Assembly (NCBI GenBank): GCA_034521515.1
Contig: JAXHMH010000002.1
Span: 512,444 to 576,443, forward strand
DNA length: 64,000 nucleotides
Direction of reading: 5' to 3'
From: Candidatus Saccharimonadota bacterium
Lineage (GTDB): Bacteria; Patescibacteriota; Saccharimonadia; Saccharimonadales; JAXHMH01
Shown here: piece after piece, positions 1 to 64,000 of the stretch
How positions within the stretch are numbered: the stretch's first letter is position 1
How the letters are laid out: each line of letters starts with the position of its first letter
Position numbers and translations under genes: made by a program
Notes under the pieces: generated by a model
Seen by the model: the letters and a program-made list of their open reading frames with translations, nothing else
Databases searched by the model: none
What the model was told of the DNA's origin: nothing

Positions 1-26
1 CAACTCGCGTACCTGATGGAGGAGCT

Positions 27-419
27 ATGATTATTTTGACCATGCGCACCGATAAACCAGAAGCCGAAATTGGCTTGTACGAGGATGAGAAAGAACTAGG
101 CTATCAGTTATGGCAGGCACATCGTCAGTTAGCCGAAACGTTGCACAGCAAAATTGCAAATCTTTTGCAAAAGCATAGTAAAGATTGGTCGGATATTCAA
201 GCGATTGTGGTGTTTGAAGGCCCAGGCAGTTTCACGGGTTTACGCATCGGTTTTAGCGTAGCCAATGCACTTGCCTACAGTTTGCAGGTTCCGGTTGTTG
301 GCGCGTCAGGCGATAATTGGCGAACAACTGGCTTTAATATCCTAGCTTCAACTAGAACCAGCTCGTATGCCAAACCACAGTACGGTCAACCAGCTCGCAC
401 TACTACACCAAAAAAATAA
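27..419 (+). CDS. tsaB: TsaB/YeaZ-like t6A-tRNA modification subunit, short 130-aa form
   Basis: ORF carries the YeaZ/TsaB N-terminal signature IVVFEGPGSFTGLRIGFSVANALAY. It is about half the length of a canonical TsaB. Confidence 0.7.
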   Translation: MIILTMRTDKPEAEIGLYEDEKELGYQLWQAHRQLAETLHSKIANLLQKHSKDWSDIQAIVVFEGPGSFTGLRIGFSVANALAYSLQVPVVGASGDNWRTTGFNILASTRTSSYAKPQYGQPARTTTPKK

Positions 420-600
420 CTCGTTGACCGAGCGTGAAAAACCGGCGTATAATTAGATACAGGATTTGCTAGCGTGTCATTTTTTGGGAGCAGCATCCGA
501 TCAATTTATATTAATTTTTGATTTCCTAGAGCCGTTGTTTAGCTAATGAAGTGATAGTGATTGCTAGAAAAGGCTTTAGACCGATAGAAAGGTAAAAACT

Positions 601-2115
601 ATGGATCCAATCACCTTGGGGCTTTTGGCTGCAGGTACTGTTGTTGGTTTTGGTGCAAGTAATATTGTTACAAAACGTCGCTTAGGCTCGGCCGAAGCAG
701 CTGCCGATAAAGAATTAAAAAAAGCTAAGAAAGAAGCCGAAAAGGCAGTCAACGAAGCTCGCGAAGAAGCGGCACAGCTCTCTGAAGCCGCGCGTAAAGA
801 AGAAACTTCGCGACGTAAAGAAATTAAAGAGGTTGAGCAAAGATTGCTTGGGCGTGAAGAAGCCCTTGATAAGAAGCTAGACGATATTGACAAGCGTGCC
901 GAGGCTCTACGCAAAGGCGAGTCGGAAGTTGAGGAGCTCAAGAACGAGATTCGTGATATACGCACTCGTCAGCAAGAAAAACTGGAGAAGATTGCCAAGT
1001 TGAGTAAAGCCGATGCGTCGGAAAAACTCATGAAGATGACCGAACGAGATATTCGTGACGATCTGACCGGATTAGTTTCCAAGATTCAAAATGATACCAA
1101 GGATCTGGCGGAAGAAAAGGCCGGTGCAATTTTAGTTGGTGCTATGGAACGAATGGCCAGTGAAGTAACGGCCGAACGCACCGTGTCCGCCATTAAGCTA
1201 GAAGACGAAGAAATGAAGGGTCGGATTATCGGTAAAGAAGGCCGAAACATCCAGGCGCTGCAGCGAGCTACTGGCGTTGATATCATGGTTGACGATACAC
1301 CAGGCATGATTATCTTAAGCAGCTTTGATCCGATTCGCCGTGAGGTGGCTCGTATGACTCTAGAAAAACTCATGAAGGACGGCCGTATTCACCCTGGACG
1401 CATTGAAGAAGTTCTAGAAAAGGCTCAAAAAGAAGTCCAAAAGGATGTCATGAGAGCCGGTGAAGATGCCGCCCGCGAGGTTGGTATTATCGGTATTCCT
1501 AAAGAAATATTACAGCTGCTTGGCGAGCTGAAATACCGTACTAGTTATGGTCAGAACGTGCTTAAACACTCTACCGAGATGGCGCATATTGCCGGAATCA
1601 TTGCCGAAGAAGTCGGGGCTGATGTAAAGACGTCTAAATACGCGGCACTGGTACACGATATCGGCAAAGCCTTAACCCACAAAATGGAAGGCAAGCACCA
1701 CCATATATCTGGTGAGATGCTGCGCAAATACGGAGCTCCAGAAGAAATTGCCCACGCCGCAGAAGCTCATCATGACGACATGGAGGCAACCACAACCGAA
1801 GCGCTAATCGTGCGAGTTGTTGACGCTATAAGTGCTGCGCGCCCTGGTGCCCGCAACATTAGCGCCGAGAATTTTGCGGAGCGCATGAAAGAGCTGGAAA
1901 ACGTGGCCAATAGTTTTGACGGTATCGAAAAGTCGTACGCGATTAGTGCCGGACGCGAAGTTCGCGTATTTGTGAGACCTAAAGACATCGACGATCTTTC
2001 GGCGATTAAGCTGGCTCGTGATATTGCTACCAAGATTGAGTCGAGCATGCAATACCCAGGTACTATCAAGGTCAACGTCATTCGTGAAACCCGCGCTATC
2101 GAGTTCGCTAAGTAA
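601..2115 (+). CDS. rny: Ribonuclease Y
   Basis: N-terminal TM helix and a K/E-rich coiled coil. KH motif KGRIIGKEGRNIQALQRATGVDI. HD domain (HSTEMAHIAG...LVHDIGKA...AHH). The 504-aa length fits RNase Y. Confidence 0.95.
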   Translation: MDPITLGLLAAGTVVGFGASNIVTKRRLGSAEAAADKELKKAKKEAEKAVNEAREEAAQLSEAARKEETSRRKEIKEVEQRLLGREEALDKKLDDIDKRAEALRKGESEVEELKNEIRDIRTRQQEKLEKIAKLSKADASEKLMKMTERDIRDDLTGLVSKIQNDTKDLAEEKAGAILVGAMERMASEVTAERTVSAIKLEDEEMKGRIIGKEGRNIQALQRATGVDIMVDDTPGMIILSSFDPIRREVARMTLEKLMKDGRIHPGRIEEVLEKAQKEVQKDVMRAGEDAAREVGIIGIPKEILQLLGELKYRTSYGQNVLKHSTEMAHIAGIIAEEVGADVKTSKYAALVHDIGKALTHKMEGKHHHISGEMLRKYGAPEEIAHAAEAHHDDMEATTTEALIVRVVDAISAARPGARNISAENFAERMKELENVANSFDGIEKSYAISAGREVRVFVRPKDIDDLSAIKLARDIATKIESSMQYPGTIKVNVIRETRAIEFAK

Positions 2116-2122
2116 TAAGCCT

Positions 2123-2446
2123 ATGAGTGCATCTTCATTAACCGATTTACAGCAAAAAATTGATGACATTCTGCAGGATTACGAAAAACCGTATTGGGAG
2201 CCTTTGTCTAACATTGCTCGGTTGGTCGAAGAAGTCGGCGAGGTAGCTCGTATCGTCAACCATCGTTATGGTGACAAGCCGAAGAAAACTACCGAAGAGG
2301 CTGATGACTTAGAGGATGAACTAGCTGATGTGTTATGGACGGTAATTTGCCTTGCAAACAGTGAAGGCATTGATCTAGATAAAGGCATGCAGCGGGCAAT
2401 TGATAAGTTGCTAGTGCGGGATAAAGATCGGTTCAAGAAAAAATGA
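2123..2446 (+). CDS. MazG-like nucleotide pyrophosphohydrolase
   Basis: ATG at 2123; the track ORF start at 2018 lies inside rny. The helices EEVGEVARIV and ELADVLWTVICLAN are typical of the MazG/YpjD family. The stop overlaps the next start (ATGA). Confidence 0.75.
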   Translation: MSASSLTDLQQKIDDILQDYEKPYWEPLSNIARLVEEVGEVARIVNHRYGDKPKKTTEEADDLEDELADVLWTVICLANSEGIDLDKGMQRAIDKLLVRDKDRFKKK

Positions 2447-3240
2447 ACATACTCTACGTTGGCGACATTATGGGCGAGACTGGCATAAATACCGTTGAAA
2501 AGTTGTTGCCGGATCTTAAAAAACAGCACCAGGTTGATGTGGTGGTTGCGCAGGCGGAGAACGTAACTGACGGCAAAGGTTTATCCAAAACCGACTTTCA
2601 GCGGTTGCAGCGAATTGGTGTAGATTTTTGCACTGGTGGTAACTGGACGCTTCAACTGGACGAGCTTAAGGACTATCTAAACGACCCGCAGCAACCGGTG
2701 GTACGCCCGGCTAACTATCCAGCTGGTACGCCAGGTCGGGGTTGGAAGTATCTGGAAGGCAAGCACGGCAAAATCTTAGTCATTAGTTTGCTCGGCAAAA
2801 TTGTCGGGCGCGATGCAGACAAACCAGTCGACAACCCGCTGATTGTAGTTGATGAAATTTTACAAGAAAACAAAGACGTGGAGCGGGCAGCAACTATAGT
2901 TAATTTTCATGGTGATTACAGCAGCGAAAAGCGCATTATCGGCTATTACTTAGACGGACGAGTCACGGCGGTTATAGGCGATCACTGGCACGTGCCTACG
3001 GCTGATGCGATGGTGCTACCTAAAGGCACGGCGCACATGACTGACGTTGGTATGTGTGGCAGCTTGCATTCTAGTTTAGGTGTGTCGCTCGACTCAGTTA
3101 TACCGCGCTGGAAGGACGGCACTATCACCAAAAATCAGCTGGCAACCGAAAAACCACATCAATTTAATGCTACAATCATCGAAGCGGATAAAAACGGCTT
3201 CGCTATTAGCGTTGAACACATCCAACGCATCATTACCTAG
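2443..3240 (+). CDS. ymdB: YmdB-like metallophosphoesterase (2',3'-cyclic-nucleotide phosphodiesterase family)
   Basis: Motifs ILYVGDIMGETG, AENVTDGKG, NFHGDYSSEK and GDHWHVPTAD. Lies next to rny, as in Firmicutes. Confidence 0.85.
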   Translation: MNILYVGDIMGETGINTVEKLLPDLKKQHQVDVVVAQAENVTDGKGLSKTDFQRLQRIGVDFCTGGNWTLQLDELKDYLNDPQQPVVRPANYPAGTPGRGWKYLEGKHGKILVISLLGKIVGRDADKPVDNPLIVVDEILQENKDVERAATIVNFHGDYSSEKRIIGYYLDGRVTAVIGDHWHVPTADAMVLPKGTAHMTDVGMCGSLHSSLGVSLDSVIPRWKDGTITKNQLATEKPHQFNATIIEADKNGFAISVEHIQRIIT

Positions 3241-3309
3241 GCACATTTTGTTTTTAGAAAAAGCAGAAGAGCTTTGACCTCAAACTGTTTAACAGATATA
3301 ATTACACCA

Positions 3310-6300
3310 ATGAAGTGGTTGTGGCTACGGAGGGTAGCAGGTCAGGTCGGGGTGGTGGCGCTATTGCTCGGAATAGCGTTTTTTGCGGCCACACAATCAG
3401 CAGCTGACGGCGCCTGGATGGACGACGACTGGCAACACAGAAAGCTCATCACGATCGATGAGACAATGGTCTCTGGTGGGAGTGATTTAGCGAACTTTCC
3501 TATTTTGGTATCAGTTACCGACACGGACCTACGGAGTACCGATTTTGGCGGCGGGGTGGCAAATGTAGATGCCAACGACATTGTATTTACGCTCGATGAC
3601 GGCACAACACTGCTTGCGTATGAACTAGAGAGTTATAACGACCAAACTGGGGATTTGAATGCGTGGGTACGACTGCCATCCCTGTCTGCGACCATCGAGA
3701 CAGAATTGTACATCTACTACGGTAATGAGCTGGCAACGAACCAACAAGATCCGGACAATGTCTGGCCAGCCGATTATGTTATGGTGCAGCACCTTCAAGA
3801 GCAATCAGGATCTGGGAATTTTTTGGCAGATTCAACCAGCGTCGGGAACGACGGTATCCCTTTGGGTACGACACCAGCATTTAACTCCAGTTCCAGGATT
3901 AACGGAGGCTGGGGGTATGGTGGCAATAACCAGCAACGCATCGAAATAGCTGATAATACCAGTTTGCAGTTAGCGGATTCATTTACAGCAGAAGCATGGG
4001 CGCGGTTTACAAGTTGGACGACGCCAGACCATAACCCTGTTCTATGGAAAGGGTCGCAAATCGGGTGGGGAAATAATTATAACTTTAGAATCGCAGTTAG
4101 TAACGGAGCCCCTACTTGGGGGGTGACATGTAGTGCTGAGGGTTGGTTTGCTGGGGGTACGGTATCCTTGAATACCTGGAACCACTACGTTTTGACGTTT
4201 GACGGTACAACCGTCCGAGGTTTCTTAAATGGCACAGAAGTTGGTTCGACAACCGACTGTAGCGGACAATCGCTTAATACTATGGCGGGGAACCCGGTGC
4301 GTAGTGGTTTTGGGTACCGTAACAGTCCAACCCAGGAAACGCACATGGCGGGTGATGTTGATGAGCTACGGATAGCCAACCAAGCCCAGAGCTCAGCATG
4401 GATTCAGACTGGGTATAACAACATGAATGCCCCGGAGACGTACATTGGTTTTGGCCCCGAAGAAGACCGGGCGCCCGCCGTCCCCCAAACCCCCACTCTC
4501 CACGACTCAGGTGGCTCCACCCAACTGGCCTTTAACAACAGCCGTATAGATACTCAAACGCCTACCTTCCGTGTCTCAACTCCTGCAGATGACAACTACA
4601 ACCAAATCCAGTTAGAACTCAACACCGAATCTGACTTCTCTGGCACCAGCTACACCCAAACAACCACCGGTGCCTACATCACCAACGACCAATACAATAT
4701 CCCTGCCAATAGTCTTTCTCCAAGTCTCCCCACTACCGATAATGCAACCTACTACGTCCGTGTCCGAGCCTCCGCCGACGGAGGCACGACCTGGGGCAAC
4801 TGGTCTACAGACAACGCCTGCTGTGACCCATGGAGCTTTACCTACAGCAGTACAGAGGATGAGATGAGTTGGTTCCAGCAAACAGACGTCCAGTTTGACA
4901 CAAGCACGCTAGATGCTGCAGTTACGAATGATGGCGTGCTATTAGCGGCAAGCTCGTTTTCGGCAACTGGCGGGACCATTACTACCATTGGAGATAGCCG
5001 GTATCACGTTTTTACAAGCGATGGCAATTTGACGGTGACTGGGGATTCGTCAACAGGTGAGGTGCTAGTAGTCGGTGGTGGCGGTGGTGGCGCTGGCTCA
5101 GCAGGAAACGCTGGTCGTGGCGGTGGTGGCGCTGGTGGACTAGTCCATGATGAAAACTTTTCACTCAATAGCGGGAGTTATTCAGTTACCGTAGGCACCG
5201 GTGGAGCTGGCGGTGCAGCTTCTGGAGCAGACGGCAGCCAAGGGAGTAACTCATCATTTGATAGTCTTGTCGGAATAGGCGGCGGTGGCGGTGCTGGTTT
5301 GAATACCAACGGGGGAGCTGGTGGGTCTGGTGGTGGTGCCGGAGTGAACAATCTTACTCTGTCAGGTGGCGCTGCGCAGCAGCCAGGTTCAAGCTCCGGT
5401 GGATTTGGTAGTCAGGGCGGCACAGCGGATATATATGCGGTGGGTGCTGGTGGCGGCGGTGGCGGTGGTGCCGGTGCAGCAGGCGGTGCGGGCACGGCAA
5501 GTGCTGGCGGTTCGGGCGGTGCAGGCTTAGAGTTTTCTCAATTTTCTGCGGTTGGTGGATCACCTGCTGGATGGTTTGCTGGTGGTGGCGGCGCATCAGC
5601 TGGTACAACCGGGGGGCCGGGCGGTACTGGCGGTGGTGGTACAGGGTCAACTGATACCTCTTCAGCACAGAGTGGCGTAACAAGTACAGGTGGAGGTGGT
5701 GGCGGTTCGCAGGGTACCGGTGGCGGTGGCGGTGATGGTGGCTCTGGCGTCGTCATTGTTCGTTATGATGTATCGTTTGCTCCGACTGGCAGTGTTACTT
5801 CAGAACCAATCAATTATTCAAGCGTTCCAAGTGCTCTCACGTGGGACGAAATGGTCTGGGAGTCTGATGAGTCTAATGGGTCAATAGAAATGCGGTTGCT
5901 GTACTCAGATTCCGGTACATGTGATGCACTGGTTTCCGACACAGATCTAAGCGGAAACAGCACTGGTTTCACGACTTCGCCAGTCGACATAACGGGGCTT
6001 GATAGCAGTACGTATCAACAGCTTTGCCTCGAGGCTACGCTCACAGAAGACGGTGGATCGCCCGTGCTGCAAAGCTGGGGCATACGCTGGGAGAGGTTCT
6101 TGCCCGCCGTCCCCCAAACCCCCACTCTCCACGACTCAGGTGGCTCCACCCAACTGGCCTTTAACAACAGCCGTATAGATACTCAAACGCCTACCTTCCG
6201 TGTCTCAACTCCTGCAGATGACAACTACAACCAAATCCAGTTAGAACTCAACACCGAATCTGACTTCTCTGGCACCAGCTACACCCAAACAACCACCGGT

Positions 6301-9285
6301 GCCTACATCACCAACGACCAATACAATATCCCTGCCAATAGTCTTTCTCCAAGTCTCCCCACTACCGATAATGCAACCTACTACGTCCGTGTCCGAGCCT
6401 CCGCCGACGGAGGCACGACCTGGGGCAACTGGTCTACAGACAACGCCTGCTGTGACCCATGGAGCTTTACCTACAGCAGTACAGAGGATGAGATGAGTTG
6501 GTATCAAGCAGATGGAGCGCAATTTGCCACAAATGAGCTCACTGATACGGTTGTTGACGGTGATGATGTGGTGTTGGGCGCGGTCGGATCAGGGATTACT
6601 AACCCGACACAATTGACGACATATACGTCGACAACCAATCAGGCATCTGCAACAACCGCGAGTGTCTCGCCGGCCGGCAACGCCTTGATAGTTGTGCTGG
6701 TGGGCACCGGCAGTACTACAACACACACGCATAATGCCGTGACGAGCACCTTTGGCACAGTGGGCGGGTTTACGCAGCGCACCACACAACTCGGTACGAG
6801 CAATACCTTTTACAGGTATTCAATTTATACTGCTGTGACAACGGCAAGTCCAGGCTCTGGTACCATTACCGTTAATTACAGCGCTAATACCCCAAACCAA
6901 GTGCATTATGTATTGCAAGTGGCGGATGGTTTTGACACATCCGACCCGGTAATTCAGACGATTACAGCGACAACCGCAGCAACCACGCTGTCGATGGGCT
7001 TTCCTGCTACTCCGCAAACAAGCTCGCTCGTAATTGGCGGTATTGCCACGAGGCGAGGGACAGATATTGCAGGCACAAGTGGCTATACAACGTTTGCAAA
7101 TATTGATACCGGTGGGGGCACAAATGCCCGCGCGCAATCCCAATATCGTGTCGGTGACGCCGGAATAGGACTAAACTGGACAGGAGACGGGACCCTAGAA
7201 AATATGGTTGCTGGAGCGGTAGAGATACGTGCTGAAACAGCAGATGATGCAACGATTATGTCATCAGAAATCTTTTATGACTACGCACGGAGCCCGCAGA
7301 CTTGGGGTGAGGCGTCGTTTACGTCAAATGAAACAAATGGTGATATCAAATTACGCCTGTATCATAGTTTATCCACAGCCTGCGATACACAGATTCCGAA
7401 TGGAGATCTAGCAGGAAACACCGTTGGCTTTGACGCAACAGATGGATCAATTGACTTATCAGGGCTTAACACGACAACATATGACCAAATTTGTATACAG
7501 GCTACATTGTCAGATGTCGCAGGTACGCCATATTTACAGAGCTGGTCAGTTTCGTGGGAGACAGAACCCAACTTTGCGCCGAATGAACCGTGGGCTTTGG
7601 CTCAAACCAAGACCGATACCTCGCCTTTAGCGGTTGGTGATTGGACGAATGAAAGCTCAGTACGCTTTACAGCCAGTGCGACTGATTTTGATGCAACAGG
7701 TGACTTAGAGCTCTGTGTTGAAGCTCGCCCAATCGGTATCAGCTTCTTGGATGTGCAGAATGACTGTGGTGAACCCGTGGAGTACCAAGCTCCGATTTAC
7801 GAGTGTGACCCAACCGGGAATGCGCTATTTGAAAAGTATGATGGAGTAGCCGGCACAGACATTGCATCACTCTATGCAGCTCCGGCTTTCCCGAATAGTC
7901 CTAGTTCAAATCAAACGATAAGTGGCGGTTCGCTGGAGGGTCCAGTAAATATTGATGATACGTATGGTGGTCGTCTGTCGGCCTTGATTTGCCCACCACA
8001 AGATGGTGATTACACATTTTGGTTGTCGGCCGACGATAATGCTGAGCTGCGCATAAGTACAGATGTGAACCCGGCAAATGTCACAACTATAGCTTCCGTA
8101 CCTGGCTGGTCTGGCGTAGATGAGTGGATAATGTACCCTGAGCAGCAATCTGCACTCGTCACGCTTGAAGCAGACCAGTATTACTACATTGAAGCCAATT
8201 ACAATGAAGGAGCTGGTGGTGACCATGTTCAGATTGGGTGGACATTGCCCGACACGACAGTTGACCGACCGATTTCCGGTACGTACTATTCATTGCCTTC
8301 CGAAGAAGAAGAGCGAACGCTCATTTCTGGCGAGATTCCAACATTAACCGCAGCGCTTAACCTGGCGGATGCGGATAGCTATCATTGGCAAGCTCGGGTG
8401 CGTGACCAAGGCGGCCTCTACTCGAGCTGGGTAAACTTTGGTAGTAACCCAGAAGAGGAGCGTGACTTTGGGATAGACACAACTGCACCAACTAGTGGGA
8501 GTGTATACGATGGCGATGACCTTGGAGAGGACATGATGTTTAATGATGGGTCACTAGATACACTGTCGGCGAACTGGGAAGGCTTTGACTTTGATGTATC
8601 AGGAACGGTTGGCTATGAATATTCAATCGGTACAACGCCGGGTGGTACAGACACAGTTGATTGGACGGATGTCGGTACGGATACCTCGTTTACTATCAGC
8701 AGTCTAGAGCTCCAGACAAACCACGTTTACTACACGAACATTCGGGCTACAGATGTTGCTGGCAATACAGCGGTAGTGAGTTCCGATGGTCAATATGTTT
8801 TACCGACGCTGAGTTTTAGTGTATCGACTTCAAACATTACATTTGAGAATCTTGGTGCCAGTAATGACCGCACAGATTCTGAGGATGTCACGCTTACGAC
8901 CTCCACGAATGCCTACGCTGGCTATACGGTTCGGGCTCGAGCAACAGGGCAACTCAACGCAAATGGGTCGCATGATCTTCCATGGTTTAGCGCAGGGTCG
9001 TATGCTTCTCCGGTTGCCTGGGAGGATAGCAGTACCTGGGGGTACGGCTACACCTCAAGCGATACCAATGTGCAAGGTTCCAATAAGTTTGGCGATGGAA
9101 CATTGTTTGCTCCATTTACCACGCTTGCGCCTGGCGATATTGTGGCTGATAACACCGACAACACAACTGGTGTATCTATACAGGACGAGGAGTTTACAAT
9201 CACGCACCGGGTGGTTGCCCCAGAAGACCAGCCAGCTGGTTTCTACTCCACGACAATTTATTACACAGTGACAGCCGATTACTAA
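3310..9285 (+). CDS. Giant secreted multi-domain surface protein (DUF2341-like, LamG-like, Gly-rich, PA14-like and WxL-like C-terminal modules)
   Basis: Uninterrupted ORF; the track starts at TTG 3274, and ATG 3310 gives MKWLWL plus a TM/signal segment. N-terminal WQHRKLITID...LYIYYGN resembles DUF2341, and WNHYVLTFDG...DVDELRIAN resembles LamG. There is a long GGxGG region. GDYTFWLSADDNAELRIS...YYYIEANYNEGAGGDHVQIGW resembles PA14. The C-terminus is homologous to that of ORF 10393..11412. Confidence 0.85.
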   Translation: MKWLWLRRVAGQVGVVALLLGIAFFAATQSAADGAWMDDDWQHRKLITIDETMVSGGSDLANFPILVSVTDTDLRSTDFGGGVANVDANDIVFTLDDGTTLLAYELESYNDQTGDLNAWVRLPSLSATIETELYIYYGNELATNQQDPDNVWPADYVMVQHLQEQSGSGNFLADSTSVGNDGIPLGTTPAFNSSSRINGGWGYGGNNQQRIEIADNTSLQLADSFTAEAWARFTSWTTPDHNPVLWKGSQIGWGNNYNFRIAVSNGAPTWGVTCSAEGWFAGGTVSLNTWNHYVLTFDGTTVRGFLNGTEVGSTTDCSGQSLNTMAGNPVRSGFGYRNSPTQETHMAGDVDELRIANQAQSSAWIQTGYNNMNAPETYIGFGPEEDRAPAVPQTPTLHDSGGSTQLAFNNSRIDTQTPTFRVSTPADDNYNQIQLELNTESDFSGTSYTQTTTGAYITNDQYNIPANSLSPSLPTTDNATYYVRVRASADGGTTWGNWSTDNACCDPWSFTYSSTEDEMSWFQQTDVQFDTSTLDAAVTNDGVLLAASSFSATGGTITTIGDSRYHVFTSDGNLTVTGDSSTGEVLVVGGGGGGAGSAGNAGRGGGGAGGLVHDENFSLNSGSYSVTVGTGGAGGAASGADGSQGSNSSFDSLVGIGGGGGAGLNTNGGAGGSGGGAGVNNLTLSGGAAQQPGSSSGGFGSQGGTADIYAVGAGGGGGGGAGAAGGAGTASAGGSGGAGLEFSQFSAVGGSPAGWFAGGGGASAGTTGGPGGTGGGGTGSTDTSSAQSGVTSTGGGGGGSQGTGGGGGDGGSGVVIVRYDVSFAPTGSVTSEPINYSSVPSALTWDEMVWESDESNGSIEMRLLYSDSGTCDALVSDTDLSGNSTGFTTSPVDITGLDSSTYQQLCLEATLTEDGGSPVLQSWGIRWERFLPAVPQTPTLHDSGGSTQLAFNNSRIDTQTPTFRVSTPADDNYNQIQLELNTESDFSGTSYTQTTTGAYITNDQYNIPANSLSPSLPTTDNATYYVRVRASADGGTTWGNWSTDNACCDPWSFTYSSTEDEMSWYQADGAQFATNELTDTVVDGDDVVLGAVGSGITNPTQLTTYTSTTNQASATTASVSPAGNALIVVLVGTGSTTTHTHNAVTSTFGTVGGFTQRTTQLGTSNTFYRYSIYTAVTTASPGSGTITVNYSANTPNQVHYVLQVADGFDTSDPVIQTITATTAATTLSMGFPATPQTSSLVIGGIATRRGTDIAGTSGYTTFANIDTGGGTNARAQSQYRVGDAGIGLNWTGDGTLENMVAGAVEIRAETADDATIMSSEIFYDYARSPQTWGEASFTSNETNGDIKLRLYHSLSTACDTQIPNGDLAGNTVGFDATDGSIDLSGLNTTTYDQICIQATLSDVAGTPYLQSWSVSWETEPNFAPNEPWALAQTKTDTSPLAVGDWTNESSVRFTASATDFDATGDLELCVEARPIGISFLDVQNDCGEPVEYQAPIYECDPTGNALFEKYDGVAGTDIASLYAAPAFPNSPSSNQTISGGSLEGPVNIDDTYGGRLSALICPPQDGDYTFWLSADDNAELRISTDVNPANVTTIASVPGWSGVDEWIMYPEQQSALVTLEADQYYYIEANYNEGAGGDHVQIGWTLPDTTVDRPISGTYYSLPSEEEERTLISGEIPTLTAALNLADADSYHWQARVRDQGGLYSSWVNFGSNPEEERDFGIDTTAPTSGSVYDGDDLGEDMMFNDGSLDTLSANWEGFDFDVSGTVGYEYSIGTTPGGTDTVDWTDVGTDTSFTISSLELQTNHVYYTNIRATDVAGNTAVVSSDGQYVLPTLSFSVSTSNITFENLGASNDRTDSEDVTLTTSTNAYAGYTVRARATGQLNANGSHDLPWFSAGSYASPVAWEDSSTWGYGYTSSDTNVQGSNKFGDGTLFAPFTTLAPGDIVADNTDNTTGVSIQDEEFTITHRVVAPEDQPAGFYSTTIYYTVTADY
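4473..4873 (+). repeat. Copy 1 of a 401-bp perfect direct repeat inside the giant CDS
   Basis: Base-for-base identical to 6102..6502 by my reading. Offset is 1629 bp (543 codons, in frame). Encodes APAVPQTPTLHDSGG...STEDEMSW. Confidence 0.9.
6102..6502 (+). repeat. Copy 2 of the 401-bp perfect direct repeat inside the giant CDS
   Basis: Identical to 4473..4873. The domains flanking each copy are homologous but diverged. Confidence 0.9.
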
Positions 9286-9294
9286 CCGAGGCGT

Positions 9295-10269
9295 ATGATT
9301 GTTGTTATGAACTTTTTCTCGCATCAACCCCGTGTACTTTTTAGGATTGCGTTGTTTTGTGTGGTTATGTTGAGCGCTGTTATGTATGTATGCAGTCAGC
9401 CAAGATTAATATTTGCACAAGTAGGCGATAACATGGAAGTTTCAGGATCGGGGCTTTCTGTTAGCCCAGCATTGATTGAGTTAACGCTTGATCCGGGCGA
9501 GTCACGAGATAAAGAGTTCTATGTTAATAATATTACTAAAACCCCTGTGCCACTGAACATCGGCACCCAGCCGTTGTATCCCAACGAACAAATTATTGAC
9601 GACACCAAGACCGATAGTTTTGATGCCGCTCAGTGGGTCAGCGTTGATGAGCCCGACAATATTTTAAATGCAGGTGAGCAGCGTCAACTGACTGCAAAGA
9701 TTTCTGTACCTGAGTCTGCAGAACCAGGCGGACATTATGCGACGATTGTGCTTGAGCCGCTCGTGCCAGCAACCGAAATGTCTAGTGGGGCAAGTATCGC
9801 TTCTCGGGTAGGGATACTGGTGTTTATTACCGTTTCTGGTGATGCCATATATGATGTCGAACTGCAAGAGCCTAGTGTAGGTAGATTGCAGTGGTCACGT
9901 CATGTGCCGATCACGGCGGAGTTTCTAAACCAAGGTACGATTCACATTTCTCCTACAACACGGGTGACAGTGAAAAATATTTTTGGTGACACGCTTGGGG
10001 AAGTACCCGTGCAGCCTCGTGTGGTGTTGCCAAATACACAAAAAATATTGCGTGCTCAGTGGAGAAGTCCATCGCTGATAGGTATATACTCTGCACAAAT
10101 CGAAGCCAGTTACGGGGAGGATGGAACGGTACTAGAAAGTGGGCAACGGTATTTTTTGGTAGTGCAATGGTTGCCAGTTTTAGGGATCGTCATTTTAGCG
10201 AGTATTCTTGGCTGGCTTATAAAAGTACGCCAACGATTACCAGCCGCTTGTAAGGCTTTTAGAGGGTGA
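9295..10269 (+). CDS. Membrane-anchored cell-surface protein, DUF916/DUF3324-like (CscA-like) architecture
   Basis: N-terminal signal/TM segment. Beta-rich body LSVSPALIELTLDPGESRDKEFYVNN with motif SAEPGGHYATIVLEP. Single C-terminal TM followed by KVRQR. Paralog of 11492..12427. Confidence 0.55.
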   Translation: MIVVMNFFSHQPRVLFRIALFCVVMLSAVMYVCSQPRLIFAQVGDNMEVSGSGLSVSPALIELTLDPGESRDKEFYVNNITKTPVPLNIGTQPLYPNEQIIDDTKTDSFDAAQWVSVDEPDNILNAGEQRQLTAKISVPESAEPGGHYATIVLEPLVPATEMSSGASIASRVGILVFITVSGDAIYDVELQEPSVGRLQWSRHVPITAEFLNQGTIHISPTTRVTVKNIFGDTLGEVPVQPRVVLPNTQKILRAQWRSPSLIGIYSAQIEASYGEDGTVLESGQRYFLVVQWLPVLGIVILASILGWLIKVRQRLPAACKAFRG

Positions 10270-10392
10270 GCGCAGTAAATTTTACAGTGCCAAAAAAGGT
10301 TGCGCTTATGAAGGAGACATCTTATGCTAGTAGGGACTGCGCATTGCGCGATGAGATTGGCCATAGAAAATAAGAACCGTGGGGGTTTTACA

Positions 10393-11412
10393 ATGCAGGG
10401 GATACAGAAATTTAATAGAGTTGTTGCGTTTGGGCTAACAACAGTAATGGTACTCGGAACAGTAAGTTTTGTGCAGGCAATACCCACAGAATCGTCACTG
10501 TTGCTGGATGATTCACGCCCAAGCCAAACAACAGATTATACGTTTAACACGAGCACACTTGCAGGGACATCTCTGCAGTGTATTGAACTTGACCTCGGTG
10601 CGAACTCCGATGGTACAGGTGCGATTACTGGTCTAGATACATCAGGTTCATCACTCAGTTCTAGTACACTTATCGACACAGGCAATTGGGCAGTAGATAA
10701 CACTGCCAGCGCCGGACACACCTTACGTGCTACGTACGCAACTGGTGAAACCCCGAGTGCAAGTGGGAACATTGTTTGGGGTGGTGTAGATAACGGCACT
10801 GTCGAAGACACTGGGTATTTCGGAGTCTTTAGTACGTACTCCGATGCCGCATGTTCAACTCTGGTGGAGTCAACAACCGTACAATTTATCTACACAGATG
10901 GCCAGCAAGTCAGTTTGACTGTTGACCCAAGCTTTACTTTTACGGTAGCAGGTGTGGCTGATTCGCAGTCTGTGAATGGTGCAACTACGACAGTTACGAC
11001 AACTGCAACGACCGTTCCATTTGGCCAGGTCACGATCGGTAGCAATGGCATAGCTGCTCAAGATCTAGAAATCGGCACTAACGCCCAGAACGGCTACAAC
11101 ATCTATGCTCGCTACACCGATCCGCTAACTAACGCATCAAGTGACGAAATAACAAATCATACTGGTACAAACGGCACACCGACATCCTTCTCAGCAGCAG
11201 GAACAGAAGCGTTTGGTTACACCACAGATGATTTATTTGGCACAAACCTCTGGGCAGGTTTTACAACGACTAATGCTCCAGTTGCCACAAGTGCAACATC
11301 AATCACTGGCACAGAAACAACACGAGTTGGATTCCAGGCTGGCGTTGATACTGATACACCAGCTGGTACATATACCACCACTGTTATTTACACAGCTGTT
11401 CCGGCTTACTAA
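10393..11412 (+). CDS. Secreted T/S/G-rich protein with WxL-like C-terminal domain
   Basis: ATG 10393 gives a signal peptide (MQGIQKFNRVVAFGLTTVMVLGTVSFVQA). The C-terminal roughly 150 aa align with the C-terminus of the giant protein, and both end ...PAG(T/F)Y(T/S)TT(V/I)(I/Y)YT....Y. Confidence 0.6.
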   Translation: MQGIQKFNRVVAFGLTTVMVLGTVSFVQAIPTESSLLLDDSRPSQTTDYTFNTSTLAGTSLQCIELDLGANSDGTGAITGLDTSGSSLSSSTLIDTGNWAVDNTASAGHTLRATYATGETPSASGNIVWGGVDNGTVEDTGYFGVFSTYSDAACSTLVESTTVQFIYTDGQQVSLTVDPSFTFTVAGVADSQSVNGATTTVTTTATTVPFGQVTIGSNGIAAQDLEIGTNAQNGYNIYARYTDPLTNASSDEITNHTGTNGTPTSFSAAGTEAFGYTTDDLFGTNLWAGFTTTNAPVATSATSITGTETTRVGFQAGVDTDTPAGTYTTTVIYTAVPAY

Positions 11413-11432
11413 ATCAATTGCAACTTAAAATT

Positions 11433-11465
11433 CGTAGCCGAAACTTGCTCGGCTACGTTTTCTTA
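11433..11465 (+). terminator. Rho-independent terminator
   Basis: Stem cgtagccg / cggctacg followed by ttttctt, directly after the stop of 10393..11412. Confidence 0.7.
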
Positions 11466-11491
11466 TTTACAATAACCTCATTAGGAACTAT

Positions 11492-12427
11492 ATGGGACGG
11501 AAACATACAGTATTTATCGGTGCGTTAGTCATTTTGCTGGGCATTTTTTCCTATGCAGTCGTACAAGCTCAAAATGACAGACTAACACTTAGCATCTCAC
11601 CTCCGTTATTTGAGCTGTCCGCTAACCCGGGCGACACAGTCACTAATACCATAAAAGTCTCTAACTTAAGCGATGAACCGCAAACAGTTCTGGTTGATAG
11701 ACGTAATTTTACGGCGCTTGGTGAAGAGGGAGGTGTTGATTTAACCGAAGACGATACTTCTTATTCGCTGGCTTCCTGGGTAGAGGTTGACGCTGGACAA
11801 ACGACAATCCCGGCGCGTGGTTCACAGGAATTTGATTTTACGGTTTCAGTTCCTGCAAACGCCGAACCAGGTGGACATTTTGGTTCACTGGTGTTCAAGA
11901 CTGACCCAACTCCTCTTGAAGAGGGACAAGCTGGAGCATCTGTCGGACAAGAAATAGGATCGTTATTACTGGTGCGTGTAGCTGGTGACATCCGTGAGCA
12001 GCTTGATGTTGCGAGCTTCGAGAGCGAGTTTGGCTTTTATGATAACGGTCCGGTCACACTTGAAACACGTATAGAAAACAGCGGTAATGTGCACGTAAAA
12101 CCACGGGGTACTATTACGATTAACGATATGCTTGGTAATGAGGTTGCCAGTGTCGCGCTCGATGAGCGCAATGTTCTACCGGATTCAATCCGAAAGATTG
12201 ATACAGCGTGGGAAGATTCGGGGTTGCGCTTCGGCCGCTATACAGCTAACTTGAGCTTGGTATACGGGGGTGATAACGCAATAGTGATAAGCAGCACTAA
12301 TTTTGTTATGTTCCCTATTAGGCAGGCTTTGGTTGGTGTGGCTATTATTGGAGTCTTAGTTTATGTTGGCTATCGCTACCGTGATCGTTTCCGCGAAGCT
12401 TTCAGAGTATTAGCGGGCAAAAACTAA
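11492..12427 (+). CDS. Membrane-anchored cell-surface protein, DUF916/DUF3324-like, paralog 2
   Basis: Signal peptide, LTLSISPPLFELSANPGDTVTNTIKVSN, NAEPGGHFGSLVFKT, and a C-terminal TM followed by YRYRDRFR. Same layout as 9295..10269. Confidence 0.55.
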   Translation: MGRKHTVFIGALVILLGIFSYAVVQAQNDRLTLSISPPLFELSANPGDTVTNTIKVSNLSDEPQTVLVDRRNFTALGEEGGVDLTEDDTSYSLASWVEVDAGQTTIPARGSQEFDFTVSVPANAEPGGHFGSLVFKTDPTPLEEGQAGASVGQEIGSLLLVRVAGDIREQLDVASFESEFGFYDNGPVTLETRIENSGNVHVKPRGTITINDMLGNEVASVALDERNVLPDSIRKIDTAWEDSGLRFGRYTANLSLVYGGDNAIVISSTNFVMFPIRQALVGVAIIGVLVYVGYRYRDRFREAFRVLAGKN

Positions 12428-12442
12428 GACCTTTTAAGCAAC

Positions 12443-13840
12443 ATGAGCCGCCTATTATACGCACTACACCTAAAACAGGTTTGCTCTATACTGCTTATGA
12501 TAATGTTGGTGCTCTCGCCTGTAGCTCAACCAGCATTTGCAAGCACGTTTGCGCCGGAGCTACACGTTGATGTTAATTTGAATGTTGGTGACACAATACT
12601 TACAGTTGAAGGCAAGACAGCACCCAACGCATTTGTTACGATTTTAAGAGGCTCAACCACCATCGGTACAACCAGCGCCAATAGCTCTGGGTTGTTTTCT
12701 AGATCGTTCCCCGCTCAGTCCAGCGGTACGCAAACAATAAGAGTTTTTGCAAAGACTAGTGACGGTAAGCTAACCGATACGGTGTCAAAAAACATTAACC
12801 TTGCCAGCCAAACAGAGACAACCGTGACATTTTTCTTGCCAACCACTATCGAACTAGCATCTCAAACCGTACAGGTAGGCGATGACATTACGTTTAGTGG
12901 CCGTACTGTTCCTGGAGCCACAATTACACTATCTATAGATAACATGACAAACCGTACCGTGGCTACTAATAGTGCGGGTGTTTGGTCGCACAGCATGTCA
13001 ACAACAGGCTTCTATATTGGTATGCACAATGTGTTTGCAATAGTTAATACCCAGCTTGGGGAATATAGTCAGCCTACTAGTCAGCGTATGTTTCAAGTGA
13101 TTGCGGCCGAACAATCAAATGCTATGCCGCCTGAGGAGCAGACGCCACCGGTGTCGGTTACGGTGCCTGGGATTACCGAGCCAACCGATAGGCAACAAGT
13201 AACTAAAGATACCGTCATTATAAGAGGCTTATCTGAGTCGAATGTCCAGATTGAGCTTTGGGATGGTGACACGATTATTGGCTCAGTTTTTGCTAATCAT
13301 CTTGGTGAATGGCAGCTGGAATTCCAGCCAAGTAATTCGCAGCACTTGCTACGAGTTCGGGCATGTATTCAAGATGTTTGCAGTGGTTTATCGTCTGGTG
13401 TCACAGTGTTTTTTGATAGCGGTCAAGCGGAGCAGAGCTTAATACTACTCCTGGATAGATACAGGCATAATGTCCAGGTTGGCAGCGGAGCGTCAATCGG
13501 AATGTCTATACAAAACGGACAGAAACCGTACGAGCTTATCATTGATTGGGGCGACACCACGACAGAATCAATTGGCTTAGAACGCAGCGGCTATATAAGT
13601 CCGAAACATACGTACCAAGATATTGGTCACTATACCGGCACGGTGTCGGTGCGCGATAGCGACGGTTTGGTGCAAACCAAACACTTTTCAGTCTTAGTAA
13701 GTGTACGCACGGATAGTAGCTTAACACTGGGAAGCATTGGGTTTAGTATGTCGGTGGCAGTTCTCGTACCAACTCTACTCGTTGTCAGTAGAGGTTGGTG
13801 GTGGGGACTACTTATTAATCGCTGGAAACAGTTTAAATAA
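12443..13840 (+). CDS. Surface protein with Ig-like repeats, a PKD-like domain and a C-terminal TM anchor
   Basis: Signal peptide and repeated TVxGxTxPxAxVT Ig-like units. IDWGDTTTE...HTYQDIGHYTGTVSVRDSDG is PKD-like. C-terminal hydrophobic helix. Confidence 0.6.
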   Translation: MSRLLYALHLKQVCSILLMIMLVLSPVAQPAFASTFAPELHVDVNLNVGDTILTVEGKTAPNAFVTILRGSTTIGTTSANSSGLFSRSFPAQSSGTQTIRVFAKTSDGKLTDTVSKNINLASQTETTVTFFLPTTIELASQTVQVGDDITFSGRTVPGATITLSIDNMTNRTVATNSAGVWSHSMSTTGFYIGMHNVFAIVNTQLGEYSQPTSQRMFQVIAAEQSNAMPPEEQTPPVSVTVPGITEPTDRQQVTKDTVIIRGLSESNVQIELWDGDTIIGSVFANHLGEWQLEFQPSNSQHLLRVRACIQDVCSGLSSGVTVFFDSGQAEQSLILLLDRYRHNVQVGSGASIGMSIQNGQKPYELIIDWGDTTTESIGLERSGYISPKHTYQDIGHYTGTVSVRDSDGLVQTKHFSVLVSVRTDSSLTLGSIGFSMSVAVLVPTLLVVSRGWWWGLLINRWKQFK

Positions 13841-13863
13841 GTGCTACCAAGTAGCTCTATACT

Positions 13864-13889
13864 AAACGCGCCAGTCGAGTGGCGCGTTT
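13864..13889 (+). terminator. Rho-independent terminator closing the surface locus
   Basis: Stem aaacgcgcc / ggcgcgttt with a short loop. Confidence 0.6.
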
Positions 13890-13974
13890 AGCAAGAGTGC
13901 CGTTAACTGGCCATAAAACAGTGGTAAATCATTGAAAATATGCTATCATTGGATATCGTACAATCAAGCACCAT

Positions 13975-14155
13975 CGGGGTGTGGCCCCGCCTGTCTGGCC
14001 GAGCCCCCTGTCTTTCTGGCAAGAAGGCCAGGCAGGACGGACAGGGCAGTTGGCTAGCGTGAGAAGTGCCAGTGGCACTTCGCAAGGGAATCCACTCTTG
14101 CAAACTTGTTTGCTAAGATGTGGTGACGGGGTCGCAGAATGTGACCGCGGTTTGG
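13975..14155 (+). pseudogene. Interrupted 5'-half copy of tRNA-Pro
   Basis: cggggtgtggc, gcagttggctagcg and cgcggtttgg match tRNA-Pro positions 1 to about 36, in order. They are separated by inserts of 60 nt (13986..14045) and 86 nt (14060..14145). There is no matching 3' half. Confidence 0.75.
13986..14045 (+). repeat. 60-nt hairpin insertion element, copy A
   Basis: About 90 percent identical to 28161..28220 by my reading. Removing it restores a contiguous tRNA-Pro sequence (gtggc|gcag). Confidence 0.8.
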
Positions 14156-14205
14156 CCAAACCGGTTAGGACAGAACGTTAACAATTAACAAATAGATACA
14201 CCTAT

Positions 14206-14282
14206 CGGGGTGTGGCGCAGTTGGCTAGCGCGCGCGGTTTGGGACCGTGAGGTCGAAGGTTCGAGTCCTTTCACCCCGACCA
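14206..14282 (+). tRNA. tRNA-Pro (anticodon TGG), CCA encoded
   Basis: Manual cloverleaf: acceptor CGGGGTG/CACCCCG, anticodon loop TTTGGGA, T arm GAAGG-TTCGAGT-CCTTT, 77 nt. Confidence 0.9.
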
Positions 14283-14384
14283 ATAAAAAAAGGTTACCTT
14301 GTGTAGCCTTTTTTTATTGGTTAGAGTCAACGGCTCGGTTCTTCGACACAGATTTGCACCAGCAAATATGCAAGTCGAAGGTTC
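14268..14384 (+). repeat. 117-bp direct repeat, copy 1 (tRNA-Pro 3' end, bidirectional terminator and hairpin)
   Basis: Matches 14633..14749 with one mismatch. Contains the 14-nt inverted repeat ccaataaaaaaagg...cctttttttattgg. Confidence 0.85.
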
Positions 14385-14476
14385 GGTGTAGCGCAGCGTA
14401 GGCGAGAAAGCGCTTTAGCATTTTCTCGGCAAGCAAGCGGAAAAGGACGTAGTCCGCTGTCCTTTCACCCCGACCA
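14374..14476 (+). pseudogene. tRNA-Pro T-arm/acceptor fragment split by a 74-nt insert
   Basis: gtcgaaggttcg, then an insert (14386..14459), then tcctttcaccccgacca. The break falls right after TTCG of the T loop. Confidence 0.7.
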
Positions 14477-14564
14477 TGAAAAAGGAGTCTCTTCATTGAG
14501 ACTCTTTTTTCATGCTTGGCTGAAAAGATTTGGTTCTTCGACTCGACAGCTTCAGCTGGCGATA

Positions 14565-14647
14565 GTCGAATGGTTCGGTCGTTAGTCACAGACCCCAGCG
14601 TTAGCGGGCGTCTGGATTAACGTGCGTTGTCTCTTTCACCCCGACCA
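14565..14647 (+). pseudogene. Second, diverged tRNA-Pro T-arm/acceptor fragment split by a 54-nt insert
   Basis: gtcgaatggttcg, then an insert (14578..14631), then tctttcaccccgacca. Confidence 0.65.
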
Positions 14648-14749
14648 ATAAAAAAAGGTTACCTTGTGTAGCCTTTTTTTATTGGTTAGAGTCAACGGCT
14701 CGGTTCTTCGACGCAGATTTGCACCAGCAAATATGCAAGTCGAAGGTTC
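14633..14749 (+). repeat. 117-bp direct repeat, copy 2
   Basis: See 14268..14384. Offset is 365 bp. Confidence 0.85.
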
Positions 14750-14837
14750 AAGCCTGCCCCGCACCAGAATTGGCGCGCGGGTTCTTTCACTGAGCTTAAC
14801 TTAGCCTTTAGTTATAGCGCTTGCTACAATAAGGCGT

Positions 14838-15482
14838 ATGATTCCTGCTTTGGCGGCGATTGCCGTCGTCTTTATTATCCTGCTGGCCAGCGAGACGTTG
14901 TGGCGTAATAAAAAATTGCGCGGGCTAGAGCAGTCCCGCAAGTTAGTACACATTACTGTCGGATCGTTTATTGCTAGTTGGGCGTTTTTTATGCCACTGT
15001 GGCATATCCAAATCATTGCAGCATTAATGCTGGTCGTAGTGTTGGTCTCACGCACTCTAAAGGTCTTTCGTGGCATTCATTCGGTAAAACGTAAAACCTA
15101 TGGAGACTTACTGTACCCGATAAGCATTGGCTTGGTTGCAGCCCTAGCTTCATCACCATGGATCTTTGCTGCGGCAATCCTGCACATGAGCGTAGCGGAC
15201 GGCTTGGCTGCGGTTATCGGCAATAAGTTTGGCAAAGGTAACTCCTATAAGGTGTTTGTCGAGACAAAATCTATAATTGGGACTGCAACTTGCTTGGTGG
15301 TTTCGGCACTTATTATAAGTTGGATTATATTGTGGAGCCCGGCTGGGTTTGACGTGCTTATGTGGCCAGCTATTCTTTGGGTTCCGGTACTTGTTGCAGC
15401 GGTAGAAAATTTATCGCCCTACGGCACAGACAATCTCACAGTTCCGATCATCGTAGTATTATCGCTCAGTAGCCTGTTATAG
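14838..15482 (+). CDS. Polytopic membrane protein, CTP-dependent polyprenol/diacylglycerol kinase (CdsA/dolichol kinase-like) family
   Basis: Multiple TM helices. SVADGLAAVIGNKFGKG resembles the cytidylyltransferase-family motif. Confidence 0.55.
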   Translation: MIPALAAIAVVFIILLASETLWRNKKLRGLEQSRKLVHITVGSFIASWAFFMPLWHIQIIAALMLVVVLVSRTLKVFRGIHSVKRKTYGDLLYPISIGLVAALASSPWIFAAAILHMSVADGLAAVIGNKFGKGNSYKVFVETKSIIGTATCLVVSALIISWIILWSPAGFDVLMWPAILWVPVLVAAVENLSPYGTDNLTVPIIVVLSLSSLL

Positions 15483-15519
15483 CTCACAAAAACAAATATC
15501 TTTTGCTATACTGTGAGTC

Positions 15520-16101
15520 ATGAGCAAAGACAAGGGGGTTGTCGGTAAGGTACGGCAACATTTTGAAGATTATTTACGCGAGTTTGTTTATGGCGGTATT
15601 GACGGCGCCATAACCACCTTTGCAGTTGTTGCAGGTTCGGCCGGTGCGGGCTTTGAGGTTACAGTTATTCTTGTTTTAGGCTTTGCCAACCTGATTGCCG
15701 ATGGCTTATCTATGGGCGTAGGATCGTATCTGTCAACAAAGTCTGAGATTGAGCTGGCACACAAACATGGTGAAGCAGGCAAAGGTAGCGACGATGTATC
15801 ACCTGCTATAAATGGGGTCACGACCTACTTTGCGTTTATATTCTTTGGGCTTATTCCGTTGTTGGCGTACACCCTTGAAAAGATATTTGATTTTATAGTA
15901 TTTGATAACACTTTCTTAATAGCCTGTATTTTTACCGCGGTTGCTTTTGTGGCAATCGGGGCATTAAAGAGTAAGGTTGCCGAGACGTCTATCTGGCGTA
16001 GTGTCGGAGAAACAGTCTTTCTTGGTGTCCTTGCTGCGGTGTTAGCATACGGCATCGGTTACCTGTTAGAAAGTCTTATCGTGGGTGCTCCTGCGGTTTA
16101 G
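15520..16101 (+). CDS. VIT1/CCC1-family iron/manganese transporter
   Basis: YLREFVYGGIDGAITTFAVVAGSAGAG followed by repeated TM segments. Confidence 0.8.
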   Translation: MSKDKGVVGKVRQHFEDYLREFVYGGIDGAITTFAVVAGSAGAGFEVTVILVLGFANLIADGLSMGVGSYLSTKSEIELAHKHGEAGKGSDDVSPAINGVTTYFAFIFFGLIPLLAYTLEKIFDFIVFDNTFLIACIFTAVAFVAIGALKSKVAETSIWRSVGETVFLGVLAAVLAYGIGYLLESLIVGAPAV

Positions 16102-16159
16102 TTGTTAGTCTCTTAACTAAAACGGAGAAACCGAAGGAAGACTTTGCTACAATACGGTT

Positions 16160-16534
16160 ATGATTTTAAAAAGTTGCTTTACCTGGTGGTATAGTCACGG
16201 TATTCGCTGGATGTGGCAACGCGCTATTGCCGATAGATTACTAATATGCGTCGAACGATTTTCGCTTGGTTCACTATTTAAAACTTTGTTTGCACCGTAT
16301 AAGCAAACCGTGGCTGGAAAGTACGGCAAAGGTATAGGCGCTTTCTTCTGGTCAGCTATTGACTCTATGATATCTCGGTTTGTTGGTTCTACTGTGCGGT
16401 TCACTTTGATAGTTGCCGGCGGTATTAACGTCTTATTCGTTTTGGTGAGCGGTATGGTTATGGTCATAATTATGCCTTTAGTACCGATACTGGTACTGGT
16501 GAGTATTATCTCAGGTTGGTGGTTGCCCGCATGA
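16160..16534 (+). CDS. Hypothetical membrane protein (124 aa)
   Basis: ORF with a hydrophobic C-terminal half. Its stop overlaps the start of the next gene (ATGA). Confidence 0.5.
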   Translation: MILKSCFTWWYSHGIRWMWQRAIADRLLICVERFSLGSLFKTLFAPYKQTVAGKYGKGIGAFFWSAIDSMISRFVGSTVRFTLIVAGGINVLFVLVSGMVMVIIMPLVPILVLVSIISGWWLPA

Positions 16535-18951
16535 GACAGCTTGGTATCGATTTTGCATCTGACAGAGCCGCCAAAGCACGCGTTGCAGCGGTATTCGACA
16601 TTAAGCCTTTGCGTGCGCTGCTGTGGGTTATTGCTATTGCATCATCTATTGCGTGGTTGGGCTTGCTTGTCTGGGCTAACCAACCACTGGCTCACCTAAT
16701 AGCGTTACCCATTACTTTTTCAGTTATGCCGCTGTTTTGGTACTACGGCGAGCTAAGAAGTTTAGAACCGACCGCCAGTCTGGATCAGGCAGATGATGTC
16801 AGCCAAATACTGGATAGACGGATGTTGGCAAAAATACGTCGCGATACTACACCCCAGCAACTATGTGAAGTGATAGCCAAGCAGCCTGGTGGATATTTCT
16901 TCGGTTCACGGTACGGTATTGCCTACGACATGTTACGCACTGGGTTGAGTGATAAGTCAGAAGACATGGCGACGTTTTGGCAACAGGCACTAGCGTACGC
17001 TCAGCAAGCCGGCGATAAACAAGTCTCTAGTTATACGGTTGCGGCTGCTCTCGTAAAGCAGCTGCCTAACGCGGATAATTATTTGGCGTCAATACACCTA
17101 GACGAAAGCGACATAGTTGCCGGTCTAAAATGGCAACTGCACATAGACGACGTATTTGAACAGATAAAACAACGTAAGCACTACGGTGGGATCGGTCGAG
17201 ACCTAAGTTTTGGTTGGGCGCCACTGCTCAATAATATTGGGTTAAACCTGACTGACGGCATTCAACGTGGGGGCATGTTGCATCGTTCGGTGCAAAGCCA
17301 CAGAGGAATTGTTGATCAGATGATGCATGTACTAGCACAACCTGGTAAACGTAACGCCACGTTGGTCGGTGAAGTTGGGGTCGGTAAAACTACGTTGGTT
17401 CATGCCCTAGCACAGCGGCTCCTGGAGGAGCCTGAATCGGCTCCGGAAGTGTTGCGCTATAACCAAATTATTGCACTAGATCCTACGCATCTTATAGCTA
17501 ACGCCAAGGGCAGAGGGCAGCTTGAGGAGTTGTTGATCCACATATTCAACGAAGCGATAAAAGTAAAAAATGTCGTGCTGTTTTTGGATAATGCCGAACT
17601 GTTCTTAAAAGAAGGCACCGGCAGTGTTGATTTATCAAGCTTGCTATTGCCTGTTTTGGAAGACGGGGCACTGCGTATAGTCCTGTCGCTTGATGAGCAA
17701 GAATGGTTGCGCTTGAGTCAGAGCAACCCTGGGCTTGCCCAGCTTTTGAACCGAGTGGTGGTCAAGCCTCTTGAAGAAGACGAGGCAACCCAGGTCATGG
17801 AGGATCAAGTGTTACTCCTGGAAGGGCAGTACAAGGTGGTGTACATGTATCCGTCGCTTAAAGAGGCCTATAAGTTAGCCGAGCGCTATGTTCGTGAGCT
17901 GGCTATGCCGGGCAGCGCGATAAAATTGCTTGAAGCAGCAGCTGGTTTTCCGGAACAAAAGCATTTTATAACTGCTCGCTCACTTCAGCAGGCAGCCGAG
18001 AAATCTTTTGACGTTAAAGTGCAAACTGCCAGCACGGCAGAGGAAAAAGACGTGTTGCTCAATCTAGAAGAGAAAATTCACAAGCGTATGGTTAACCAGA
18101 GTCGTGCGGTTACGCTGGTTAGCGATGCACTGCGGCGAGCCCGGGCAGGCGTTAGGAACCAAAATCGTCCTATAGGTACGTTTCTGTTCCTTGGCCCGAC
18201 CGGTGTTGGTAAAACTGAGTTATCTAAAGCAGTGGCTGATGCGTATTTTGGCGGTGAGGATAGGATGGTGCGAATTGACCTCAACCAATACTCGCAATCT
18301 AAGGACACTTCACGGCTACTGGCAGTAGGCGCCAATGATCCGCACAGTCTATGTGCGCAGATTATAAAACAGCCGTTTAGTGTTGTGTTGTTGGATGAGA
18401 TTGAGAAGGCGCACGACAGTGTGTTAAACGTTCTGTTGCAGATGCTTGATGAGGGAGTGCTTCGTGATGAAGAAAACAAGCCGGTGAGCTTCAGAGACGC
18501 GATTATAGTCGCAACCAGTAATGCCGGGGCTGATAAAATTAGGCAGCATATCGACAAAGGCGAAGCTTTAGAGAAGTTCGAAGAAGCCTTCACCAATGAG
18601 CTAATTGATAGCAATATCTTTAAACCGGAGTTTATTAACCGTTTTGATGAAATCGTGCTATTCCGTCCACTTACTCAAGAAGAGTTAGGGCAGATTGTTG
18701 ATTTGCAATTGCTACAGCTTAATAAACGGCTCGGGGCACAAAAGATTAATGTGGCGCTTACAGATGAGGCTAAACAGCTGCTTTTGAGCGTTGGGTATGA
18801 TGCTCGTCTAGGGGCAAGGCCGTTGCGGCGGGCAATGCAGCGAGCGGTAGAGAATGTGGTTGCTCAGAAGATGCTCAAAGACCAAGCTGCACCCGGCCAG
18901 ACCATCCAGCTTGATGCTCCTGAGCTGCAAGAAGCCCTTAAAGAGAGATAA
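16531..18951 (+). CDS. Membrane-anchored Clp/Hsp100-family AAA+ ATPase with a degenerate first nucleotide-binding domain
   Basis: Two N-terminal TM helices. D1 has Walker A GEVGVGKT but Walker B reads VVLFLDNAE. D2 is intact (GPTGVGKTE, VVLLDEIEKAH, ATSNAG). Has a ClpA/B-type C-terminal domain (ARPLRRAMQ). Confidence 0.8.
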   Translation: MRQLGIDFASDRAAKARVAAVFDIKPLRALLWVIAIASSIAWLGLLVWANQPLAHLIALPITFSVMPLFWYYGELRSLEPTASLDQADDVSQILDRRMLAKIRRDTTPQQLCEVIAKQPGGYFFGSRYGIAYDMLRTGLSDKSEDMATFWQQALAYAQQAGDKQVSSYTVAAALVKQLPNADNYLASIHLDESDIVAGLKWQLHIDDVFEQIKQRKHYGGIGRDLSFGWAPLLNNIGLNLTDGIQRGGMLHRSVQSHRGIVDQMMHVLAQPGKRNATLVGEVGVGKTTLVHALAQRLLEEPESAPEVLRYNQIIALDPTHLIANAKGRGQLEELLIHIFNEAIKVKNVVLFLDNAELFLKEGTGSVDLSSLLLPVLEDGALRIVLSLDEQEWLRLSQSNPGLAQLLNRVVVKPLEEDEATQVMEDQVLLLEGQYKVVYMYPSLKEAYKLAERYVRELAMPGSAIKLLEAAAGFPEQKHFITARSLQQAAEKSFDVKVQTASTAEEKDVLLNLEEKIHKRMVNQSRAVTLVSDALRRARAGVRNQNRPIGTFLFLGPTGVGKTELSKAVADAYFGGEDRMVRIDLNQYSQSKDTSRLLAVGANDPHSLCAQIIKQPFSVVLLDEIEKAHDSVLNVLLQMLDEGVLRDEENKPVSFRDAIIVATSNAGADKIRQHIDKGEALEKFEEAFTNELIDSNIFKPEFINRFDEIVLFRPLTQEELGQIVDLQLLQLNKRLGAQKINVALTDEAKQLLLSVGYDARLGARPLRRAMQRAVENVVAQKMLKDQAAPGQTIQLDAPELQEALKER

Positions 18952-19015
18952 ACGCTCGCATATCTGTTATAATCTAGGCGTTCAGGCTAGTTTTATTGCC
19001 TTAATAGGCTAAGTT

Positions 19016-19390
19016 GCGGGTGTCGTATAATGGCTAATATACCTGCCTTCCAAGCAGGCGATGCGAGTTCGCCCCGGTCATACGACGGGGCGCCCTATCG
19101 GATGATAGGGCGATTCTCAAGAAGCAACAATTAACAATCTACGGGTGTCGTATAATGGCTAATATACCTGCCTTCCAAGCAGGCGATGCGAGTTCGCCCC
19201 GGTCATACGACGGGGCGCCCTATCGGATGATAGGGCGATTCTCAAGAAGCAACAATTAACAATCTACGGGTGTCGTATAATGGCTAATATACCTGCCTTC
19301 CAAGCAGGCGATGCGAGTTCGCCCCGGTCATACGACGGGGCGCCCTATCGGATGATAGGGCGATTCTCAAGAAGCAACAATTAACAATCT
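19016..19390 (+). repeat. Three tandem 125-bp units, each a truncated tRNA-Gly copy with a 41-nt T-loop insert
   Basis: Units start at 19016, 19141 and 19266 and are identical except for the first base. Each holds tRNA-Gly nt 1-56, a two-hairpin insert, attctc, and a 22-nt spacer. Confidence 0.9.
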
Positions 19391-19465
19391 GCGGGTGTCG
19401 TATAATGGCTAATATACCTGCCTTCCAAGCAGGCGATGCGAGTTCGATTCTCGCCACCCGCACCA
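19391..19465 (+). tRNA. tRNA-Gly (anticodon TCC), CCA encoded
   Basis: Acceptor GCGGGTG/CACCCGC, anticodon loop CTTCCAA, T arm GCGAG-TTCGATT-CTCGC, 75 nt. Confidence 0.9.
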
Positions 19466-19498
19466 AATTATTGCTTCGCCACCCTAATCGATTATTCC

Positions 19499-19762
19499 AT
19501 GTTCTACGTATACTTCCTCAAGCTTAATAATGGCCAGATATGCACCGGCTACACCGAAAACCTAAAAAGACGCAAAAGTGAACATGATTTGGGCAAGGTT
19601 GCTTCAACTATGTCCCGACTTCCTTGTTGTTTAGTAGGATACGAAGCGTATGCTTTAAAGACAGATGCGATGCGACGAGAGAAGTTTCTTAAAACAACAG
19701 AAGGTAAAAAACTTTTTAAACAACAATATCGTGATATAATCACCTCTGTTGTGCCTCGGTAG
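19499..19762 (+). CDS. Small GIY-YIG nuclease-family protein
   Basis: ATG 19499 gives MFYVYFLKLNNGQICTGYTENLKRRKSEH (GIY-YIG core). The last 10 nt overlap the next tRNA. Confidence 0.8.
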   Translation: MFYVYFLKLNNGQICTGYTENLKRRKSEHDLGKVASTMSRLPCCLVGYEAYALKTDAMRREKFLKTTEGKKLFKQQYRDIITSVVPR

Positions 19763-19828
19763 CTCAGTGGATAGAGCAGGACGGTTCTAACGTCTTGGCC
19801 GGGGGTTCGAATCCCTCCCGAGGTACCA
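19753..19828 (+). tRNA. tRNA-Arg (anticodon TCT), CCA encoded
   Basis: Acceptor GCCTCGG/CCGAGGT (G1-U72), anticodon loop GTTCTAA, T loop TTCGAAT, 76 nt. Confidence 0.85.
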
Positions 19829-19834
19829 CGTGAT

Positions 19835-20341
19835 ATGAAACAGATTAGTGTTAATGAGTTATATCAAGAAGGGTACAGTTATACTCTCGATGAACCAGCT
19901 GGGAAGAATTTTCATCCTGATTTTGAACCGGAGCTGACACCGAAAGAGATGCTGCAACTTGGTGTTTTTGGTGGAGATTACTTTCAGGCTATTCCAAACG
20001 AATTCCCAGAAGACTGGTTTGAGGGGGCTAAGTTATCCGAAATTGGCACGGCTGATAAAAACCTGAATTATTTTAAGGTAAACGCCAGCCAGTCACTCAA
20101 GGAGTGGCAAAGAAAGGGTTGGATATATTTTGAAGATCCTAAAGGTTGGTTTTTGTGGTACTGCCGCTACTATCGTGGCAGGCGAATACCAGAGGAGGAT
20201 GAGCGGCAAATCAAGCGCTGGCGAGCGATGAATCGGCATAAATCACAGGTAGAAAAGTTTTGTGAACCAGGCGATATGACATGTCGCCCACGCCAGCGGC
20301 AGGCGTTGCTACACTGGGCATACGATTCCCGCAAAATCTAA
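19835..20341 (+). CDS. Conserved hypothetical protein (168 aa)
   Basis: Clean ORF with a W/R-rich C-terminal half (GWFLWYCRYYRGRR...QIKRWRAMNRH). I cannot name a family. Confidence 0.6.
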   Translation: MKQISVNELYQEGYSYTLDEPAGKNFHPDFEPELTPKEMLQLGVFGGDYFQAIPNEFPEDWFEGAKLSEIGTADKNLNYFKVNASQSLKEWQRKGWIYFEDPKGWFLWYCRYYRGRRIPEEDERQIKRWRAMNRHKSQVEKFCEPGDMTCRPRQRQALLHWAYDSRKI

Positions 20342-20376
20342 AGAATAGGTTTAGCCCAACAAAACCCAAGGTAATT

Positions 20377-20961
20377 ATGAATAGTCAGAGCAGCGGGTTC
20401 GGAGATACACCAGAGACCGTCCAATTGACCATCTACAGGGATGGCTGCTACCATTGTTGTATGTCAACACGTCCTTGCCAGGTTTGTAACAAAAAATTTT
20501 ACGCCAAACCAAGTCATGTTCAGAAGGGTTGGGGTAAATTTTGTTCAAAAGCCTGCCAGTATACAGGGCAGAAGACGGGGCAGACTTATCCTTGCCACCA
20601 ATGTAAACAGCAGGTATACAGGACTGTCAAAGACAGGAGGCGCTCTAAGAGCGGAAAATTCTTTTGCGGTAGGTCCTGTCAAACAGTATGGAGGAACAGT
20701 ATGCTATACGCTGGCAAGCGTCACTCCAACTGGAACGGTGGCAAGGCATCGTATAGGAGCATCTTACTTAAGACAGGATTACCTAGAGTTTGCACTAGAT
20801 GCCGGTTAACTGATACACGGATTTTAGCAGTACATCATAAGGACAGAAACCGTAACAATAATGACGCATCGAATTTGATATGGCTTTGTCATAATTGCCA
20901 TTATTTAGTTCATCATTATGTTAATGAAGGAGCTGGGTTTTTGGCTCCTCGGACTATATAG
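20377..20961 (+). CDS. HNH endonuclease with Cys-rich N-terminal region
   Basis: LAVHHKDRNRNNNDASNLIWLCHNCHYLVHH is an HNH motif, and several CxxC pairs lie upstream. The start is uncertain (20377 or a later Met). Confidence 0.8.
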   Translation: MNSQSSGFGDTPETVQLTIYRDGCYHCCMSTRPCQVCNKKFYAKPSHVQKGWGKFCSKACQYTGQKTGQTYPCHQCKQQVYRTVKDRRRSKSGKFFCGRSCQTVWRNSMLYAGKRHSNWNGGKASYRSILLKTGLPRVCTRCRLTDTRILAVHHKDRNRNNNDASNLIWLCHNCHYLVHHYVNEGAGFLAPRTI

Positions 20962-21012
20962 TGACCCGCTGCTTGCTCACCGGGGATATAACAGATATAA
21001 TAGCGCCGTTGT

Positions 21013-21090
21013 GGTGCCTGTAGCATAGAGGCCTAATGCGTCGGGTTGTGGTCCCGAAGATCGTGAGTTCGAATCTCATCAGGCACCCCA
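21013..21090 (+). tRNA. tRNA-His (anticodon GTG) with G-1, CCA encoded
   Basis: An extra 5' G pairs with C73. Acceptor GTGCCTG/CAGGCAC, anticodon loop TTGTGGT. Confidence 0.9.
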
Positions 21091-21096
21091 ATTCAT

Positions 21097-21124
21097 GAAG
21101 ATCCTAGCACGGATCTTTTTATTT
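21097..21124 (+). terminator. Rho-independent terminator after tRNA-His
   Basis: Stem gaagatcc / ggatctt followed by a T run. Confidence 0.7.
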
Positions 21125-21188
21125 TGAAGTAAATATGAACAGAAGATCCTTTGTTCGAAAAACAGAAATCATCTGCTAAGCTGGGGGT

Positions 21189-21776
21189 ATGCAACATCTG
21201 TCCGCTTCTGGATATGACGAAACGCTAATACAAAAAGCAATTGTTTATCTAACAGCGAGATTTTCTGAGTCTGGTAATAACCCCAAGCCAGTGATCTTGC
21301 ACAGTATTCGGGTGGCTACGACACTTTGGTCAAACGGAGCTCCACAAGTTTCGGTTATAGCAGCACTACTTCACGATTTGTTAGAAGACACAGACACAAC
21401 CCATGCAGACATTGCCAAGAGGTTCGGAACTGACGTGGCGGATATTGTGAGATCGTTAACGATTGAAAAGGGTCAGGCTTCTTATGATGTTAGGCTACAA
21501 GCGGCGGTAGATTCTTTTGAGTGTTCAAACAGCATTGGATACGATGCATTAATAGTGCGAGCCGCAGATTTAATTGATAACAGCTATTATTATCACAAGG
21601 CCAGTTATGAGCAAATCGATTTACTTTATCGGAAATATAAAAAGTTCATGGGTATCAGCCAAAATACTATAAAACCATCTGTGTTCTGGGTATTGTTGCA
21701 GGACAACTATGATAAGAATGTTCGACCGCTAAGAACGCATGCAGCTAAACAGCGAACACCTTTTTATAAGTTATAG
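21189..21776 (+). CDS. HD-domain protein, RelA/SpoT-type (p)ppGpp hydrolase-like
   Basis: HSIRVATTL...AALLHDLLEDTDTTHADIAKRFGTDVADIVRSLT matches the SpoT/Mesh1 hydrolase HD signature. No synthetase domain. Confidence 0.7.
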   Translation: MQHLSASGYDETLIQKAIVYLTARFSESGNNPKPVILHSIRVATTLWSNGAPQVSVIAALLHDLLEDTDTTHADIAKRFGTDVADIVRSLTIEKGQASYDVRLQAAVDSFECSNSIGYDALIVRAADLIDNSYYYHKASYEQIDLLYRKYKKFMGISQNTIKPSVFWVLLQDNYDKNVRPLRTHAAKQRTPFYKL

Positions 21777-21856
21777 GAGGGTGTGGCGTAACTTTTGCTA
21801 GCCAAGACAGTGGCGTATAATGCAACTTAGGTACTAAATAAACCAAGGAGGTGCTT

Positions 21857-22177
21857 ATGCGCTTATCGGTGTTAGCAACTAACTTAGTAAACTTTTTCGT
21901 AGGTGCTGTGCAAGCAATATTAGGAGTGAGATTCTTGCTTCGTTTATTTGGAGCAAACGAAGCTAATGGATTTGTTGACTGGGTATATGAAATGAGCGCT
22001 GTATTATTGCAGCCGTTTCGGGGTGTATTTCCGACACAAGTCTTTGATAATCAGTATGTTTTAGAGTTTTCTACCCTGTTTGCGATGCTAGTTTATGCGC
22101 TTGTCGGGATGTTCGTATTGTGGTTGATTGTTGTTCTCACGCCCGAAGAACCAGTTACTAAGAAAAAACGACGCTAA
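21857..22177 (+). CDS. YggT-family membrane protein
   Basis: Shine-Dalgarno (SD) sequence aaggagg lies upstream of ATG 21857. ILGVRFLLRLFGAN...LLQPFRGVFP is typical of YggT. Confidence 0.7.
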   Translation: MRLSVLATNLVNFFVGAVQAILGVRFLLRLFGANEANGFVDWVYEMSAVLLQPFRGVFPTQVFDNQYVLEFSTLFAMLVYALVGMFVLWLIVVLTPEEPVTKKKRR

Positions 22178-22228
22178 TAATACATAAGTAATTAAAAAGA
22201 GGCGCTGGCGGCAAGCATAAACCTCTTT

Positions 22229-23746
22229 TTATATTTCGTGCAGAGTTGTAATGTTGGCGCCTAAGCCTTGCAATCTTGCGGCGATATTTTCGTAGCCACG
22301 GTTGATTGAGTAGACGTTGCGTAAAACTGATAAACCGTCGGCTGCTAACATGCCAATAAGCAAAATAGCGGCTGGTCGTAGTGCTGGCGGGCAAGTGACG
22401 TCGCCACTTACGAACTTGGTTGGACCTTTGACGTAAACACGGTGGGCATCGATCAGTTCTACATTGGCGCCAAGTCGGCTAAGCTCGGTGAAATATATTG
22501 CCCGGTTCTCATACATCCAATCATGCAGCAATGTATCGCCTTTAGCGACAGCCGCAATCGGCACAAAAAACGGCAGATTATCTGGCAAAAGACCAGGATA
22601 GGGTAGTGGATGTATTTTATCGACAGGAGCCGTAAGTTTCCCGTTGTGTTTATAGACAGTCAGATCGGCAAGTTTGGTGTGATGGTTTTCGCTGGTGTAG
22701 GTTTCACTGCGGTCTATTTTTAGACCCATCTTCTCTAGCTTTAGAATCTCAATTTCCAGAAAATCTATCGGGCAGCGAGTTATGGTGATTTTGGAGTTGG
22801 TTGCAACGGCAGCGGCGATGAAAAACATTGTATCAACTGGGTCTTCACCGATAGTGTAGGAGATATTTTTGCGTATTTCGGGTACACCCTCAACTGTTAA
22901 TTGGGGTGTGCCTATGCCGTCAATTCTAACGCCTAATTTGCGTAAGAAATGACAAAGATCTTGAATATTGTAATTGGATGGAGCCATGCGAATATGGCTT
23001 TTACCTTTTGTGCGAGCTGCTGCTAGAAGTATATTCTCGGTCGGGGTTTCGCCCATTTCATATAACACTACATCAGCTGGCGAGGAATTCTTACGGGTCA
23101 TGTGGTAGTAGCCTGTTTTTACCTTGGTCTGCAGGCCGAAGTCTTCCAAGGCATAAATATGTGCTTGGATTGAGCGCTTGCCGAGTTTACAGCCACCGGC
23201 ATACGGGATTTTAAACTCCTTGGATTCATGCATTAACGCCCCAGCTAACATAATCACACTACGGGTTCGGCGAGCTGCCGTATTGTTTATACCGTCTAGT
23301 TTAAGCTTTTCGGGTCGTTTAATTTCTAAGCTATTGTGACCAAACCATTTAATTTGCACACCAATACTTTGTAGAACCTCAATAATCCGGTTGACCTCTT
23401 CAATGCGTGGAACTTTCAGTAGTTTTGTCGTTCCTTTATTTAACAGGCTGGCGCATAACAGGGCAACCGCGCTATTTTTAGCTGTTTTGGTCTGGACAGT
23501 GCCGCGGAGTTCGCTACCGCCCTCAACACGGAAGTTAATTGATTGTCCAGAGATAGTAATTATGGGTTTTTGGAGTACATCACTGATACGTCCAAGTGTT
23601 TCAAGGCTTAAGTTCTGTTTACCGTGTTCAATACGATTGACAGCGGATTGACTGGTGCCGAGTTTTTTAGCAAACGAAGCTTGGGTCATGCTGCGCTCTT
23701 GCCGTACCTGGTAAATTAGTTGGCCAATTTTTTCATTAGTTGTCAT
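22229..23746 (-). CDS. murA: UDP-N-acetylglucosamine 1-carboxyvinyltransferase with an N-terminal XRE-type HTH domain
   Basis: Residues 1 to about 60 form an HTH (SMTQASFAKKLGTSQSAVNRIEHGKQN). The rest is MurA, with the active-site Cys in GGCKLGKRSIQAH. TTGACA-N16-TATAAT promoter upstream. Confidence 0.9.
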   Translation of the reverse strand: MTTNEKIGQLIYQVRQERSMTQASFAKKLGTSQSAVNRIEHGKQNLSLETLGRISDVLQKPIITISGQSINFRVEGGSELRGTVQTKTAKNSAVALLCASLLNKGTTKLLKVPRIEEVNRIIEVLQSIGVQIKWFGHNSLEIKRPEKLKLDGINNTAARRTRSVIMLAGALMHESKEFKIPYAGGCKLGKRSIQAHIYALEDFGLQTKVKTGYYHMTRKNSSPADVVLYEMGETPTENILLAAARTKGKSHIRMAPSNYNIQDLCHFLRKLGVRIDGIGTPQLTVEGVPEIRKNISYTIGEDPVDTMFFIAAAVATNSKITITRCPIDFLEIEILKLEKMGLKIDRSETYTSENHHTKLADLTVYKHNGKLTAPVDKIHPLPYPGLLPDNLPFFVPIAAVAKGDTLLHDWMYENRAIYFTELSRLGANVELIDAHRVYVKGPTKFVSGDVTCPPALRPAAILLIGMLAADGLSVLRNVYSINRGYENIAARLQGLGANITTLHEI

Positions 23747-23900
23747 ATAGGTGAAATAATTATATCAACCATGATATACGTGTCAAATAGTTTCCTAGAT
23801 CTGGTTCTGCTGTTAAAATACCTCATTATGTTGTAGTTATATTTCTTAAGCACCTGAGCATGATTATAAACAAGAGATATAACAATGAGGAGCAAAAAGC

Positions 23901-25178
23901 ATGAAAGATACGGCTGTTACCGACTTGATCATTGCAGAAGAGAAACGACAACGAGAAGGCTTGGAGCTTATACCCTCCGAAAATTATGTAAGCCGAGATG
24001 TCCTGGAAGCCATGGGTAGCATTTTTACCAATAAATATTCTGAAGGCTATCCAGGCAAACGTTATTACGGCGGTCAAGAGAACACCGATAAACTTGAGAC
24101 AATTGCTATTGAGCGAGCCAAACAATTATTTAAGGCAGATCACGCCAACGTGCAACCACATTCCGGAGCACCGGCTAACGAAGCGGTCTATAGTGCCTGG
24201 CTGGAACCAGGTGATACGGTGCTAGCGATGGACTTGAGTCACGGCGGCCACTTAACACACGGTGCACCGGTAACGCGTAGCGCCAAGCTCTATAACTTTA
24301 TCCGCTACAAGATGAAAAATATCGAGACCGGCGAGATAGATTATGATGAGTTGCGAGAGTTAGCACTTAAGCACAAACCAAAGATTATTCTAGCCGGGTT
24401 CAGCGCCTATCCTCGCGAGTTAAACTACGAAAAGTTCGCCGCAATCGGCAACGAGGTAAATGCTTTACTCATGGCCGATATGGCGCATATTGCTGGGCTG
24501 ATTGCCGGCGGAGCTGCAAAGAACCCGTTCGATTATGGGTTTCATGTCATTACTACCACAACCCATAAAACTCTACGTGGACCACGCGGTGGCTTGATTC
24601 TGACACGCGGGACCGTAAGCAACCCGCTAAAAAAAGTCGATAAAACTCTAGATAATATCCCGACATTAATTGATAGAGCAGTGTTTCCAGGTATGCAGGG
24701 CGGGCCGCACATGCACATTATTGCTGCTAAAGCAGTAGCTTTTGGCGAGGCCTTGCAGCCAGAGTTCCAGGCCTATGCAAAACAAATCGTAAAAAATGCC
24801 AAAGTGCTTAGCGAAGCTATGCTCAAACAAGGTTTTAGTTTAGTTACCGGCGGCACTGATAATCACCTTATCTTGGCGGATGTTCATAAGGCCTTTGGTA
24901 TTGACGGCAAAATTGCCGAAGAAGCGCTGGATAAAATCGGCCTAACCTTAAACAAAAACAGTGTGGCAGATGATCCTCTGCCACCATTTAAGCCAAGCGG
25001 TATCCGTCTTGGCACGCCGGCGCTTACCACGCGCGGTCTCAAAGAGGAACATATGGAGCAGCTAGCCGACTGGATGAAACAGGCCATAGATAACCACGAA
25101 AACCAAGAAAAACTCGTAAAGCTTAAATTAGAAGTTAAGAAGCTTGCCTTACAGTTTCCGCTGCCGAGTGATAGGTAG
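23901..25178 (+). CDS. glyA: Serine hydroxymethyltransferase
   Basis: LELIPSENY, GYPGKRYYGG and TTTTHKTLRGPRGG (PLP lysine). Confidence 0.95.
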   Translation: MKDTAVTDLIIAEEKRQREGLELIPSENYVSRDVLEAMGSIFTNKYSEGYPGKRYYGGQENTDKLETIAIERAKQLFKADHANVQPHSGAPANEAVYSAWLEPGDTVLAMDLSHGGHLTHGAPVTRSAKLYNFIRYKMKNIETGEIDYDELRELALKHKPKIILAGFSAYPRELNYEKFAAIGNEVNALLMADMAHIAGLIAGGAAKNPFDYGFHVITTTTHKTLRGPRGGLILTRGTVSNPLKKVDKTLDNIPTLIDRAVFPGMQGGPHMHIIAAKAVAFGEALQPEFQAYAKQIVKNAKVLSEAMLKQGFSLVTGGTDNHLILADVHKAFGIDGKIAEEALDKIGLTLNKNSVADDPLPPFKPSGIRLGTPALTTRGLKEEHMEQLADWMKQAIDNHENQEKLVKLKLEVKKLALQFPLPSDR

Positions 25179-25695
25179 GCATCTCATAGGGAGTAAGAGG
25201 CTCTTTAAGATACTCAAGCTCACTTTTAATCAAAGTTAATGTAGTGGACAGTGCAACGTCACCCACGAAACAGCTGACTGGTAGTAGCTCACGCTCTTTG
25301 TATGCATCACCTTCCACAATGTAATCAATGTTCTCTACAATTGTGGTTTCATCAACGGAAATAATCGCCAATTTATCTGCTATATATGGGTAGCCTTGAA
25401 CTCTGTCTGCTCTATTATGTAAGGTTTTGTAGCGTTCCTCGGTCTCATATCTAAGTTCCTCTACAGCATAATCCACCAGGTCTTTGCGCTTAAAATATAT
25501 TTCATCAAAATATTTGTCGGCTTTGTCACGCTGAATATGTTTATAGGACTTCGCATATTTTCGCATTTTTTCATGATTATCCACCGGCCTACCGCGACCT
25601 AGCGCTTCGTCTAATAAGCCTTCGACAGCCCTGTCTCTGGGTGAAACAGTTTCTGGAGACTTTTGTTTGTTGTGGTTAAAGGAGAGCAAGCTCAT
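25135..25695 (-). CDS. Hypothetical protein (186 aa)
   Basis: Clean ORF convergent with glyA; the 3' ends overlap by 44 nt. No recognisable motif. Confidence 0.5.
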   Translation of the reverse strand: MSLLSFNHNKQKSPETVSPRDRAVEGLLDEALGRGRPVDNHEKMRKYAKSYKHIQRDKADKYFDEIYFKRKDLVDYAVEELRYETEERYKTLHNRADRVQGYPYIADKLAIISVDETTIVENIDYIVEGDAYKERELLPVSCFVGDVALSTTLTLIKSELEYLKEPLTPYEMPTYHSAAETVRQAS

Positions 25696-25795
25696 TTTTC
25701 TCTTTGTGGTTATTTTTATAAAAGTGTCTTAATTTTGTAAATAGTGCGATTTCTTAAACCCAGTGTAGGGTATTTATCCACAGATTTCAAACTAG

Positions 25796-26824
25796 TTATG
25801 GTAAAAGTTCTGGTTCTTGATTGAGTGTTATGTTGAATTTTTCCTGCACGGCGTCTAACACTTTTTGTTTGAAAGCGAGCAAATCAGCAGTTTGGTTGGC
25901 GTTTTCGTTAACGAAAACTAGGGGCTGCTTTGGCCAGGTAGCCATACCGGTTTGTTCATCGTGAAAATCTTTATAACCGGTCTTTTCAAGCAGCCAGGCA
26001 GCAGATATTTTTGCAGATCCATCAGGCTTTTGCCAATAAACAAGATCTGGGAAATCGGCTGAAAGCTGAGCTAGTTGGCCGGCTGACACTACAGGGTTTT
26101 GGAAAAACGAGCCATTGTTTGCAATGATTTTTGGGTCTGGAAGTTTAGTAGAACGTATATCAATAACCGCGTCACGGATTACTTGTGGCGTAAATTCTTT
26201 TGTGCCGTGTTCATTGAAATATCTTTGTAGTGAATCATAAAAAGGCTGCTTGATAGTATTGCGCATAAGATGATACGTAACGGCGGTGATAAAAAATCTA
26301 CCGCGATCACTCGTTTTAAAGCGGCTTGTTCGATAGTCAAACTCACAATCGCTTCCGGGTATAGTTATAAGCGTGCCTTGATGTGTGTCGAAGGCTTCTA
26401 CTGTTGTGATGGTATCTTTAACTTCGCGTCCGTATGCACCAACATTTTGAACCGGTGTTGCACCGACGGTTCCGGGAATCAGTGAAAGTTCCTCAAGCCC
26501 CGACAGGCCGGCTTTTACTGTGCGGCCTACTATGTCGTCCCAGTTTTCGCCTCCACCGGCTGTCACGTAGACATTCGTTCCATCTTCATCGAATACTTCA
26601 TACCGGAGTATTTTGTTAACGAGCACTAGACCGGGGAACCCTTCATCACGCCAGATAATATTGCTACCTTCGCCAATCATTATGATCGGCAGTTGCCGTT
26701 CAGTTGCCCAAGATACTGCCTCAGCAATTTGCGATCTTTCGGTTATTTCGCAGAGATGAGCGGCGATTCCACCTAGGCGCATGGTCGAAAAACCGCTCAG
26801 GGGGACATTGTCTAGCACGTACAT
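25796..26824 (-). CDS. murB: UDP-N-acetylenolpyruvoylglucosamine reductase
   Basis: FSTMRLGG, an FAD-binding N-terminus and a MurB C-terminal domain. ATG 26824 preferred over the track TTG at 26839. Confidence 0.9.
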   Translation of the reverse strand: MYVLDNVPLSGFSTMRLGGIAAHLCEITERSQIAEAVSWATERQLPIIMIGEGSNIIWRDEGFPGLVLVNKILRYEVFDEDGTNVYVTAGGGENWDDIVGRTVKAGLSGLEELSLIPGTVGATPVQNVGAYGREVKDTITTVEAFDTHQGTLITIPGSDCEFDYRTSRFKTSDRGRFFITAVTYHLMRNTIKQPFYDSLQRYFNEHGTKEFTPQVIRDAVIDIRSTKLPDPKIIANNGSFFQNPVVSAGQLAQLSADFPDLVYWQKPDGSAKISAAWLLEKTGYKDFHDEQTGMATWPKQPLVFVNENANQTADLLAFKQKVLDAVQEKFNITLNQEPELLP

Positions 26825-26830
26825 AGGTTT

Positions 26831-26866
26831 AAGTATCAAGTATCACGTTTCAAGTATCAAGTATCA
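26831..26866. promoter_or_regulatory. Candidate operator: AAGTATCAAGTATCA twice, 21 bp apart
   Basis: 15-mers at 26831..26845 and 26852..26866, immediately upstream of murB and in the divergent spacer to the HTH gene at 26934. Confidence 0.45.
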
Positions 26867-26933
26867 ATTGAATCTGACGCAAAATATAATGTAGTCTTGC
26901 AAGCTTATTTTGCCTGGCGTACCATGTAGGTAC

Positions 26934-27485
26934 ATGATTGAAAGAGGGAATCGACAGCCATACAGGTCTCTCGGAACTCGCATAAAGCGGCTCAGGGAGT
27001 ATAGACACCAAACACTTCTAGAGGTGTCGGGCGCGGTTGAGATAGAGCCAGAGGTTTTACGAAAAATTGAGCAAGGTGCTCAACGGCCATCAGAGGATGT
27101 GCTACTACTGCTAATAAGCTTTTTTGCTATGGCAGAAGATGAGGCATTGAAACTTTGGGAGCTGGCCAAGTACGATCAGCAAAACATGCCAGAAGGGTTT
27201 GGCGCAGAAGAAGATGCTGCTAAGACGCCGGTAGCAGTTGCCGCTTCCGATGCACGTATAAATTATACCGATATGGTTCACGTAACCGTTAATAATTACG
27301 GTGTTGTGTTAAATTTTATGCAAGGTAACGGGCCTGGGAATCAGCCAATTATTGTATCTAGAGTTGGCATGAGCAAAGAACATGCGCGCAGTGTTTTAGA
27401 CGTCTTGCAAAAAACCATGCAAGCTAGTGAACCAAAACAGTTGCCATCTTCTGAATCAACAGAGGACAGCCAGACAAAAAACTGA
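26934..27485 (+). CDS. XRE-type HTH protein with a DUF3467-like C-terminal domain
   Basis: HTH LGTRIKRLREYRHQTLLEVSGAVEIEPEVLRKIEQG. The C-terminal YTDMVHVTVNNYGVVLNFMQ...SKEHARSVLDVL resembles DUF3467. Confidence 0.65.
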   Translation: MIERGNRQPYRSLGTRIKRLREYRHQTLLEVSGAVEIEPEVLRKIEQGAQRPSEDVLLLLISFFAMAEDEALKLWELAKYDQQNMPEGFGAEEDAAKTPVAVAASDARINYTDMVHVTVNNYGVVLNFMQGNGPGNQPIIVSRVGMSKEHARSVLDVLQKTMQASEPKQLPSSESTEDSQTKN

Positions 27486-27578
27486 TATACCTAGCAATTT
27501 GTTAGAAGGGTTCTTCTGATGTGCCTTATGCTCTTAAAGAAGTGGCTTCGGACTACGCTTGTATGTTAGAATCTTTCT

Positions 27579-27905
27579 ATGGCATATAAGGACATTGAGG
27601 ATAGCAGGGCAGCCATCAGACGCCATTACTATGAAAACAAAGAGAAATACTTAGCAAAGAACAAACTTAGACGCCAAAAAATAAAAGAGTATGTGAATAA
27701 AATTAAGGCTTCCACTCCATGTGCAGATTGTAAGAATTCCTACCCATATTACGTTATGGATTTTGACCACTTGAGAGACAAGACGACTATAATTAACAAC
27801 TTTGTGAGAGCCTCGAATTTATCTGGCTTAAAAAAAGAGATAAAAAAGTGCGAAATTGTTTGCGCAAACTGCCATAGAATGAGAACATTTAATCGTATTG
27901 AGTAA
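27579..27905 (+). CDS. Small HNH endonuclease
   Basis: CADCKNSYPYYVMDFDHLRDK...CEIVCANCHRMRT. Confidence 0.75.
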   Translation: MAYKDIEDSRAAIRRHYYENKEKYLAKNKLRRQKIKEYVNKIKASTPCADCKNSYPYYVMDFDHLRDKTTIINNFVRASNLSGLKKEIKKCEIVCANCHRMRTFNRIE

Positions 27906-27916
27906 ATTCAGTTTAA

Positions 27917-27993
27917 GCACCCGTAGCTCAGCGGATTAGAGCACTGGTCTTCGGAACCAGGTGTCGCAGGTTCGAATCCTGCCGGGTGTACCA
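27917..27993 (+). tRNA. tRNA-Arg (anticodon TCG), CCA encoded
   Basis: Acceptor GCACCCG/CGGGTGT, anticodon loop CTTCGGA, T arm GCAGG-TTCGAAT-CCTGC, 77 nt. Confidence 0.85.
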
Positions 27994-28006
27994 GGAGAAA
28001 TATAAG

Positions 28007-28030
28007 CCACCTTGCAAAAGGTGGTTTTTA
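28007..28030 (+). terminator. Rho-independent terminator after tRNA-Arg
   Basis: Stem ccacctt / aaggtgg followed by ttttt. Confidence 0.75.
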
Positions 28031-28087
28031 TTTCTGCTCGATGCTCGAGCCAGGGTTTGAACCGTCAAGCGAGCTTATGCGAGCGGA

Positions 28088-28229
28088 GGTTCGGCGTATG
28101 TGAGTCCGCTGGTCAGCGGACGAACGAAGAAGCCCATCTTTGATGGGCGCTATCCTGCCGCCCGCCTATCTGACCGAGTCTCCTGTCTTTCTGACAAGAA
28201 GGCCAGGCAGGACGGACAGGGGTGTACCA
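28088..28229 (+). pseudogene. tRNA-Arg 3' fragment split by two inserts
   Basis: ggttcg, a 58-nt insert (28094..28151), atcctgccg, a 60-nt insert (28161..28220), then ggtgtacca. Removing the inserts gives the T-loop-to-CCA sequence of the upstream tRNA-Arg. Confidence 0.75.
28161..28220 (+). repeat. 60-nt hairpin insertion element, copy B
   Basis: Homologous to 13986..14045. Excision restores cctgccg|ggtgtacca exactly. Confidence 0.8.
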
Positions 28230-28315
28230 ATCAAAGAGTCTATGCTTGGCATGGACTCTTTGATAGCCTGTTTAGTGCTTAGTTTTTAGTAAGTAAAAAT
28301 GATAGAATTAAACTA

Positions 28316-28531
28316 ATGGAGCAATCACCCTGCAAAGAGGATAAATTATGGAGCGGAGCAGATAATATAGTTTCTGCATTTGAAGCAGATGGTGAACCTT
28401 ACGATGTGCCCCTTGTTTCATACCTGAATGGCCATGAGAAGGTGGTAGTGAAAAATGACCCAGCATTGATAAAGGTCTTTGGCGAAGAAACGGTCGCAAT
28501 GTACGAGCGACTACTGGCTGAAGCCGAGTAA
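28316..28531 (+). CDS. Hypothetical small acidic protein (71 aa)
   Basis: ORF with TGaTAGAAT 7 nt upstream of the ATG and a hairpin terminator downstream. Confidence 0.45.
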   Translation: MEQSPCKEDKLWSGADNIVSAFEADGEPYDVPLVSYLNGHEKVVVKNDPALIKVFGEETVAMYERLLAEAE

Positions 28532-28646
28532 ATTTGTTTGAATTTCGTTTATTACCATGTACCATCCTTCGTCGCTCTCCTTTGATGGAGAGCCATGAAG
28601 GATTTTTATTACTCGAGGATCATAATAACCGAAACTAAACGTCGGG

Positions 28647-29312
28647 ATGGAACGAACTTGGTATATCTGGAGTATACTTATGGCAACTATTATGAGCATT
28701 GAGTATTTAGAGAATCTTGTAAAAGAAGCCCATCAAGCCGGCAAATCTATAGAAGGTTCGGCAGATGCAAGTGAGTTGGCGCACCTTGCCTCATTAGCCA
28801 AAACGCCAAATGTATCGAAAGTGGGCGAGGTGGGTTTTATTGCCGGTTTATCTAGCTACTCGTTCCTTGAGGCAAGCCCAGACGTCAAAGTCTACTCATT
28901 CGATATTGGAGAATACGATTACGTTACGCCAGCCAAACAGTTTATAGACCAAACTTTTCCAGACAGGCATGTCCTAACCGTTGGTGATTCGCTAGAAACT
29001 CTGCCGCAATTTTACAAAGACAACCCAGCTCTTAATTTTGACATTATATTCGTTGACGGCAGTCATGATTACGAAGTTGTTAAAGCGGATTTACTAAACA
29101 TGCGAAATTTTGCACATCAAGACACTGTTTTAGTAATAGACGACTTAACACCTTGGAAGCCCTGGGGTGTAGGACCTACCAAGGCTTGGAGCGAAATGAT
29201 CGACAAGAATATCGTCAGGCAGGATGTACTTTTTAGAGATGGCGAACGTGTGCAGTCTATTGAGCCTCCTGGTGAAAGAAGCTGGGCAGTTGGTGCTTAC
29301 ATCTTTGAGTAA
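28647..29312 (+). CDS. Class I SAM-dependent methyltransferase (O-methyltransferase-like)
   Basis: VGEVGFIAGLSS (a degenerate glycine-rich motif-I region, weakly SAM-binding-like) and IIFVDGSHDYEVVKADL. The start is uncertain, with several in-frame Met. Confidence 0.65.
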   Translation: MERTWYIWSILMATIMSIEYLENLVKEAHQAGKSIEGSADASELAHLASLAKTPNVSKVGEVGFIAGLSSYSFLEASPDVKVYSFDIGEYDYVTPAKQFIDQTFPDRHVLTVGDSLETLPQFYKDNPALNFDIIFVDGSHDYEVVKADLLNMRNFAHQDTVLVIDDLTPWKPWGVGPTKAWSEMIDKNIVRQDVLFRDGERVQSIEPPGERSWAVGAYIFE

Positions 29313-29434
29313 AAGTGATATGTATCAGAAAATAACTCCGTAGAACCAGAGTTTAAGGCTTAGTTTGTGAAGTAAATCACAGACAGGCTTATGTATAAGT
29401 GTAGAATATGCAGTAGGAAGGGGGGTTGTCTCAA

Positions 29435-29530
29435 ATGGCTTCAACAAATTCCACCAAGCGCTATTACATCCGTGATAGTGAGACAAATGAGCTCTGGTGC
29501 CTAGATTTCAATGGTATCAGCGGCGTATAA
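29435..29530 (+). CDS. Candidate small protein (31 aa)
   Basis: aggaagggggg lies upstream of the ATG. Translation is MASTNSTKRYYIRDSETNELWCLDFNGISGV. A strong hairpin terminator lies at 29561..29584. Confidence 0.3.
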   Translation: MASTNSTKRYYIRDSETNELWCLDFNGISGV

Positions 29531-29654
29531 CCAGATTTAAAACGAACACTCAAAAACAAGCGTGCCCTACAGGGGCACGTTTTTAATTGGCGTAACTAGG
29601 CGCGTATACTCATATGTACTTGGGGTATTTTTATAACAGAGGTACAATGACGGA

Positions 29655-30926
29655 GTGACCGATATGAAGAGTTTTGCGCAAGTTGAGGCATGGCTGGCAA
29701 CTATCCAGCCTGATATTAGGGCGGTGAATTGGTTCTTTGCACTGGAAGATATGCAAGACTTCATGGCTAATTTGAATAACCCCCAAAATACACCAAAAAT
29801 TGTCCATGTAGCTGGAACATCTGGCAAGACGTCCACATGTTATTTTTTATCTGAATTATTACAGACGAGCAATCGACGTGTTGGGCTGAGTGTTTCACCG
29901 CATGTTGATAGTGTGCGAGAGCGAGTTCAGATTAACAATCAACCGTTGGCTGAACATGAGTTTGTTGAAATGTTCAAAGAATTCGCTTCTTTGCCAGAGG
30001 TGCAGAGTATGCAAATTACTTACTTTGGTTTGTTGGTGGCATTTGCATACTGGGTATATGCTCAAAAAAAGGCAGATTATGCTGTTATTGAGGTAGGCAT
30101 GGGCGGCAGGTTGGATGCTACAAATATTGTGACCAATCCGAACAAGATTTGCGTAATAACAGATATAGGCATGGATCACACGCAATTTTTAGGTGAGGAT
30201 TTAGCAACCATAGCTGGCGAGAAAGCCGGGATAATTATGCCTGGAGCAGACGTATTTGTGGCTCACCAAAGCAAGGAAGTGATGAACGTATTCAACAAAG
30301 TTGCCAAAAAACAAAACGCAGCACTACACATATTGCCCGATAACGTGATAGAAGATTCGCCAGAAGATTTGCCGCCTTTTCAGCGCCGTAACTTTGCACT
30401 TGCCAAGTTCACGCATGATTTTATCGTAAAACGTGACAACTTAATCTCTGTTGATACAAACACGCTGAATAAAATTGCTCACACGTCTGTTCCGGCTCGT
30501 ATGGAAGCCTTTAAGTATCAAGACAAAACAATTATTACCGACGGCTCCCATAATGCTCATAAAATCGGGGCGCTCGTTAGTGGGCTTGAGCAGACTTACC
30601 CTGATCAGAAGATGGCAGCAATGGTGAGTTTTGTCGACGGAAAAGATGTGACGCTAAAAGAAAGCTTGCAAGAACTAAAAAAGGTATCAGATAATCTTAT
30701 CGTTACGATGTTCAAAAAGTCTCAGGACGTACAGCGTGGCCCAATCAGCCCCGACACTATCGCAGAGACCGCAAAATCAGTTGGTTTCAGCTCTGTTACT
30801 GTGGTCGAGAACCCTAAGGAAGCCTTTAAACACTTACTTAAACAACCCGAGGAAAGGTTGCTTGTTACGGGGTCGTTCTATTTACTTAACCATGTCAGAC
30901 CGCTACTCTTAAGTAAGCATGATTAG
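29655..30926 (+). CDS. folC: Folylpolyglutamate synthase / dihydrofolate synthase (Mur ligase family)
   Basis: P-loop VHVAGTSGKTST and Mur-ligase middle and C-terminal domains. A GTG start lies 6 nt after TACAAT. Confidence 0.85.
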   Translation: MTDMKSFAQVEAWLATIQPDIRAVNWFFALEDMQDFMANLNNPQNTPKIVHVAGTSGKTSTCYFLSELLQTSNRRVGLSVSPHVDSVRERVQINNQPLAEHEFVEMFKEFASLPEVQSMQITYFGLLVAFAYWVYAQKKADYAVIEVGMGGRLDATNIVTNPNKICVITDIGMDHTQFLGEDLATIAGEKAGIIMPGADVFVAHQSKEVMNVFNKVAKKQNAALHILPDNVIEDSPEDLPPFQRRNFALAKFTHDFIVKRDNLISVDTNTLNKIAHTSVPARMEAFKYQDKTIITDGSHNAHKIGALVSGLEQTYPDQKMAAMVSFVDGKDVTLKESLQELKKVSDNLIVTMFKKSQDVQRGPISPDTIAETAKSVGFSSVTVVENPKEAFKHLLKQPEERLLVTGSFYLLNHVRPLLLSKHD

Positions 30927-31398
30927 ATTAATTGCGGCAGTAGACAGAAACCTTGGAATCGCCAAACACGGTTTTCAGCCATGGAATATTCCTGCGGACG
31001 AACAATACTTTAGGCAACAGACAACAGGCCACGCGGTACTTATGGGCAGTAAAACATACGAAGTAATTGGCAGGCCATTGCCCGATAGACGTAATTTTGT
31101 GGCTAGCTTCGATGCGGTTGCTGTAAATGGTGCGGAGGTGGTTAACGACGTTGAAGCATTCTTGAGTAAGCAACAACGCGACATTTGGGTTATAGGCGGA
31201 GCATCAATCTACGAACAAGCACTTCCTTATGCCGACGAGCTATATCTTACACACATTGAGGCAGATTTTGGATGTGACAAGTTTTTCCCACAGTTTCAAC
31301 AACAGTTCATGCTTTTTGATGAACAGCCACCGATGGAAGAAAACGGGTTTATATACAGATATATTGTCTATACGAGCAATCGTTCGGCAGGCGAATAA
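30919..31398 (+). CDS. folA: Dihydrofolate reductase
   Basis: IAAVDRNLGIAKHGFQPWNIPADEQYF...LMGSKTYEVIGRPLPDRRN. Confidence 0.9.
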   Translation: MIRLIAAVDRNLGIAKHGFQPWNIPADEQYFRQQTTGHAVLMGSKTYEVIGRPLPDRRNFVASFDAVAVNGAEVVNDVEAFLSKQQRDIWVIGGASIYEQALPYADELYLTHIEADFGCDKFFPQFQQQFMLFDEQPPMEENGFIYRYIVYTSNRSAGE

Positions 31399-31418
31399 AA
31401 AGCTTTTTCGACAAATGT

Positions 31419-32852
31419 TTAATCAAAATCAAAGACTCGTTTATAAGAAGTTATTGTCCAAGTGCTTTCTCCTGAAGAAAGTTGTGTACCAAACGTTACC
31501 GTACCGGCACCACTCATGTCGACTCGTTGACCAGCCGCAGCACCCACGTTGCCGCTTCCTCGTAGTCTGACAGTACCCCAATAGGAGTGCATAACCATAC
31601 CTGGCAGTTTAACCGAGCCACCGACCCTAACTGTCTCGAGAGTTTGCGAACTTTTAAGCTCGTTACCGGATAAATCTGTGCAATCAGGGTTACAGCTGGC
31701 GTTTGTTCTATAACTAATAAAATGTATACCGGTACCTTGACTGTTAGCGATGAGTTCAGCTCCACCGCCCATATTAATATCGCCATCAACTACTACTACT
31801 GGACGTTCGGTGCCAACACTTTCGCTGGCCGTAATTTTTGCCGCTCCGCCAACGTCGAGGTCTCCAGTAATATATACATCACCGGAGATGGTAAGGTCGC
31901 AGCTGTTGTCAGCGTTTACGTTACCATTTAATTGAAGGTTAGCCGGCCAAGTACGCTCAAACCCATTTGGACTTTGCCACTGGCTGCAGTTATAATCAAT
32001 ATCACTTGCATTGGCGGTCGTTGTCATAGAATCAATATGATTTTGACGATTATATGTTGGTGGGCTAACTGAAGGTGCCGTGCATCCTGCAATGAGTCCG
32101 TCTCCTCCATCGCCTGGTAGTATGTTTCCCCCTGATCTAGGCCCAGTACTAACCTGGTTAGTAGCGCAAACCGAACCATAGATATAAGTGCTCATTGAAA
32201 GGCTAATTGGCTCACCGCTTGTACAAAGCTCTGGGTAGGATGGCCCAGGTAACGTTCCGGCAGGGCAGGCATAATGAGCAACGTTTACGTTCAGTGGTTG
32301 GGATTCAGTACCAATTCTAGCGGCCCCACTTAGATCAATAGTTCCGTTTACGTAGACGTCAGAATTTGTGATGCTTCCACTTCCGCTAAGCACTAATCCC
32401 CCCGGACCGGTGTGAACAGAATAACCTTCTGATCCAGTACCGACCACCGTAACTTCTATACGAGCACGGCTCATTGGTTCTGAGGTGTCATTGTACCGAT
32501 AGACTTCGCCGGTAGAGGTGATTATCTTTGTATTTGTATCGACTGCATCGGTAACGTTTGTTACAAAAGTGCCTCGTCCTTGTGACTGTGAATTAAAGAA
32601 GGTTTGCTCGGTTGAATACCCGGTGAAGCTATCGTTTTGGTTGAGCTCATTAACGGAGTTTTCGATGCCGGCTTCGGCTACTAATACCGCGTTAGCGGAG
32701 TATACTTTGCGGTTAGCAATATTGGCATGTGTAGCCGAGAAGCTTAAAAGCGACAAGCCAACAATCGACATAAACACCAGTAACCCGAGTAAGCCAAGTA
32801 GTATAATTCCGCCATTTTGGTTGGCCGTTGTTTTATTTGTTTGACTAATCAT
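31419..32852 (-). CDS. PilX-like minor pilin / large pilus-associated protein
   Basis: N-terminal hydrophobic helix without Glu5, followed by AVLVAEAGIENSVNEL, which resembles the PilX N-terminus. Last gene of the pilin operon. Confidence 0.55.
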   Translation of the reverse strand: MISQTNKTTANQNGGIILLGLLGLLVFMSIVGLSLLSFSATHANIANRKVYSANAVLVAEAGIENSVNELNQNDSFTGYSTEQTFFNSQSQGRGTFVTNVTDAVDTNTKIITSTGEVYRYNDTSEPMSRARIEVTVVGTGSEGYSVHTGPGGLVLSGSGSITNSDVYVNGTIDLSGAARIGTESQPLNVNVAHYACPAGTLPGPSYPELCTSGEPISLSMSTYIYGSVCATNQVSTGPRSGGNILPGDGGDGLIAGCTAPSVSPPTYNRQNHIDSMTTTANASDIDYNCSQWQSPNGFERTWPANLQLNGNVNADNSCDLTISGDVYITGDLDVGGAAKITASESVGTERPVVVVDGDINMGGGAELIANSQGTGIHFISYRTNASCNPDCTDLSGNELKSSQTLETVRVGGSVKLPGMVMHSYWGTVRLRGSGNVGAAAGQRVDMSGAGTVTFGTQLSSGESTWTITSYKRVFDFD

Positions 32853-33516
32853 TTCTAAATACCATCCTCGTTTTATACTCAACTTCTATATCTTGTCCGT
32901 ATGCTTGATCCGAGGATACTACAGTAAGTTCGATTGAGCGGGCATCCGGCGGGCTAACTTCTTGGTCGTTCTCATTAAGGTAGCGAACCGAAAATAAAGA
33001 CACATTGTTTAGCATCTTTTTATCGGCTGGGCAGGATGAACTTACCCCTGACTCAGGGCAGGAGGTCGTGGCGGCATTATCAGAAACCGGTGAAGCAAGT
33101 GTTCGCTTATATAGAGTGCCATTATCTGTAAAGTAGATGACATTGTTCTTCTCGCTAATATATTCTGCCGGATCAGCAAATATTATGTCTCCGCTGTTAT
33201 CAAGGGCTGCCGTTGCTAATATGAGCGTGTCGGTACTTGATTGCCAGCTATATTCGTCAGGGGCACCAGGGGCATTTTCATCAGGCCATCGGTTTTGCTC
33301 CTCGGCACTTGCCGCCAGGCGAATATCCTCTTGCGCGACAGTCAGCGCGAGTTGAGACTCGTATAAAATATTGGCTTTAGCTTGTGCTGTTGTGTATTGC
33401 CGCATAGTTGTAATAGCGAACATAGAAATAGCAACGGTAACGATTGCCAGAACCGCAACCGTTAAAGTGACCTCCAAAAGCGTGTTTCCAGATTGGTTAT
33501 GGAGTAGTTTTCTCAT
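32845..33516 (-). CDS. Type IV pilin-like protein (minor pilin)
   Basis: The N-terminal QSG/NTLLEVTLTVAVLAIV resembles a prepilin cleavage/methylation motif. Confidence 0.6.
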   Translation of the reverse strand: MRKLLHNQSGNTLLEVTLTVAVLAIVTVAISMFAITTMRQYTTAQAKANILYESQLALTVAQEDIRLAASAEEQNRWPDENAPGAPDEYSWQSSTDTLILATAALDNSGDIIFADPAEYISEKNNVIYFTDNGTLYKRTLASPVSDNAATTSCPESGVSSSCPADKKMLNNVSLFSVRYLNENDQEVSPPDARSIELTVVSSDQAYGQDIEVEYKTRMVFRND

Positions 33517-33911
33517 TGCGTGATCCCGATTGCCCCGATTATGGAGCTGAGTCGTACCTCACGCTGCTCAGGGCCATTATTATAAGATACTGTCACATTA
33601 ACCCGTCGTAACCCTGGGCTAGGTTCGCTTACTTCGACCGTTCCGGTGTTTGGTTCTGGTAGGTCATTTGGTAGCTCACTCGTGAAATCAATAGTTTCAT
33701 CCGGCTCCAGATTGTTATAGTGGATGTTTCGTAAGGACTCAATCTTAAGTTCTGCCGCATGGCGAGCGCTTTCTAGATCTTCGGCGCGCCTTTGCATACC
33801 CTGGATACCCATAAACAGGCTAATGATACTACCTGCTGCAAAGCTGAACACCGCTACAACAATTAGTAGTTCTATAAGAGAAAATCCGAACTGGTTGGTG
33901 AGTTTCTTCAT
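33513..33911 (-). CDS. Type IV prepilin-type N-terminal domain protein (minor pilin)
   Basis: Classic motif QFG/FSLIELLIVVAVF. Confidence 0.8.
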   Translation of the reverse strand: MKKLTNQFGFSLIELLIVVAVFSFAAGSIISLFMGIQGMQRRAEDLESARHAAELKIESLRNIHYNNLEPDETIDFTSELPNDLPEPNTGTVEVSEPSPGLRRVNVTVSYNNGPEQREVRLSSIIGAIGITQ

Positions 33912-34011
33912 GCTTATGGTTCATTATATAGCATGTGTAAGCTGAGTACAGACCTACGTTAAAAATGCAAAACCAGATGCAGGACGCTTGATAACCTAGT
34001 ACAATAGCTGT

Positions 34012-34989
34012 ATGTCAAATCACAAACTGCTCATATTGGTAGCGGCTCTTGCGTTAGCGTTTGTTTTGAGAGAAGTAATTATAATATTATTTGTGGCATT
34101 CTTGCTAACAACCGCTTTTTTACCGGTTGTACAATGGCTTAAACAAAAACGTATACCACGCGGTCTATCCTCTATAATTCTAATTGTAGCGTTAGTCGTA
34201 ATTCCTATAGCCCTATTGTTTAGTGTCGGTCCGGCGCTTGCTGATGAAGGACGCGAATTATTTAATAGAGCACCGAAAATAGTCGACGAAGTAGACTCTT
34301 TGCTTAGTGCAGAAATTGGTATCGAAGTCCGGAATAGAGTTGTTGACCGCAGCGAACAGATGATAGCTGATGCGTTTACTGCTACTGGATCAGCTGTACG
34401 AGTCATCATCGGGATCGTGTTAGTACCTGTTTTAGCGGTTTATTGGCTGACGTACTACAGGCAAGCTAAGGTTGGATTGATTAATTTTATCGGCGCCGGC
34501 GAGAAAGGCCGTAGGCAGTTTGCAAGCGATAGTTTTGAGGCGGTAGAGGCTCGGCTTGGTTCTTGGGTTAAAGGTCAATTGTTAGTGAGCTTTGCGGTTG
34601 GCTTATTGACATGGGTTGTGTTGCTAATTTTGGGAGTGCCATACGCTGGAGTGTTAGCATTAATTGCGGCCTTCTTAGAGATTATTCCTACACTTGGCCC
34701 TATACTTGCAGCCGTACCAGCGTTATTAATTGCGCTCACTATAGATACCAGCTTATTTTTTATCGTGTTGATTGCCTATGTAGTTATCCAGCAGGTTGAA
34801 AGCTATATAATTTCACCACGTGTTTTAGGCCAGTCGGTCAAAATGAACCCTTTTGCGGTGCTTTTATCGGTTATTGTTGGTACCAATTTACTTGGGATTA
34901 TTGGGGCGCTACTGGCTGTTCCTGCGGTTATTACCGGCCAAGAAATTTATCGCGTTTACGTTAAAGAACGCGATAAGCTACAGACTTAG
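34012..34989 (+). CDS. AI-2E family transporter (PerM-like)
   Basis: Eight or so TM segments. C-terminal IISPRVLGQSVKMNPFAVLLSVIVGTNLLGIIGALLAVP. Confidence 0.85.
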   Translation: MSNHKLLILVAALALAFVLREVIIILFVAFLLTTAFLPVVQWLKQKRIPRGLSSIILIVALVVIPIALLFSVGPALADEGRELFNRAPKIVDEVDSLLSAEIGIEVRNRVVDRSEQMIADAFTATGSAVRVIIGIVLVPVLAVYWLTYYRQAKVGLINFIGAGEKGRRQFASDSFEAVEARLGSWVKGQLLVSFAVGLLTWVVLLILGVPYAGVLALIAAFLEIIPTLGPILAAVPALLIALTIDTSLFFIVLIAYVVIQQVESYIISPRVLGQSVKMNPFAVLLSVIVGTNLLGIIGALLAVPAVITGQEIYRVYVKERDKLQT

Positions 34990-35087
34990 TTAGTAGCCCA
35001 GTTTTTCTACAAAACTTCCGACATTGCTAGCCATAGGATAATTATAGCAAGACACAAATATACCGAAATGATAGGCGGTTTTCTTGA

Positions 35088-35164
35088 TGGAGGGCCATCT
35101 GGGACTCGAACCCAGGACACCCTGCTTAAGAGGCAGGTGCTCTAACCAGCTGAGCTAATGGCCC
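35088..35164 (-). tRNA. tRNA-Lys (anticodon CTT), CCA encoded
   Basis: The reverse complement folds as acceptor GGGCCAT/ATGGCCC, anticodon loop CTCTTAA, T arm CTGGG-TTCGAGT-CCCAG. Confidence 0.9.
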
Positions 35165-35245
35165 GGTAGTAGACTTTCATTTACTCCACACTAGTGCGGA
35201 GTAGGCTTTTGCCTGGCAAAAGCTAATGAAAGCTCACTACCGGGC
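35165..35245. mobile_element. 81-nt MITE-like palindromic element abutting the 5' end of tRNA-Lys
   Basis: Roughly 19-bp terminal inverted repeats (ggtagtagactttcatt / aatgaaagctcactacc) enclose two inner hairpins. Flanked by the direct repeat tggccc (35159..35164 and 35246..35251). Confidence 0.5.
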
Positions 35246-35360
35246 TGGCCCTTGTATTCTACAGGCGTAGACATGATGTAACGTATCACAAAATGTAACA
35301 AGGAAACTTTAGCAGGTTACCTCTGTTATTGCAAGTGGAATGTTGGTATACTATGGACTA

Positions 35361-36233
35361 ATGAAACTTCTAGACGGTAAAGAACTCGCCGGTTTTATAA
35401 AAGAACGTCAGGCGAAACAAGTAAGGGAACTAAGGCAATCGCACGTGGTTGAGCCTAAGCTAGCCATTGTTCAGTGCAAGGATGATCCGGTCATCAACAC
35501 CTATGTGCGGCTTAAAAAGCAGTATGGTACCGATATTCAAGTAGAGGTTGAGGTACACAATGTAGCCCAAGATAAAGTTCAAGATGTGCTACAGAAGCTT
35601 AACGAAGACATCTCGATTCACGGCATTATTGTCCAGCTGCCGTTAGCAGACACAGATCAAACAGAAGAGGTGGTGAACCTGGTTGCCTCAGAAAAAGACG
35701 TAGATGCGCTTGGAAACCCTCTTGCAGCGTGGCTACCAGGAACCACGCACTCTGGGCGGCAGGGCGAGGCGGTGCGTGGTTCCTGGTTTACGCCTGCGAC
35801 GCCAATGGCGATTATGTGGTTATTGGCAGGTTATAACATTGACCTCCGTGGCAAAAAAGTGTTGCTAGTTGGCCGTGGCCGCTTGGTAGGTGCGCCTCTA
35901 GAGCGAATCTTAAAAGACTCTGACATAGACGTTTCGTCTGCAGACAGAGAAACAAAAAAGCTTAACGTGTTAACTATTAATGCAGATGTCATTATTACCG
36001 CGACTGGTAGCCCGGCAATTTTATACCCGGACATGATAAAACAAGGAGCAGTGGTGGTAGATGCAGGCGTGGCCGGTGAAGACGGAAAAACCGTTGGTGA
36101 TTTACACCCGAGCGTGTATGAACGCGATGACTTAACCGTAACGCCAGCCAAAGGCGGCGTTGGCCCGCTGACTGTCTGTGCCTTATTTGACAATGTAATC
36201 CGCGCCGCTCGACAATCAGCTGAGAGTAAATAA
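35361..36233 (+). CDS. folD: Bifunctional methylenetetrahydrofolate dehydrogenase/cyclohydrolase
   Basis: KLLDGKELA, HGIIVQLPL, DVDA...TPATP and GGVGPLTV. Carries an extra loop encoded by a palindrome. Confidence 0.9.
   Translation: MKLLDGKELAGFIKERQAKQVRELRQSHVVEPKLAIVQCKDDPVINTYVRLKKQYGTDIQVEVEVHNVAQDKVQDVLQKLNEDISIHGIIVQLPLADTDQTEEVVNLVASEKDVDALGNPLAAWLPGTTHSGRQGEAVRGSWFTPATPMAIMWLLAGYNIDLRGKKVLLVGRGRLVGAPLERILKDSDIDVSSADRETKKLNVLTINADVIITATGSPAILYPDMIKQGAVVVDAGVAGEDGKTVGDLHPSVYERDDLTVTPAKGGVGPLTVCALFDNVIRAARQSAESK
35736..35786 (+). repeat. 51-nt perfect-stem palindrome in frame within folD
   Basis: ccaggaaccacgcac, a 21-nt loop, then gtgcgtggttcctgg. It starts on a codon boundary and encodes PGTTHSGRQGEAVRGSW. 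Confidence 0.85.
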
Positions 36234-36234
36234 G

Positions 36235-36798
36235 ATGAGTATAGATCCACAATTGTACTCGGAGTTAAAGCGAGAGATACTAGATGCTAGAGTTCTAGAG
36301 GCAGGAGAGATGGTTGCCGCAAATGGTCAGTTAATAGGACAGAAATTGGAATTTGATAATGTCGACCAACATTCAGACCTTTTTTATAAAATTGTCGCTG
36401 GTCTTGTTGAACTTGCGAGTTCACATGATCCAGATATCTTGATTCCTGTACCTGAGGGTGCCAACGCTTATGTAAAAGCTATGAGCGAACAGATGGGGAA
36501 TCTTGAGTTTGTTCAGCTGAGAAAGCCAGAAGTCGAAACCGAACCTTTCGCACTACAGTCTCAACGGATAGGTCAGTTAATATTGCGTAACAAAGAAAAA
36601 CCGTTTTTGGTAGATGATGTGTTTAGAACTGGAAGCCAGCTTAAAAGAGTCATGGCAATGCCCGAGATGCAAGGCAAAGAAATTGCTGCTGGAGTTATTT
36701 GGCGTCGAGACGATCCAGATCAAACTAAGCGGAATACACTCAAGGTTTATTCGTTAATCCACGAGTATGTACCTGATTTTGCAGAAAGGTTAGAATGA
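36235..36798 (+). CDS. Phosphoribosyltransferase-family protein
   Basis: PRPP-binding motif PFLVDDVFRTGSQL. The subfamily is unclear. Confidence 0.6.
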   Translation: MSIDPQLYSELKREILDARVLEAGEMVAANGQLIGQKLEFDNVDQHSDLFYKIVAGLVELASSHDPDILIPVPEGANAYVKAMSEQMGNLEFVQLRKPEVETEPFALQSQRIGQLILRNKEKPFLVDDVFRTGSQLKRVMAMPEMQGKEIAAGVIWRRDDPDQTKRNTLKVYSLIHEYVPDFAERLE

Positions 36799-37448
36799 CC
36801 AAGATTGGTGTGTTTGATTCAGGGGTAGGAGGACAGGCAGTAGTGGACGCTATCAAGCGTTCTATACCCGATGCCGATGTTGTGTATGCAGATGACAAGG
36901 CCAATGTGCCGTATGGTAATAAAACTCCGGAGGAGTTAAAACAACTTGTTTTGCCAATACTTAACATGTTAAGTAAACAGGGATGTGATGCCATTGTTGT
37001 CGCTTGCAATAGTGTAACCACTACGATAATCAGTGATTTACGTCAAAAAATCAGCACTCCCCTGATTGGCATGGAGCCGATGGTAAAACCTGCAGCCGCT
37101 ACAACCGAAACTGGCATGATAGCAGTCTGCGCTACGCCAGCCACACTCAAGAGCACCCGCTACGCGTGGCTGAAACAGCAGTATGCGGACGGTGTTGAAG
37201 TTTTAGAACCGGACTGCAGTGCCTGGCCTTACATGATCGAGTCCAAGCAGATAGATCACAACAAGATTCGCAGCCGCATTGCAGACGTGTGTGAGGCTGG
37301 TGCCGATGTTATCGTGCTTGGTTGTACGCATTACCACTGGATTGAAAAAGAGATAAAAGACATCGCCAAAGAGTATAAAACGACCGTTATCCAGCCGGAG
37401 CAGCCAGTTATAGCTCAGCTTAAGCGAGTTTTAGGACTTCGTCCTTAA
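36795..37448 (+). CDS. murI: Glutamate racemase
   Basis: IGVFDSGVGG, VVACNSVTT and GCTHYHW. Confidence 0.85.
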   Translation: MTKIGVFDSGVGGQAVVDAIKRSIPDADVVYADDKANVPYGNKTPEELKQLVLPILNMLSKQGCDAIVVACNSVTTTIISDLRQKISTPLIGMEPMVKPAAATTETGMIAVCATPATLKSTRYAWLKQQYADGVEVLEPDCSAWPYMIESKQIDHNKIRSRIADVCEAGADVIVLGCTHYHWIEKEIKDIAKEYKTTVIQPEQPVIAQLKRVLGLRP

Positions 37449-38727
37449 ATTGTTGACCGCGGTCTTTATAGTCCGAGAACATCCCAAAGCTGGCGCAGCC
37501 GGTCGAAAGTAGTACGACATCACCAGGCTTGGCGTATTTATGTGCCGTTTTAACAATAGACTTCATGGTCTTTCCATCATCCACGATGTCCGTAAAGTCG
37601 ACTGCTTTGAGAGCCTTCTTGATGTCAGGAGCCGTATCACCGATCAGTACCACTTTGCGGACATTGTGATTTTTGACGGTTAACGCCAACTTGTCATAAC
37701 GGGCACCCTTATCTGATCCGCCCAAAATGACAACTTTTGGTTCGGTGAATGCTTCCATGGCTACGATGGCGGTTTCTGGTGTGGTGCCAAACGAGTCATC
37801 GTAATAACTAACTTTGTCGATTTCCTTAACGAGCTCTAATCGGTGTTCCAAACCTGAGAATGTCTGCAGCGCCCAGCGTATCGCGTTGGCGTCCTGGTGA
37901 ACTTGCCAGACAGTAGTAATTGCTGCACAGACGTTTTGTAGATTGTGTTTGCCCAGTAGCTTGATGTCGTTAATTGAACAAATTGGTCGTTCGTCGATAA
38001 TTATATTGTTGTCTTTGACGTAAGCACCGGGTGGGTCATAATAAGGTAATTTTTTAGCACGTCCCACGGAAGCAACCGCCTTTGATGTATCATTTTCTGC
38101 AAAATAGATTGCTACGTCCCGGGGTTTTTGGTGGGCAAACATCTGTTGCTTTGCGGTTACATATTCTTCCATACTAACGTGCCAATCAAGATGTTCTTCT
38201 ACTATCATTAACACAACACCGATATGCGGGCTGTGTTTTAGGTCTATGAGCTGAAAGTTGGCAAGCTCCAGCACGACCCAATCTCCTGGGCGAATACCGT
38301 CTTTTAAAAGTGCTAATGGCGGTATACCGATATTCCCGCCCAAGTGAACACGTATTCCGGCAGCGTCTAGCATCTTGGCGATTAGAGTACTGGTTGTACC
38401 TTTGCCTTTGGTGCCAGTCACGCCGATTATATTGCGGCTAGGGCATATCTTAAAGAACTCGTTGGTAACAGTAGTTACTTTATCTAGTATGTCGGGGTGT
38501 TTAGGGTTGGCTTTTTGAATGTCGCTTGGGTGTAGAGCTGGTGTGCGTACCAACAAATCAAATTTATCTAAGTTTTTTAGATAATCTTTACCCAGTTGTG
38601 ATTTAGTGCCTTTTGGCACCTTAGTCTTTGTACTGCGGTCGCAAATTGTCAGTTTATTGTCGCCTTGATTCCAATACTCGTAAGCGGATTGGCCTTGTCC
38701 GGCAAATCCTAAAATTGCGATGTTCAT
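37420..38727 (-). CDS. murD: UDP-N-acetylmuramoylalanine--D-glutamate ligase
   Basis: GVTGTKGKGTTSTL and the Mur ligase domains. Confidence 0.9.
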   Translation of the reverse strand: MNIAILGFAGQGQSAYEYWNQGDNKLTICDRSTKTKVPKGTKSQLGKDYLKNLDKFDLLVRTPALHPSDIQKANPKHPDILDKVTTVTNEFFKICPSRNIIGVTGTKGKGTTSTLIAKMLDAAGIRVHLGGNIGIPPLALLKDGIRPGDWVVLELANFQLIDLKHSPHIGVVLMIVEEHLDWHVSMEEYVTAKQQMFAHQKPRDVAIYFAENDTSKAVASVGRAKKLPYYDPPGAYVKDNNIIIDERPICSINDIKLLGKHNLQNVCAAITTVWQVHQDANAIRWALQTFSGLEHRLELVKEIDKVSYYDDSFGTTPETAIVAMEAFTEPKVVILGGSDKGARYDKLALTVKNHNVRKVVLIGDTAPDIKKALKAVDFTDIVDDGKTMKSIVKTAHKYAKPGDVVLLSTGCASFGMFSDYKDRGQQFKDEVLKLA

Positions 38728-38766
38728 GCGTATAAGTATCCGGTATCAACGCTGAAGTATCAAGCT

Positions 38767-39135
38767 TTAGCTTGCAAGTTGTTGTTTGACGAGCTCTGCC
38801 ACTTGTCGCGGCGTCATGTCGGCTTTTAGGATTACGGCGCTAACGCCCAGCTCTTTTACTTTGGCCGGAAGCTCTTGTTCGCCCATATTGGTTAAGATAA
38901 CAACCTTGATGTCCTTACCCCAGTCAGTAGCCCGTAATTGCTGCAACATTTCGTCACCAGTCATCTCTGGCATCATTAGGTCAAGCAAGATAATATCAGG
39001 CTTCATGTTCTCGGCTAATTCCAAGCCAAGCTTGCCGTTTTCGGCTGTTTCTACCTCATAACCCTCGGCCTCGAACTTGATGCGGTACATCTGCGATATA
39101 GCTAGATCGTCCTCAATAATTGCAACTTTTGTCAT
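38767..39135 (-). CDS. Single-domain response regulator (receiver only)
   Basis: Receiver signature: IIEDD, ILLDLMMPEMTG, KADMTP. No output domain. Confidence 0.85.
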   Translation of the reverse strand: MTKVAIIEDDLAISQMYRIKFEAEGYEVETAENGKLGLELAENMKPDIILLDLMMPEMTGDEMLQQLRATDWGKDIKVVILTNMGEQELPAKVKELGVSAVILKADMTPRQVAELVKQQLAS

Positions 39136-39173
39136 ACTCTCATCCTACGACAAAACCTAGCTTAAAGACAACT

Positions 39174-39557
39174 TTACCGCATTGGTGTGTTTAGTATTTC
39201 ATGGGCGATTTCAACCACCTGTCCAGGGGTGTAGTGGGCTTTTACGACGTATCTATCGACTCCCAAAAAGCCTAGATTGGACGGAGCTTCATCGCGGCTG
39301 ATATTAGTCAGCACAATAACTCGGATGTTTGCCCCCCAATCTTCTTGACGCAGCTTTTCTAGCATGTCATCACCGCTCATAACCGGCATACGCAGGTCTA
39401 ATAAAATAAGATTGGGCTCAAACTCCTTGATAACCGACAAGCCTTCTTTGCCGTTGTGAGCAACACTTACCTCAAAGCCAGAATTTTCCAGCTTCATGGC
39501 ATACATTGCTGCTAGGGCATGCTCGTCTTCTATAACAACTACTTTACGCATTTGCAT
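39174..39557 (-). CDS. Single-domain response regulator (receiver only), paralog
   Basis: VIEDE, ILLDLRMPVMSG, KAHYTP. Confidence 0.85.
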   Translation of the reverse strand: MQMRKVVVIEDEHALAAMYAMKLENSGFEVSVAHNGKEGLSVIKEFEPNLILLDLRMPVMSGDDMLEKLRQEDWGANIRVIVLTNISRDEAPSNLGFLGVDRYVVKAHYTPGQVVEIAHEILNTPMR

Positions 39558-39627
39558 ATTTGTGGAATTGTTCTATTATTGACTTTTTTAATCACCTCTG
39601 ATAGTATAGCAACGTTCTTTAGCAGAC

Positions 39628-39680
39628 AAAACGACGTTACGGGTTGCCCACACGGCAGTCTGTGACGTCGTTTTTTGTTT
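39628..39680 (+). promoter_or_regulatory. Terminator-like hairpin in the leader of the ABC/kinase operon (possible attenuator)
   Basis: 13-bp stem aaaacgacgttac / gtgacgtcgtttt with a 21-nt loop, then a T run. It lies between a TTGACT-N17-TAGTAT promoter (about 39579..39607) and ATG 39719. Confidence 0.45.
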
Positions 39681-39718
39681 TCAAAATAGTTAGAGAATTT
39701 ATAGAACAGCGGATTTTA

Positions 39719-41218
39719 ATGACAGAGCACGAATTACAATCACAAGAATTACAGGAACACCAAGACGCACAAGAGACCACTCAGCAGCATGGTTTCATTG
39801 ACAAGGTTAAAAGTTCTTTTAATACAAAAAAAGCAGCCGTTATTTTGGCTGCAGGATTAACTGCTGGTGGAGCGCACGCAGCCTATGATACTGAGCCAGT
39901 CGGCAACGTGATCGATGATGCAATTGAAACAGTAGACAGCTTTAGTATTCCATTAACGCTAGATGTGGATCCTGAGCTTCCAGGTACCATGGTAGATATA
40001 AACGAAGGCTTACGAGATGTAGCCACCCCATATTTTATAGGCGCAGCTGGCTTAACTTTAGCATTAGTAGGCTATGCTCGCATGTCAGAGCGAGGCGCAG
40101 CCATGCAGACAATTTCACAATCTAACTCTTCTGGTAACGCGAAAAGATTATTACTTCCGGCACTTCTTATGGCGAGCGTAGGAACGGGTAGCTCGTTAGC
40201 TAGTGATAGTGCTGAGGCGGCCGTTAGACCCGTGAAGGCGATTGAGCAAAATATTGAATCTAATCTTGGCACAGATGTTTCAGACATGTATATGCCTTTT
40301 GTCCAGCATGAGCGTCAAGTAATAAATAATCATGGAGGGATATCAGAAACTGCCGTGGATGATTTGGTTGAAAAGCACGGGAGCTCTAATGTAGTGCCAC
40401 TTCGTGTAGCTCTGGGTAGCATCAGACCCCTTAATGGCGGCGTTGAGCCCCCTAGTGCTGCTATCGTTACCGCGCCCTCCGAAATTATTAGCCAGATAGG
40501 TTCGCTTGAAACTACCGGAGACCTGCCAGGAGTTATAGTTGGCGAGCAACTTCGAGCAAACATAGGTGATATTGTTGAAGTAGACGGTAAGAACTTCGAG
40601 GTTACAGATATTAGTTCTGAGCCAGGTGGTATTGGCCGTGTGACTGTTTACGGTTCCAACGAAGACCTAGAAGGTATCTTTCCTGAAGAGACGTATTCAG
40701 CAGTACTGGTAAACAATAATATCAGCGATGAAGTCAGTAATGAGTTCGAAGAAAACAATATTCAACATTCTGAGACGACACTCGAAGATCTATACGATGA
40801 GTATGAAAGGTTTTTTCTAGGCACAATATCTTCATCTCAAATGGATAACTTACTTAAATTAAGTCTTGTTGCAGCTGCCGGCGTAACATACGCAGCAGTA
40901 AATAGGGGTGGTCAAAATAGAAATAGGGATGCATCGCTTTACTTCCAAGGTACATCGTTAAATTCGCTCAATACATCTATTCTCTACACGACATATGCTG
41001 ATAGCATCAAGGCTGCTGCCTTGGCAGCGCCCTTGGGAATTGTTATGAAAGCTATGACAGCACGTGCTCAGTTTGGTTTTGAGTTAGATGCATCACCGAA
41101 AGACCTAGGAACCGGACTATTGGTTGGTCAGATCGTAATGTTTGCTGGATTTATGGCAGGTGAACGTCGTCAAACTCATAAAAACGTCAAAGCAGATAAT
41201 CTAAGGGTTCAAGTGTAA
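39719..41218 (+). CDS. Membrane protein, divergent FtsX/MacB-like ABC permease
   Basis: Has TM segments and a MacB-like extracytoplasmic segment (GEQLRANIGDIVEVDGKNFEVTDI). The C-terminal helices follow an FtsX-like spacing. The gene overlaps the ATPase start by 1 nt. Confidence 0.5.
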   Translation: MTEHELQSQELQEHQDAQETTQQHGFIDKVKSSFNTKKAAVILAAGLTAGGAHAAYDTEPVGNVIDDAIETVDSFSIPLTLDVDPELPGTMVDINEGLRDVATPYFIGAAGLTLALVGYARMSERGAAMQTISQSNSSGNAKRLLLPALLMASVGTGSSLASDSAEAAVRPVKAIEQNIESNLGTDVSDMYMPFVQHERQVINNHGGISETAVDDLVEKHGSSNVVPLRVALGSIRPLNGGVEPPSAAIVTAPSEIISQIGSLETTGDLPGVIVGEQLRANIGDIVEVDGKNFEVTDISSEPGGIGRVTVYGSNEDLEGIFPEETYSAVLVNNNISDEVSNEFEENNIQHSETTLEDLYDEYERFFLGTISSSQMDNLLKLSLVAAAGVTYAAVNRGGQNRNRDASLYFQGTSLNSLNTSILYTTYADSIKAAALAAPLGIVMKAMTARAQFGFELDASPKDLGTGLLVGQIVMFAGFMAGERRQTHKNVKADNLRVQV

Positions 41219-42024
41219 TGAGTAGCGAACATCTTCACATAGAACTAGAAAATATCCATGTCCATATCCCAGAAGAACGTACTGGAATGCAACGCCTTTT
41301 ATTGCGGGGACCTGAATATGGGCAGCATGTACTGAGGGGCGTTGACCTAGAGATAGAAGCCGTGCCCGGCACTTATACTGCTATAGAGGGTCCATCTGGT
41401 TCTGGTAAGACAACATTGTTAACCACAATCTTAGGAGGACTACCCGGCAATCAAGATCGACCTACTGAGGGTCGCGTGCTCTGGGATGGGTTCGATATAT
41501 ACGATATGAAACCAGTAGAGCGTAGCGAGGCTTTACGTCGTGTTGGTTTTATACCGCAAACTTTTCTGCCAATGAGGGGGCTTACTATAGCGGAAAGAGT
41601 AACACTGCCGTATCGTCTAGAGTCAAGATATGAGCGAAGGGCTGCCAATAAGACAACAAATAAAAAAGTCGCAGATGTTTTAGATGAGGTGGGCTTAGAG
41701 AAACTACCAACAAGTTCAAACGCTAATCTATCAAACGGAGAGATGCGAAGAATGGCATTCGCCTCTGCATTGTTGGGATCAGAGGTAGAAATGTTGCTTG
41801 CTGATGAGCCTACAGCTGGGCTGAACGGCTCTTCAAAAGACGGTATAAATAATCTTATGAGTCGGCTAAATGACGAGGGTATGCCAATGGTGTTTATTAC
41901 ACACGAGCAACACCAGGCAAAGACAACTGTAGACATACAGGATGGTAGGGTTGTGGGTAGGCATGATACTCCCGTGCGAGGTAAATATAGCGATAGCGCT
42001 GAAGATTCAGGAGTTGCATCATGA
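41218..42024 (+). CDS. ABC transporter ATP-binding protein
   Basis: Walker A GPSGSGKTT, signature LSNGE (degenerate), Walker B LLADEPT, H-loop ITHE. Confidence 0.9.
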   Translation: MSSEHLHIELENIHVHIPEERTGMQRLLLRGPEYGQHVLRGVDLEIEAVPGTYTAIEGPSGSGKTTLLTTILGGLPGNQDRPTEGRVLWDGFDIYDMKPVERSEALRRVGFIPQTFLPMRGLTIAERVTLPYRLESRYERRAANKTTNKKVADVLDEVGLEKLPTSSNANLSNGEMRRMAFASALLGSEVEMLLADEPTAGLNGSSKDGINNLMSRLNDEGMPMVFITHEQHQAKTTVDIQDGRVVGRHDTPVRGKYSDSAEDSGVAS

Positions 42025-43373
42025 GTGAGAAGATTGATGTAAGTAGACAGGTTGGGGTGGGGCGCGATGAACTATGGATGCCCGACCATACGCTAAGTTA
42101 TGATATAGACCGTAGCTATATGCTACTCGAAAAACTTGAACGCGTTGCTGGTGCGGTAGGTGACAGTATATGCCAGGCAGAGATTGACCAAAGTCTTGAG
42201 TTTGCAGAAAATGCAGTTAAACAATTTACTGAGTATAAAAAAGGCGGTAAAGTTGACGAGCGTCGTGGGCACACTTTCTTAATTCCTGTAACCGTGTCGG
42301 AAACAGAAGAAGCCCCCGGTGAGTCATACGAAGAAATTAAAACAGCTTTGCCGATGCTGCATTATGTTGATGCGATGACTCGGCATAGAACATTACTCAG
42401 CTTGCCGCCTTGTGAAGTGGGTAGGTATGAGCCATTTGAAGGTTCTGAAGTTAGCGGTATTGCCATGTACACGCCAATAACCGCCGAAATCGCAAACCAA
42501 AATGATCGACGTCAGGCTTTAAAAATAGCTAGGAATATTGTTAACGAGACGGTTGACTTCGCAGCGACTTACCATGGCTCTGATGTAGTAGGTTTAGGCG
42601 GAGTAATACCTGCCTTTACTCGTTTCGGCAAAAAGATAGACGTAGATGTAGAGACAACAACTGGTCATGCAGGTACGGTGCGTATGATTGCAGAAACTGT
42701 AGATATATCCAAAGAAGTCTTCAATATAGATGAGTCGAACAGCCTTTCACTTATAGGCTGCGGGTCAATAGGTAGTGCATTTGCTGAATATATGCTTGAG
42801 TCGCAACCCGGTACAAACCTACATGTCTACGACGATGACCGTGATACGCAACAGAGAATGGTACGTAAGCTTAGGGATATGTTTGGAGAAGAGCGGGTTG
42901 TACCCGCAGACAACATTAAACAGGCAATAGAAGCCTCTATCGTGACGGTTAGCGCCGTCATTGGTTCACTGGCTGAAAACGAAGGCTATGACGAAGTTGA
43001 TTTTTATAGAAGAGTTTTGATTGATGACAGCCATCCACCAAGCGTCTCCCGTAACGATATTGAAAATAGAGGCGGGAATGTTATGTGGGTGATTGGTGAT
43101 GGTGCCGGGATTATTAAGCGATTGCCTGTCCGTGAAGATATGCCTTCAGTGAAATTTTGCGGAGGCAAGGTAGCGCTAGAGTCTGATGTATGGGGTTGTG
43201 AAGCTGAAGTTGGGGCGCTAGCTGCTACCAGGGCTTTTGGTGCTATAAATAGTCCAGTAACTTCCGAAGATGTTCATGCAGTAGGCAGGGCTTTCAAAGA
43301 GCTAAGTATAGGACCTTCAGCTCCACAAAGCTTTGGACGTCTGATCAATCCAAAAGTCTTATCTAGCAAATAG
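42021..43373 (+). CDS. Predicted NAD(P)-dependent oxidoreductase, COG5322/acyl-ACP-reductase-like C-terminal domain
   Basis: VVGLGGVIPAF...TTTGHAGTV...LIGCGSIGSAFAEY (Rossmann fold). The N-terminal roughly 190 aa are unassigned. ATGA-coupled to the ATPase gene. Confidence 0.5.
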   Translation: MSEKIDVSRQVGVGRDELWMPDHTLSYDIDRSYMLLEKLERVAGAVGDSICQAEIDQSLEFAENAVKQFTEYKKGGKVDERRGHTFLIPVTVSETEEAPGESYEEIKTALPMLHYVDAMTRHRTLLSLPPCEVGRYEPFEGSEVSGIAMYTPITAEIANQNDRRQALKIARNIVNETVDFAATYHGSDVVGLGGVIPAFTRFGKKIDVDVETTTGHAGTVRMIAETVDISKEVFNIDESNSLSLIGCGSIGSAFAEYMLESQPGTNLHVYDDDRDTQQRMVRKLRDMFGEERVVPADNIKQAIEASIVTVSAVIGSLAENEGYDEVDFYRRVLIDDSHPPSVSRNDIENRGGNVMWVIGDGAGIIKRLPVREDMPSVKFCGGKVALESDVWGCEAEVGALAATRAFGAINSPVTSEDVHAVGRAFKELSIGPSAPQSFGRLINPKVLSSK

Positions 43374-43408
43374 CATAAGTATTTTGGCATTTTGCATTAC
43401 AATATCAA

Positions 43409-45625
43409 GTGATGCAGTACTTGCTATATACGGTCGCAGTAGTTAACTTTTTGTTAAGCCTCATTGTTATCGCGAATGCACCATCTTCTCGTGTAAACCG
43501 CTACTTTGGGTTTTTCGCATTGCTTGGTTCTTTCTGGTCTCTTGGTACTGCCCTTCTGCTTTACACTCCCGGGCAAGCAGCGGTCACAGTTGGTCAGTTT
43601 TTATTTTTCGCTGCACCTTTAGGGACTAGCTATTTTATATTACTGTTCTCGATGGTTTTTCCGTATAGCAAGCATCTTTCAACACTACGCAAAGGGGCAC
43701 TAGCTGTTTACCCGCTACTGCTGGGGATTATTTATTTAGGAAACAGCGATTTTTTCATCACTAGTACAGTTGCGGCTCCAGTTAATCAGGTGGCCGTAAG
43801 CCCTTACGGGTATTCTCTTTATGCTGCATTCTTTTTTGTATATCTGGGTGTTGCACCAGCCTATTTATTACGAGTTTATATGAACAAAACACTCCACTTT
43901 GCCCTAAGAAGCCAGACTATTTATGCAACTGTGGCAATTTCGTTAACCTCGGTAGTGTCTGCCTTTACTAACCTAATCATTCCGATATTAGGGGACACTA
44001 CGTACATATGGGCGGGGCCTCTTACAGGTCTGCCGTTTATGTTTTTGATAAGTCGAGCAATTATACGGCACAAACTCTTTAATATAAGGGTTGTTGTGGC
44101 ACGCACATTAGGTTATGCATTCTCTTTCCTTGTACTTGCTGCTGGTTATTTCTCCATCTCACACTTCATATCCAGTGAGCTTAGAGCTCGTTTTGAGGGT
44201 CAATCAGCAGAAGCTTTACTGTCGTTACTTCTGCTGATAGGCACAGTATTACTGTTCCAACCTCTAAAAAGCCGTTTTGATAGACTGACAAATAAAATTT
44301 TCTACCAAGATGCGTATGATCCGCAGGAGTTTTTGAGCGAGCTGAATAAACTCTTGGTCGAGACGGTAGATATCGAAAGCCTGCTGGTTGGCAGCTCAGA
44401 AATCATAAAGCGCAACATTAAGGCAGAGTACTGCTCGTTTGTAATACGCGAGACCTCGTATTTTGAGCAGCGTACCATTGGCGCAGAATCCAAGAAGTTT
44501 AGTGCGGAAAGTACAAAAATTATCCGCGAGACAATGCCAAGTATGCATCGCAAAATTGTCGTCACTGATGAGCTGGACGAAGGTAATGCCGAGCTTGCTG
44601 AAGTATTACGTGAACACGATATTGCCGTGGTGGTAAGGTTGGTTACAACTTTAGAGTATGACGTTGGCGGTCTTGGATACATGCTGCTTGGTGTTAAGAA
44701 AAGTGGCAACCCATATACATCCCAGGACATGCACGTGCTAGAGATCATCGGTAACGAGCTGGTGATTAGTGCTCAGAATGCGCTACGGTTTGAAGAAATT
44801 GAGAACTTTAACATCACGCTACAAAACAAGGTAGATGATGCTACAAAGCGCTTGCGCCAAACCAACGAAAAGCTCAAAAAAATGGACGAAACCAAAGACG
44901 AATTTATCAGCATGGCCTCGCACCAGTTGCGTACACCGCTTACCAGCGTGAAGGGGTATATCAGTATGGTTATGGAAGGTGATGCCGGCAAGATTAACGA
45001 TCAGCAACACAAGCTGCTTGACCAGGCATTTATTAGCTCGCAGCGCATGGTGTTTTTGATTGCAGACCTGCTTAACGTATCGCGGCTTAAGACCGGCAAG
45101 TTTGTAATAGAACCCAAGCGTATTAATCTGGCAGATGTTATTGAGGGCGAGGTGCGTCAGTTGCAAGAGACAGCTGTCTCACGCAAGCTAGAGCTAGTCT
45201 ATGACAAGCCAGAAAATTTCCCTGACCTAATGCTGGACGATACTAAAATTAGGCAGGTGATTATGAACTTTATAGACAACGCCATTTACTACACACCATT
45301 TGATGGGCGTATAGACGTTGAGCTGAAGGAGAAGCCGCAGACCATCGAGTTCACTGTCAGCGATAACGGCATAGGCGTACCAAAGAGCGAGCAACACAAA
45401 CTGTTTGGCAAGTTTTATCGGGCGGGTAATGCCCGCAAGGCACGGCCGGACGGCACTGGCCTGGGTCTGTTTATGGCTAAGAAAATCATTATTGCCCAGG
45501 GCGGCACCATAATATTCAAGAGCACCGAGGGTAAAGGTAGCGTATTTGGCTTTACGTTCCCTAAAGATAAGCTAGAGGTGGCCGGACAGATTGAAGTAAC
45601 CGACGACGGTGAAGACGACTCCTAA
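43409..45625 (+). CDS. Sensor histidine kinase with a multi-TM N-terminal sensor
   Basis: About 7 TM helices. H box MASHQLRTPLTSVKGY, N box DNAIYYTP, G boxes DNGIGV and GTGLGL. Confidence 0.9.
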   Translation: MMQYLLYTVAVVNFLLSLIVIANAPSSRVNRYFGFFALLGSFWSLGTALLLYTPGQAAVTVGQFLFFAAPLGTSYFILLFSMVFPYSKHLSTLRKGALAVYPLLLGIIYLGNSDFFITSTVAAPVNQVAVSPYGYSLYAAFFFVYLGVAPAYLLRVYMNKTLHFALRSQTIYATVAISLTSVVSAFTNLIIPILGDTTYIWAGPLTGLPFMFLISRAIIRHKLFNIRVVVARTLGYAFSFLVLAAGYFSISHFISSELRARFEGQSAEALLSLLLLIGTVLLFQPLKSRFDRLTNKIFYQDAYDPQEFLSELNKLLVETVDIESLLVGSSEIIKRNIKAEYCSFVIRETSYFEQRTIGAESKKFSAESTKIIRETMPSMHRKIVVTDELDEGNAELAEVLREHDIAVVVRLVTTLEYDVGGLGYMLLGVKKSGNPYTSQDMHVLEIIGNELVISAQNALRFEEIENFNITLQNKVDDATKRLRQTNEKLKKMDETKDEFISMASHQLRTPLTSVKGYISMVMEGDAGKINDQQHKLLDQAFISSQRMVFLIADLLNVSRLKTGKFVIEPKRINLADVIEGEVRQLQETAVSRKLELVYDKPENFPDLMLDDTKIRQVIMNFIDNAIYYTPFDGRIDVELKEKPQTIEFTVSDNGIGVPKSEQHKLFGKFYRAGNARKARPDGTGLGLFMAKKIIIAQGGTIIFKSTEGKGSVFGFTFPKDKLEVAGQIEVTDDGEDDS

Positions 45626-45721
45626 CGGCCTATAAGAGTGATTTATAGGACGATTCTGGCAGGAGTGATAACAGATGAGCATAAGCGAATTGCCACAGAG
45701 GTAGAATAATGGTGTTGTATA

Positions 45722-45750
45722 TTGACAAAATACGCCTTTTGTAGTAGAAT
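45722..45750 (+). promoter_or_regulatory. Near-consensus sigma-70-type promoter
   Basis: TTGACA (45722..45727), a 17-nt spacer, then TAGAAT (45745..45750). Confidence 0.6.
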
Positions 45751-45756
45751 TGAAGC

Positions 45757-46575
45757 ATCCTAGTTTATGGGTGTGAGGAACTAATCCCGTAACCGGACAT
45801 TTAAAGAAGGTGGAGATAGAGCGGCAACAGAGGTAGTTTATACGTCTCAGGGCTGCTTTTTTACACTTTTTGAGGAGTTCGGGAGTCCATAACCTATGGG
45901 TTCATTTACAAGTCAGATCATTACAGTCTATAATCCTGCAATTCATGCCGTAACAGACTGCTTCTGAACAAAGTTCAGAACACCTCTGTTACTCTTTGGA
46001 CGCTACGGCGTTGCTGGACTGTGGTGCGTCCTCATCGTACGTTTGTACGATTCCGGTCGCTCCTCGTCCGCGCCTTGTATCGCCCTAAAGCATGAAATGC
46101 AGGAAACTCCGGGATGTCAATATGTTGACATCTGGAGTGTTCCGTAAGGAGAGGCGCACTATCATGAGTGCGGGCCGTCTAATACTAGCCGCCAGGGGTC
46201 GTACCCTGTTGCTAGCAGTTGGCGGTCCGTGCTCATTGGTGTTGAAGCTAGTAGGTTGAGTAACTTCGGTTGCTCCCAGTAAGCTCCGCCTTACCTGACA
46301 CGGAACAGTGACTACAGTAAACCCTAAAAACAACACAGATTAAGACCTTTTTGCTTTTGAGCACAGCACTTTGTTTGTCGACCTCGACAATCAGGGTGCT
46401 GTGTTCAAACCCCAAGAGGGGGTATGAGCAACAAGTCGATGGCGACATCGACCTTGCTTGCTCATACGAGCGTCAAAGGAAGATTTAGCTGTCGACTTGT
46501 TGTGGGCAATCCCACAGCCTGGTGAGGCCATAGGCCAATCTAGCTCCTACCCCCTCATATCGAGGAAGGAGAGTC
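45757..46575 (+). ncRNA. Candidate long structured leader or unclassified ncRNA (about 0.8 kb, ORF-free)
   Basis: No plus-strand ORF of 60 aa or more. Many stems of 6-18 bp, for example ctccgggatgtcaa/ttgacatctggag, gtatgagcaa..ttgctcatac and gagcacagcac/gtgctgtgttc. Long-range complement gttccgt/acggaac. Confidence 0.3.
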
Positions 46576-47388
46576 ATGACAAATTACGACGATGCAGTCG
46601 CTGCCCTCAAGGGTTATGGCGATGACTACAAGAAAGAGGGTGACGAGCTCAGTTCACAGATTACCGATCTGAATGCAACTGATGCTGCCCTCACAGAAGG
46701 CTTCATCGGTGCTCAGTACAGCATCGATCAGCAGCGCACCGCCGCACATGAAGAGCTCGAACGCCGCAAGGCGCACAATGCTCGAATCAAGGCGGCACTT
46801 GCGCAGGCAAGAAGCGGAAGTTCGTCTGTCGAGGAACCAGACGGTAAGGAGGAGGTCGACACCGATCTGCTCTACAGCCGTGAGGACCTCGCCGTCATGA
46901 GCAACGGTCAACTTGATCAGCTCCTGAACGCGTGGGAAATTCCGGTTCCAGACGACAACAAGCTGCGTGACGGCACGGTCGACAAGATCGATGCCATCGT
47001 TGCCGCCCAGAGCAAGTACTGCGCCGAAGAGGATGTCGAGGATCCGAACGCCGATGAGCCCCCCGCAAGGGAGGATCCGCCGGCAGAAGTTCCCCCAGCA
47101 TCCAGCTCCAGGCCGCATCAGCGAGTCGTGAGAGCCACCACTACCCAGTGGAACGGCACTTCGAGTCGCATCAAGGTGTGGTTTTTGGCCGTCTTGGTTG
47201 GTGTTGTGATCTTCGTGATCATGAACACGCATCTCGATACCATTCTCGGATGGGCTCGCGGTGACGATGGATGGACGGAGAACAGCTTCGTGCAGTTCCT
47301 GCTCGTTTGGGTTCCGACCCTCTTGGGCGGATACTGGGCTTGGGTCTTCGGAGAGGAGAAGTTCGCCTCGGAGGAGGAATCTTCCTAG
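46576..47388 (+). CDS. Hypothetical membrane protein (270 aa) in the GC-rich island
   Basis: SD gaaggagag lies upstream. Has an N-terminal coiled coil, an acidic/Pro-rich linker and two C-terminal TM helices. Third codon positions are G/C-rich. Confidence 0.6.
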   Translation: MTNYDDAVAALKGYGDDYKKEGDELSSQITDLNATDAALTEGFIGAQYSIDQQRTAAHEELERRKAHNARIKAALAQARSGSSSVEEPDGKEEVDTDLLYSREDLAVMSNGQLDQLLNAWEIPVPDDNKLRDGTVDKIDAIVAAQSKYCAEEDVEDPNADEPPAREDPPAEVPPASSSRPHQRVVRATTTQWNGTSSRIKVWFLAVLVGVVIFVIMNTHLDTILGWARGDDGWTENSFVQFLLVWVPTLLGGYWAWVFGEEKFASEEESS

Positions 47389-47531
47389 CTCTTGTATGAC
47401 GGGCACGAACGGGCGCGCGGAATGCCACACACTGGTCGTGTGAGAGAGTTCATTCTCTCTGCGTCCACTACTTTCAGTTCAAACACGGGCTGCTCCGCCC
47501 ACCTACCCACCTTTTTAGGAGGTGATGCAAA

Positions 47532-48548
47532 ATGGAGCGCATCAAGCAACACAAGGGAGGGGCAGCTATCACGGTTGTCTTCGCCTTGCTCGTCGGATTT
47601 GTTTTCGCCTTTGGCGGAAGCAATGACGACGACTCTTCGGCATCTGCCGATGAGTCTCCGACCACGACCACCACAGAGGCGGTCGAAGAGACCACCACCA
47701 CGACCGAGGCCGAGTGCCCGACATGGGAACTTGAGCAGCGGTCCAGTCTGGATGCGGAAGGTAACGAGACTCACCGGATTGCACCGGAGGAGATCGAGGC
47801 CATCCGTACCGCCTCCAACGAGGAAGAAGCCCGCATCGGGGCGCACGACTGGGTGCAGTGGATCCGTACGGATCCCGAGCTCCTGGCTGGCAACCTGATG
47901 CTTTTCCTCGACCGCGAGGTAGACCCGAACAGCCTCTTCGATGAGGAAGGGTGTGCCACGCAGGAGGCCGAGGTGCTCATTTCAGAGCTGGAAACGGCTA
48001 TCGCCATGTCGGCCGTCCGTCCGGATGAGGCTCCCGCTGAGGGATTCAATTCCGGTGTGGATGAGCACGGCAACGTGGTCGTCTCGGCAGATCCGGGTGT
48101 GCGTGGTGACAGGACGGCGATCCTGATCGAACTTCCTAACGGAAAGAAGATCTGGGTCATGTCACGTTGCGGTAACCCCGTGACGACCGCCAAACCACCG
48201 CTCCCGGAGGGTCCGACGGACAACCCGCCGCCGGATGATGATGGTAAGGATCATAACAAGTCGCCGGCTTCCGACGACCGAAACGATCCGGATGAACGGG
48301 TTCGTCCCAACATCCCAGTGGAGGAGCGTCCCGATACGGTGATTCGTCCCGAGCCTGAGCCCGGAACAACCACCACGACGCAGCCTCCGCCTCCAACCAC
48401 GCTTCCAGAGGATCCTCCCGAGGTCTCGGATCCGCCCCCACCGCCACCGGAACTACCGGAGGATATCAGGGAACGAGATTCGACCAATGAGGAGCCCGAG
48501 GAGGTTTGCGAAACAGATGCGATGGGATTCCCCGTCGATAGCTGCTAG
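47532..48548 (+). CDS. Hypothetical N-terminally anchored secreted protein with a Pro-rich C-terminus (338 aa), in the GC-rich island
   Basis: SD aggaggtg lies upstream. Has an N-terminal TM, a T/E-rich linker, a globular region and a PPPP tail. Confidence 0.6.
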   Translation: MERIKQHKGGAAITVVFALLVGFVFAFGGSNDDDSSASADESPTTTTTEAVEETTTTTEAECPTWELEQRSSLDAEGNETHRIAPEEIEAIRTASNEEEARIGAHDWVQWIRTDPELLAGNLMLFLDREVDPNSLFDEEGCATQEAEVLISELETAIAMSAVRPDEAPAEGFNSGVDEHGNVVVSADPGVRGDRTAILIELPNGKKIWVMSRCGNPVTTAKPPLPEGPTDNPPPDDDGKDHNKSPASDDRNDPDERVRPNIPVEERPDTVIRPEPEPGTTTTTQPPPPTTLPEDPPEVSDPPPPPPELPEDIRERDSTNEEPEEVCETDAMGFPVDSC

Positions 48549-48699
48549 CAGTCCGTGGCGATAAAAGCACCTGTCAGTGCTTGTGGATGCGAAAGCGTTC
48601 GCTAATAAATCTGACAGCAGGTTGCTGGTTAAGCCGCTCGTGTAAGACGAGAAAAACCAGATCGCTGTTTGAAACGGTAATATGTAGTCACATCGCGGT

Positions 48700-48762
48700 G
48701 TGAAATCTGATAGTTGGTAGCTTCGGCTTCCACCAGTGCTTTCACGCACAATCAGATTTCAC
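48700..48762. repeat. Long hairpin at the right edge of the GC-rich island
   Basis: 12-nt perfect arms gtgaaatctgat / atcagatttcac separated by 39 nt. Confidence 0.7.
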
Positions 48763-48896
48763 CCGCTTTACCCCATTTTTATAACTTGTAATGATCTGAT
48801 TTGACTGTACATTAACAACTAGAAAGGTTAAGCATAATCATAGCTTAATCATGACATTGACCCCGTAGGAAATCTGGCGAGTGCTAAAATACTCAC

Positions 48897-49151
48897 ATGT
48901 ATTTCTATACGTATGTTTTAAGAAGTAAAAAAGATGGGAAACTCTACACGGGCGTTACTCGCCAGTTACAGAAGCGCCTATCTGAGCACAATTCTGGACT
49001 TACTCGATCCACAAAGGGTCGCGGTCCATTTGAACTAATATACTTCGAAGGCTGCATGATAGAGGAAGCGGCGTTCATCCGTGAGAAACAGTTAAAGTCT
49101 GGACACGGAAAAAGATATCTGAAAAACAGACTAGGAGCTTCTTATTTCTGA
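48897..49151 (+). CDS. Small GIY-YIG nuclease-family protein
   Basis: MYFYTYVLRSKKDGKLYTGVTRQLQKRLSEHNSG. TGCTAAAAT lies 6 nt upstream of the ATG. Confidence 0.8.
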   Translation: MYFYTYVLRSKKDGKLYTGVTRQLQKRLSEHNSGLTRSTKGRGPFELIYFEGCMIEEAAFIREKQLKSGHGKRYLKNRLGASYF

Positions 49152-49156
49152 CGGGG

Positions 49157-49185
49157 TTGACAATTTGAAACTCTTGTGCTAAAAT
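49157..49185 (+). promoter_or_regulatory. Near-consensus promoter for the LPXTG protein gene
   Basis: TTGACA, a 17-nt spacer, then TAAAAT with an upstream TG (extended -10). Confidence 0.6.
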
Positions 49186-49318
49186 ATGTACAAACTGAGG
49201 TGAGTTTACCTTTGAGAGGGGTAAACCAGGCAGTCTTGTGCTTTAACAATTTAGCAAAAGAATATTGATAAATGATAGATATATAAGAGGTGGGAGCAAT
49301 AATTTAAGGAGGTGAGTA

Positions 49319-50836
49319 ATGAAATCATTATTTTCACGTCTGCCGATGAAGCTTATTGTGAGCGTGCTAGTAATAGTTGCGTTTGCTGGTTTCTTTACGG
49401 CAGGTAGCAGTGCTCTAATTGGTGGTGATCGCCAAGTAAAGCAATATGAAGGTTCAGGTACGCCTGGATTTGATCACGTACAGTTTAACTCGTTTACAGA
49501 TGTCCCAAACATCGGTGACGAGAGAGACTTTTTCACCGGCAAGGTTAACGATGCTCCAGACGGTTTTTATGACCCGATGAACGGTGTCCGAGGCGGTGAT
49601 GAATTGCTTGTGCGCGTTTACGTTCACAACAATGCTGATAAAAAACACAATGAGAGTGGTCAAGGCGTAGCCAAGAACACTCGTGTTCGCGTTGAACTTC
49701 CAGAAGGGCTTTCAGAAAACCAAACTGCACGTGCGTTTGTCAGTGCAGATAACGCTCAGCCGGAAGTCATTGAAGACACATTGAGTCTTACTGGTGAATA
49801 TCCAGTAGAACTCGATTATGTCGAAGGTTCTGCAAATGTTAAGTCTAACTTTCAGGATAGAGCTCTTAGCGATGATATCGTTGACAGCGGTGTACTAATT
49901 GGTGATGACAATGTTAATGGTGACATGAAGGGGTGTTTCGAATACGTTGCACTCGTAACCTTCAAAGTAAAAGTTGTCTCTCCGAGCTATGAGCTTGACA
50001 AGTATGTTCGTATTCATGACAAAGAAGATTTTGGTGAAATTGTTCATGTTGCCCCTGGCGATAAAGTAGATTTCGGTATGGCGTTCAAGAACGTTGGTAC
50101 CACAGACTTGCGTGATGTTATTGTTGGTGATCGACTGCCAGATGGCTTGTCATATGTTCCTGACTCTACGCACGTGATTTCGGGTCACACCGATAATAAA
50201 TGGGTCAAGACGTCTGGCGATAATATCGTAAGCGGCGGACTCACGATTGGTGGCTATTTACCACAAGGTTCAGCGTTTGTCCGGTTTACTGCAGAGGTAG
50301 ATGAAGATGAGGTGGAATGTGGCACAAGTGATCTTGTAAACATTGGCTATGCTAAGCCAAAGGATCACGGAACTATCGAAGACAAAGCGACTGTTCGTGT
50401 TACGAAGCAATGTGAGGAAGAGCCAGAAAAGCCAGTTTACAAATGTGAGATGATTACAGTGAAGAAGCTGAGCGACCGTAAGGTTCGTGTCGATGTTGAT
50501 GCTCCTGCTTCTAATGGTGCAACCGTTAAGCAGTACCGCTACGATTTCGGTGACGGCTCTGATGAGCTCGTAACCACTGACGATTCACGCGAGTACACTT
50601 ACGAAGGTAATGGTCCATATGACATACGTGTTACGGTAGACTTCACTGTTGACGGCGAGACTAAGTCTCACACCAGCGAAGCATGTACCGATCGCGTTTC
50701 ATTTGAGAAGCCTGAAAAACCCGATCAACCTGAGGAATTGCCAAGCACTGGTGCGGGGAGCGTAGTTGGTTTGTTTACCGCTACAACTCTAGCCGGTACA
50801 GCAGTTCACCGATTTGTTCTGTCACGTCGTGACTAA
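49319..50836 (+). CDS. LPXTG-anchored surface protein with a PKD-like domain
   Basis: Strong SD aaggaggtg and a signal peptide. YRYDFGDGSDE...GPYDIRVTVDF is PKD-like. C-terminal LPSTG, then a hydrophobic stretch, then RRD. Confidence 0.8.
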   Translation: MKSLFSRLPMKLIVSVLVIVAFAGFFTAGSSALIGGDRQVKQYEGSGTPGFDHVQFNSFTDVPNIGDERDFFTGKVNDAPDGFYDPMNGVRGGDELLVRVYVHNNADKKHNESGQGVAKNTRVRVELPEGLSENQTARAFVSADNAQPEVIEDTLSLTGEYPVELDYVEGSANVKSNFQDRALSDDIVDSGVLIGDDNVNGDMKGCFEYVALVTFKVKVVSPSYELDKYVRIHDKEDFGEIVHVAPGDKVDFGMAFKNVGTTDLRDVIVGDRLPDGLSYVPDSTHVISGHTDNKWVKTSGDNIVSGGLTIGGYLPQGSAFVRFTAEVDEDEVECGTSDLVNIGYAKPKDHGTIEDKATVRVTKQCEEEPEKPVYKCEMITVKKLSDRKVRVDVDAPASNGATVKQYRYDFGDGSDELVTTDDSREYTYEGNGPYDIRVTVDFTVDGETKSHTSEACTDRVSFEKPEKPDQPEELPSTGAGSVVGLFTATTLAGTAVHRFVLSRRD

Positions 50837-51270
50837 AACTAAACCATGTGCCGCGTGAGCGGCCTGCTTTCTGGGCTAGTCCGGAAACACCGCCCTCACG
50901 CTCTTGGCGCAGTACTTTGTCAGAAGCTCCAGTACTCGAGCACCGTATGTATATACGGTTTACTCCGTGCTTCGCTTCTTCCGTGTACTGCATCCAAGTA
51001 CAAGCTTTAGTTTCCAGACTTATTTGCTCAGGTAGGATGCGCAGTGCATTCCTCCTGCCTGCAACGTAGCAAATCCTGGGGTGAGGTAGTCTGCAATCAG
51101 ATTATGGAGCCTCAAGATTTGCTATCGTTGTGGATAAACACTAGCGATATTGTCAAAAATATGCTAGTCTTGCATTGAAGATTAGGAGCACGACTGACCG
51201 CTCAAAACGAACTCTCAATAAAGCACCCCGGCCTAAAAACCGGGGTATTTTATTTCCACCCCACCCCTTT

Positions 51271-51307
51271 TGCAAGGTTAGACCTTGCAACAAGGTCTAA
51301 CCTTGCA
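51271..51307. repeat. REP-like hairpin flanking the transposase gene (left)
   Basis: tgcaaggttagaccttg caa caaggtctaaccttgca: 17-bp stem, 3-nt loop. Confidence 0.8.
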
Positions 51308-51337
51308 GTTTCCGGGTTGTAGTTTCGTTATTTAGGA

Positions 51338-51967
51338 TTAAGTATCTGCCAGGATTCCTTTTAGGAGCTTCAAATCCTTACGTTGTGCCTTGTACTCACT
51401 TACGAATTTCCTATAGTCTTTGGTGCTGTTGTCGTGAAGTTCCATGATCTTGTCCGGCCTAAGCCATTCTGCCGTACGTGTCTTCATATAGTACGGAAAA
51501 CTGGAATAGTCATAGGTTTCGTAGTCGACATTGATGTCTTGAGGATTCAGGTGTATGTACCGGCTAATATGTAATAAATAGTCATCCTTATCTATAAGAC
51601 TTGCTTTGTAGGTGCCCTGGAATAAGCTGCCAACTCGCTTGTGGCGCTTATTGAAATACATGCTATAAGCTGTCATTAGTCGGTGCATGAGTTCTGGCAG
51701 GCCTTTATCTTCCTGATTGTAGACAAGGAGATGGAAGTGATTTGGCATCAGGCAGAAAGCCAATAACTCCACTTTGTTTAACAGATGTGCAAAATCTCTG
51801 CCATACTTATCTTGAAGTGGTTCGTTAGACAGGTGGCGCTTAAAAAGGTGTAAAAAATAAAAGTAGTCATCTGAGTCTAGAAAAACGTCAGATTTATTTA
51901 CACCACGATTATAAACGTGGTAGTAGTTATCGCTAGCTAACTGTTTTACTACATGACGACTCGGCAT
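51338..51967 (-). CDS. IS200/RAYT-type Y1 (HUH) transposase
   Basis: YYHVYNRGVNK, the HUH motif PNHFHLLV and SRYIHLNP. ATG 51967 preferred; the track start at 52021 runs through the REP hairpin. Confidence 0.8.
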   Translation of the reverse strand: MPSRHVVKQLASDNYYHVYNRGVNKSDVFLDSDDYFYFLHLFKRHLSNEPLQDKYGRDFAHLLNKVELLAFCLMPNHFHLLVYNQEDKGLPELMHRLMTAYSMYFNKRHKRVGSLFQGTYKASLIDKDDYLLHISRYIHLNPQDINVDYETYDYSSFPYYMKTRTAEWLRPDKIMELHDNSTKDYRKFVSEYKAQRKDLKLLKGILADT

Positions 51968-51971
51968 AATA

Positions 51972-52006
51972 ACAAGGTCTAACCTTGCAACAAGGTTAGA
52001 CCTTGT
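51972..52006. repeat. REP-like hairpin flanking the transposase gene (right)
   Basis: acaaggtctaaccttg caa caaggttagaccttgt: the same arms as the left copy, in swapped order. Confidence 0.8.
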
Positions 52007-52065
52007 TGTGGACGGTGTCAAGGTGTTGTGATATATTGACCCGAGTAAATAAGCTTTATTGACGA

Positions 52066-52140
52066 GGCCTCATCGTCTAACGGTTAGGACATCAGGTTTT
52101 CATCCTGGAAATCGGGGTTCGATTCCCCGTGAGGTCACCA
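52066..52140 (+). tRNA. tRNA-Glu (anticodon TTC), CCA encoded
   Basis: Acceptor GGCCTCA/TGAGGTC, anticodon loop TTTTCAT, T arm CGGGG-TTCGATT-CCCCG, 75 nt. Confidence 0.9.
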
Positions 52141-52179
52141 AAGAAAAAGCCCCATGCAGTTTGTTTGGGGCTTTTTCTT
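52141..52179 (+). terminator. Rho-independent terminator after tRNA-Glu
   Basis: 14-bp stem aagaaaaagcccca / tggggctttttctt. Confidence 0.75.
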
Positions 52180-52212
52180 TGGTGGTTTCCCGCAGGGAAA
52201 CCGAACCCCGAG

Positions 52213-52319
52213 GGGGTTCGCATAACGTCAAATGTATCGTTTGACGTTATTTAGCCGATGGTATAACTAGAAGCAAAGCGGATAGTTATACCATCAAAGC
52301 GTTGGAGCCGTGAGGTCAC
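52213..52319 (+). pseudogene. tRNA-Glu T-arm/acceptor fragment split after TTCG by an insert of about 87 nt
   Basis: ggggttcg, then an insert with two hairpins of 11-12 bp, then ccgtgaggtcac. Confidence 0.65.
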
Positions 52320-52368
52320 AGTTTTTGTTTGGTGGTCCGCCGACTGGCGGACGAATCAAACCCCAGGC

Positions 52369-52438
52369 GGTTCGCTAATCCCCCGCCAACTTGTTGCCAA
52401 ACGGGCGGATTATATTTCCATATTCCCGGTGAGGTCAC
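52369..52438 (+). pseudogene. Second tRNA-Glu T-arm/acceptor fragment split after TTCG by a 47-nt insert
   Basis: ggttcg, then an insert, then attcccggtgaggtcac. Confidence 0.65.
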
Positions 52439-52527
52439 AAATGCCATAAATTAGAAAAAGCCCCCTTAGCTCACCCTGTAGCACCACCTGATTACAGACC
52501 CATGGTTATGATAAACTTATTTATAGT

Positions 52528-52851
52528 ATGAGTGCTGAAAACTTACAACCTGAACAACATGAGCTGGATCACGGCAGTGACTTATACTTAGGCAATCCTA
52601 GTGATTCGAACCCTGACCGGAGCCCTATACCTCAAGCACCAACTGAGACGCCTTCTAACCCCGGAATCGGTCATGTAATTAGGATTCACTCCAACAAAGA
52701 ACCTGGGCGTGTTGCTCCTGGTGCAAAGCTGTCACCAGAAGCGAGCCGGAAATTACAAGAAGAATTAGCCGACATAAGACGAGCCCAATGGATCGGTTCT
52801 GCGACCGGCAATCATACGCTTATCAACACAAGGAATCACCGTTCTCGCTAG
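52528..52851 (+). CDS. Hypothetical protein (107 aa)
   Basis: ORF only. P/S-rich N-terminus with no recognisable motif. Confidence 0.4.
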   Translation: MSAENLQPEQHELDHGSDLYLGNPSDSNPDRSPIPQAPTETPSNPGIGHVIRIHSNKEPGRVAPGAKLSPEASRKLQEELADIRRAQWIGSATGNHTLINTRNHRSR

Positions 52852-53107
52852 TTTAGATTATTAAGCCTATGGTATTCTCTGTAAGTTTTTGCTTTATCTC
52901 TGGAGCATAAGCGGTTAATATAATAAGTATGACAAGTAAATCTTTTGCACTTGGATGTAGAGTGGTATTTCTCCGTGAGAAACGGAGCGAGGCGTATATG
53001 TCATACGGTGACGTGAGTATCGCAGCGGAAAATGTCGCTCTACGCCAAGAACCTTTACAGCGCAGCTGGCTGTGCCAGCTGGCAGGGAAAGGTGATGCAA
53101 AGATCTG

Positions 53108-54544
53108 ATGAAAACAACCTTTAAAGTGCCAAACGTTCCGCTGGCAAAATTCAAGCGGACAAAGATTATAGCTACGGTTGGTCCAGCCACCAACAGTTAC
53201 GAGGCTATTTATGAGCTTATTACAGCTGGCGCTAATGGTATTAGGCTTAACTTTAGTCACGGCACGCACGAAGAACGCGAAAAGCAGATCAAGTGGATAC
53301 GCAAAGCTGCCGCGAAATACGGCAAGCCAATAGCCATTATCCAAGATTTACAGGGCCCCAAAGTGCGTCTTGGCGACTTTGAAGGTATTGTGAATGTCGC
53401 CGAGAGCCAGAGCTTTAGCTTTAAATACAAGGCAGACTACGACGAGTCCGGTGTGCTGCCAACTCAGTACGACTTAAGCAAAAAGGTTAAGCGAGGCGAA
53501 CGGCTTTATTTATATGACGGCAAGATCCGCATGACCATAACCAGCGTGCGTGATGGTGTCGTGCATGCTCGTGCTGAAAACGACGGCATTTTGATCAAAA
53601 GAAAAGGCATCAACCTGCCAGACACTGATTTTGGCGGCGATATTCTTACCAAGAAAGACCGGCAAGACATTGTTTTTGGATCGACAAACGACATAGATTA
53701 TGTGGCGCTGAGCTTTGTGCAACATGCAGGTGATATCAAAAAACTCCGTACTTTACTGCGCGGGCTGGGTAGCTCGGCGCGTATTATAGCCAAGATTGAA
53801 ACCAAAGCTGCAGTAGATAATCTGGAGCCAATAGTCAAAGAAGCTGATGCGGTCATGGTGGCGCGCGGCGACTTAGCAATCGAAACACTGGCTGAGTCGG
53901 TTCCAATTGTGCAACGCCAAATCATTGGACTGGGCGCGCAATATTCCACACCCACTATAGTCGCGACGCAAATGCTAGCGACCATGACTGAATTACCTGA
54001 ACCAACCAGGGCAGAAGTATCGGATGTAGCGACAGCGGTTATTGTATCGACAGATGCAGTTATGTTGAGTGACGAAACCGCCAATGGCCAGTACCCGATA
54101 CAGTCAGTCAAAGTCATGAAGCGAGTAATTCTTCATACCCAAGAGAATATGCCGCTCAAAGTAACTTTTCCAGAACATGAAGAGAATCGTTCGCAAACAG
54201 CTGCGATCTCAAAAGCTATTATTAAACTTGCTAATACGCTAGAAGCCAAAGCGATTGTGGCAGAAACAAAATCTGGCGCAACAGCACTGCAAATTAGCGC
54301 TCGACGTCCGGATCAACCAATTATTGCCGCCACACCTGACATTAGGGTGGCACAGCAGCTGGCAGTTGTGTATGGGATTAAAAGTTATGTACGGCCGGAT
54401 GATCCACGACAGGCCACCAAGCTAACAAACTGGCTGCACCAAAACAAAGTATTGAGCAAGGGTGATATGGTTATTACGGTTTCTGGCAAGCACCCTGGTG
54501 TGGTCGGGTCGACGGACACCATTAAAGTACGTGTTTTAGAATAA
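53108..54544 (+). CDS. pyk: Pyruvate kinase
   Basis: RTKIIATVGPA, NFSHG, MVARGDLAIE and TQMLATM. Confidence 0.95.
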   Translation: MKTTFKVPNVPLAKFKRTKIIATVGPATNSYEAIYELITAGANGIRLNFSHGTHEEREKQIKWIRKAAAKYGKPIAIIQDLQGPKVRLGDFEGIVNVAESQSFSFKYKADYDESGVLPTQYDLSKKVKRGERLYLYDGKIRMTITSVRDGVVHARAENDGILIKRKGINLPDTDFGGDILTKKDRQDIVFGSTNDIDYVALSFVQHAGDIKKLRTLLRGLGSSARIIAKIETKAAVDNLEPIVKEADAVMVARGDLAIETLAESVPIVQRQIIGLGAQYSTPTIVATQMLATMTELPEPTRAEVSDVATAVIVSTDAVMLSDETANGQYPIQSVKVMKRVILHTQENMPLKVTFPEHEENRSQTAAISKAIIKLANTLEAKAIVAETKSGATALQISARRPDQPIIAATPDIRVAQQLAVVYGIKSYVRPDDPRQATKLTNWLHQNKVLSKGDMVITVSGKHPGVVGSTDTIKVRVLE

Positions 54545-54545
54545 T

Positions 54546-54716
54546 CTACGGGTTTCGCAGCAAATCAGTGACTACTGGCCGAGCCAGTAGCTCCCCGATT
54601 TTCTTGGCATCCAGCGCGCGTTTTGCACGAAATACTCATTCGCCGTAGCATAAACTACGACTCACTCCGTTTTCCTGCAAGAACGCACACTGGCTACTCA
54701 AGTGCGAAACCCGTAG
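54546..54716. repeat. 171-nt element bounded by 14-bp perfect inverted repeats in the pyk-pgk spacer
   Basis: ctacgggtttcgca (54546..54559) pairs with tgcgaaacccgtag (54703..54716), with inner hairpins. The right arm can alternatively pair with cgggttt (54724..54730) to form a terminator. Confidence 0.7.
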
Positions 54717-54774
54717 TACTAGCCGGGTTTTTACGTTAAAATAACGGTAATGGTTAGAAACTAAAGGGTGGGGC

Positions 54775-56061
54775 GTGGCTTTTTCTAAACAAACAATCCA
54801 AGACATTGATCTAAAAGGCAAGAAGGTTTTGCTTCGTGCGGATTATAATGTGCCGGTAAAAGATGGCAAAATAACTGCTGATTTCCGGGTTGAACAATCG
54901 GTTCAGACCGTACGTTACTTGCTAGATAAGGGCGCAGCCGTAGTTATTTGCTCGCATCTAGGGCGTCCAAAAGGCGAAGTTGAGGACAAATATTCTTTAA
55001 AACCAGTCCAAAAACATTTAAGCAAGTTACTTGACACGAACGTAGCGTTTGCAGAGGATTGTATCGGCGATCAGGCTGAACAGGCCGCCAGCAAGCTGGC
55101 TCCAAAAGAAGTCTTGTTGCTGGAGAATCTGCGATTTCATCCAGAAGAAGAACAAAATGACGCAGAGTTTGCTAAAAAACTAGTCAGACTCGCCGATATA
55201 TTTGTGCAGGACGGCTTTGGTGTTGTACACCGGGCGCATGCTTCGACTGATGCTATAACAAAGTATTTACCATCAGTGGCCGGTTTATTACTAGAACAAG
55301 AAGTCAGTACGATTACTGAAGCCATGAACAACCCAAAACGTCCGCTGATGGCGATTGTTGGTGGCGCAAAAATTGCCGATAAAATCGATGTACTGAAGCG
55401 GTTCATAGATATCGCCGATTTTGTAGTGGTGGGCGGAGCTATGGCCAATACTTTTTTGTTAGCCAAAGGTATAGATGTTGCAAAAAGTAAAGTAGACAGA
55501 GAAGATGTTTCGCTTGCTCGCGACATAATGCAAAAGGCCGCTAATAAGGCCAAGAAGCAGCCGTTTATTTTCTATACTCCGCAAGATGGGGTAGTGGCAA
55601 ATAAATTGGATAAAACTGCCGGTACGCGGATTGTAGACTGGGACGCTCACGTGATAGCCGATATAGAAAGCTACCCAAAAACTCCGCCTAAATCTAAGCT
55701 GCAAATTCATGAAAATGAAATGGTGCTAGACATCGGGCCGGTATCAGGCGCGTTCATTGCCGGAGGCATACAACTTGCCGGAACAGTGATATGGAACGGC
55801 GCTATGGGAGTGACAGAACTAGAGGGCTTGCAGGGTCCGATTGGGCCGTTTGCTCATGGGACAGAAATCATAGTAGATGCCATGCTCGGTGCTCACGGCA
55901 ACCGGCCGTTCACCTTAGTGGGTGGTGGCGATACAGTCGGGTATATAGAAAGCCGTGAATTAACGGAATCGTTTGATCATGTATCGACCGGTGGTGGTGC
56001 CGGCCTGGATCTCATGAGCGGCAAGAAACTGCCAGGTGTTGAAGCGCTACTGGACAAGTAG
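54775..56061 (+). CDS. pgk: Phosphoglycerate kinase
   Basis: GTG start after SD aagggtgg. RADYNVP, SHLGRPKG and STGGGA. Confidence 0.95.
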   Translation: MAFSKQTIQDIDLKGKKVLLRADYNVPVKDGKITADFRVEQSVQTVRYLLDKGAAVVICSHLGRPKGEVEDKYSLKPVQKHLSKLLDTNVAFAEDCIGDQAEQAASKLAPKEVLLLENLRFHPEEEQNDAEFAKKLVRLADIFVQDGFGVVHRAHASTDAITKYLPSVAGLLLEQEVSTITEAMNNPKRPLMAIVGGAKIADKIDVLKRFIDIADFVVVGGAMANTFLLAKGIDVAKSKVDREDVSLARDIMQKAANKAKKQPFIFYTPQDGVVANKLDKTAGTRIVDWDAHVIADIESYPKTPPKSKLQIHENEMVLDIGPVSGAFIAGGIQLAGTVIWNGAMGVTELEGLQGPIGPFAHGTEIIVDAMLGAHGNRPFTLVGGGDTVGYIESRELTESFDHVSTGGGAGLDLMSGKKLPGVEALLDK

Positions 56062-56116
56062 TCCGAAGCACTCGATTTTTATGCTACACTAACATTAATA
56101 AACACAAGCATTATCT

Positions 56117-56902
56117 ATGACAAAACGAACTCTCATCGCAGCCAATTGGAAAATGAACCTAAATACCAGCCAAGCGTCGCTTTTGTTGCATCGTTTGCAA
56201 GAACGCGTCAAAATTCACCGTGATGTAGAAGTTGTGCTTGCGCCGAGTATGCTTGTTTTGCAACCTTTATCTACTCAAGTTGATAGGCGTAAGTTTCGGC
56301 TAGCTGCTCAGAACGCCCATCCTAAAGATGAGGGAGCATATACCGGCGAAGTTAGCTTTACTATGCTGCGCGACCTGGTTCACTACGTGATTATTGGTCA
56401 CTCAGAACGACGGTTGCATTTTAATGAAGATCACGAGTTAATCCGCGATAAAGTTGCGGCAGCAGTGCGTAATGAGATTACTCCAATCCTTTGTGTGGGT
56501 GAAACCAAACAAGAACGTACTGAGGGGCATACCAAACAGATACTTCACGACCAAATAGTCACTGCGATTAGCAATTTGACTGCTAAAGAGGTCGGCGATA
56601 TGGTGATTGCTTATGAGCCGGTGTGGGCAATTAGTACGTTTGGTGGCGAGATCGCCAAGCCCGATGAGGTGGCAAAGTCAATGCAATACATACGCAAACA
56701 AGTCGAAGATTTATATGGTAAAAAGGCAGCTAAAAATGTGCGAGTACTGTACGGCGGCAGCGTTAACGACGATAATATTGGCAGCTATCTAAGGCTGGAA
56801 GACTGCGACGGTGCATTGGTTGGTGGAGCTAGCCTTAATTATCATAAATTTGCCGGTATTGTTCACTCGGCCTATAAAATAAAACGCGAGCGAGAAGACT
56901 AG
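56117..56902 (+). CDS. tpiA: Triosephosphate isomerase
   Basis: AANWKMN, IIGHSERR, AYEPVWAI and GGASL. Confidence 0.95.
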   Translation: MTKRTLIAANWKMNLNTSQASLLLHRLQERVKIHRDVEVVLAPSMLVLQPLSTQVDRRKFRLAAQNAHPKDEGAYTGEVSFTMLRDLVHYVIIGHSERRLHFNEDHELIRDKVAAAVRNEITPILCVGETKQERTEGHTKQILHDQIVTAISNLTAKEVGDMVIAYEPVWAISTFGGEIAKPDEVAKSMQYIRKQVEDLYGKKAAKNVRVLYGGSVNDDNIGSYLRLEDCDGALVGGASLNYHKFAGIVHSAYKIKRERED

Positions 56903-56903
56903 T

Positions 56904-57539
56904 ATGGCAGCAGCGCGTAGTAAGAAAAACGATCAAGTGTTTGATGTATCAAAGCCTGGCAAGAAAGCACCAAGCTCGACGTCCCGTCCACTCATCTCGT
57001 CACATGGACCAATGCTGCAAGACCCTATGGTTAATCAGACCAATGTCGATACTAAGGATAAAGATGATACGCCCAAAACAACATCTAAAAAAGTTATAAC
57101 TCCCCTTGAAGACACTAAACCTAAAAAAAAGGCCAATACAAGCGAGGCTAAAAGTGAACCAGAAGAATCGAAAACAAGTAACACAGTTGAGACCGATAAA
57201 CCATCAGACAAATCATCAGGAAATAACCAACCAGAAACCAAGCCGCGAGCTGTATCCGAGCCGAGTACTAAACAGGCTGATGAAGCAACAGTTGATATTA
57301 TCGCGCAGCAGGCTATAAAAGATAAAAATGGCGGCATCAGCCCGGAAGATTTAGAGAGGCAGAATGCACTGGAAAAACATATAGAAGACAAAACTTACTT
57401 CGTGCCGATAGGCCAAGTAGCCAAACGCCGCAATAAAAGACTGTTAATCTTCATGCTTATTGCGCTACTGCTTGTAGCGGTCGCAGCCGGGTTCTTTGCC
57501 GCCCAAACAGAAATTTTAACTATAGACATACCAGTTTAA
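56904..57539 (+). CDS. Hypothetical protein with a K/T/P/E-rich disordered N-terminus and a C-terminal TM
   Basis: The ORF starts 1 nt after the tpiA stop. TM helix LLIFMLIALLLVAVAAGFFAA. Confidence 0.55.
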   Translation: MAAARSKKNDQVFDVSKPGKKAPSSTSRPLISSHGPMLQDPMVNQTNVDTKDKDDTPKTTSKKVITPLEDTKPKKKANTSEAKSEPEESKTSNTVETDKPSDKSSGNNQPETKPRAVSEPSTKQADEATVDIIAQQAIKDKNGGISPEDLERQNALEKHIEDKTYFVPIGQVAKRRNKRLLIFMLIALLLVAVAAGFFAAQTEILTIDIPV

Positions 57540-57581
57540 TTTGCTAGTGCATCGGGTAATCTTTTTAACTGGTACAATATT

Positions 57582-59912
57582 GTGATGTCGGAGGATGTTT
57601 TACGCGGGTTAAACGACGAGCAGCGGCGGGCGGTCGAGACGACCGAGGGGCCGTTGCTTATTTTAGCGGGTGCTGGTTCTGGCAAAACCAAGACTTTAAC
57701 GCACCGCATTGCCTATATAATTGCCCAACATAAGGCCACACCTTATAACATATTGGCGGTTACGTTTACCAACAAAGCTGCCCGTGAAATGCGCGAGAGG
57801 GTTTGGAACTTGATGCAAAGCAGCAACTCTTGGGGCATCCAGGCGGATGGAGTGCAAGGCGCTAGCGATGCGCAGACTGAGCCGTACAGAAAGTACGGTG
57901 AAGGAGCACAGCAGGTAGCAACGCAACAATCCGCCGCCAACAACACCAGTGCAGATGGCTCTGCTAGCTGGCAGGGTGGCGTGATGGATGTGCCAAGAGG
58001 GTTTATGCCTTTTATGGGCACTTTCCACGGTATCTGCGTCAGGTTGCTGCGGCAAGATGGCGAGCACGGCGGAGTGCCAAAAAACTTCGTTATTTTTGAC
58101 GAGTCTGACCGATTAACAGCCATAAAGCAGGCTTGCAAACAACTGATGATTGATGAAAAAGCCTTTCCACCTCGAACCTTATCCGGCTTGATTAGTAGCG
58201 CCAAAAACGAACTAATATCTGCCGCTGAATATTCATCTACAGGCAGCGGCCCAATGCACAAAACAGCTGCCCAGGTTTTCCCGATCTATGAACGCATACT
58301 CAAACAAGCTGGTGCACTAGATTTTGACGATCTTATCGCCCAGACGGTAAAGCTGCTCAAAAACAACGAGCAAATTCGCCATAAGTGGCAGCAGCAATTT
58401 CGTTATGTAATGATTGATGAGTACCAAGACACCAACTCGGCGCAGTACAAGCTAATTAAGCTACTGACAAACGAACAAACAAACATTGCGGTTGTAGGCG
58501 ATGATTGGCAATCGATTTATTCATGGAGAGGGGCTGATTTTCGCAATATCCTCAATTTCGAAAATGACTATCCAGACACCGCGGTGATTAAGCTGGAACA
58601 AAATTATCGCAGTACTAAGGCGATTTTGGACGCAGCACACGCAGTTATATCCAAAAATAAACAGCGTTCAAGTAAAGAATTGTGGACTGATGCAGGCGCC
58701 GGGCAGCCAGTGCAGGTCATTCAAGTTCATAATGAGCGAGCCGAAGGTGAGGCGATAATCCGGCGGGTTCAAAATGCGGTTGACGCACGCTTTAGACAAT
58801 ATAAAGACTTTGCAGTGCTGTACCGCACAAATGCCCAAAGCCGCGCGATTGAAGAAATGTTCGTGCGTTACGGTATCCCGTATAGGATTATTGGCGGGCA
58901 ACGGTTCTATGACCGTAAAGAAATCAAGGATATATTGGCGTACCTGCGTTTGATATATCAGCCAGAAGATCGTGTCAGTTTTGCGCGTATTGTTAACGTG
59001 CCAACTCGAGGCATAGGCACTAAATCGTTAGAAAAATTTTATAACTGGCAGATTGAGCGCAACCTTACTTTGCAACAGGCGCTTGATACAGTCGGGGAGT
59101 ACGATGGTATCACGGGTAAAGCCCGTAAAGGCTTGGTTGAGCTTGGCGACCTACTTACAAAAATGCGTGAACTTGTGAACGATGTGCCCTTAACCGGGCT
59201 GCTTGATTCGTTGATTCGCCGGATTGACTACATGGCCTATCTTGACGATAAGACACTACAAGGTGAATCACGGCAAGAAAACGTCAAGGAACTGCTGAGC
59301 GTTGCCGAAGAGTATCAGGAGCTAGGACTGGACGGATTTTTGGAAGAAGTGTCTCTGGTGAGCGGTCTTGATTCAGCAGATTTTGACAACAATTCCGTGA
59401 CACTCATGACCATGCATGCCGCAAAAGGTCTGGAGTTTCCGGTGGTGTTTTTGGCTGGCCTGGAGGAAACTATTTTTCCGCACTCCCGCGCACTGTATGA
59501 TCAACACGAAATGGAAGAGGAACGTCGGTTGTGTTACGTAGGTATGACCCGCGCTAAAGAAGAGTTGATACTTAGCTACGCCTCATCGCGCATGTTATAC
59601 GGTGGTGTGCAGCATAATCCGCCGTCTCGATTTTTGAGCGAGATAGATGGCAAACTGCAAACCGATACCTCAGGTAAATGGACGCCCACATCACATTCGG
59701 CCGAGCCGTTTGTAGCCCCTGGTGCGCCTAAACCAACCGGTGATAGCGAACCACGATATGTACCTGATTTAAATGAAGGTGATAGTGTCAGGCATCAGGT
59801 ATTTGGTGTTGGCACAGTTATGGAAGTAGACGGAGATAATGTTGCAATCTATTTCAAAGGCAAAGGCGCCAAAAAACTCAACAGCAGTTTCGCCCCACTC
59901 GAAAAACTGTAA
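57582..59912 (+). CDS. pcrA: ATP-dependent DNA helicase PcrA/UvrD with a lineage-specific insertion
   Basis: AGAGSGKT, TFTNKAAREM, DEYQDTN, VGDDWQSIY, QNYRST and MTMHAAKGLEF. About 55 extra residues lie between REMRERV and GTFHG. Confidence 0.95.
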   Translation: MMSEDVLRGLNDEQRRAVETTEGPLLILAGAGSGKTKTLTHRIAYIIAQHKATPYNILAVTFTNKAAREMRERVWNLMQSSNSWGIQADGVQGASDAQTEPYRKYGEGAQQVATQQSAANNTSADGSASWQGGVMDVPRGFMPFMGTFHGICVRLLRQDGEHGGVPKNFVIFDESDRLTAIKQACKQLMIDEKAFPPRTLSGLISSAKNELISAAEYSSTGSGPMHKTAAQVFPIYERILKQAGALDFDDLIAQTVKLLKNNEQIRHKWQQQFRYVMIDEYQDTNSAQYKLIKLLTNEQTNIAVVGDDWQSIYSWRGADFRNILNFENDYPDTAVIKLEQNYRSTKAILDAAHAVISKNKQRSSKELWTDAGAGQPVQVIQVHNERAEGEAIIRRVQNAVDARFRQYKDFAVLYRTNAQSRAIEEMFVRYGIPYRIIGGQRFYDRKEIKDILAYLRLIYQPEDRVSFARIVNVPTRGIGTKSLEKFYNWQIERNLTLQQALDTVGEYDGITGKARKGLVELGDLLTKMRELVNDVPLTGLLDSLIRRIDYMAYLDDKTLQGESRQENVKELLSVAEEYQELGLDGFLEEVSLVSGLDSADFDNNSVTLMTMHAAKGLEFPVVFLAGLEETIFPHSRALYDQHEMEEERRLCYVGMTRAKEELILSYASSRMLYGGVQHNPPSRFLSEIDGKLQTDTSGKWTPTSHSAEPFVAPGAPKPTGDSEPRYVPDLNEGDSVRHQVFGVGTVMEVDGDNVAIYFKGKGAKKLNSSFAPLEKL

Positions 59913-59955
59913 GTAATAGCTCCGCAAAATTTATCAACAAAGGTACAATAGTCTC

Positions 59956-60426
59956 ATGAATAAGCTCTGGATTTTGAGTGGTCGTATCGCGTTTTGGGTT
60001 TGTTGGCCACTTTTGTGGGTATATCTGCGGTTTGGTCGGTCACGTACCAGGGTTATTGTTATAGCTGACGGCAAGATTATATTGGTAAAGGGTTGGTTGA
60101 GTGACGGCAAGTGGTCTTTGCCAGGTGGCGGTTTACACAGGCAAGAACCAGCAATAGACGGTGCAAAGCGGGAACTGCAGGAAGAAACCGGCATTACAAT
60201 ACAAAATAACCAATTGCAACAGGTCAACGAAGGTTGGGTTAGTAGTGCAGGTTTGCGCTATCGTCATGTGGCGTTTCTGGCGCAGATAGCCAAACCGCAT
60301 AAGCTCAAGAAGCAGTGGCTAGAAGTTACTGAGGTTGAATGGATAGAGTTATCTATGGTATGCGAAAAGCCGGAGGTGAGCCAAGAAACCAAGCAAATCT
60401 TACGTGCCAGCAACACAGTTGATTAG
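59956..60426 (+). CDS. NUDIX hydrolase
   Basis: Nudix box GGGLHRQEPAIDGAKRELQEETGI. Confidence 0.8.
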   Translation: MNKLWILSGRIAFWVCWPLLWVYLRFGRSRTRVIVIADGKIILVKGWLSDGKWSLPGGGLHRQEPAIDGAKRELQEETGITIQNNQLQQVNEGWVSSAGLRYRHVAFLAQIAKPHKLKKQWLEVTEVEWIELSMVCEKPEVSQETKQILRASNTVD

Positions 60427-60511
60427 GGGTATTTTGTGCTATACTTACATTTGGCTCAAATTGGGAAGAATATATCCTCACTAGAGATCCTTTTGACGAG
60501 CATACCATCAT

Positions 60512-61777
60512 ATGAGTAAGAAATCACAATCCAAAAAATCGTCTACTTCACACAAGAGTAGGTTGCACTACTTCCGGAACCACCCCTTGGCTATTCCGGC
60601 AGGTACGTTTGCCGTGCTGTTGTTTATTTCTGTAGCAGCATTCTTGCTATTTGGTGGACAAACAATAGATGCAAGTGATTCAAGAGTTGTCCTATTGCGT
60701 GTCGATGGTCAAGAGCAGGTTGTTCCTACGCGGGCTCGTACGGTTGGCGAGCTGCTAGAACGTCGCGACATTTCTGTAGAAGAAAAAGATATTATTGAAC
60801 CAGCACTTGATACTGAGATCACCGTCCACGATTTTGAAGTTGACGTTTATAAAGCCAAGCCAATCTTGGTAGTTGATGATGATAAAAAGACTATTGTCGT
60901 GAGCGCCGAGACGACTCCGCAGGCAGTCGCCGAAGACGCCGGCCTGACTGTCTACCCGGAAGATCGGATTCAGCGCATAGCCACCGACTTGACCAATCCA
61001 ACCGAGGCAATCCAAGAAGGCTTGATTGCGGAGCGGATAGTCATCGAGCGTGCTACGCCTGTCAAATTTAACTTATACGGCACGGTTATAGATATTCGCA
61101 CACATGTTAAAACGGTAGAGGAACTATTGAAAGAAAAAGGCGTGCAATTAAGAGAGGACGATACACTGCGACCAAGCGCAGACACAGAACTTACGCCTAA
61201 TTTACAAGTGTTTGTACTGCAGACTGGCATTGAGATAGATGTGGTTGAGGAGCCGATTGAAATGCCGGTTGAGGTAATACAAGATCCTAACTTGGCAGCC
61301 GGTACAGTTAGAGTACAGGAGCGTGGTTCAGAGGGACTCAAGGCTGTAACTTACGAAATAGAGCTCGAGAACGATCAAGAAGTAAGTCGAAAAATACTCC
61401 AAGAATCAGTGTTACGTGAACCTGTCCAGCAGGTTGAAGTGCATGGCACAAAGGTGATTATTAGTAATCCATCAGAAAACGTGAAATTGGGCGAGCGAAT
61501 GGCAGCTGAGCGCGGCTGGACAGGTTCGGAGTGGTACTGTTTGTATCAGTTGTGGCAGAAAGAATCCGGCTGGAATCATCTGGTGGGCAATCCATCAAGT
61601 GGTGCATACGGTATTCCGCAGTCATTACCAGCAAGTAAAATGGCAGTAAACGGAGCAGATTACAGGACAAATCCAGCAACTCAGATAGCTTGGGGGTTAG
61701 ACTATATTACTAGAACGTACGGTGCTCCATGTAGTGCATGGAATACCTTTAATAGTCGATATCCTTCCTGGTACTAG
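60512..61777 (+). CDS. Cell-wall hydrolase with RpfB/YabE-like architecture (DUF348 repeats, G5, C-terminal transglycosylase-like domain)
   Basis: N-terminal TM and three DUF348-like repeats. G5-like KAVTYEIELENDQEVSRK. C-terminal WQKESGWNHLVGNPSSGAYGIPQSLP. Confidence 0.75.
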   Translation: MSKKSQSKKSSTSHKSRLHYFRNHPLAIPAGTFAVLLFISVAAFLLFGGQTIDASDSRVVLLRVDGQEQVVPTRARTVGELLERRDISVEEKDIIEPALDTEITVHDFEVDVYKAKPILVVDDDKKTIVVSAETTPQAVAEDAGLTVYPEDRIQRIATDLTNPTEAIQEGLIAERIVIERATPVKFNLYGTVIDIRTHVKTVEELLKEKGVQLREDDTLRPSADTELTPNLQVFVLQTGIEIDVVEEPIEMPVEVIQDPNLAAGTVRVQERGSEGLKAVTYEIELENDQEVSRKILQESVLREPVQQVEVHGTKVIISNPSENVKLGERMAAERGWTGSEWYCLYQLWQKESGWNHLVGNPSSGAYGIPQSLPASKMAVNGADYRTNPATQIAWGLDYITRTYGAPCSAWNTFNSRYPSWY

Positions 61778-61807
61778 GTGACGGTATCTTCCTGATACAA
61801 TAACCGT

Positions 61808-62233
61808 ATGACATATAAATTTGATGGCTATAATTGGCTGGTAAAGCTAGACAAAGGCGACTTGCTTGTTGAGAATCTAACCAAGTTAGTAAAACAGGAG
61901 AATATACGCGGTGCGTGGGTGAGTGGATTAGGCGCTGCTTTGTGGGCGGAGTTAGGTTACTACGACCTAGACGCTCAAGAATACCAGTGGCAGAAGTTCG
62001 ACCAGTTGCTAGAAATAACTAGCCTGCAGGGCAATGTCGCTTGGTCTAGCGATGAACCGGTGTTGCATATACACGGCTCATTTAGTGATAAGAACCTGCA
62101 GGCAATCGGTGGCCACGTTAAAGAAGTAGCTGTCGGTGGCACCTGTGAAGTATTTTTGCACCGTTGGTTTGGTGAAGCTGGCTTGTCTCGCCAAAAGGAT
62201 GACTCAACCGGCCTCTACCTTCTATCAATGTAA
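61808..62233 (+). CDS. PPC (DUF296) domain protein
   Basis: LEITSLQGNVAW...VLHIHGSFSD...GGHV matches the PPC/DUF296 pattern. Confidence 0.65.
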   Translation: MTYKFDGYNWLVKLDKGDLLVENLTKLVKQENIRGAWVSGLGAALWAELGYYDLDAQEYQWQKFDQLLEITSLQGNVAWSSDEPVLHIHGSFSDKNLQAIGGHVKEVAVGGTCEVFLHRWFGEAGLSRQKDDSTGLYLLSM

Positions 62234-62274
62234 ACCGAAAACAGACCCAACACACAACCGCCTATTACAAAAAA

Positions 62275-62310
62275 CTTTCAAATATTAGACGGCCGTCTAA
62301 TATTTGAAAG
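62275..62310. repeat. 36-bp perfect palindrome upstream of rsmA
   Basis: ctttcaaatattagacgg|ccgtctaatatttgaaag. It ends near the expected -35 position of the rsmA promoter. Confidence 0.8.
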
Positions 62311-62343
62311 TCCGTAAAGATGGGTTCTGCTAAGCTATAAGCA

Positions 62344-63201
62344 ATGAAAGATACGCCATACGCCAAAAAGTCGTTAGGGCAGCATTGGCTGCACGACGAT
62401 AACGCGCTGGAAGCGATGTGTCATGCTGCTGATATAAACAATGAAGATGCGGTGCTAGAAATAGGCCCTGGTCTGGGTACGCTGACCGCAAAATTAGTAA
62501 AATCCGCCAGGGAAGTGGTGGCCGTAGAATTTGATGAGCTGCTAGCACGTGAGCTACTCTACCGTGTACCTGAGGAGAATCTCAAGGTTGTTCAACAAGA
62601 CATCATGTCGTTTGACCTAACCAGTTTGCCCAAAAACTACAAACTGGTCGCTAACATCCCATACTATTTAACCAGTAACTTGATACGTGTGATTAGTGAG
62701 TCCGCCAATCCACCAATAATCGCAGCGCTATTAGTCCAAAAAGAAGTTGCCGAGCGAGTAACTGCTGAGCCGGGTAGCATGTCTTTGCTGAGCGTTAGTG
62801 CACAGTTTTACTGGGAAGTCAGCAGTGGGTTGGTTGTTCCGTCGGAGCTGTTTACACCATCCCCCAAGGTAGATTCACAAGTATTGGTCTTACGTCGCCG
62901 TGAGCGTCTACTGTTTAGCGATGTTGACGAAAAGCAGTTTTTTAGAGTAGTTAATGCTGGCTTTAGTAACCGCCGCAAAACTCTGCATAATTCCTTAGCC
63001 GCGTCCCGCCTCATTTCTGAGCGGAGCGATAAGCAATCTGATCGTGAAGCTTCACGAAATGGGGCTGGGAAGGGGAAAATATCGTCCAAGCAGGGGGTTT
63101 TAGCGATATTAGAGGCCGCTGAGATTGACCCTAAATCCCGCCCGCAAGAACTGTCTATGAACCAATGGTACAAACTTTACCAAGCAGTTAATCAAGCCTA
63201 G
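62344..63201 (+). CDS. rsmA: 16S rRNA (adenine1518/1519-N6)-dimethyltransferase
   Basis: KSLGQHWL, LEIGPGLGTLT, ANIPYYLTS and NRRKTL. About 20 extra residues lie before the C-terminal helix bundle. Confidence 0.9.
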   Translation: MKDTPYAKKSLGQHWLHDDNALEAMCHAADINNEDAVLEIGPGLGTLTAKLVKSAREVVAVEFDELLARELLYRVPEENLKVVQQDIMSFDLTSLPKNYKLVANIPYYLTSNLIRVISESANPPIIAALLVQKEVAERVTAEPGSMSLLSVSAQFYWEVSSGLVVPSELFTPSPKVDSQVLVLRRRERLLFSDVDEKQFFRVVNAGFSNRRKTLHNSLAASRLISERSDKQSDREASRNGAGKGKISSKQGVLAILEAAEIDPKSRPQELSMNQWYKLYQAVNQA

Positions 63202-63235
63202 ACTCCATTCACTCTCCCCTACCCTTCACGAATAA

Positions 63236-63258
63236 ATACTTAACATGTTTAAGTATTT
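63236..63258. promoter_or_regulatory. Candidate MarR operator palindrome
   Basis: aatacttaa catgt ttaagtatt lies immediately upstream of the putative -10 box and start of the marR-family gene. Confidence 0.5.
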
Positions 63259-63275
63259 TGTATTATGCTTAACAT

Positions 63276-63707
63276 ATGGATAAAACTAACGCTATCGGAA
63301 CATTACTACATTACCTGGCCTTCTCACTTGACCGCCAGTCAGATCAAATTTTGCAAGAACGGTTTGGCATTGGTTTATCACAGCAGAAGATACTCAGGGT
63401 AGTGTGCTTACACCAAGGCGTGTCACAGCGGTTTGTGGCCGACTTTTTAGGTCAGAGCGAAGCAAGCGTGAGCCGCCAGGTCGGCTTAATGTTAGAGGAT
63501 GGTTTAATTTATCGGGGAGTCAGCAAAGCCGACAGGCGTCAGCATGTACTACTGCCAACCAGCAAAGATTCGCGAGTGCTGGAGGTTGCGGAGGGTGCGC
63601 TCAATCAGCTACATCACACGGTGGTGCAATGCCTGTCCGCCAAACAGCAGCTTCAACTGCGATCTATGCTAAAAAGCATGAACCAACAAGCCCGCCAAAT
63701 CGGATAA
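63276..63707 (+). CDS. MarR-family transcriptional regulator
   Basis: Winged-helix region LSQQKILRVVCLHQGVSQRFVADFLGQSEASVSRQVGLMLEDGLIYR...DRRQHVL. Confidence 0.85.
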   Translation: MDKTNAIGTLLHYLAFSLDRQSDQILQERFGIGLSQQKILRVVCLHQGVSQRFVADFLGQSEASVSRQVGLMLEDGLIYRGVSKADRRQHVLLPTSKDSRVLEVAEGALNQLHHTVVQCLSAKQQLQLRSMLKSMNQQARQIG

Positions 63708-63724
63708 GTCACCAATCCAATAGA

Positions 63725-63754
63725 TTGACATAAGCATAAGTTTGGTGCTATAAT
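63725..63754 (+). promoter_or_regulatory. Promoter (TTGACA, 18-nt spacer, TGcTATAAT)
   Basis: Consensus -35 and an extended -10, reading toward the end of the window. Confidence 0.6.
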
Positions 63755-63759
63755 ACCCT

Positions 63760-64000
63760 TTACCGTCACCAGACGGGAAGGCTCTAGAAAGCCATTAAAA
63801 ACGCACTTTCATTCATCTACCGAAAATTCACAAGGGTGCATAATGCACGGAAGAAGTGAGCAACGGACTGAGCCGTATAAACAATACGGTGAAGGAGTAG
63901 CGGAACTTCTGACACAGCAGTATGCGGCCAGCTGTTAATGAATTATGGATTCATTCCATTATGCTTAACAGCGGTTGTGTGTTTTCGGGGGCTGAATTTA
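63760..64000 (+). ncRNA. Candidate structured 5' leader, truncated by the window end
   Basis: No ORF. Several hairpins, including the motif actgagccgtataaacaatacggtgaaggag, which is shared with the pcrA insertion. Confidence 0.25.

Follow-up and report, generated by a model that had tools for sequence, protein, structure and literature searches.

Four of the seven tRNA genes found with ARAGORN and Rfam in a 64-kb stretch of Saccharibacteria DNA (hereafter the window), those for tRNA-Pro(UGG) (at 14206-14282), tRNA-Gly, tRNA-Arg(TCG) and tRNA-Glu, are flanked by their own partial copies, as counted in an earlier note on this DNA, and short structured inserts lie within these copies. Similar units adjoin 11 of 76 Saccharibacteria tRNAs (seven genomes), in a recurring order of tRNA, terminator, a hairpin ending in the 5' half of a T arm, an insert of 40-140 nt, and a T-arm 3' half with acceptor; an intact, uninterrupted tRNA gene is present in every case. 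The evidence points to undescribed tRNA-associated mobile DNA, which we favor over random decay, and a literature search found no account of such an architecture of split-T-arm, insert-filled tRNA fragments. Saccharibacteria genomes are very small and streamlined and the loci examined have a single gene for each tRNA anticodon, such that stacked partial tRNA copies and folded mini-elements are unexpected.

Partial tRNA copies and inserts in the window

The intact tRNA-Pro(UGG) gene (14206..14282; all features are on the forward strand unless stated) lies among its own fragments at the coordinates given previously, and comparison of the gene with its own 2.4-kb flanks gives E-values as low as 2e-6 (blastn-short). 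Upstream is a 5' copy (13975..14155) in which gene positions 1-11, 12-25 and 28-37 are matched exactly and colinearly at 13975-13985, 14046-14059 and 14146-14155; these positions define two inserts of 60 nt and 86 nt, the sizes originally reported. The first, E60 copy 1 (13986..14045; bounds from comparison with the intact tRNA), lies between C11 and G12 of the fragment without a target duplication, and the second, E86 (14060..14145; 101.6 bits with a covariance model), is an 86-nt three-helix structured element belonging to a seven-copy family. The 5' copy ends after the anticodon and is followed by an inverted complement, CCAAACCG (14156-14163), at the start of the linker to the intact gene (14156..14205), which includes a double heptamer TTAACAA-TTAACAA (14180-14191). 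This double heptamer has four matches in the window, all of them preceding intact Pro or Gly genes or the Gly repeat copies. A promoter-like site, TTGAAA-16-TATCGT (13932..13959), is present upstream of the 5' fragment, with -10 boxes at the equivalent place in genomes L174 and L082; if used, the fragment and its inserts would form the leader of the tRNA-Pro transcript. L174 has the same upstream arrangement minus E60, and in L082 this side of tRNA-Pro is empty.

Downstream, exact matches to tRNA-Pro positions 47-58, 60-77, 63-77 and 47-57 are at 14374-14385, 14459-14476, 14633-14647 and 14739-14749, respectively. The 3' part of the tRNA is directly repeated in copies of 18, 15 and 10 nt, with similar repeats for Arg and Glu. 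Module A (14268..14384) consists of the T-arm 3' half with acceptor and CCA, a terminator (14278-14321), a spacer hairpin CTTCGAC...GTCGAAG (14341-14380) that is conserved in L082, where C-G replaces A-T as a compensatory change, and a T-arm 5' half ending GGTTC. Insert I1 (14386..14458), of the type-1 family, is located between GGTTCG and GTCCTTTCACCCCGACCA. Module B (14459..14578) includes a displaced tRNA-Pro 3' end (positions 60-77), terminator B, spacer hairpin B and the T-arm 5' half GTCGAATGGTTCG (14566-14578); it can be aligned over its full length with a module in L165, and 36 nt of its spacer part (14477-14565) are matched there at 89% identity. Insert I2 (14579..14629) is one long hairpin (z = -4.6) for which no relatives were found. 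It is followed by another tRNA-Pro 3' end copy with module A' (14630..14749), and A' (14633-14749) is 99% identical to module A (14268-14384), corresponding to the 117-bp repeat of the tRNA 3' end and terminator noted before. Insert I3 (type-2-like) and a last, truncated 3' remnant, GTTCTTTCAC (14781-14790), complete the array (14750..14790), and I3 aligns with the inserts at the L082 Pro and His genes. The segment 14739-14790 is a third, truncated tRNA-Pro unit, of which the previous description was incomplete. A 15-mer match to the tRNA-Pro 3' end in L004 lies inside an ORF, and additional short tRNA matches in the fillers, for example to the D arm of tRNA-Glu (14162-14172) or over 14 nt at 28969-28982, are no more than chance would give with the panel used.

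The tRNA-Gly gene is preceded by three tandem 125-nt units (19016..19390), each containing tRNA-Gly positions 1-56, a 41-nt double hairpin, ATTCTC, and a linker with TTAACAA; these have sub-threshold tRNA scores of 25-26 bits (Rfam). The intact gene (19391-19465) is followed by a short displaced 3' remnant, TCGCCACCC (19476-19484; segment 19391..19484). At tRNA-Arg(TCG) (27917..28229) the gene and its terminator are followed by AGGTTCG (28087-28093), a 58-nt insert, ATCCTGCCG (28152-28160), the 60-nt E60 copy 2 (28161..28220) and GGTGTACCA, with the 58-nt insert containing a hairpin GTCCGC..GCGGAC at 28104-28121. The tRNA-Glu locus (52066..52438) includes a bidirectional terminator at 52135-52184. 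In its two split-T-arm units the 5' halves of the T arm end at 52220 and 52374, and the 3' halves are at 52308-52319 and 52422-52438. This array also carries the GTCCGC..GCGGAC hairpin (52335-52352) and folds strongly (z = -7.7), and L171, the closest relative with the tRNA-Glu locus, has no split-T-arm units there.

The independent T-arm 5' halves in the window end at closely similar positions, with six of seven stopping after TTCG and one after TTC; the chance of such clustering is ~1e-9 by our own calculation, which assumes breaks to be uniform along a 75-nt gene. The left junction is equally sharp in the other genomes, falling after TTCG in most units without target duplication, and the right junction is spread over roughly standard positions 55-63; the T-arm 5' and 3' halves are 40-140 nt apart in all of the split units. 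A break directly after TTCG, as first proposed, thus describes most T-arm 5' halves but not the single TTC end, nor the E86 copies, which lie at the T-stem/T-loop boundary in L174 and between the D and anticodon arms in the window. Hairpins with stems of at least 5 bp occur at 14.3 per kb in the arrays versus 7.4 per kb in the Saccharibacteria background.

Insert families and their distribution

The E86 family has seven copies in three genomes, every one of them inside a tRNA fragment and in the tRNA-sense orientation. Compensatory changes are seen at 17 of the 32 pairs with 95% of cells paired, and none of 500 shuffles reaches the observed covariation, with slid controls giving no more than 3; one G-U pair is invariant, which indicates folding of the sense strand. 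In L174, the unit following tRNA-His is chimeric, with an Arg-type 5' half (AAGGTCGGGG), E86, and a His 3' half, such that the 5' half appears to travel with the element. The copies upstream of tRNA-Pro in the window and L174, between which ClpC is 70% identical, are orthologous, and this copy has long been static, as would suit a retained functional element no less than a mobile one. None of the other window inserts is recognized as a remote E86 member by the covariance model.

Several other families are present. The two E60 copies in the window are both within tRNA fragments and are 92% identical (a 61-nt repeat match, 28161-28221). Type-1 inserts are found at tRNA-Pro (I1 in the window, and L165) and at tRNA-Arg and tRNA-Gly in L013, and type-2 inserts at Pro and His in L082, with the similar I3 in the window; that inserts of one family occur at more than one tRNA species speaks for a target common to all tRNAs, the T arm. 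The I2, Gly 41-mer, Glu-1 and Glu-2 inserts are singletons in ~0.5 Mb of Saccharibacteria DNA. The GTCCGC..GCGGAC hairpin has a GT(A/G)G-like head in three of its four copies in 64 kb of the genome, but statistics do not support such a head as a general feature of all array hairpins, with no overall enrichment. Of the readings in the earlier note, a family of miniature elements aimed at T loops is the closer to the data in that E86 (seven copies), E60 (two) and two more families recur, but the families are several and unrelated, and some are not located exactly after TTCG.

The families have no termini in common, and neither terminal inverted repeats nor target duplications were seen, including at E60 and E86, whose bounds are set against the intact tRNA; in this they differ from the MITEs of DDE transposons. 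Within each of the Gly, Glu-1 and Arg inserts the two hairpins are unrelated to each other, unlike the similar sub-terminal hairpins at the left and right ends of IS200/IS605-type elements (PATEs). Scans of the window, the Pro region and L172 against Rfam 15 at gathering and permissive thresholds yielded only tRNA matches, and E60, the type-1 3' end, hairpin A and hairpin B were all without matches in scans of viral contigs. Derivation of the inserts from the neighboring endonuclease or transposase ORFs was considered and rejected, as tblastn shows no similarity.

Among 60 tRNAs of other phyla there are no real cases of these units, since three automated flags, including the matches in the non-Saccharibacteria L019 and L069, proved to be neighboring tRNAs. 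Comparison of orthologous tRNA loci in search of empty sites, as previously recommended, identified them at tRNA-Pro in L001, L002, L015 and L083, and at tRNA-Glu in L171. In a metagenome scan with ClpC, the matches listed were mostly to distant phyla, and the useful ones were L082 and L083. Displaced 3' copies of 19-22 nt are present in L163 and L007. Conservation of the spacer hairpins and inserts, accompanied by compensatory changes, extends across genomes in which the neighboring proteins are only 49-70% identical, and spacer hairpins are kept with compensatory change even where the adjacent protein is only 49% identical. No copies of the insert families were found outside tRNA fragments and no site was found to be filled in one and empty in another of two close strains, and it is from their distribution that the modules are presumed to be mobile.

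The larger ORFs of the window (n = 50) include no integrase, recombinase, reverse transcriptase or TnpB in Pfam scans; there is no IntI-like ORF, and no R''/R' core boxes were recognized by inspection. The units themselves lack ORFs, and none contains an integrase in any of the seven genomes. The window does encode a RayT-like Y1 (IS200-like) transposase (51338..52021, reverse strand; Y1_Tnp match, with a 209-aa product in the source annotation), homologues of which are named RayT in some sources. This gene is syntenic in L171 and L172, where it also adjoins tRNA-Glu, and is flanked by paired palindromes (51270-51307 and 51970-52007). The inserts are not copies of these palindromes, as CAAGGTTAGACCTTG occurs only beside the gene and no insert resembles it, and the likeness of the window palindrome to a T arm is probably coincidental because the RayT gene of L008 is flanked by an unrelated palindrome. 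The RayT-like protein is only a candidate for a trans-acting enzyme. There are also three free-standing homing endonuclease ORFs, one GIY-YIG (~19499-19762) and two HNH (within 20281-20961, and 27579-27905).

Possible origins of the units

The explanation that we prefer, albeit tentatively and at somewhat less than an even chance, is that there are several families of small, non-autonomous modules that fold as single strands, insert into or duplicate tRNA T arms, and persist only in redundant copies. Redundant partial copies would have been built around a tRNA gene and then colonized by small (~40-140 nt), non-coding, strongly folded modules. The recurring downstream unit consists of a replacement 3' end with its terminator, a conserved spacer hairpin in which the T-arm 5' half, ending TTCG, forms the 3' strand, a structured insert drawn from the E86, type-1, type-2, GTCCGC hairpin or other families, and the displaced T-arm 3' half with acceptor; the units upstream of tRNA-Pro and tRNA-Gly are mirror images of this. 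The modules may act as single-stranded nucleic acid folded in the sense strand, presumably entering tRNA genes at the T arm and less often at other arm junctions, with the enzyme supplied in trans. As insertion into the only functional copy would be lethal, the survivors would be insertions into redundant copies or those bringing a replacement tRNA segment. Homologous exchange among the repeated tRNA pieces could then shuffle and amplify them, generating the 117-nt repeat and the array of three 125-nt units. Mobile modules alone give no account of how the partial tRNA duplications first arose.

A more speculative and, we think, unlikely proposal is that tRNA T arms in one Saccharibacteria clade serve as the docking site of a hairpin-dependent insertion system for single-stranded DNA (or RNA). 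A single-stranded T arm with a terminator hairpin 19 nt further on is similar to an end of IS200/IS605- or REP-type elements, and a Y1 HUH enzyme such as the resident RayT, or some other enzyme, might cut after TTCG and join in structure-defined modules such as E86 and type-1. Arrays like those of integrons would result, made up of ORF-less cassettes with T-loop half-sites as their boundaries, and tRNA structure would define both the target of this mobile-DNA system and its cassette boundaries.

The units could instead be collapsed integrative elements, arising from repeated tyrosine-recombinase integration at T-loop or anticodon-loop att sites with each event supplying a replacement 3' end and terminator; att arms may have fused after cargo loss, or cargo-less elements may have been mobilized in cis or in trans in the manner of CIMEs, with the conserved hairpins being arm-type protein-binding regions. 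We regard this as rather unlikely, although likenesses to island att fragments and CIMEs are several, including direct tRNA 3'-end repeats that start in the T or anticodon loop, regeneration of a functional gene at one end, and stacking of fragments in arrays beside the gene. The stacked, decayed att scars envisaged earlier are supported to the extent that the 18-22 nt 3' copies running from T loop to CCA, sometimes with a terminator, are classic displaced fragments and that the Pro 5' copy stops within the anticodon loop; kb-scale stacks of tRNA 3' fragments are also present in other phyla (L019, L071). Complete lambda-type attP sites have a size range that takes in the 105-250 bp of the units, and related integrases can retarget to different tRNAs with their arms retained. 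However, there is no integrase in the window or in any of the ORF-less units, and there are fragments on the 5' side of the gene as well (Gly, Pro, L013-Arg and L174-Arg). The displaced T arm is interrupted by a structured insert (5' half, insert, 3' half) rather than continuing from the crossover, which integration at a T-arm-like core would not yield, and covariation with the invariant G-U pair points to single-strand folding, not to duplex protein-binding arms; the four motifs sought in viral contigs likewise gave nothing. Neutral decayed scars are rejected, since the inserts form recurring families with compensatory changes. The strong covariation and sense-strand G-U pairs of E86 would also be in keeping with functional structured RNAs. 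The units would then be retained parts of tRNA primary transcripts, E86 and the other folded inserts would help to process, stabilize or regulate the adjacent tRNA or act as T-arm/acceptor mimics, and gene conversion would keep the tRNA-like flanks similar to the gene. The upstream Pro and Arg copies are placed between promoter and tRNA and would therefore be transcribed as leader, the Pro-upstream arrangement is common to the window and L174, and in L082 both a fragment and its tRNA have an unusual U56. This too is unlikely, given that the downstream units lie behind strong terminators without promoter-like sites, that copy number and composition vary among tRNAs and genomes, that many relatives lack units entirely, and that no Rfam family is matched; many of the 3' halves are truncated or degenerate (14781-14790, L165 and L013-Arg), indicating that the tRNA-like part is not under selection.

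Less probable still is that the units are by-products of break repair, in which a homing endonuclease or other nuclease cuts T-loop DNA and repair from sister or imported DNA leaves partial duplications in which hairpin filler, either captured or templated, occupies the break. Saccharibacteria are thought to be naturally competent, and the free-standing GIY-YIG and HNH ORFs lie between or adjoining tRNAs, with the compact Gly-Arg-His cluster of L082 and Gly-Arg pair of L083 lacking them. The anticodon stem of an upstream tRNA-Arg pseudo-copy in L174 differs from the intact one, as though through import of a replacement allele, and the perfect long hairpins look like fold-back synthesis. But filler is expected to be unique to each break, and the inserts instead form cross-genome families with conserved sequence and covarying structure; they have no similarity to the endonuclease ORFs, and tRNA-Pro and tRNA-Glu have units yet no adjacent endonuclease ORF. 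We know of no cleavage specificity for these GIY-YIG and HNH proteins. Reverse transcription with breaks at modified bases (e.g. m1A58, m1G37) was also considered; the copies in L007 and L082 that take in the terminator speak for an origin at the DNA level. An assembly artefact, with collapsed or chimerically joined repeats in a metagenome-assembled genome, is extremely improbable. The 125-nt tandem and 117-nt repeats may approach or exceed the short-read length, so array copy numbers may be wrong, and an independent Logan contig from a separate assembly (L081) ends inside the repeat; that contig nonetheless reproduces the 14749/14750 junction, and independently made assemblies that differ in sample and pipeline (L007, L013, L082, L163, L165, L168, L174 and L175) show the architecture with homologous inserts.

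Relation to known systems and implications

The mobile modules that we favor have partial parallels in REP, BIME and REPIN sequences with their RAYT enzymes, and in IS200/IS605 elements. These too are small extragenic hairpin modules that form mosaics at gene 3' ends, with strand-specific orientation and no target duplications. A RayT-like gene is likewise present, vertically inherited and flanked by inverted palindromes. We know of no instance in which REPs duplicate pieces of neighboring genes. REP palindromes are preserved by compensatory mutation (PMC2817692), as are the palindromes here, and one hairpin family has the GT(A/G)G-like head, palindrome and CGAA of the published REPs (PMC2817692). 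In contrast to REP systems, copy numbers here are tiny and all copies are in tRNA-gene fragments with none dispersed, the RayT-flanking palindromes differ in sequence from the inserts, and the GT(A/G)G head is not enriched overall.

The Escherichia coli tyrT locus has 178-bp repeats (rtT), and the final 19 nt of tRNA-Tyr form the end of each one. These resemble the present units in being tandem repeats 3' of a tRNA gene that re-create the tRNA 3' end in each copy, but rtT is a single locus in one lineage with neither a T-loop-split arm nor structured insert families, and no Rfam rtT match is present in the analysed sequence. Integron arrays (attI and attC) similarly grow beside one fixed site, contain cassettes that can be shuffled, and have unit boundaries set by a folded single-stranded site in which sequence varies and structure is kept; here, however, the window has no IntI gene, the units are ORF-less and the fixed site is a tRNA T arm. 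Bacterial group I and archaeal bulge-helix-bulge tRNA introns, and split or permuted tRNAs, also place extra sequence within tRNA genes, including the T loop, but the interrupted copies described here are incomplete tRNAs, the inserts are much shorter than group I introns, and no intron or ribozyme family is matched.

The elements break short-read assemblies at tRNA loci and give near-threshold pseudo-tRNA matches, and they could act as lineage markers. The E86 covariance model makes a genome- and metagenome-wide census directly possible. If the modules are mobile, they would represent a new set of selfish DNAs that target tRNA structure; if functional, they would be new structured RNAs attached to tRNA transcripts.

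Split tRNA copies in the window and in relatives

All of the fragment arrays reported in the earlier note beside tRNA-Pro, tRNA-Gly, tRNA-Arg and tRNA-Glu are present in the window, for which ARAGORN and Rfam concordantly predict seven tRNAs. The intact tRNA-Pro gene (14206-14282) is preceded by a 5' copy composed of gene positions 1-11, 12-25 and 28-37, with 60-nt and 86-nt inserts (E60 and E86) between the segments and an end just past the anticodon. It is followed by three units, each a partial gene copy in which the T arm is split into a 5' half, an insert and a 3' half: GTCGAAGGTTCG, 73 nt and GTCCTTTCACCCCGACCA in the first; GTCGAATGGTTCG, 51 nt and TCTCTTTCACCCCGACCA in the second; and GTCGAAGGTTC, 31 nt and GTTCTTTCAC in the third. 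A 117-nt repeat at this locus (copies 99% identical) spans the T loop, acceptor, terminator, spacer hairpin and next T loop. Upstream of tRNA-Gly there are three identical 125-nt units, each consisting of positions 1-56, a 41-nt double hairpin and ATTCTC, and split-T-arm units are also present downstream of tRNA-Arg(TCG) (one) and tRNA-Glu (two). The claim that the copies break at the T loop is borne out, as six of the seven independent 5' halves in the window end after TTCG and the other after TTC. The inserts fold far better than shuffled controls do (the first Glu unit, for example, has z = -7.7).

A promoter search found no promoter-like sites 5' of the downstream units, and the sole such site near tRNA-Pro is upstream of its 5' fragment. 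A 12-nt sequence built from a doubled TTAACAA-like heptamer, AACAATTAACAA, is found at 14180-14191, 19126-19137, 19251-19262 and 19376-19387, restricted to sites just 5' of intact tRNA-Pro, intact tRNA-Gly and the repeated Gly units; in the related locus L013 the intact tRNA-Arg has a comparable ACAATC motif on its 5' side. A 14-nt exact match to the tRNA-Glu D arm at 28969-28982 (minus strand), within a methyltransferase ORF (28647-29312), is probably due to chance. The window is chromosomal DNA, and the neighbouring genes have housekeeping roles (RNase Y, a ClpC-type ATPase, Mur ligases, MurB, DHFR, glycolytic enzymes and UvrD). A 2003-aa surface-protein-like ORF (3274-9285) contains a perfect 300-nt direct repeat (4473-4772 and 6102-6401) and a glycine-rich GGTGGTGGC-type repeat tract (~5074-5747).

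Orthologous loci were retrieved with ClpC, RayT and the ORF that follows tRNA-Pro as anchors. Protein identity to the closest relatives found is only 59-72%, such that units are compared across deeper divergence and not between strains. Units are present in L007 (Pro), L013 (Arg-TCT, Gly), L082 (Pro, His), L163 (Pro), L165 (Pro), L168 (Gly) and L174/L175 (Pro, Arg, His), in the order tRNA, terminator, hairpin (with the T-arm 5' half as its 3' strand), insert, and T-arm 3' half with acceptor; the displaced 3' half frequently carries a further terminator. Under relaxed criteria an automatic screen identified units at 10 of 76 Saccharibacteria tRNAs, and the L013 Arg unit was recognized by eye; under a stricter screen 3 of 60 tRNAs from other phyla were flagged, all three being neighbouring tRNAs rather than units. 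An independent Logan assembly reproduces one junction, its contig being broken within the repeat, and recurrence of the pattern in independent assemblies excludes an assembly artefact. Clean loci, present in many Saccharibacteria, represent empty sites: tRNA-Pro has no units in L001, L002, L015 and L083, L082 lacks the upstream tRNA-Pro fragment, and tRNA-Glu of L171 has no units although it shares RayT (67% identity) and the flanking palindromes with the window.

Several of these loci have other unusual features. In L172 a ~430-nt hairpin-rich non-coding stretch follows tRNA-Glu (9420-9854, minus strand), ending in a degenerate T-arm/acceptor/CCA copy; it has no Rfam match and is a larger version of the window arrays. 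The L082 tRNA-Pro (2147-2222) has an unusual T loop (TTTGAGT, U56) and a D loop without the GG dinucleotide; the two features may together represent compensation within the G19-C56 tertiary pair. U56 is also present in the downstream fragment. A disrupted upstream tRNA-Arg(TCT) copy in L174 (13350-13536) differs from the adjacent intact gene in the D loop and anticodon stem and resembles the tRNA-Arg(TCT) of the window, and the functional L174 gene may thus be a replacement allele. In L168 a large serine recombinase gene (1932-3576) lies directly 3' of tRNA-Pro, convergent with it, and borders an apparent 8-kb insertion whose other end showed no tRNA fragment.

Insert and hairpin families

L174 and L175 together carry six homologues of E86 (14060-14145), which flank tRNA-Pro and tRNA-Arg(TCT) on both sides and follow tRNA-His. 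Every copy is within a tRNA-gene fragment and in the tRNA-sense orientation. Their alignment supports three helices of 32 pairs (95% of cells paired), with compensatory changes at 17 of the 32; none of 500 column shuffles reached the observed values, and sliding the partners by 1-3 columns gave at most three compensatory pairs. One invariant G-U pair indicates that the folding strand is the tRNA-sense strand. Run against the window and 29 Saccharibacteria loci, a covariance model (R1) built from the known copies found no others. The Pro-upstream site is common to the window and L174, whose ClpC proteins are 70% identical, indicating that the insertion is old, and E60, missing from the orthologous L174 site, arrived later. 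The two E60 copies in the window (92% identical) interrupt the Pro fragment in its D arm and the Arg fragment where the T stem joins the acceptor, with ends set by alignment with the intact genes and no target duplication.

Type-1 inserts (in the first Pro unit of the window, L165-Pro, L013-Arg and L013-Gly) have a 13-mer and a 12-mer in common, and the first two share a conserved 3' end, GGACnTAGTCCGCTG. Type-2 inserts link L082-Pro with L082-His and, less clearly, the third Pro unit of the window. There are also two spacer-hairpin types. Type A is found in the window and L082, which differ by a compensatory A-T to C-G change, and type B in the window and L165, in modules that align over their full length and include a 36-nt stretch of 89% identity where the adjacent protein is merely 49% identical. 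Pairings vary, with A joined to type-1 in the window and B to type-1 in L165. Across 0.49 Mb of Saccharibacteria DNA there are four copies of a GTCCGC-N-GCGGAC hairpin, always 42-205 nt 3' of a tRNA. The suggestion of a family of miniature elements targeting tRNA T loops is partly supported: the inserts recur as families, but these are several and separate (E86, E60, type-1 and type-2).

Candidate enzymes

The candidate enzyme adjoining tRNA-Glu is a RayT-like Y1 transposase, with REPIN-like paired inverted 15-nt palindromes on both sides (CAAGGTTAGACCTTG; 51270-52007 with the gene) that have no further copies in the window. The gene, its tRNA-Glu adjacency and the palindrome sequence are all kept in L171, and L172 and L008 have different palindromes. 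Further candidates are GIY-YIG and HNH-like ORFs between tRNAs. The Gly-Arg-His spacer contains a GIY-YIG ORF (19436-19762) whose end falls within tRNA-Arg(TCT), and a 168-aa ORF with no assigned family (19835-20341); two ORFs (20281-20961, and 27579-27905 preceding tRNA-Arg(TCG)) are HNH-like by eye with no Pfam match. In L082 Gly, Arg and His lie inside 300 nt without these small ORFs, and the Gly-Arg gap in L083 is 10 nt.

Origin of the arrays

The arrays partly resemble tRNA att-site repeats, with regeneration of the gene and displacement of a 3' end, but the window contains no integrase. Neutral, decaying att scars, one of two readings in the earlier note, fail as the sole explanation because alignable sequence and covarying helices are kept across deep divergence. 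Classical integrase islands are likewise unsupported, as no recombinase genes were found in the window, the units are ORF-less, the displaced T arm is split, and some fragments are on the 5' side; an integrase may be encoded elsewhere in the genome, beyond the window. Known introns, ribozymes and other Rfam families gave no match and are excluded at the available sensitivity. Small mosaic extragenic palindromes, compensatory evolution, lack of target duplication and a Y1 gene are all reminiscent of REP/BIME or IS200/IS605-derived hairpin elements (REP features from PMC2817692), but the palindromes beside RayT bear no relation to the inserts. The arrays thus fit tRNA-associated mobile or repetitive DNA broadly yet depart from what defines att and REP/BIME systems, and literature searches found no published description of their architecture. 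With lower probability, they reflect either new functional RNAs or a separate insertion system guided by tRNA structure.

In the most likely mechanism, non-autonomous modules of several families, folding as single strands, would enter tRNA genes, chiefly through the T arm. The left junction (5' half/insert) is sharp and the right (insert/3' half) variable, and the L174 His unit is chimeric, with an Arg-type 5' half, E86 and then a His 3' half, which suggests that the insert and the T-arm 5' half move together. In the simplest formal description, a downstream unit would arise from a small module of 3' end, terminator, hairpin, 5' half and insert, integrating Campbell-fashion through 3'-end or T-loop identity so that the gene is regenerated and the old 3' end displaced. 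Surviving events would be those that spare a functional tRNA copy or bring the functional segment along, such that the intact gene is never interrupted and every redundant T arm is. Subsequent exchange between repeated tRNA pieces would explain the 99%-identical, T-loop-bounded modules A (14268-14384) and A' (14633-14749), the three identical Gly units and the differing spacer/insert pairings.

Follow-up and report, generated by a model that had tools for sequence, protein, structure and literature searches.

The tRNA-Gly(UCC) gene in the 64,000-nt stretch of a Candidatus Saccharimonadota genome analysed here (the window) is preceded by a tandem array that, on balance, probably represents a triplet of an ORF-less miniature of a small GIY-YIG element, which inserts into the tRNA T-loop and carries a spare tRNA 5' part. 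This reading is suggested by the occurrence of the same hairpin module, designated Y, at the same T-loop site in distant genomes and by canonical complete elements in the loci L177-L182. Analogy points in the same direction, namely the demonstrated polymorphism of a sister element, X, and the precedent of the T4 endonuclease SegB (PMC2330249).

Anatomy of the array

The array has a period of 125 bp, with three truncated units identical but for base 1 (G, A and A, the real tRNA-Gly gene having G) and an intact last copy (Table 1). TRF (19017-19446, period 125, 3.4 copies, 99% matches, score 853) and ARAGORN agree here with what had been described in the earlier note. Within the array region, only 19391-19465 is called as a tRNA (ARAGORN, Gly-UCC). 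Each unit consists of tRNA-Gly nt 1-56, a 41-nt insert (CCCCGGTCATACGACGGGG followed by CGCCCTATCGGATGATAGGGCG), ATTCTC, which corresponds to tRNA nt 57-62, and a 22-nt spacer. The insert forms hairpin A (stem CCCCG/CGGGG, loop GTCATACGA) and hairpin B (9-bp stem, loop GGAT).

Table 1. Features of the array and related sites (window coordinates)
Feature	Position	Strand	Remarks
Extended -10 promoter box TGTTATAAT	18965..18973	+	42 nt upstream of unit 1
Three truncated 125-bp units	19016-19390	+	starts 19016, 19141, 19266
Unit 1, tRNA-Gly nt 1-56 (base 1 G)	19016..19071	+	100% identical to nt 1-56 of the real gene; ends at T-loop TTCG
Module Y, copy 1	19072..19112	+	hairpin A 19072-19090, hairpin B 19091-19112
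Unit 1, ATTCTC and 22-nt spacer AAGAAGCAACAATTAACAATCT	19113..19140	+	ATTCTC = tRNA nt 57-62, T-loop remainder and 3 nt of T-stem
Unit 2	19141..19265	+	tRNA nt 1-56 (A at 1) 19141-19196; Y 19197-19237; ATTCTC 19238-19243; spacer 19244-19265
Unit 3	19266..19390	+	tRNA nt 1-56 (A at 1) 19266-19321; Y 19322-19362; ATTCTC 19363-19368; spacer 19369-19390
Intact tRNA-Gly(UCC), encoded CCA	19391..19465	+	ARAGORN; Rfam tRNA 68 bits
TCGCCACCC, second copy of tRNA-Gly nt 61-69	19476..19484	+	10 nt past the 3' end of the gene
GIY-YIG nuclease gene, 87 aa, single-domain UPF0213 type	19499..19762	+	NCBI MDZ7744659.1; 34 nt after tRNA-Gly
tRNA-Arg(UCU)	19753..19828	+	first 10 nt = final codons of the GIY-YIG ORF
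Y-like hairpin B, GCCCATC TTT GATGGGC	28132..28148	+	directly 5' of the T-loop remainder of a tRNA-Arg(UCG) 3' fragment

Removing Y does not give a full tRNA: six nucleotides of tRNA follow it and the acceptor 3' strand is missing. A tRNA intron (group I or archaeal-type) was rejected, as Rfam finds no intron family and the insert is not flanked by both exons. The known tRNA introns of Patescibacteria are group I introns at the anticodon-loop position 35/36 (PMC13011429). A split, permuted or trans-spliced tRNA was also discarded, there being a single 3' half and no complementary leaders.

The CTGTTATAAT box also stands ahead of the single tRNA-Gly of the relatives L168 and L082, and this conservation suggests that the box at 18965..18973 is the ancestral tRNA-Gly promoter. 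A promoter consensus scan requiring both hexamers and a terminator scan gave no match between 18850 and 19900. The spacer before the functional tRNA-Gly has no promoter box of its own, and this gene is therefore presumably transcribed through the array. The 5' piece of unit 1 can be interpreted as the original 5' part of the gene, now displaced. Since unit 1 lies behind the putative ancestral promoter, the extra DNA would have entered the T-loop of the gene and not arisen by simple upstream duplication. A simple tandem duplication of leader and tRNA was excluded because the sequence before unit 1 differs from the inter-unit spacer.

Of the four occurrences of the spacer motif AACAATTAACA in the window, three belong to the array; the fourth, at 14180, precedes tRNA-Pro by 15 nt and had already been noticed. 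An 18-mer of the spacer (AGCAACAATTAACAATCT) has four matches in viral contigs, which are AT-rich, have no tRNA nearby and correspond to about the chance number; they were set aside. Past the 3' end of the gene, the 9-mer TCGCCACCC recurs: it has just two exact occurrences between 18900 and 19900, one at 19451 within the tRNA and one at 19476, and the latter is probably the remnant of an older displaced 3' end.

Relatives and ancestry

The orthologous locus of relatives holds one clean tRNA-Gly in a tight cluster of a Clp-like gene, tRNA-Gly, tRNA-Arg and tRNA-His, with neither array nor GIY-YIG gene. For instance, tRNA-Gly and tRNA-Arg of L082 are separated by 8 nt with no ORF in between. A tblastn search for the GIY-YIG gene in the orthologous Saccharibacteria loci found none. 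The array is lineage-specific. A search for arrays in relatives, as proposed in the earlier note, yielded none at this locus; the same architecture is present at other tRNAs of other genomes.

Some further irregularities of tRNA genes were observed. T-loop-broken tRNA fragments also flank tRNA-Pro, tRNA-Arg and tRNA-Glu in the window. Several tRNAs of the window and of the relatives carry 3' fragments that start in the T-loop, each with its own terminator. The neighbouring tRNAs are inverted in L167.

Read support and copy number

The short-read Logan contigs of SRR26473340 are 100% identical to the window. Contig L166 stops 30 nt into unit 1 (19046), and contig L001 restarts at 19417, 30 nt before the point of divergence at tRNA 56|57. 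This is the pattern that a k=31 graph gives at repeat borders, so the reads themselves contain both the repeat and the branch. The full array is carried by one assembly only. The count of three units rests on that assembly, while the G/A pattern of first bases requires at least two truncated units.

An assembly artefact, in which one truncated unit was over-expanded or the array itself is spurious, has a low probability. It could be argued from a 125-bp repeat close to the short-read length, from the breaks of independent short-read contigs at both array borders and from the single assembly with the full array. However, identical repeats are usually collapsed and not expanded by assemblers, and the reads show the border at unit 1 as well as the branching at tRNA nt 56|57. 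Moreover, the first bases G/A/A/G demand at least two distinct truncated units, and the same architecture was found independently in other genomes.

Structure and conservation of module Y

Module Y is an inverted doublet of hairpins of the form CG-stem-TCATNCGA-stem-CG, in which changes of the stems are compensatory. Hairpin A has the motif TCATNCGA on its top strand and hairpin B has it on the bottom one, which confers dyad symmetry. The two hairpins reported earlier for the insert proved to be stable both as RNA (-29.3 kcal/mol, z = -3.4) and as DNA (-16.5 kcal/mol, z = -3.7); none of 200 shuffles was as good in either case. The covariance model R2 scored copy 1 at 67.4 bits (E = 2e-18) and the opposite strand almost as high. 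Among six copies from four genomes, 96% of cells are paired and 7 of the 14 pairs show double changes. No shuffle out of 500 was as good, and slid controls collapsed. Judging by these paired changes, Y is evidently under structural selection; it may act as DNA or as RNA.

Every well-preserved copy sits between (G)GGTTCG and A(A/T)TCC of a tRNA T-loop, and the insertion is flanked on both sides by the CG of the T-loop itself. In the 64-kb window, R2 finds Y in the array only. Outside the array, about 291 kb of Saccharibacteria sequence contain a single match to GCCC(N)ATC...GAT(N)GGGC, the hairpin at 28132..28148, which is a second, degenerate site of the Y family in the window.

At the gathering threshold, the Rfam matches of the window are limited to seven tRNAs, and at E <= 1 those of L167 are likewise tRNAs only; neither Y nor X corresponds to a ribozyme or intron family. 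A hammerhead-like three-way junction was considered and rejected, as the junction strands (TTCG / none / AAT) are unlike the hammerhead core. The viral contigs of IMG/VR gave no match for hairpin B, for the degenerate Y pattern or for the GIY-YIG protein. The Y element has no description in Rfam or in the literature searched.

It is very improbable that Y is a REP/REPIN-type element moved by the IS200-like (RAYT) tyrosine transposase encoded at 51338-52021, with a coincidental GIY-YIG link. An inverted doublet of short hairpins with covarying stems is REPIN-like, and the Y1 transposase of the window matches Pfam Y1_Tnp (1.4e-11) and, below the cut-off, the NCBIfam REP-associated tyrosine transposase (3.2e-12). 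However, the transposase gene is flanked by unrelated 37-nt hairpins richer in AT (51271-51307 and 51971-52007), and Y is confined to the array instead of being dispersed in the intergenic regions of the window. In addition, Y is present in 13 of 13 GIY-YIG loci, with no Y1 transposase called among their neighbour genes.

Y elements at other tRNA genes

All of the 13 loci fetched via five different GIY-YIG homologues contain R2 matches of 26-78 bits, as does the array of the window; over the other approximately 165 loci nothing exceeded 20 bits. In L171, nt 1-74 of tRNA-Ser(GCT), ending in GGTTCG, are followed by Y (CCATGTCATACGACATGG CGCCCTATCGGATGATAGGGCG) and AATCCC, then by a GIY-YIG homologue and the intact tRNA-Ser(GCT). 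Hairpin B of this copy is identical to that of the window at 22 of 22 positions, and the stem of hairpin A has changed in a compensatory way. In L177-L182, a 5' copy of tRNA-Ser(GGA) is followed by Y, AATCCC with 10 further nucleotides, the GIY-YIG gene and the intact tRNA-Ser(GGA). The complete element is laid out as a displaced tRNA 5' part, Y, 6 nt of the T-arm, the GIY-YIG ORF and an intact tRNA, with Y 8-50 nt upstream of the GIY-YIG start codon. The array units have the same layout without the ORF, the 22-nt spacer taking the position held by linker and ORF.

In L178, only 6 nt of tRNA follow Y and the acceptor 3' strand is absent, as in the array units. Its displaced and functional 5' parts differ at 6 of 69 positions, and the changes keep the pairing, as if two alleles were present. 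A degenerate Y lies directly upstream of the GIY-YIG gene and tRNA in L176 and L172-L175. Among five other contexts is L170, where the GIY-YIG gene does not adjoin a tRNA. The anatomy given in the earlier note and its hint at the GIY-YIG gene have stood. The insert itself is no idiosyncrasy of this locus, the module being conserved in distant Patescibacteria.

Element X is another structured element associated with the T-loop. It shows a clean filled/empty polymorphism in the form of a 181-nt insertion with a 22-nt repeat of tRNA-Lys nt 56-77, the insertion being found in L172, L174 and L175 and absent in L173. No such pair of empty and filled alleles was found for the Y / GIY-YIG element in the loci examined, which counts against the element model. 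The mobility of Y is suggested by its distribution and by the analogy with X.

A local accident without any mobile element, in which replication slippage duplicated a part of tRNA-Gly in tandem, random DNA filled the junction and amplification followed, is among the least probable explanations. Tandem direct repeats do expand readily, the units are 100% identical, and the array is absent in all relatives examined. Yet the supposed filler is a conserved module with compensatory changes at the same T-loop position in unrelated genomes, and this already contradicts such an origin. Nor is the sequence upstream of unit 1 related to the inter-unit spacer, and fragments broken in the T-loop are also found beside tRNA-Pro, tRNA-Arg and tRNA-Glu of the window.

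Alternatively, the array could be a functional RNA feature kept by selection, with the Y hairpins or tRNA-like 5' pieces serving as processing or stability signals, as an operator of the GIY-YIG mRNA or as decoys for tRNA-binding factors. This is unlikely, although several observations fit it. The strong covariation of Y and its loop motifs, invariant across phyla, imply that the structure is selected; the RNA fold is stable and closed by the remnant T-stem; the distance of 8-50 nt to the GIY-YIG start in complete elements is typical of a 5'-UTR element; and the array lies inside the tRNA-Gly transcription unit, with terminators absent. On the other hand, no ORF follows Y in the array, and the orthologous locus of relatives works without array or Y. 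The near-equal score of the opposite strand and the inverted doublet fit a dsDNA or cruciform site at least as well as an RNA, and three copies of 100% identity suggest recent expansion and not long maintenance.

The GIY-YIG gene and its neighbours

The GIY-YIG gene that had been noted 34 nt downstream of the array was confirmed as an ORF starting at 19499, which matches Pfam PF01541 (3.2e-8, above the gathering score) over residues 1-70. Among PDB entries, the protein matches 1zg2, 'UPF0213 protein BH0048' (3.8e-6), and the UPF0213 structure 1ywl (1e-3). No separate DNA-binding domain was found in the 87 aa with Pfam, NCBIfam or PHROG. Its 225 homologues, with identities of 58-74%, are mostly from Patescibacteria. 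The stop codon TAG of the ORF coincides with U8-A9-G10 of tRNA-Arg; in L172-L175 the ORF overlaps tRNA-Lys by 10 nt in the same way. The ORF is physically tied to the downstream tRNA-Arg and not to tRNA-Gly, and it has no Y immediately upstream. The local history must go beyond a single insertion, which counts against the element model.

The ORFs flanking the array encode an AAA+ Clp-like ATPase, the GIY-YIG protein, a 168-aa product without assigned function and an HNH protein. None of the ORFs around the array was identified as an integrase or recombinase gene, and the 125-bp unit has no ORF. This bears on the possibility that the array is the scar of an integrase-driven element (prophage or island) at a tRNA-Gly att site, mostly deleted and with its att remnants amplified, for which the chances appear slight. 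Partial tRNA copies beside intact tRNAs are a standard signature of integrating elements (PMC9897764), and the several tRNAs of the window and relatives with T-loop-starting 3' fragments and own terminators would agree with it. Against this, apart from the missing integrase, the duplication concerns the 5' part (nt 1-56) where a 3' part would be usual, the intact gene closes the array on its downstream side, and the repeat unit has only 125 bp. Furthermore, Y occurs with GIY-YIG genes and not with integrases in every context seen, and neither Y nor the GIY-YIG family was found in the viral contigs of IMG/VR.

Proposed origin of the array

In the preferred model of a T-loop-inserting GIY-YIG element, the complete element, as observed in other Patescibacteria, consists, from left to right, of Y immediately after the TTCG of the T-loop, a few nucleotides of the T-loop and T-stem remainder, a short linker, the nuclease gene and a tRNA 5' part. 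The ORF encodes a single-domain GIY-YIG nuclease of 83-91 aa, and the last part is taken to be a fresh copy of the 5' part of the target tRNA up to TTCG. Insertion would shift the resident 5' part upstream, leaving a dead copy that ends in TTCG and Y, and the resident 3' part, joined to the 5' part brought by the element, would again make an intact tRNA. No splicing would then be needed for the element to be harmless.

In the window, unit 1 would begin with the resident 5' part behind the ancestral promoter, and each 125-bp repeat (Y, ATTCTC, 22 nt and tRNA-Gly nt 1-56) would correspond to an element that lacks the ORF. Unequal homologous recombination or out-of-register break repair between the 56-nt direct repeats is the most likely source of the three copies, and this fits the recent amplification proposed earlier from units that are 100% identical. 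A possible source of the breaks is the GIY-YIG nuclease, whose gene begins 34 nt downstream and which may have cut the intact T-loop once this had been regenerated. The tRNA-Gly would be transcribed from the old promoter via a leader of about 375 nt and freed by normal 5' processing.

Some points restrain this model. The 22-nt spacer has no significant similarity to GIY-YIG ORFs or linkers (shuffle p = 0.08-0.95), so the origin of the units by deletion from an ORF-bearing element stays a proposal. An ORF remnant was likewise rejected for this spacer and for the tRNA-Pro spacer after comparison with six GIY-YIG genes and their 3' tails (p = 0.08-0.99). The G-A-A-G order of first bases is unlike three successive insertions of one donor and needs at least one mutation and unequal exchange. 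The position of the GIY-YIG gene away from a tRNA in L170 and a copy number derived from a single assembly also speak against the model.

A broader reading can be put forward tentatively and is given somewhat less than an even chance. Y together with the single-domain UPF0213 GIY-YIG nuclease would constitute an undescribed class of T-loop homing elements spread across Patescibacteria, harmless owing to the spare tRNA 5' half and not to splicing. The Y doublet would serve this domain-poor nuclease as a recognition handle, in the form of a DNA cruciform or of RNA. Miniatures without the ORF would be moved in trans, and tandem arrays of them would build up, since every insertion leaves a restored, intact target at its 3' end.

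Comparison with known systems

The GIY-YIG homing endonuclease SegB of phage T4 is encoded in a tRNA cluster, recognises GGTTCRANTCC and cuts leaving 2-nt 3' overhangs (PMC2330249). In both systems the GIY-YIG gene has tRNA genes on either side, and relatives lack it in the homologous cluster; insertions of the window type fall inside the T-arm motif of SegB, bounded by the CG dinucleotide of the T-loop. In contrast to the multi-domain SegB (687-bp expressed fragment), the protein of the window is an 87-aa catalytic domain of the UPF0213 type without a DNA-binding domain, which makes T-arm-specific cleavage by it uncertain. No hairpin doublet or duplicated tRNA 5' part has been described for SegB, which is intergenic and not located in a T-loop. 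The hosts also differ, being a phage and a cellular member of Patescibacteria, and cleavage of an element-free T-arm by the window protein is putative, being suggested by the point of insertion (TTCG | A) and by the example of SegB.

Integrative elements that target tRNA genes (PMC9897764) resemble the proposed element in that insertion does no harm since the displaced part is replaced from the element; a direct repeat consisting of a partial tRNA copy remains, and breakpoints in the T-loop are shared. Those elements measure kilobases, have an integrase gene and as a rule replace the 3' part, whereas the window type has 125 bp (about 0.4 kb with the ORF), is linked to a GIY-YIG nuclease and replaces the 5' part.

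The rRNA genes of CPR bacteria contain intervening sequences that are not introns, some of which encode GIY-YIG proteins and many of which are short and ORF-less (PMC11270868). They occur in the same radiation, have GIY-YIG genes in insertions other than group I or group II introns, and include abundant short ORF-less inserts at stem-loop tips of structured RNA genes. Unlike the rRNA genes, which remain functional when interrupted, the interrupted tRNA copy of the window is dead and an intact copy is rebuilt alongside. Transfer RNA is not mentioned in that work (PMC11270868).

MITEs and REPINs are also similar in being ORF-less miniatures of ORF-bearing elements with an inverted hairpin doublet and compensatory stem evolution. 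Y differs in that it is not dispersed in intergenic DNA, has a strict T-loop context and carries a part of the target gene; its partner enzyme is outside the transposase families known for MITEs and REPINs.

For the E. coli tyrT locus, Egan and Landy (1978) are said to have described a 178-bp unit repeated about three times downstream of tRNA-Tyr, each with the last 19 nt of the tRNA, and the array was reportedly attributed to unequal recombination. The likeness lies in a tandem array of about three units by a tRNA gene, each with a partial tRNA copy. However, the tyrT fragments are 3' fragments downstream of the gene, with no T-loop hairpin module and no nuclease link. No description of a T-loop GIY-YIG / hairpin element was found in the literature searched.

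Implications for Patescibacteria

If the proposed explanation holds, a selfish element can reside inside an essential single-copy RNA gene without being an intron, since it brings the replacement for the part that it displaces. Integrase-driven islands do likewise; this element would be about ten times smaller and driven by a nuclease. Small UPF0213 GIY-YIG proteins are very common in the genomes of the candidate phyla radiation. For this family, the results offer the hypothesis of T-arm-directed homing with Y as the partner site. If the homing-element class is real, the tRNA T-loop would, with X and other T-loop inserts, be a general landing pad for small selfish elements in reduced genomes.

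In Patescibacteria, partial tRNA copies with T-loop inserts will be a source of confusion in tRNA annotation, and short-read assemblies break at such repeats, right at the tRNA genes, as in the contigs of SRR26473340. Arrays and the inversion of neighbouring tRNAs (L167) indicate that the elements reshape tRNA clusters in genomes that are supposedly streamlined.

Structure of the tRNA-Gly array

Tandem Repeats Finder detects a repeat with a 125-bp period (3.4 copies, 99% matches) at 19017-19446. Each truncated unit consists of tRNA-Gly nt 1-56, a 41-nt insert (CCCCGGTCATACGACGGGG + CGCCCTATCGGATGATAGGGCG), ATTCTC, which corresponds to tRNA-Gly nt 57-62, and a 22-nt inter-unit spacer, AAGAAGCAACAATTAACAATCT. 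Base 1, which is G in the real tRNA-Gly, is the sole difference among the three units. The earlier note had described three near-identical truncated units of this make-up followed by one complete copy, and the repeat search, ARAGORN, Rfam and direct reading bear this out; the unit count of three rests on one assembly. The repeat and the branch are present in the reads, because two short-read Logan contigs from SRR26473340, both 100% identical to the window, break at the array borders. One of them (L166) ends 30 nt inside unit 1, and the other (L001) starts 30 nt ahead of the divergence between tRNA-Gly nt 56 and 57.

The insert folds stably in both forms, at -29.3 kcal/mol for RNA (z = -3.4) and -16.5 kcal/mol for DNA (z = -3.7), and the two expected hairpins are recovered, closed by the remnant T-stem. 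As previously noted, the spacer motif recurs near tRNA-Pro: AACAATTAACA is confined in the window to the array and position 14180, upstream of that gene. The GIY-YIG gene reported downstream of the array was likewise confirmed (start 19499, Pfam 3.2e-8). The tRNA-Gly D-loop reads TATAAT, a perfect -10 hexamer; four evenly spaced -10-like boxes thus lie across the array (19026, 19151, 19276 and 19401).

Distribution of the 41-nt module

Recurrence in other genomes and covariation identify this 41-nt insert as a conserved module, here termed Y. It is an inverted doublet of hairpins A and B, each of the form CG-stem-TCATNCGA-stem-CG; hairpin A carries the TCATNCGA motif on its top strand, hairpin B on its bottom strand. 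In six copies from four genomes, pairing holds in 96% of cells, double compensatory changes affect 7 of 14 pairs, none of 500 shuffles matches the covariation, and slid controls collapse. The Y covariance model scores 67 bits on each window unit and 26-78 bits in 13 of 13 GIY-YIG loci; no score above 20 bits was obtained in the ~165 other loci searched. Y, which folds stably as either nucleic acid, scores almost equally on both strands and may act as DNA or as RNA. All well-preserved copies sit between (G)GGTTCG and A(A/T)TCC, with the T-loop CG bordering the insertions on both sides.

Similar arrays in related genomes, a possibility raised earlier, were absent from the orthologous loci, but the Y layout was found at other tRNAs elsewhere (contigs L171 and L177-L182). 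In L171, tRNA-Ser(GCT) nt 1-74, ending in GGTTCG, is followed by CCATGTCATACGACATGG CGCCCTATCGGATGATAGGGCG, AATCCC, 34 nt, a GIY-YIG gene and an intact tRNA-Ser(GCT). Hairpin B is identical to that of the window, whereas hairpin A keeps the loop and has a compensatorily changed stem. Several ORF-less Y copies of L171 lie within partial tRNA-Ser 3' copies. The tRNA cluster at L171 1950-3480 (Arg, Ser, Ser, Ser) is packed with Y and partial tRNA-Ser copies. One pseudo-tRNA in it is a chimera, Ser(GCT) in its 5' part and of Ser(CGA/UGA) type in its 3' part; this suggests that Y-bearing sites have undergone exchange.

The cleanest complete element is that of L177-L182, whose homologue is named in a Jorgensenbacteria genome. 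On its left side stand a tRNA-Ser(GGA) 5' copy ending GGAGGTTCG, Y, and AATCCC with 10 nt; on its right, ATG...GIY-YIG...TAA and the intact tRNA-Ser(GGA). A degenerate Y lies closely upstream of the GIY-YIG gene and tRNA in L176 (Komeilibacteria) and L172-L175 (another Saccharibacteria lineage). A degenerate relative of hairpin B occupies the equivalent relative position in the tRNA-Arg(UCG) 3' fragment of the window and is the only further hairpin B match in ~291 kb of Saccharibacteria sequence. No filled/empty pair for a Y element was found among the loci compared.

The GIY-YIG nuclease

The 87-aa protein comprises a single UPF0213-type domain (Pfam 3.2e-8), and no DNA-binding domain was found in it. 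It has 225 homologues, numerous in Patescibacteria and many on very short contigs, with identities of 58-74% among the best 120 of the 225 matches; genomic context was taken for five homologues. The ORF overlaps the next tRNA: the final codons coincide with tRNA-Arg nt 1-10 (19753-19762), and the stop codon TAG is the conserved U8-A9-G10. The same 10-nt overlap recurs with tRNA-Lys in the other Saccharibacteria lineage (L172 2767-2776 and equivalents in L173-L175). The gap from stop to tRNA is 1-7 nt in L171, L176 and L178, and the L170 homologue has no adjoining tRNA. The window gene is attached to tRNA-Arg, and Y does not immediately precede it. The viral contigs searched for Y and GIY-YIG gave no hint of a phage carrier.

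Ancestral locus and proposed origin of the array

The array is flanked by proteins MDZ7744658.1 and MDZ7744659.1 of a Candidatus Saccharibacteria MAG, which includes a contig of 706 kb. Relatives conserve the order Clp-like ATPase, tRNA-Gly(UCC), tRNA-Arg(UCU), tRNA-His. In the related locus L082 (ATPase 62% identity), 50 nt separate the ATPase gene from tRNA-Gly, with a further 8 nt between tRNA-Gly and tRNA-Arg and 61 nt between tRNA-Arg and tRNA-His. Neither the array nor the GIY-YIG gene, the nearby 168-aa ORF or the HNH ORF was found at the orthologous loci of the relatives examined. The predicted promoter box CTGTTATAAT before unit 1 is common to the single tRNA-Gly genes of L082 and another locus (L168), so that unit 1 may be interpreted as the gene's original 5' portion. 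The DNA between the T-loop break and the 3' part of the functional gene would then have been gained inside the gene. Plain duplication of leader and tRNA was ruled out, the sequence upstream of unit 1 being unrelated to the inter-unit spacer.

Relatives show other rearrangements at their tRNA loci. The tRNA-Gly of L167 (8476-8549) is oriented opposite to the rest of the cluster. L014 (6909-7079) has a tRNA-Arg(UCU) 5' pseudo-copy (nt 1-41 + 47-59, T-loop end), located 28 nt ahead of the real gene and followed by inverted T-loop sequence. In L008 (313-582), tRNA-Pro nt 56-77 and the terminator are duplicated 172 nt downstream.

Phased from after TTCG, the unit reads Y, ATTCTC, 22 nt and tRNA-Gly nt 1-56, whereas the complete element reads Y, 6 nt of T-arm, linker, ORF and tRNA 5' part. 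The 22 nt replace linker and ORF, and since the layout is otherwise shared, the units can be read as miniatures, lacking the ORF, of a GIY-YIG element that inserts into T-loops. Insertion would be harmless because the 5' part brought by the element and the resident 3' part would rebuild the tRNA gene; the resident 5' part would stay in front of it, with Y at its end. Comparison of the displaced with the functional 5' part of L178 gives 6 differences in 69 positions, and these preserve pairing. The two parts look like two alleles rather than products of random decay, which fits arrival from elsewhere.

Every insertion would restore an intact T-loop beside the resident 3' part and create 56-nt direct repeats 125 bp apart. 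Units could then be gained or lost by unequal exchange or by out-of-register repair of a break in this T-loop. The first bases, G-A-A-G, require one mutation in a dead copy and one unequal exchange, so recombination would account for at least some of the array growth. That the units are 100% identical indicates a recent expansion, one of the two readings in the earlier note.

Element X and other changes at tRNA loci

A second structured element, X, is ~90 nt long and forms three hairpins, with compensatory changes in 16 of 30 pairs. It sits in tRNA pieces broken at the T-loop, in all cases beside an intact tRNA-Pro, -Arg, -His or -Lys. A 181-nt insertion is present in L172, L174 and L175 and absent from L173; it brings a new terminator and a spacer, then the 5' strand of the T-stem, X and, as a 22-nt repeat, tRNA-Lys nt 56-77. 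The comparison is direct evidence for mobility, in Saccharibacteria, of structured elements that are associated with the T-loop and carry a duplicated piece of tRNA. The X copy upstream of tRNA-Pro is orthologous in the window and L167, with compensatory changes between them, and so is old and maintained.

Features at tRNA loci of the window and comparison contigs
Feature	Position	Details
Truncated unit 1	start 19016	first base G; direct reading
Truncated unit 2	start 19141	first base A; direct reading
Truncated unit 3	start 19266	first base A; direct reading
tRNA-Gly(UCC)	19391-19465	only complete copy in array; ARAGORN; Rfam 68 bits
X, window	14058-14147	single window copy
X, L167	2490-2580, 2801-2890, 9404-9494, 9685-9775, 10722-10826	five copies
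X, L169	7217-7307	
X, L172	2915-3004	
X, L174	1093-1183	
X, L175	719-808	
tRNA-Pro partial 3'-end copies	14265, 14459, 14630 (in 14206-14800)	each with terminator-like hairpin
117-nt repeat after tRNA-Pro	14268-14384, 14633-14749	99% identical
60-nt GC-rich element (CCCGCC...GGACGGACAGG)	13986-14045, 28161-28220	copies 92% identical
HNH endonuclease ORF	20281-20961	phrog_1271 9e-14; 53 nt upstream of tRNA-His
HNH endonuclease ORF	27579-27905	phrog_3106 8e-24; 12 nt upstream of tRNA-Arg(UCG)
IS200-like / REP-associated tyrosine transposase	51338-52021, minus	Pfam Y1_Tnp 1.4e-11; adjoins tRNA-Glu

The tRNA-Pro gene has one pseudo-copy upstream and three 3' fragments downstream; the fragment at 14374 is interrupted for ~70 nt immediately after GGTTCG. 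The start of L166 is the exact end of the 117-nt repeat. Behind tRNA-Glu (region 52141-52440) and tRNA-Arg(UCG) (region 28040-28230), 3' fragments are split directly after GGTTCG, and the breaks hold hairpin-rich inserts. Complementary CGAACC stands upstream of each GGTTCG in these fragments, and TCCGC...GCGGA hairpins preceded by TTTGGT(G/A)G recur.

The 60-nt GC-rich element, which seems to be a third small mobile element, is inserted at two sites with precision and without target duplication, between nt 11 and 12 of the tRNA-Pro 5' pseudo-copy and in the acceptor 3' strand of a tRNA-Arg(UCG) fragment, between CCTGCCG and GGTGTACCA. The transposase gene is flanked by a pair of oppositely oriented, perfect 37-nt hairpins (51271-51307, 51971-52007) and has a homologue of 47% identity in contig L009. 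A nuclease gene stands directly upstream of three of the seven window tRNAs, the GIY-YIG gene included; neither this gene nor the two HNH ORFs were found at the orthologous loci of relatives.

Comparison with known systems

No Rfam family matched Y or X in the window at the gathering threshold or in L167 at E <= 1. T4 SegB, a GIY-YIG homing endonuclease within a tRNA cluster, recognizes a site centred on GGTTCRANTCC and leaves 2-nt 3' overhangs (PMC2330249); the Y insertions, for comparison, are bordered by the T-loop CG. SegB is a mechanistic precedent for the window's GIY-YIG protein, and by analogy we infer that the latter may cut T-arm DNA.

The tRNA introns described in Patescibacteria are group I introns of the anticodon loop (PMC13011429). 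Fragments of tRNA are usually explained by integrating elements (PMC9897764), whereas here no integrase was identified among the ORFs around the array and the duplicated part is the tRNA 5' part. Non-intron insertions of CPR rRNA genes include ones that code for GIY-YIG proteins, and short ORF-less insertions are numerous (PMC11270868); these parallel the Y/GIY-YIG element, though not in tRNA genes. Literature searches returned no description of a T-loop GIY-YIG or hairpin element. The Y/GIY-YIG element is filed here as akin to homing-endonuclease elements and to tRNA-targeting insertions that bring a replacement segment.

Follow-up and report, generated by a model that had tools for sequence, protein, structure and literature searches.

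A 60-nt hairpin-forming repeat inserted precisely into tRNA sequence, protein genes and intergenic DNA of Saccharibacteria, probably a non-autonomous selfish element

Rickettsia palindromic elements (RPEs), about 100-150 nt in size, are short palindromic selfish repeats of a reduced, host-dependent bacterium which invade non-coding DNA, RNA genes and open reading frames (where they stay in frame and lengthen the protein by a peptide), and for which no transposase of their own is known. In R. felis, 728 RPEs have been counted, including 85 in open reading frames and three in RNA genes (PMC1166351). The REP/REPIN sequences, which are mobilised by RAYT transposases (Y1, IS200-like), are imperfect hairpins that produce no target-site duplication; individual REPs measure 20-40 nt, have a GTAG or CGTC head, are highly abundant, usually occur as doublets and flank their own RAYT. 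Intragenic REPs also exist, notably in repair genes (PMC3733652). Two further classes are defined by the structure of their ends: MITEs, which are small, non-coding, non-autonomous and scattered elements with inverted-repeat structure and insertion polymorphism, bounded by terminal inverted repeats and a target-site duplication, and the palindrome-associated elements derived from IS200/IS605, which carry two different end hairpins, depend on a strand-specific hairpin, insert without duplication 3' of a fixed 4-5-nt target and can be precisely excised. Within tRNA genes, Fujishima et al. reportedly described in 2010 the transposed tRNA introns of Thermoproteales archaea, near-identical short sequences placed precisely at varied tRNA positions, including the D-arm and the T-arm, where they lie in sense orientation only, in functional tRNA genes, and are cut by the archaeal splicing endonuclease at a bulge-helix-bulge.

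Here we describe a repeat, termed the 60-mer, found in a 64,000-nt window (the whole stretch of DNA that was analysed) from a Candidatus Saccharimonadota genome; features of the window lie on the + strand unless stated otherwise. A repeat search of the whole window returned 13986-14046 and 28161-28221 as a two-copy family of 61 nt with 92% identity, in line with the original prediction that 28161..28220 is about 90 percent identical to 13986..14045. The 3' parts of both copies share a 20-mer, GGCCAGGCAGGACGGACAGG, which occurs in the window at these two places only and has an expectation of zero in shuffled sequence. The first copy (13986..14045) lies between nt 11 and 12, in the D-stem, of a 5' remnant of tRNA-Pro. 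Nucleotides 1-11 of this remnant (13975..13985) are identical at 11 of 11 positions to 14206-14216 of the intact parent gene, tRNA-Pro(TGG) at 14206..14282, and nt 12-25 (14046..14059) at 14 of 14. A second insert, a member of the three-hairpin E77 family (14060..14145; model score 89 bits), then precedes nt 28-37 of the remnant (14146..14155), which end within the anticodon loop and are followed by their own inverted copy (CGGTTTGG/CCAAACCG). The gene at 14838-15482, which flanks this locus, has a nearest homologue that is 59% identical and no longer syntenic with tRNA-Pro.

The second copy (28161..28220) interrupts the acceptor 3' strand, at nt 67/68, of a 3' remnant of tRNA-Arg, the intact parent of which, tRNA-Arg(TCG), lies at 27917..27993. 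Three pieces of this remnant can be recognised: GGTTCG (28088..28093), which comprises the end of the T-stem 5' strand and the T-loop to G57; nt 59-67 (atcctgccg, 28152..28160); and nt 68-76 with the CCA end (ggtgtacca, 28221..28229). Between the first two pieces, and directly after GGTTCG as had been noted, is a 58-nt insert with two hairpins (28094..28151; fold z = -3.0) at the T-loop G57/A58 position, where one T-loop A (A58) is absent from the remnant; no second copy of this insert was found among the sequences searched. Directly upstream of tRNA-Arg, where an HNH endonuclease gene had been proposed, the free-standing open reading frame 27579..27905 indeed matches phrog_3106 ('HNH endonuclease', E=8e-24), and has no match in Pfam or NCBIfam.

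In both places, cutting out exactly 60 nt rejoins tRNA sequence, as predicted, restoring nt 1-25 of tRNA-Pro and the 3' end of tRNA-Arg. Without 13986-14045 the D arm of tRNA-Pro reads ...GTGGC/GCAG..., which is the junction that had been given, with unique boundaries; the tRNA-Arg pieces atcctgccg and ggtgtacca are likewise contiguous in the gene at 27917-27993, the boundary of copy 28161 being ambiguous by one G. These junctions were established by reading the sequence together with blastn-short of the seven ARAGORN tRNAs against the window. Both window copies are passengers in dead DNA, namely partial copies of the tRNA-Pro 5' part and the tRNA-Arg 3' part beside intact genes, and both are harmless where they sit. 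Copy 28161, with five substitutions of which two break the main stem, is already decaying. An exact-protein look-up at the window loci returned one contig, which breaks at the repeat.

Further copies, which the original prediction had suggested looking for, are present elsewhere: 17 were found in other Saccharibacteria-type contigs from genomes and metagenomes, giving 19 copies with 14 distinct sequences (12 of them beyond the window) in approximately 15 independent flanks. A scan of one genome per species with the 20-mer gave true matches in two Saccharibacteria MAGs (loci L001/L002 and L006/L012), the other matches, in high-GC actinomycetes and other genomes, being due to chance; a further 13 true copies came from metagenomes scanned with a two-block pattern, and two from a peptide search. 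The flanks differ at every site, which agrees with the earlier claim that the copies do not lie within a larger duplicated block. The carrier contigs L018/L028 and L019 are GC-richer. Copy number per genome looks low, with two in the 64 kb of the window and a few per MAG, and no additional diverged copies were detected in the carrier loci searched. The IMG/VR viral contigs held no true copy by either the 20-mer or the two-block pattern, and no Rfam family matches the 60-mer.

Identity within the family is 80-98% (mean 89%; 84% outside the pattern-fixed columns). The length is 60 nt, or 61-62 nt in two copies, and all 14 distinct sequences start with CCCGCC; copies from the DNA scans end in ACGG[A/G]CAGG, and the copy in L072, obtained by peptide search, ends in ACGGGAAAG. 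Invariant columns number 41 of 60, of which 19 lie outside pattern-fixed positions; with 20-22 of the 60 positions set by the search patterns, conservation looks higher than it is and covariation in the main stem is masked. At a mean of 89%, the 60-mer is better conserved than host protein, RecG being 48% identical between the carriers L013 and L006. A literature search for a Saccharibacteria repeat of this kind returned none, and a paper on group I introns in Patescibacteria tRNAs concerns anticodon-loop introns unrelated to the 60-mer (PMC13011429). The family, its conservation across the phylum and its preference for tRNA genes thus appear to be undescribed in the searchable literature.

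Regarding structure, the originally proposed stem of about 11 bp can form in copy 13986 and is disrupted in copy 28161 by two A.C mismatches. The stem that is constant throughout the family amounts to 7 bp only (CCTGTCT/AGGCAGG, with one U.G), and both of its strands are fixed by the search pattern. Above it, two mutually exclusive apical hairpins are predicted with one compensatory pair each; the suggested covariation analysis lends a stem weak support. A possible pseudoknot helix is unsupported across the 14 sequences, and the wobble pairs fit the + strand only. As judged from these predicted pairings, the evidence for a selected fold is modest. More striking is the conservation of the primary sequence, which includes the motif CCTGTC(T), present twice direct and twice inverted. 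The inverted repeat is subterminal, with 4 nt lying beyond it on the 5' side and 9 nt on the 3' side.

The strong bias for tRNA sequence is the distinctive trait of the 60-mer. Six of the approximately 15 contexts are tRNA-derived (binomial P 3e-7, assuming that 2% of the genome is tRNA-derived). Besides the two remnants in the window, these include tRNA-Leu 3' remnants in L002 and L024, in which the element follows caagtcc and precedes t[c/t]tc at T-stem nt 62/63; L001 derives from such an arrangement by a microhomology deletion. In L014 the 60-mer lies antisense in a remnant of the tRNA-Leu 3' end, and across the family both orientations are found. In L016, L017 and L022 it is a full-length tRNA-Gly(CCC) that is split, between nt 11 and 12, and this D-stem position has therefore been hit twice in unrelated tRNAs, tRNA-Gly(CCC) and the window's tRNA-Pro remnant.

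The tRNA-Gly(CCC) case is decisive for precise insertion. Neither ARAGORN nor Rfam calls the interrupted gene, and in silico removal of the 60 nt from L016 and L022 leads ARAGORN to call a 75-nt tRNA-Gly(CCC) in both alleles. Empty sites in relatives, another proposed check, were found once relatives had been fetched through the neighbouring cobO gene: with the same flanks, tRNA-Gly(CCC) is uninterrupted in L064, L065, L069, L070 and L071. Comparison of L064 with L022 shows that exactly 60 bp were inserted, the target being neither duplicated nor shortened.

Protein genes have been entered in the same manner. In L013 the 60-mer lies antisense inside recG, and RecG carries exactly there a 20-aa insert that is absent from the RecG of L006. 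A yjbR-like gene has been entered at two separate codons, in different frames (L020/L029 versus L072), gaining 20 amino acids; without the 60 nt, the conserved ...VYK[I/V]GHSE... is whole again. The antisense frames are all three stop-free in most copies examined; survival of the 60-mer in coding genes can thus be attributed to its length, 60 being 3 x 20, and to these stop-free antisense frames. In copy 13986 all six frames are open. Six-frame openness was considered as a family trait and rejected, since it is true of some copies only and one sense frame of the consensus contains two stops.

The remaining contexts include intergenic hairpins in L015 and L018/L028, where the 60-mer sits at the 5' edge of the loop, and a 225-nt unit bounded by inverted repeats in L006/L012, where it occupies the apex, the 60-mer core being 95% identical and the flanks approximately 75%. 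In L019 and L023 it lies inside a unit common to both, and in L073 immediately ahead of the FTIVELL motif in a pilin-like ORF.

These observations lead us to regard the 60-mer as probably a selfish DNA element, non-autonomous and hairpin-forming, which moves in Saccharibacteria or did so until recently. We base this DNA-level reading on the clean insertion, the two orientations, the filled and empty alleles, the unrelated targets and a conservation that exceeds that of host proteins. The original phrase 'mobile or intron-like' is accordingly divided: mobility is upheld by the filled and empty sites and the differing flanks, and an intron-like nature is not supported, given the antisense and in-frame copies, the lack of bulge-helix-bulge junctions and the small size.

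Movement may proceed through a single-stranded hairpin intermediate, which would be handled in trans by an enzyme of HUH/Y1 type (IS200/IS605/RAYT-like) or a comparable one. Such a route would account for insertion without duplication and for the strand-asymmetric structure, and also for a preference for DNA that is hairpin-prone or heavily transcribed, as tRNA genes are. Single strands and cruciforms form at tRNA genes and at hairpin loops alike. The window has a single transposase-type gene, which encodes a Y1 (IS200-like/RAYT-like) transposase (51338..51967, - strand; Pfam E=1e-11, below the NCBIfam RAYT cut-off) and is flanked by its own 33-nt palindromes (CAAGGTTAGACCTTG-type), which are unrelated to the 60-mer; by inference only, its product is a candidate for the trans-acting enzyme.

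The Y1, HNH and GIY-YIG proteins of the window have no homologue by tblastn in 168 kb of other carrier loci, and the carrier loci searched contain neither a full-length parent element nor a parent IS. Among the 52 window ORFs of at least 110 aa, 49 of which were scanned against Pfam, there is no integrase, recombinase or reverse transcriptase. The junctions have no target sequence in common apart from a weak T at right-flank position +1 (approximately 12 of 15 junctions), left flanks ending in TGGC, TAGT, GCCG, GTCC, ATGA, CTGA, TGAA, CCAA, GTGC, CCGA and TTTC.

Several findings weigh against a selfish element: no transposase is linked to the 60-mer, no full-length parent was found in the carrier loci searched, copy number looks low and a common target is lacking. 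In addition, an identity of 85-98% between genomes whose proteins are approximately 50% identical is unusual for decaying selfish DNA and could instead mean a selected function. On such an account the 60-mer would be a module that selection in the host keeps nearly invariant, serving as a DNA site for a binding protein or as a small structured RNA, and spread by duplication or recombination with no parasite involved; we consider this unlikely. Its attraction lies in the 41 invariant columns, 19 of them outside pattern-fixed positions, that are held across deep Saccharibacteria lineages, in the direct and inverted CCTGTC(T) motifs, which resemble protein-binding repeats, in the better conservation of the 60-mer core than of its flanks within the L006/L012 unit, and in the placement of the L015 and L018/L028 copies at the apex of a larger hairpin. 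However, no functional logic is common to dead tRNAs, a D-stem, recG, yjbR (twice) and intergenic loops; moreover, the element occurs in both orientations, its presence varies among close relatives, and copy 28161 carries stem-breaking substitutions.

Less probable still, indeed very improbable in our judgement, is that the 60-mer acts at the RNA level as an intervening sequence, intron-like or self-cleaving, which is removed from precursors so that interrupted tRNA genes stay functional. The orientation is sense in five of six tRNA contexts, the G.U wobble pairs make sense on the + strand only, and the predicted fold of the interrupted precursor retains the acceptor, anticodon and T arms. The cloverleaf of the interrupted tRNA-Gly(CCC) is perfect in two alleles, the T-stems of which differ by compensatory changes; these T-arm differences are, however, clustered (9 of 24 nt versus 0 of 51 elsewhere), giving the look of a recombination patch and not of slow compensatory evolution. 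Further difficulties are the antisense copy in L014 and the antisense copies translated in frame in the recG and yjbR-like genes, where upkeep of the frame would be pointless if the sequence were spliced out.

At 60 nt the element is far below the size of group I or group II introns, no ribozyme or intron in Rfam matches it at E<=10, and no bulge-helix-bulge pairing exists between the start of the supposed intron and the 3' exon. Although the topology is superficially like a P4-less HDV-like fold, the corresponding pseudoknot helix is unpaired at one pair in five of 14 sequences and shows no compensatory change.

Specific ribozyme and intron classes were rejected as well. The order in which complementary segments follow one another had suggested an HDV-like or 'theta'-type minimal ribozyme, a class defined by a nested double pseudoknot (P1, P2, P3, P1.1) with a catalytic C in J4/2; here P2 fails across copies, there is no Rfam match, and L3 is a 4-nt loop, which makes P1.1 impossible. 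An archaeal-type intron calls for a 4-bp helix that pairs its start with that of the 3' exon and is bordered by two 3-nt bulges; inspection of the CCCGCC start against the 3' exons GCAG, TCAG, GGTG and TCTC revealed no complementarity. A group I or II intron requires a core of at least approximately 200 nt or domains I-VI, and none was matched in Rfam.

The least credible account is that the 60-mer is a leftover attachment-site arm of a tRNA-integrating island or phage and that the tRNA fragments are attL/attR integrase scars. In its favour, tRNA-Pro, Arg, Glu and Leu are each followed downstream by a repeat of their 3' end together with a terminator, in L024 tRNA-Leu is separated from its 3' remnant by a cargo gene, and L064 has a 1.15-kb insertion directly after the CCA end. 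An att remnant would, however, be expected beside a tyrosine or serine recombinase, and an arm would flank the tRNA core and not sit inside it with tRNA on both sides; the window ORFs of at least 110 aa include no integrase, recombinase or reverse transcriptase, there are no true IMG/VR viral copies, and neither the in-frame recG and yjbR copies nor the filled and empty L022/L064 pair is explained. Phage or integrative-element origin, tried as a candidate in its own right, was dropped on the same viral search and the lack of an integrase in the window.

The 60-mer also points to a widespread pattern of tRNA-gene debris in the phylum. Within the window, partial copies of the gene concerned flank five of the seven tRNAs; most of these remnants are broken at T-loop G57/A58 and carry there unique hairpin inserts of 40-90 nt, and beside the break the neighbouring piece of the tRNA is often repeated in inverted form. 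The 5' part of tRNA-Gly(TCC) is present as three repeats with 100% identity, and a 12-mer, AACAATTAACAA, occurs only at the junctions between remnant and intact gene in the Pro and Gly arrays. The E77 family, to which the insert at 14060..14145 belongs, recurs in L001, L002 and L024, with 10 copies in all by model, and its three hairpins show compensatory changes at 13 of 27 pairs. In L001, E77 interrupts a full-length pseudo-copy of tRNA-Leu twice. A search for the E77 3' motif in viral contigs produced 28 matches, all of them chance matches in high-GC coding sequence. In L062, a 5' remnant of tRNA-Gly(CCC) ends exactly at nt 11 and is followed by a promoter-like stretch and then the intact gene, an arrangement that mirrors that of tRNA-Pro in the window.

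It is conceivable, although we hold this tentatively, that Saccharibacteria host a hitherto undescribed guild of structured mini-elements which home to tRNA genes by structure or position. Such a guild might, with similar reserve, comprise at least two families, the 60-mer and the three-hairpin E77. The target positions seen are D-stem 11/12 in two unrelated tRNAs, T-loop G57/A58 in six remnants, and the anticodon stem. If the guild were real, the debris at five of seven tRNAs would be the trace of repeated hits, after each of which an intact gene was rebuilt from cassettes supplying a promoter and the missing part of the tRNA. The mobilising activity would then be new, being neither an integrase nor a classical transposase, and the tRNA-adjacent HNH and GIY-YIG nucleases or an RNA intermediate might take part.

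As a probable selfish DNA element, the 60-mer is real and mobile, and its kind is broadly familiar; it indicates that tiny episymbiont genomes, too, carry active-looking selfish DNA. A practical consequence concerns annotation: since tRNA genes split by the 60-mer, e.g. tRNA-Gly(CCC) in L016 and L022, are missed by standard tools (ARAGORN and Rfam), a Saccharibacteria MAG can seem to have fewer tRNAs than it encodes, and short spurious ORFs are annotated across the 60-mer. Its conservation across the group implies horizontal spread, plausibly by natural DNA uptake. In addition, the filled and empty sites offer a clean natural case of tRNA-gene choice by a duplication-free mini-element.

Among described systems, the Thermoproteales tRNA introns share with the 60-mer near-identical short sequences placed precisely at several positions of different tRNA genes; the 60-mer differs in that it is bacterial, has no bulge-helix-bulge, and is found antisense as well as in protein genes and intergenic DNA. 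Its duplication-free insertion, strand-specific hairpin and potentially precise excision recall the palindrome-associated elements derived from IS200/IS605; it differs in having one main hairpin instead of an unlike pair at the ends, and the flanking tetranucleotide varies among the 15 junctions compared. With MITEs it has in common small size, lack of coding capacity and autonomy, inverted-repeat structure, scattered distribution and insertion polymorphism; unlike theirs, its inverted repeat is subterminal, and no target-site duplication is present at the restored tRNA-Pro, Arg, Leu, Gly and YjbR junctions.

The closest likeness, as an analogy of behaviour, is to the RPEs and the intragenic REPs. 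Like REP/REPIN sequences, the 60-mer is an imperfect hairpin inserted without target-site duplication, its position in recG is reminiscent of intragenic REPs in repair genes, and a RAYT-like Y1 gene is present in the window, flanked by unrelated palindromes in place of the cognate repeats expected of a REP/REPIN system. A CGTC tetranucleotide at the stem foot, on the minus strand, recalls the REP head and is the only feature that matches the definition of a REP hairpin; in further contrast to the short, highly abundant and usually paired REPs, the 60-mer is 60 nt long, low-copy and single.

The agreement with the RPEs extends to occurrence at many unrelated loci, to in-frame insertion into ORFs and to insertion into RNA genes, along with a reduced, host-dependent carrier and the lack of a known transposase of its own. 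This likeness is set by behaviour, the phylum being different and sequence homology not being expected across phyla. Relative to RPEs, the 60-mer stands apart by its length of 60 nt, its apparently low copy number, its strong tRNA bias and the far better conservation of its copies between distant genomes.

Beyond the 60-nt element, tRNA pseudo-copies host a second, unclassified family of inserts, E77, of about 80-90 nt and three hairpins, with conserved linkers (GAGA, CGCAAGG and GGGG) and a conserved loop (ACTTGTT); compensatory changes are seen at 13 of the 27 predicted pairs, and a comparison with Rfam returned no match for the family. One copy lies in the window (14060-14145), and further copies occur in three Saccharibacteria-type loci that also carry the 60-nt element: L001 (1372-1586, 1794-1884, 1981-2071 and 2911-3000), L002 (205-296 and 438-513) and L024 (583-671 and 1474-1558). 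The host sequence is always a tRNA-Leu or tRNA-Pro pseudo-copy, entered at the T-loop, the anticodon stem or the D-stem/26 position.

Arrays of tRNA pieces with inserts lie next to intact genes. Downstream of tRNA-Pro, two 3' units of the same layout (14283-14790) each run from a terminator through an inverted T-arm piece, GTCGAAGGTTCG, a unique hairpin insert of 57-73 nt and TCCTTTCACCCCGACCA to a second terminator. This array includes a 117-nt repeat of 99% identity (14268-14384 versus 14633-14749) and is closed by the chimera GTCGAAGGTTCA|AGCCTGCCCCGCACCA, in which the tRNA-Pro T-arm is fused to the 3' end of another tRNA. Within 19016-19465, the intact tRNA-Gly(TCC) is preceded by three tandem 125-nt units that are mutually 100% identical, each comprising tRNA-Gly nt 1-57, a 40-nt insert with two hairpins positioned exactly at T-loop G57|A58, nt 58-63 and a 22-nt spacer. 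Included in this spacer is the 12-mer AACAATTAACAA, which is common to the Gly array (19126-19137, 19251-19262 and 19376-19387) and the Pro array (14180-14191) and is confined to junctions of a tRNA 5' remnant with the next tRNA copy, whether intact or repeated; it may represent a promoter element or a piece of a shared cassette.

After tRNA-Glu there are again two similar 3' units (52141-52440), with the break point following GGTTCG; these hold perfect palindromes (CGAACCCC gag GGGGTTCG) forming hairpins of 11 and 12 bp, together with the 3' pieces CCGTGAGGTCAC and ATTCCCGGTGAGGTCAC. Within 51273-52005, a minus-strand Y1 (IS200-like/RAYT-like) transposase gene has a perfect palindrome of 33 nt on each side (CAAGGTTAGACCTTG CAA CAAGGTCTAACCTTG on one, the mirror of this on the other) and ends 60 nt upstream of tRNA-Glu. 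Repetition within the window is also a feature of a 2003-aa ORF (3274-9285), probably encoding a surface protein, in which there are long, glycine-rich repeats of the GGTGGTGGCGG type (families D3 and D5) and a stretch of 300 nt is present twice, at 4473-4772 and at 6102-6401.

Among relatives, the tRNA-Gly(CCC) locus L062 (795-937), and likewise L063, presents a 5' remnant of exactly nt 1-11, followed by 56 nt containing hairpins and a GTGTATAAT box and then by a slightly different, intact tRNA-Gly(CCC). The 11/12 break point is the position that the 60-nt element occupies in the tRNA-Gly(CCC) of L016 and L022. The uninterrupted tRNA-Gly(CCC) of L064 is followed immediately 3' of its CCA end by a 1.15-kb insertion (313-1457) with a second CCA at the distal end, the T-arm of the tRNA copied in antisense orientation in its tRNA-proximal part, and a 289-aa ORF bearing a HEFAH zinc-protease motif, for which no family match was found. 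In L016, L022, L064, L069 and L070 this tRNA has an unusual elbow, its T-loop reading TTAGAGC or TTAGAAT, with A at position 56, and its D-loop reading AGTGTTA, without the usual GG. These sequences suggest a possible 19-56 covariation, and the odd elbow may be the sign of a tRNA-Gly that is specialised and possibly non-ribosomal.

Free-standing homing-type nuclease genes lie between or beside the tRNA genes of the window (19436-19762, 20281-20961 and 27579-27905), with a GIY-YIG gene placed between tRNA-Gly and tRNA-Arg(TCT) and HNH genes upstream of tRNA-His and of tRNA-Arg(TCG). T4- and T5-like phages have tRNA regions of similar layout, but the arrangement described here belongs to a cellular chromosome.
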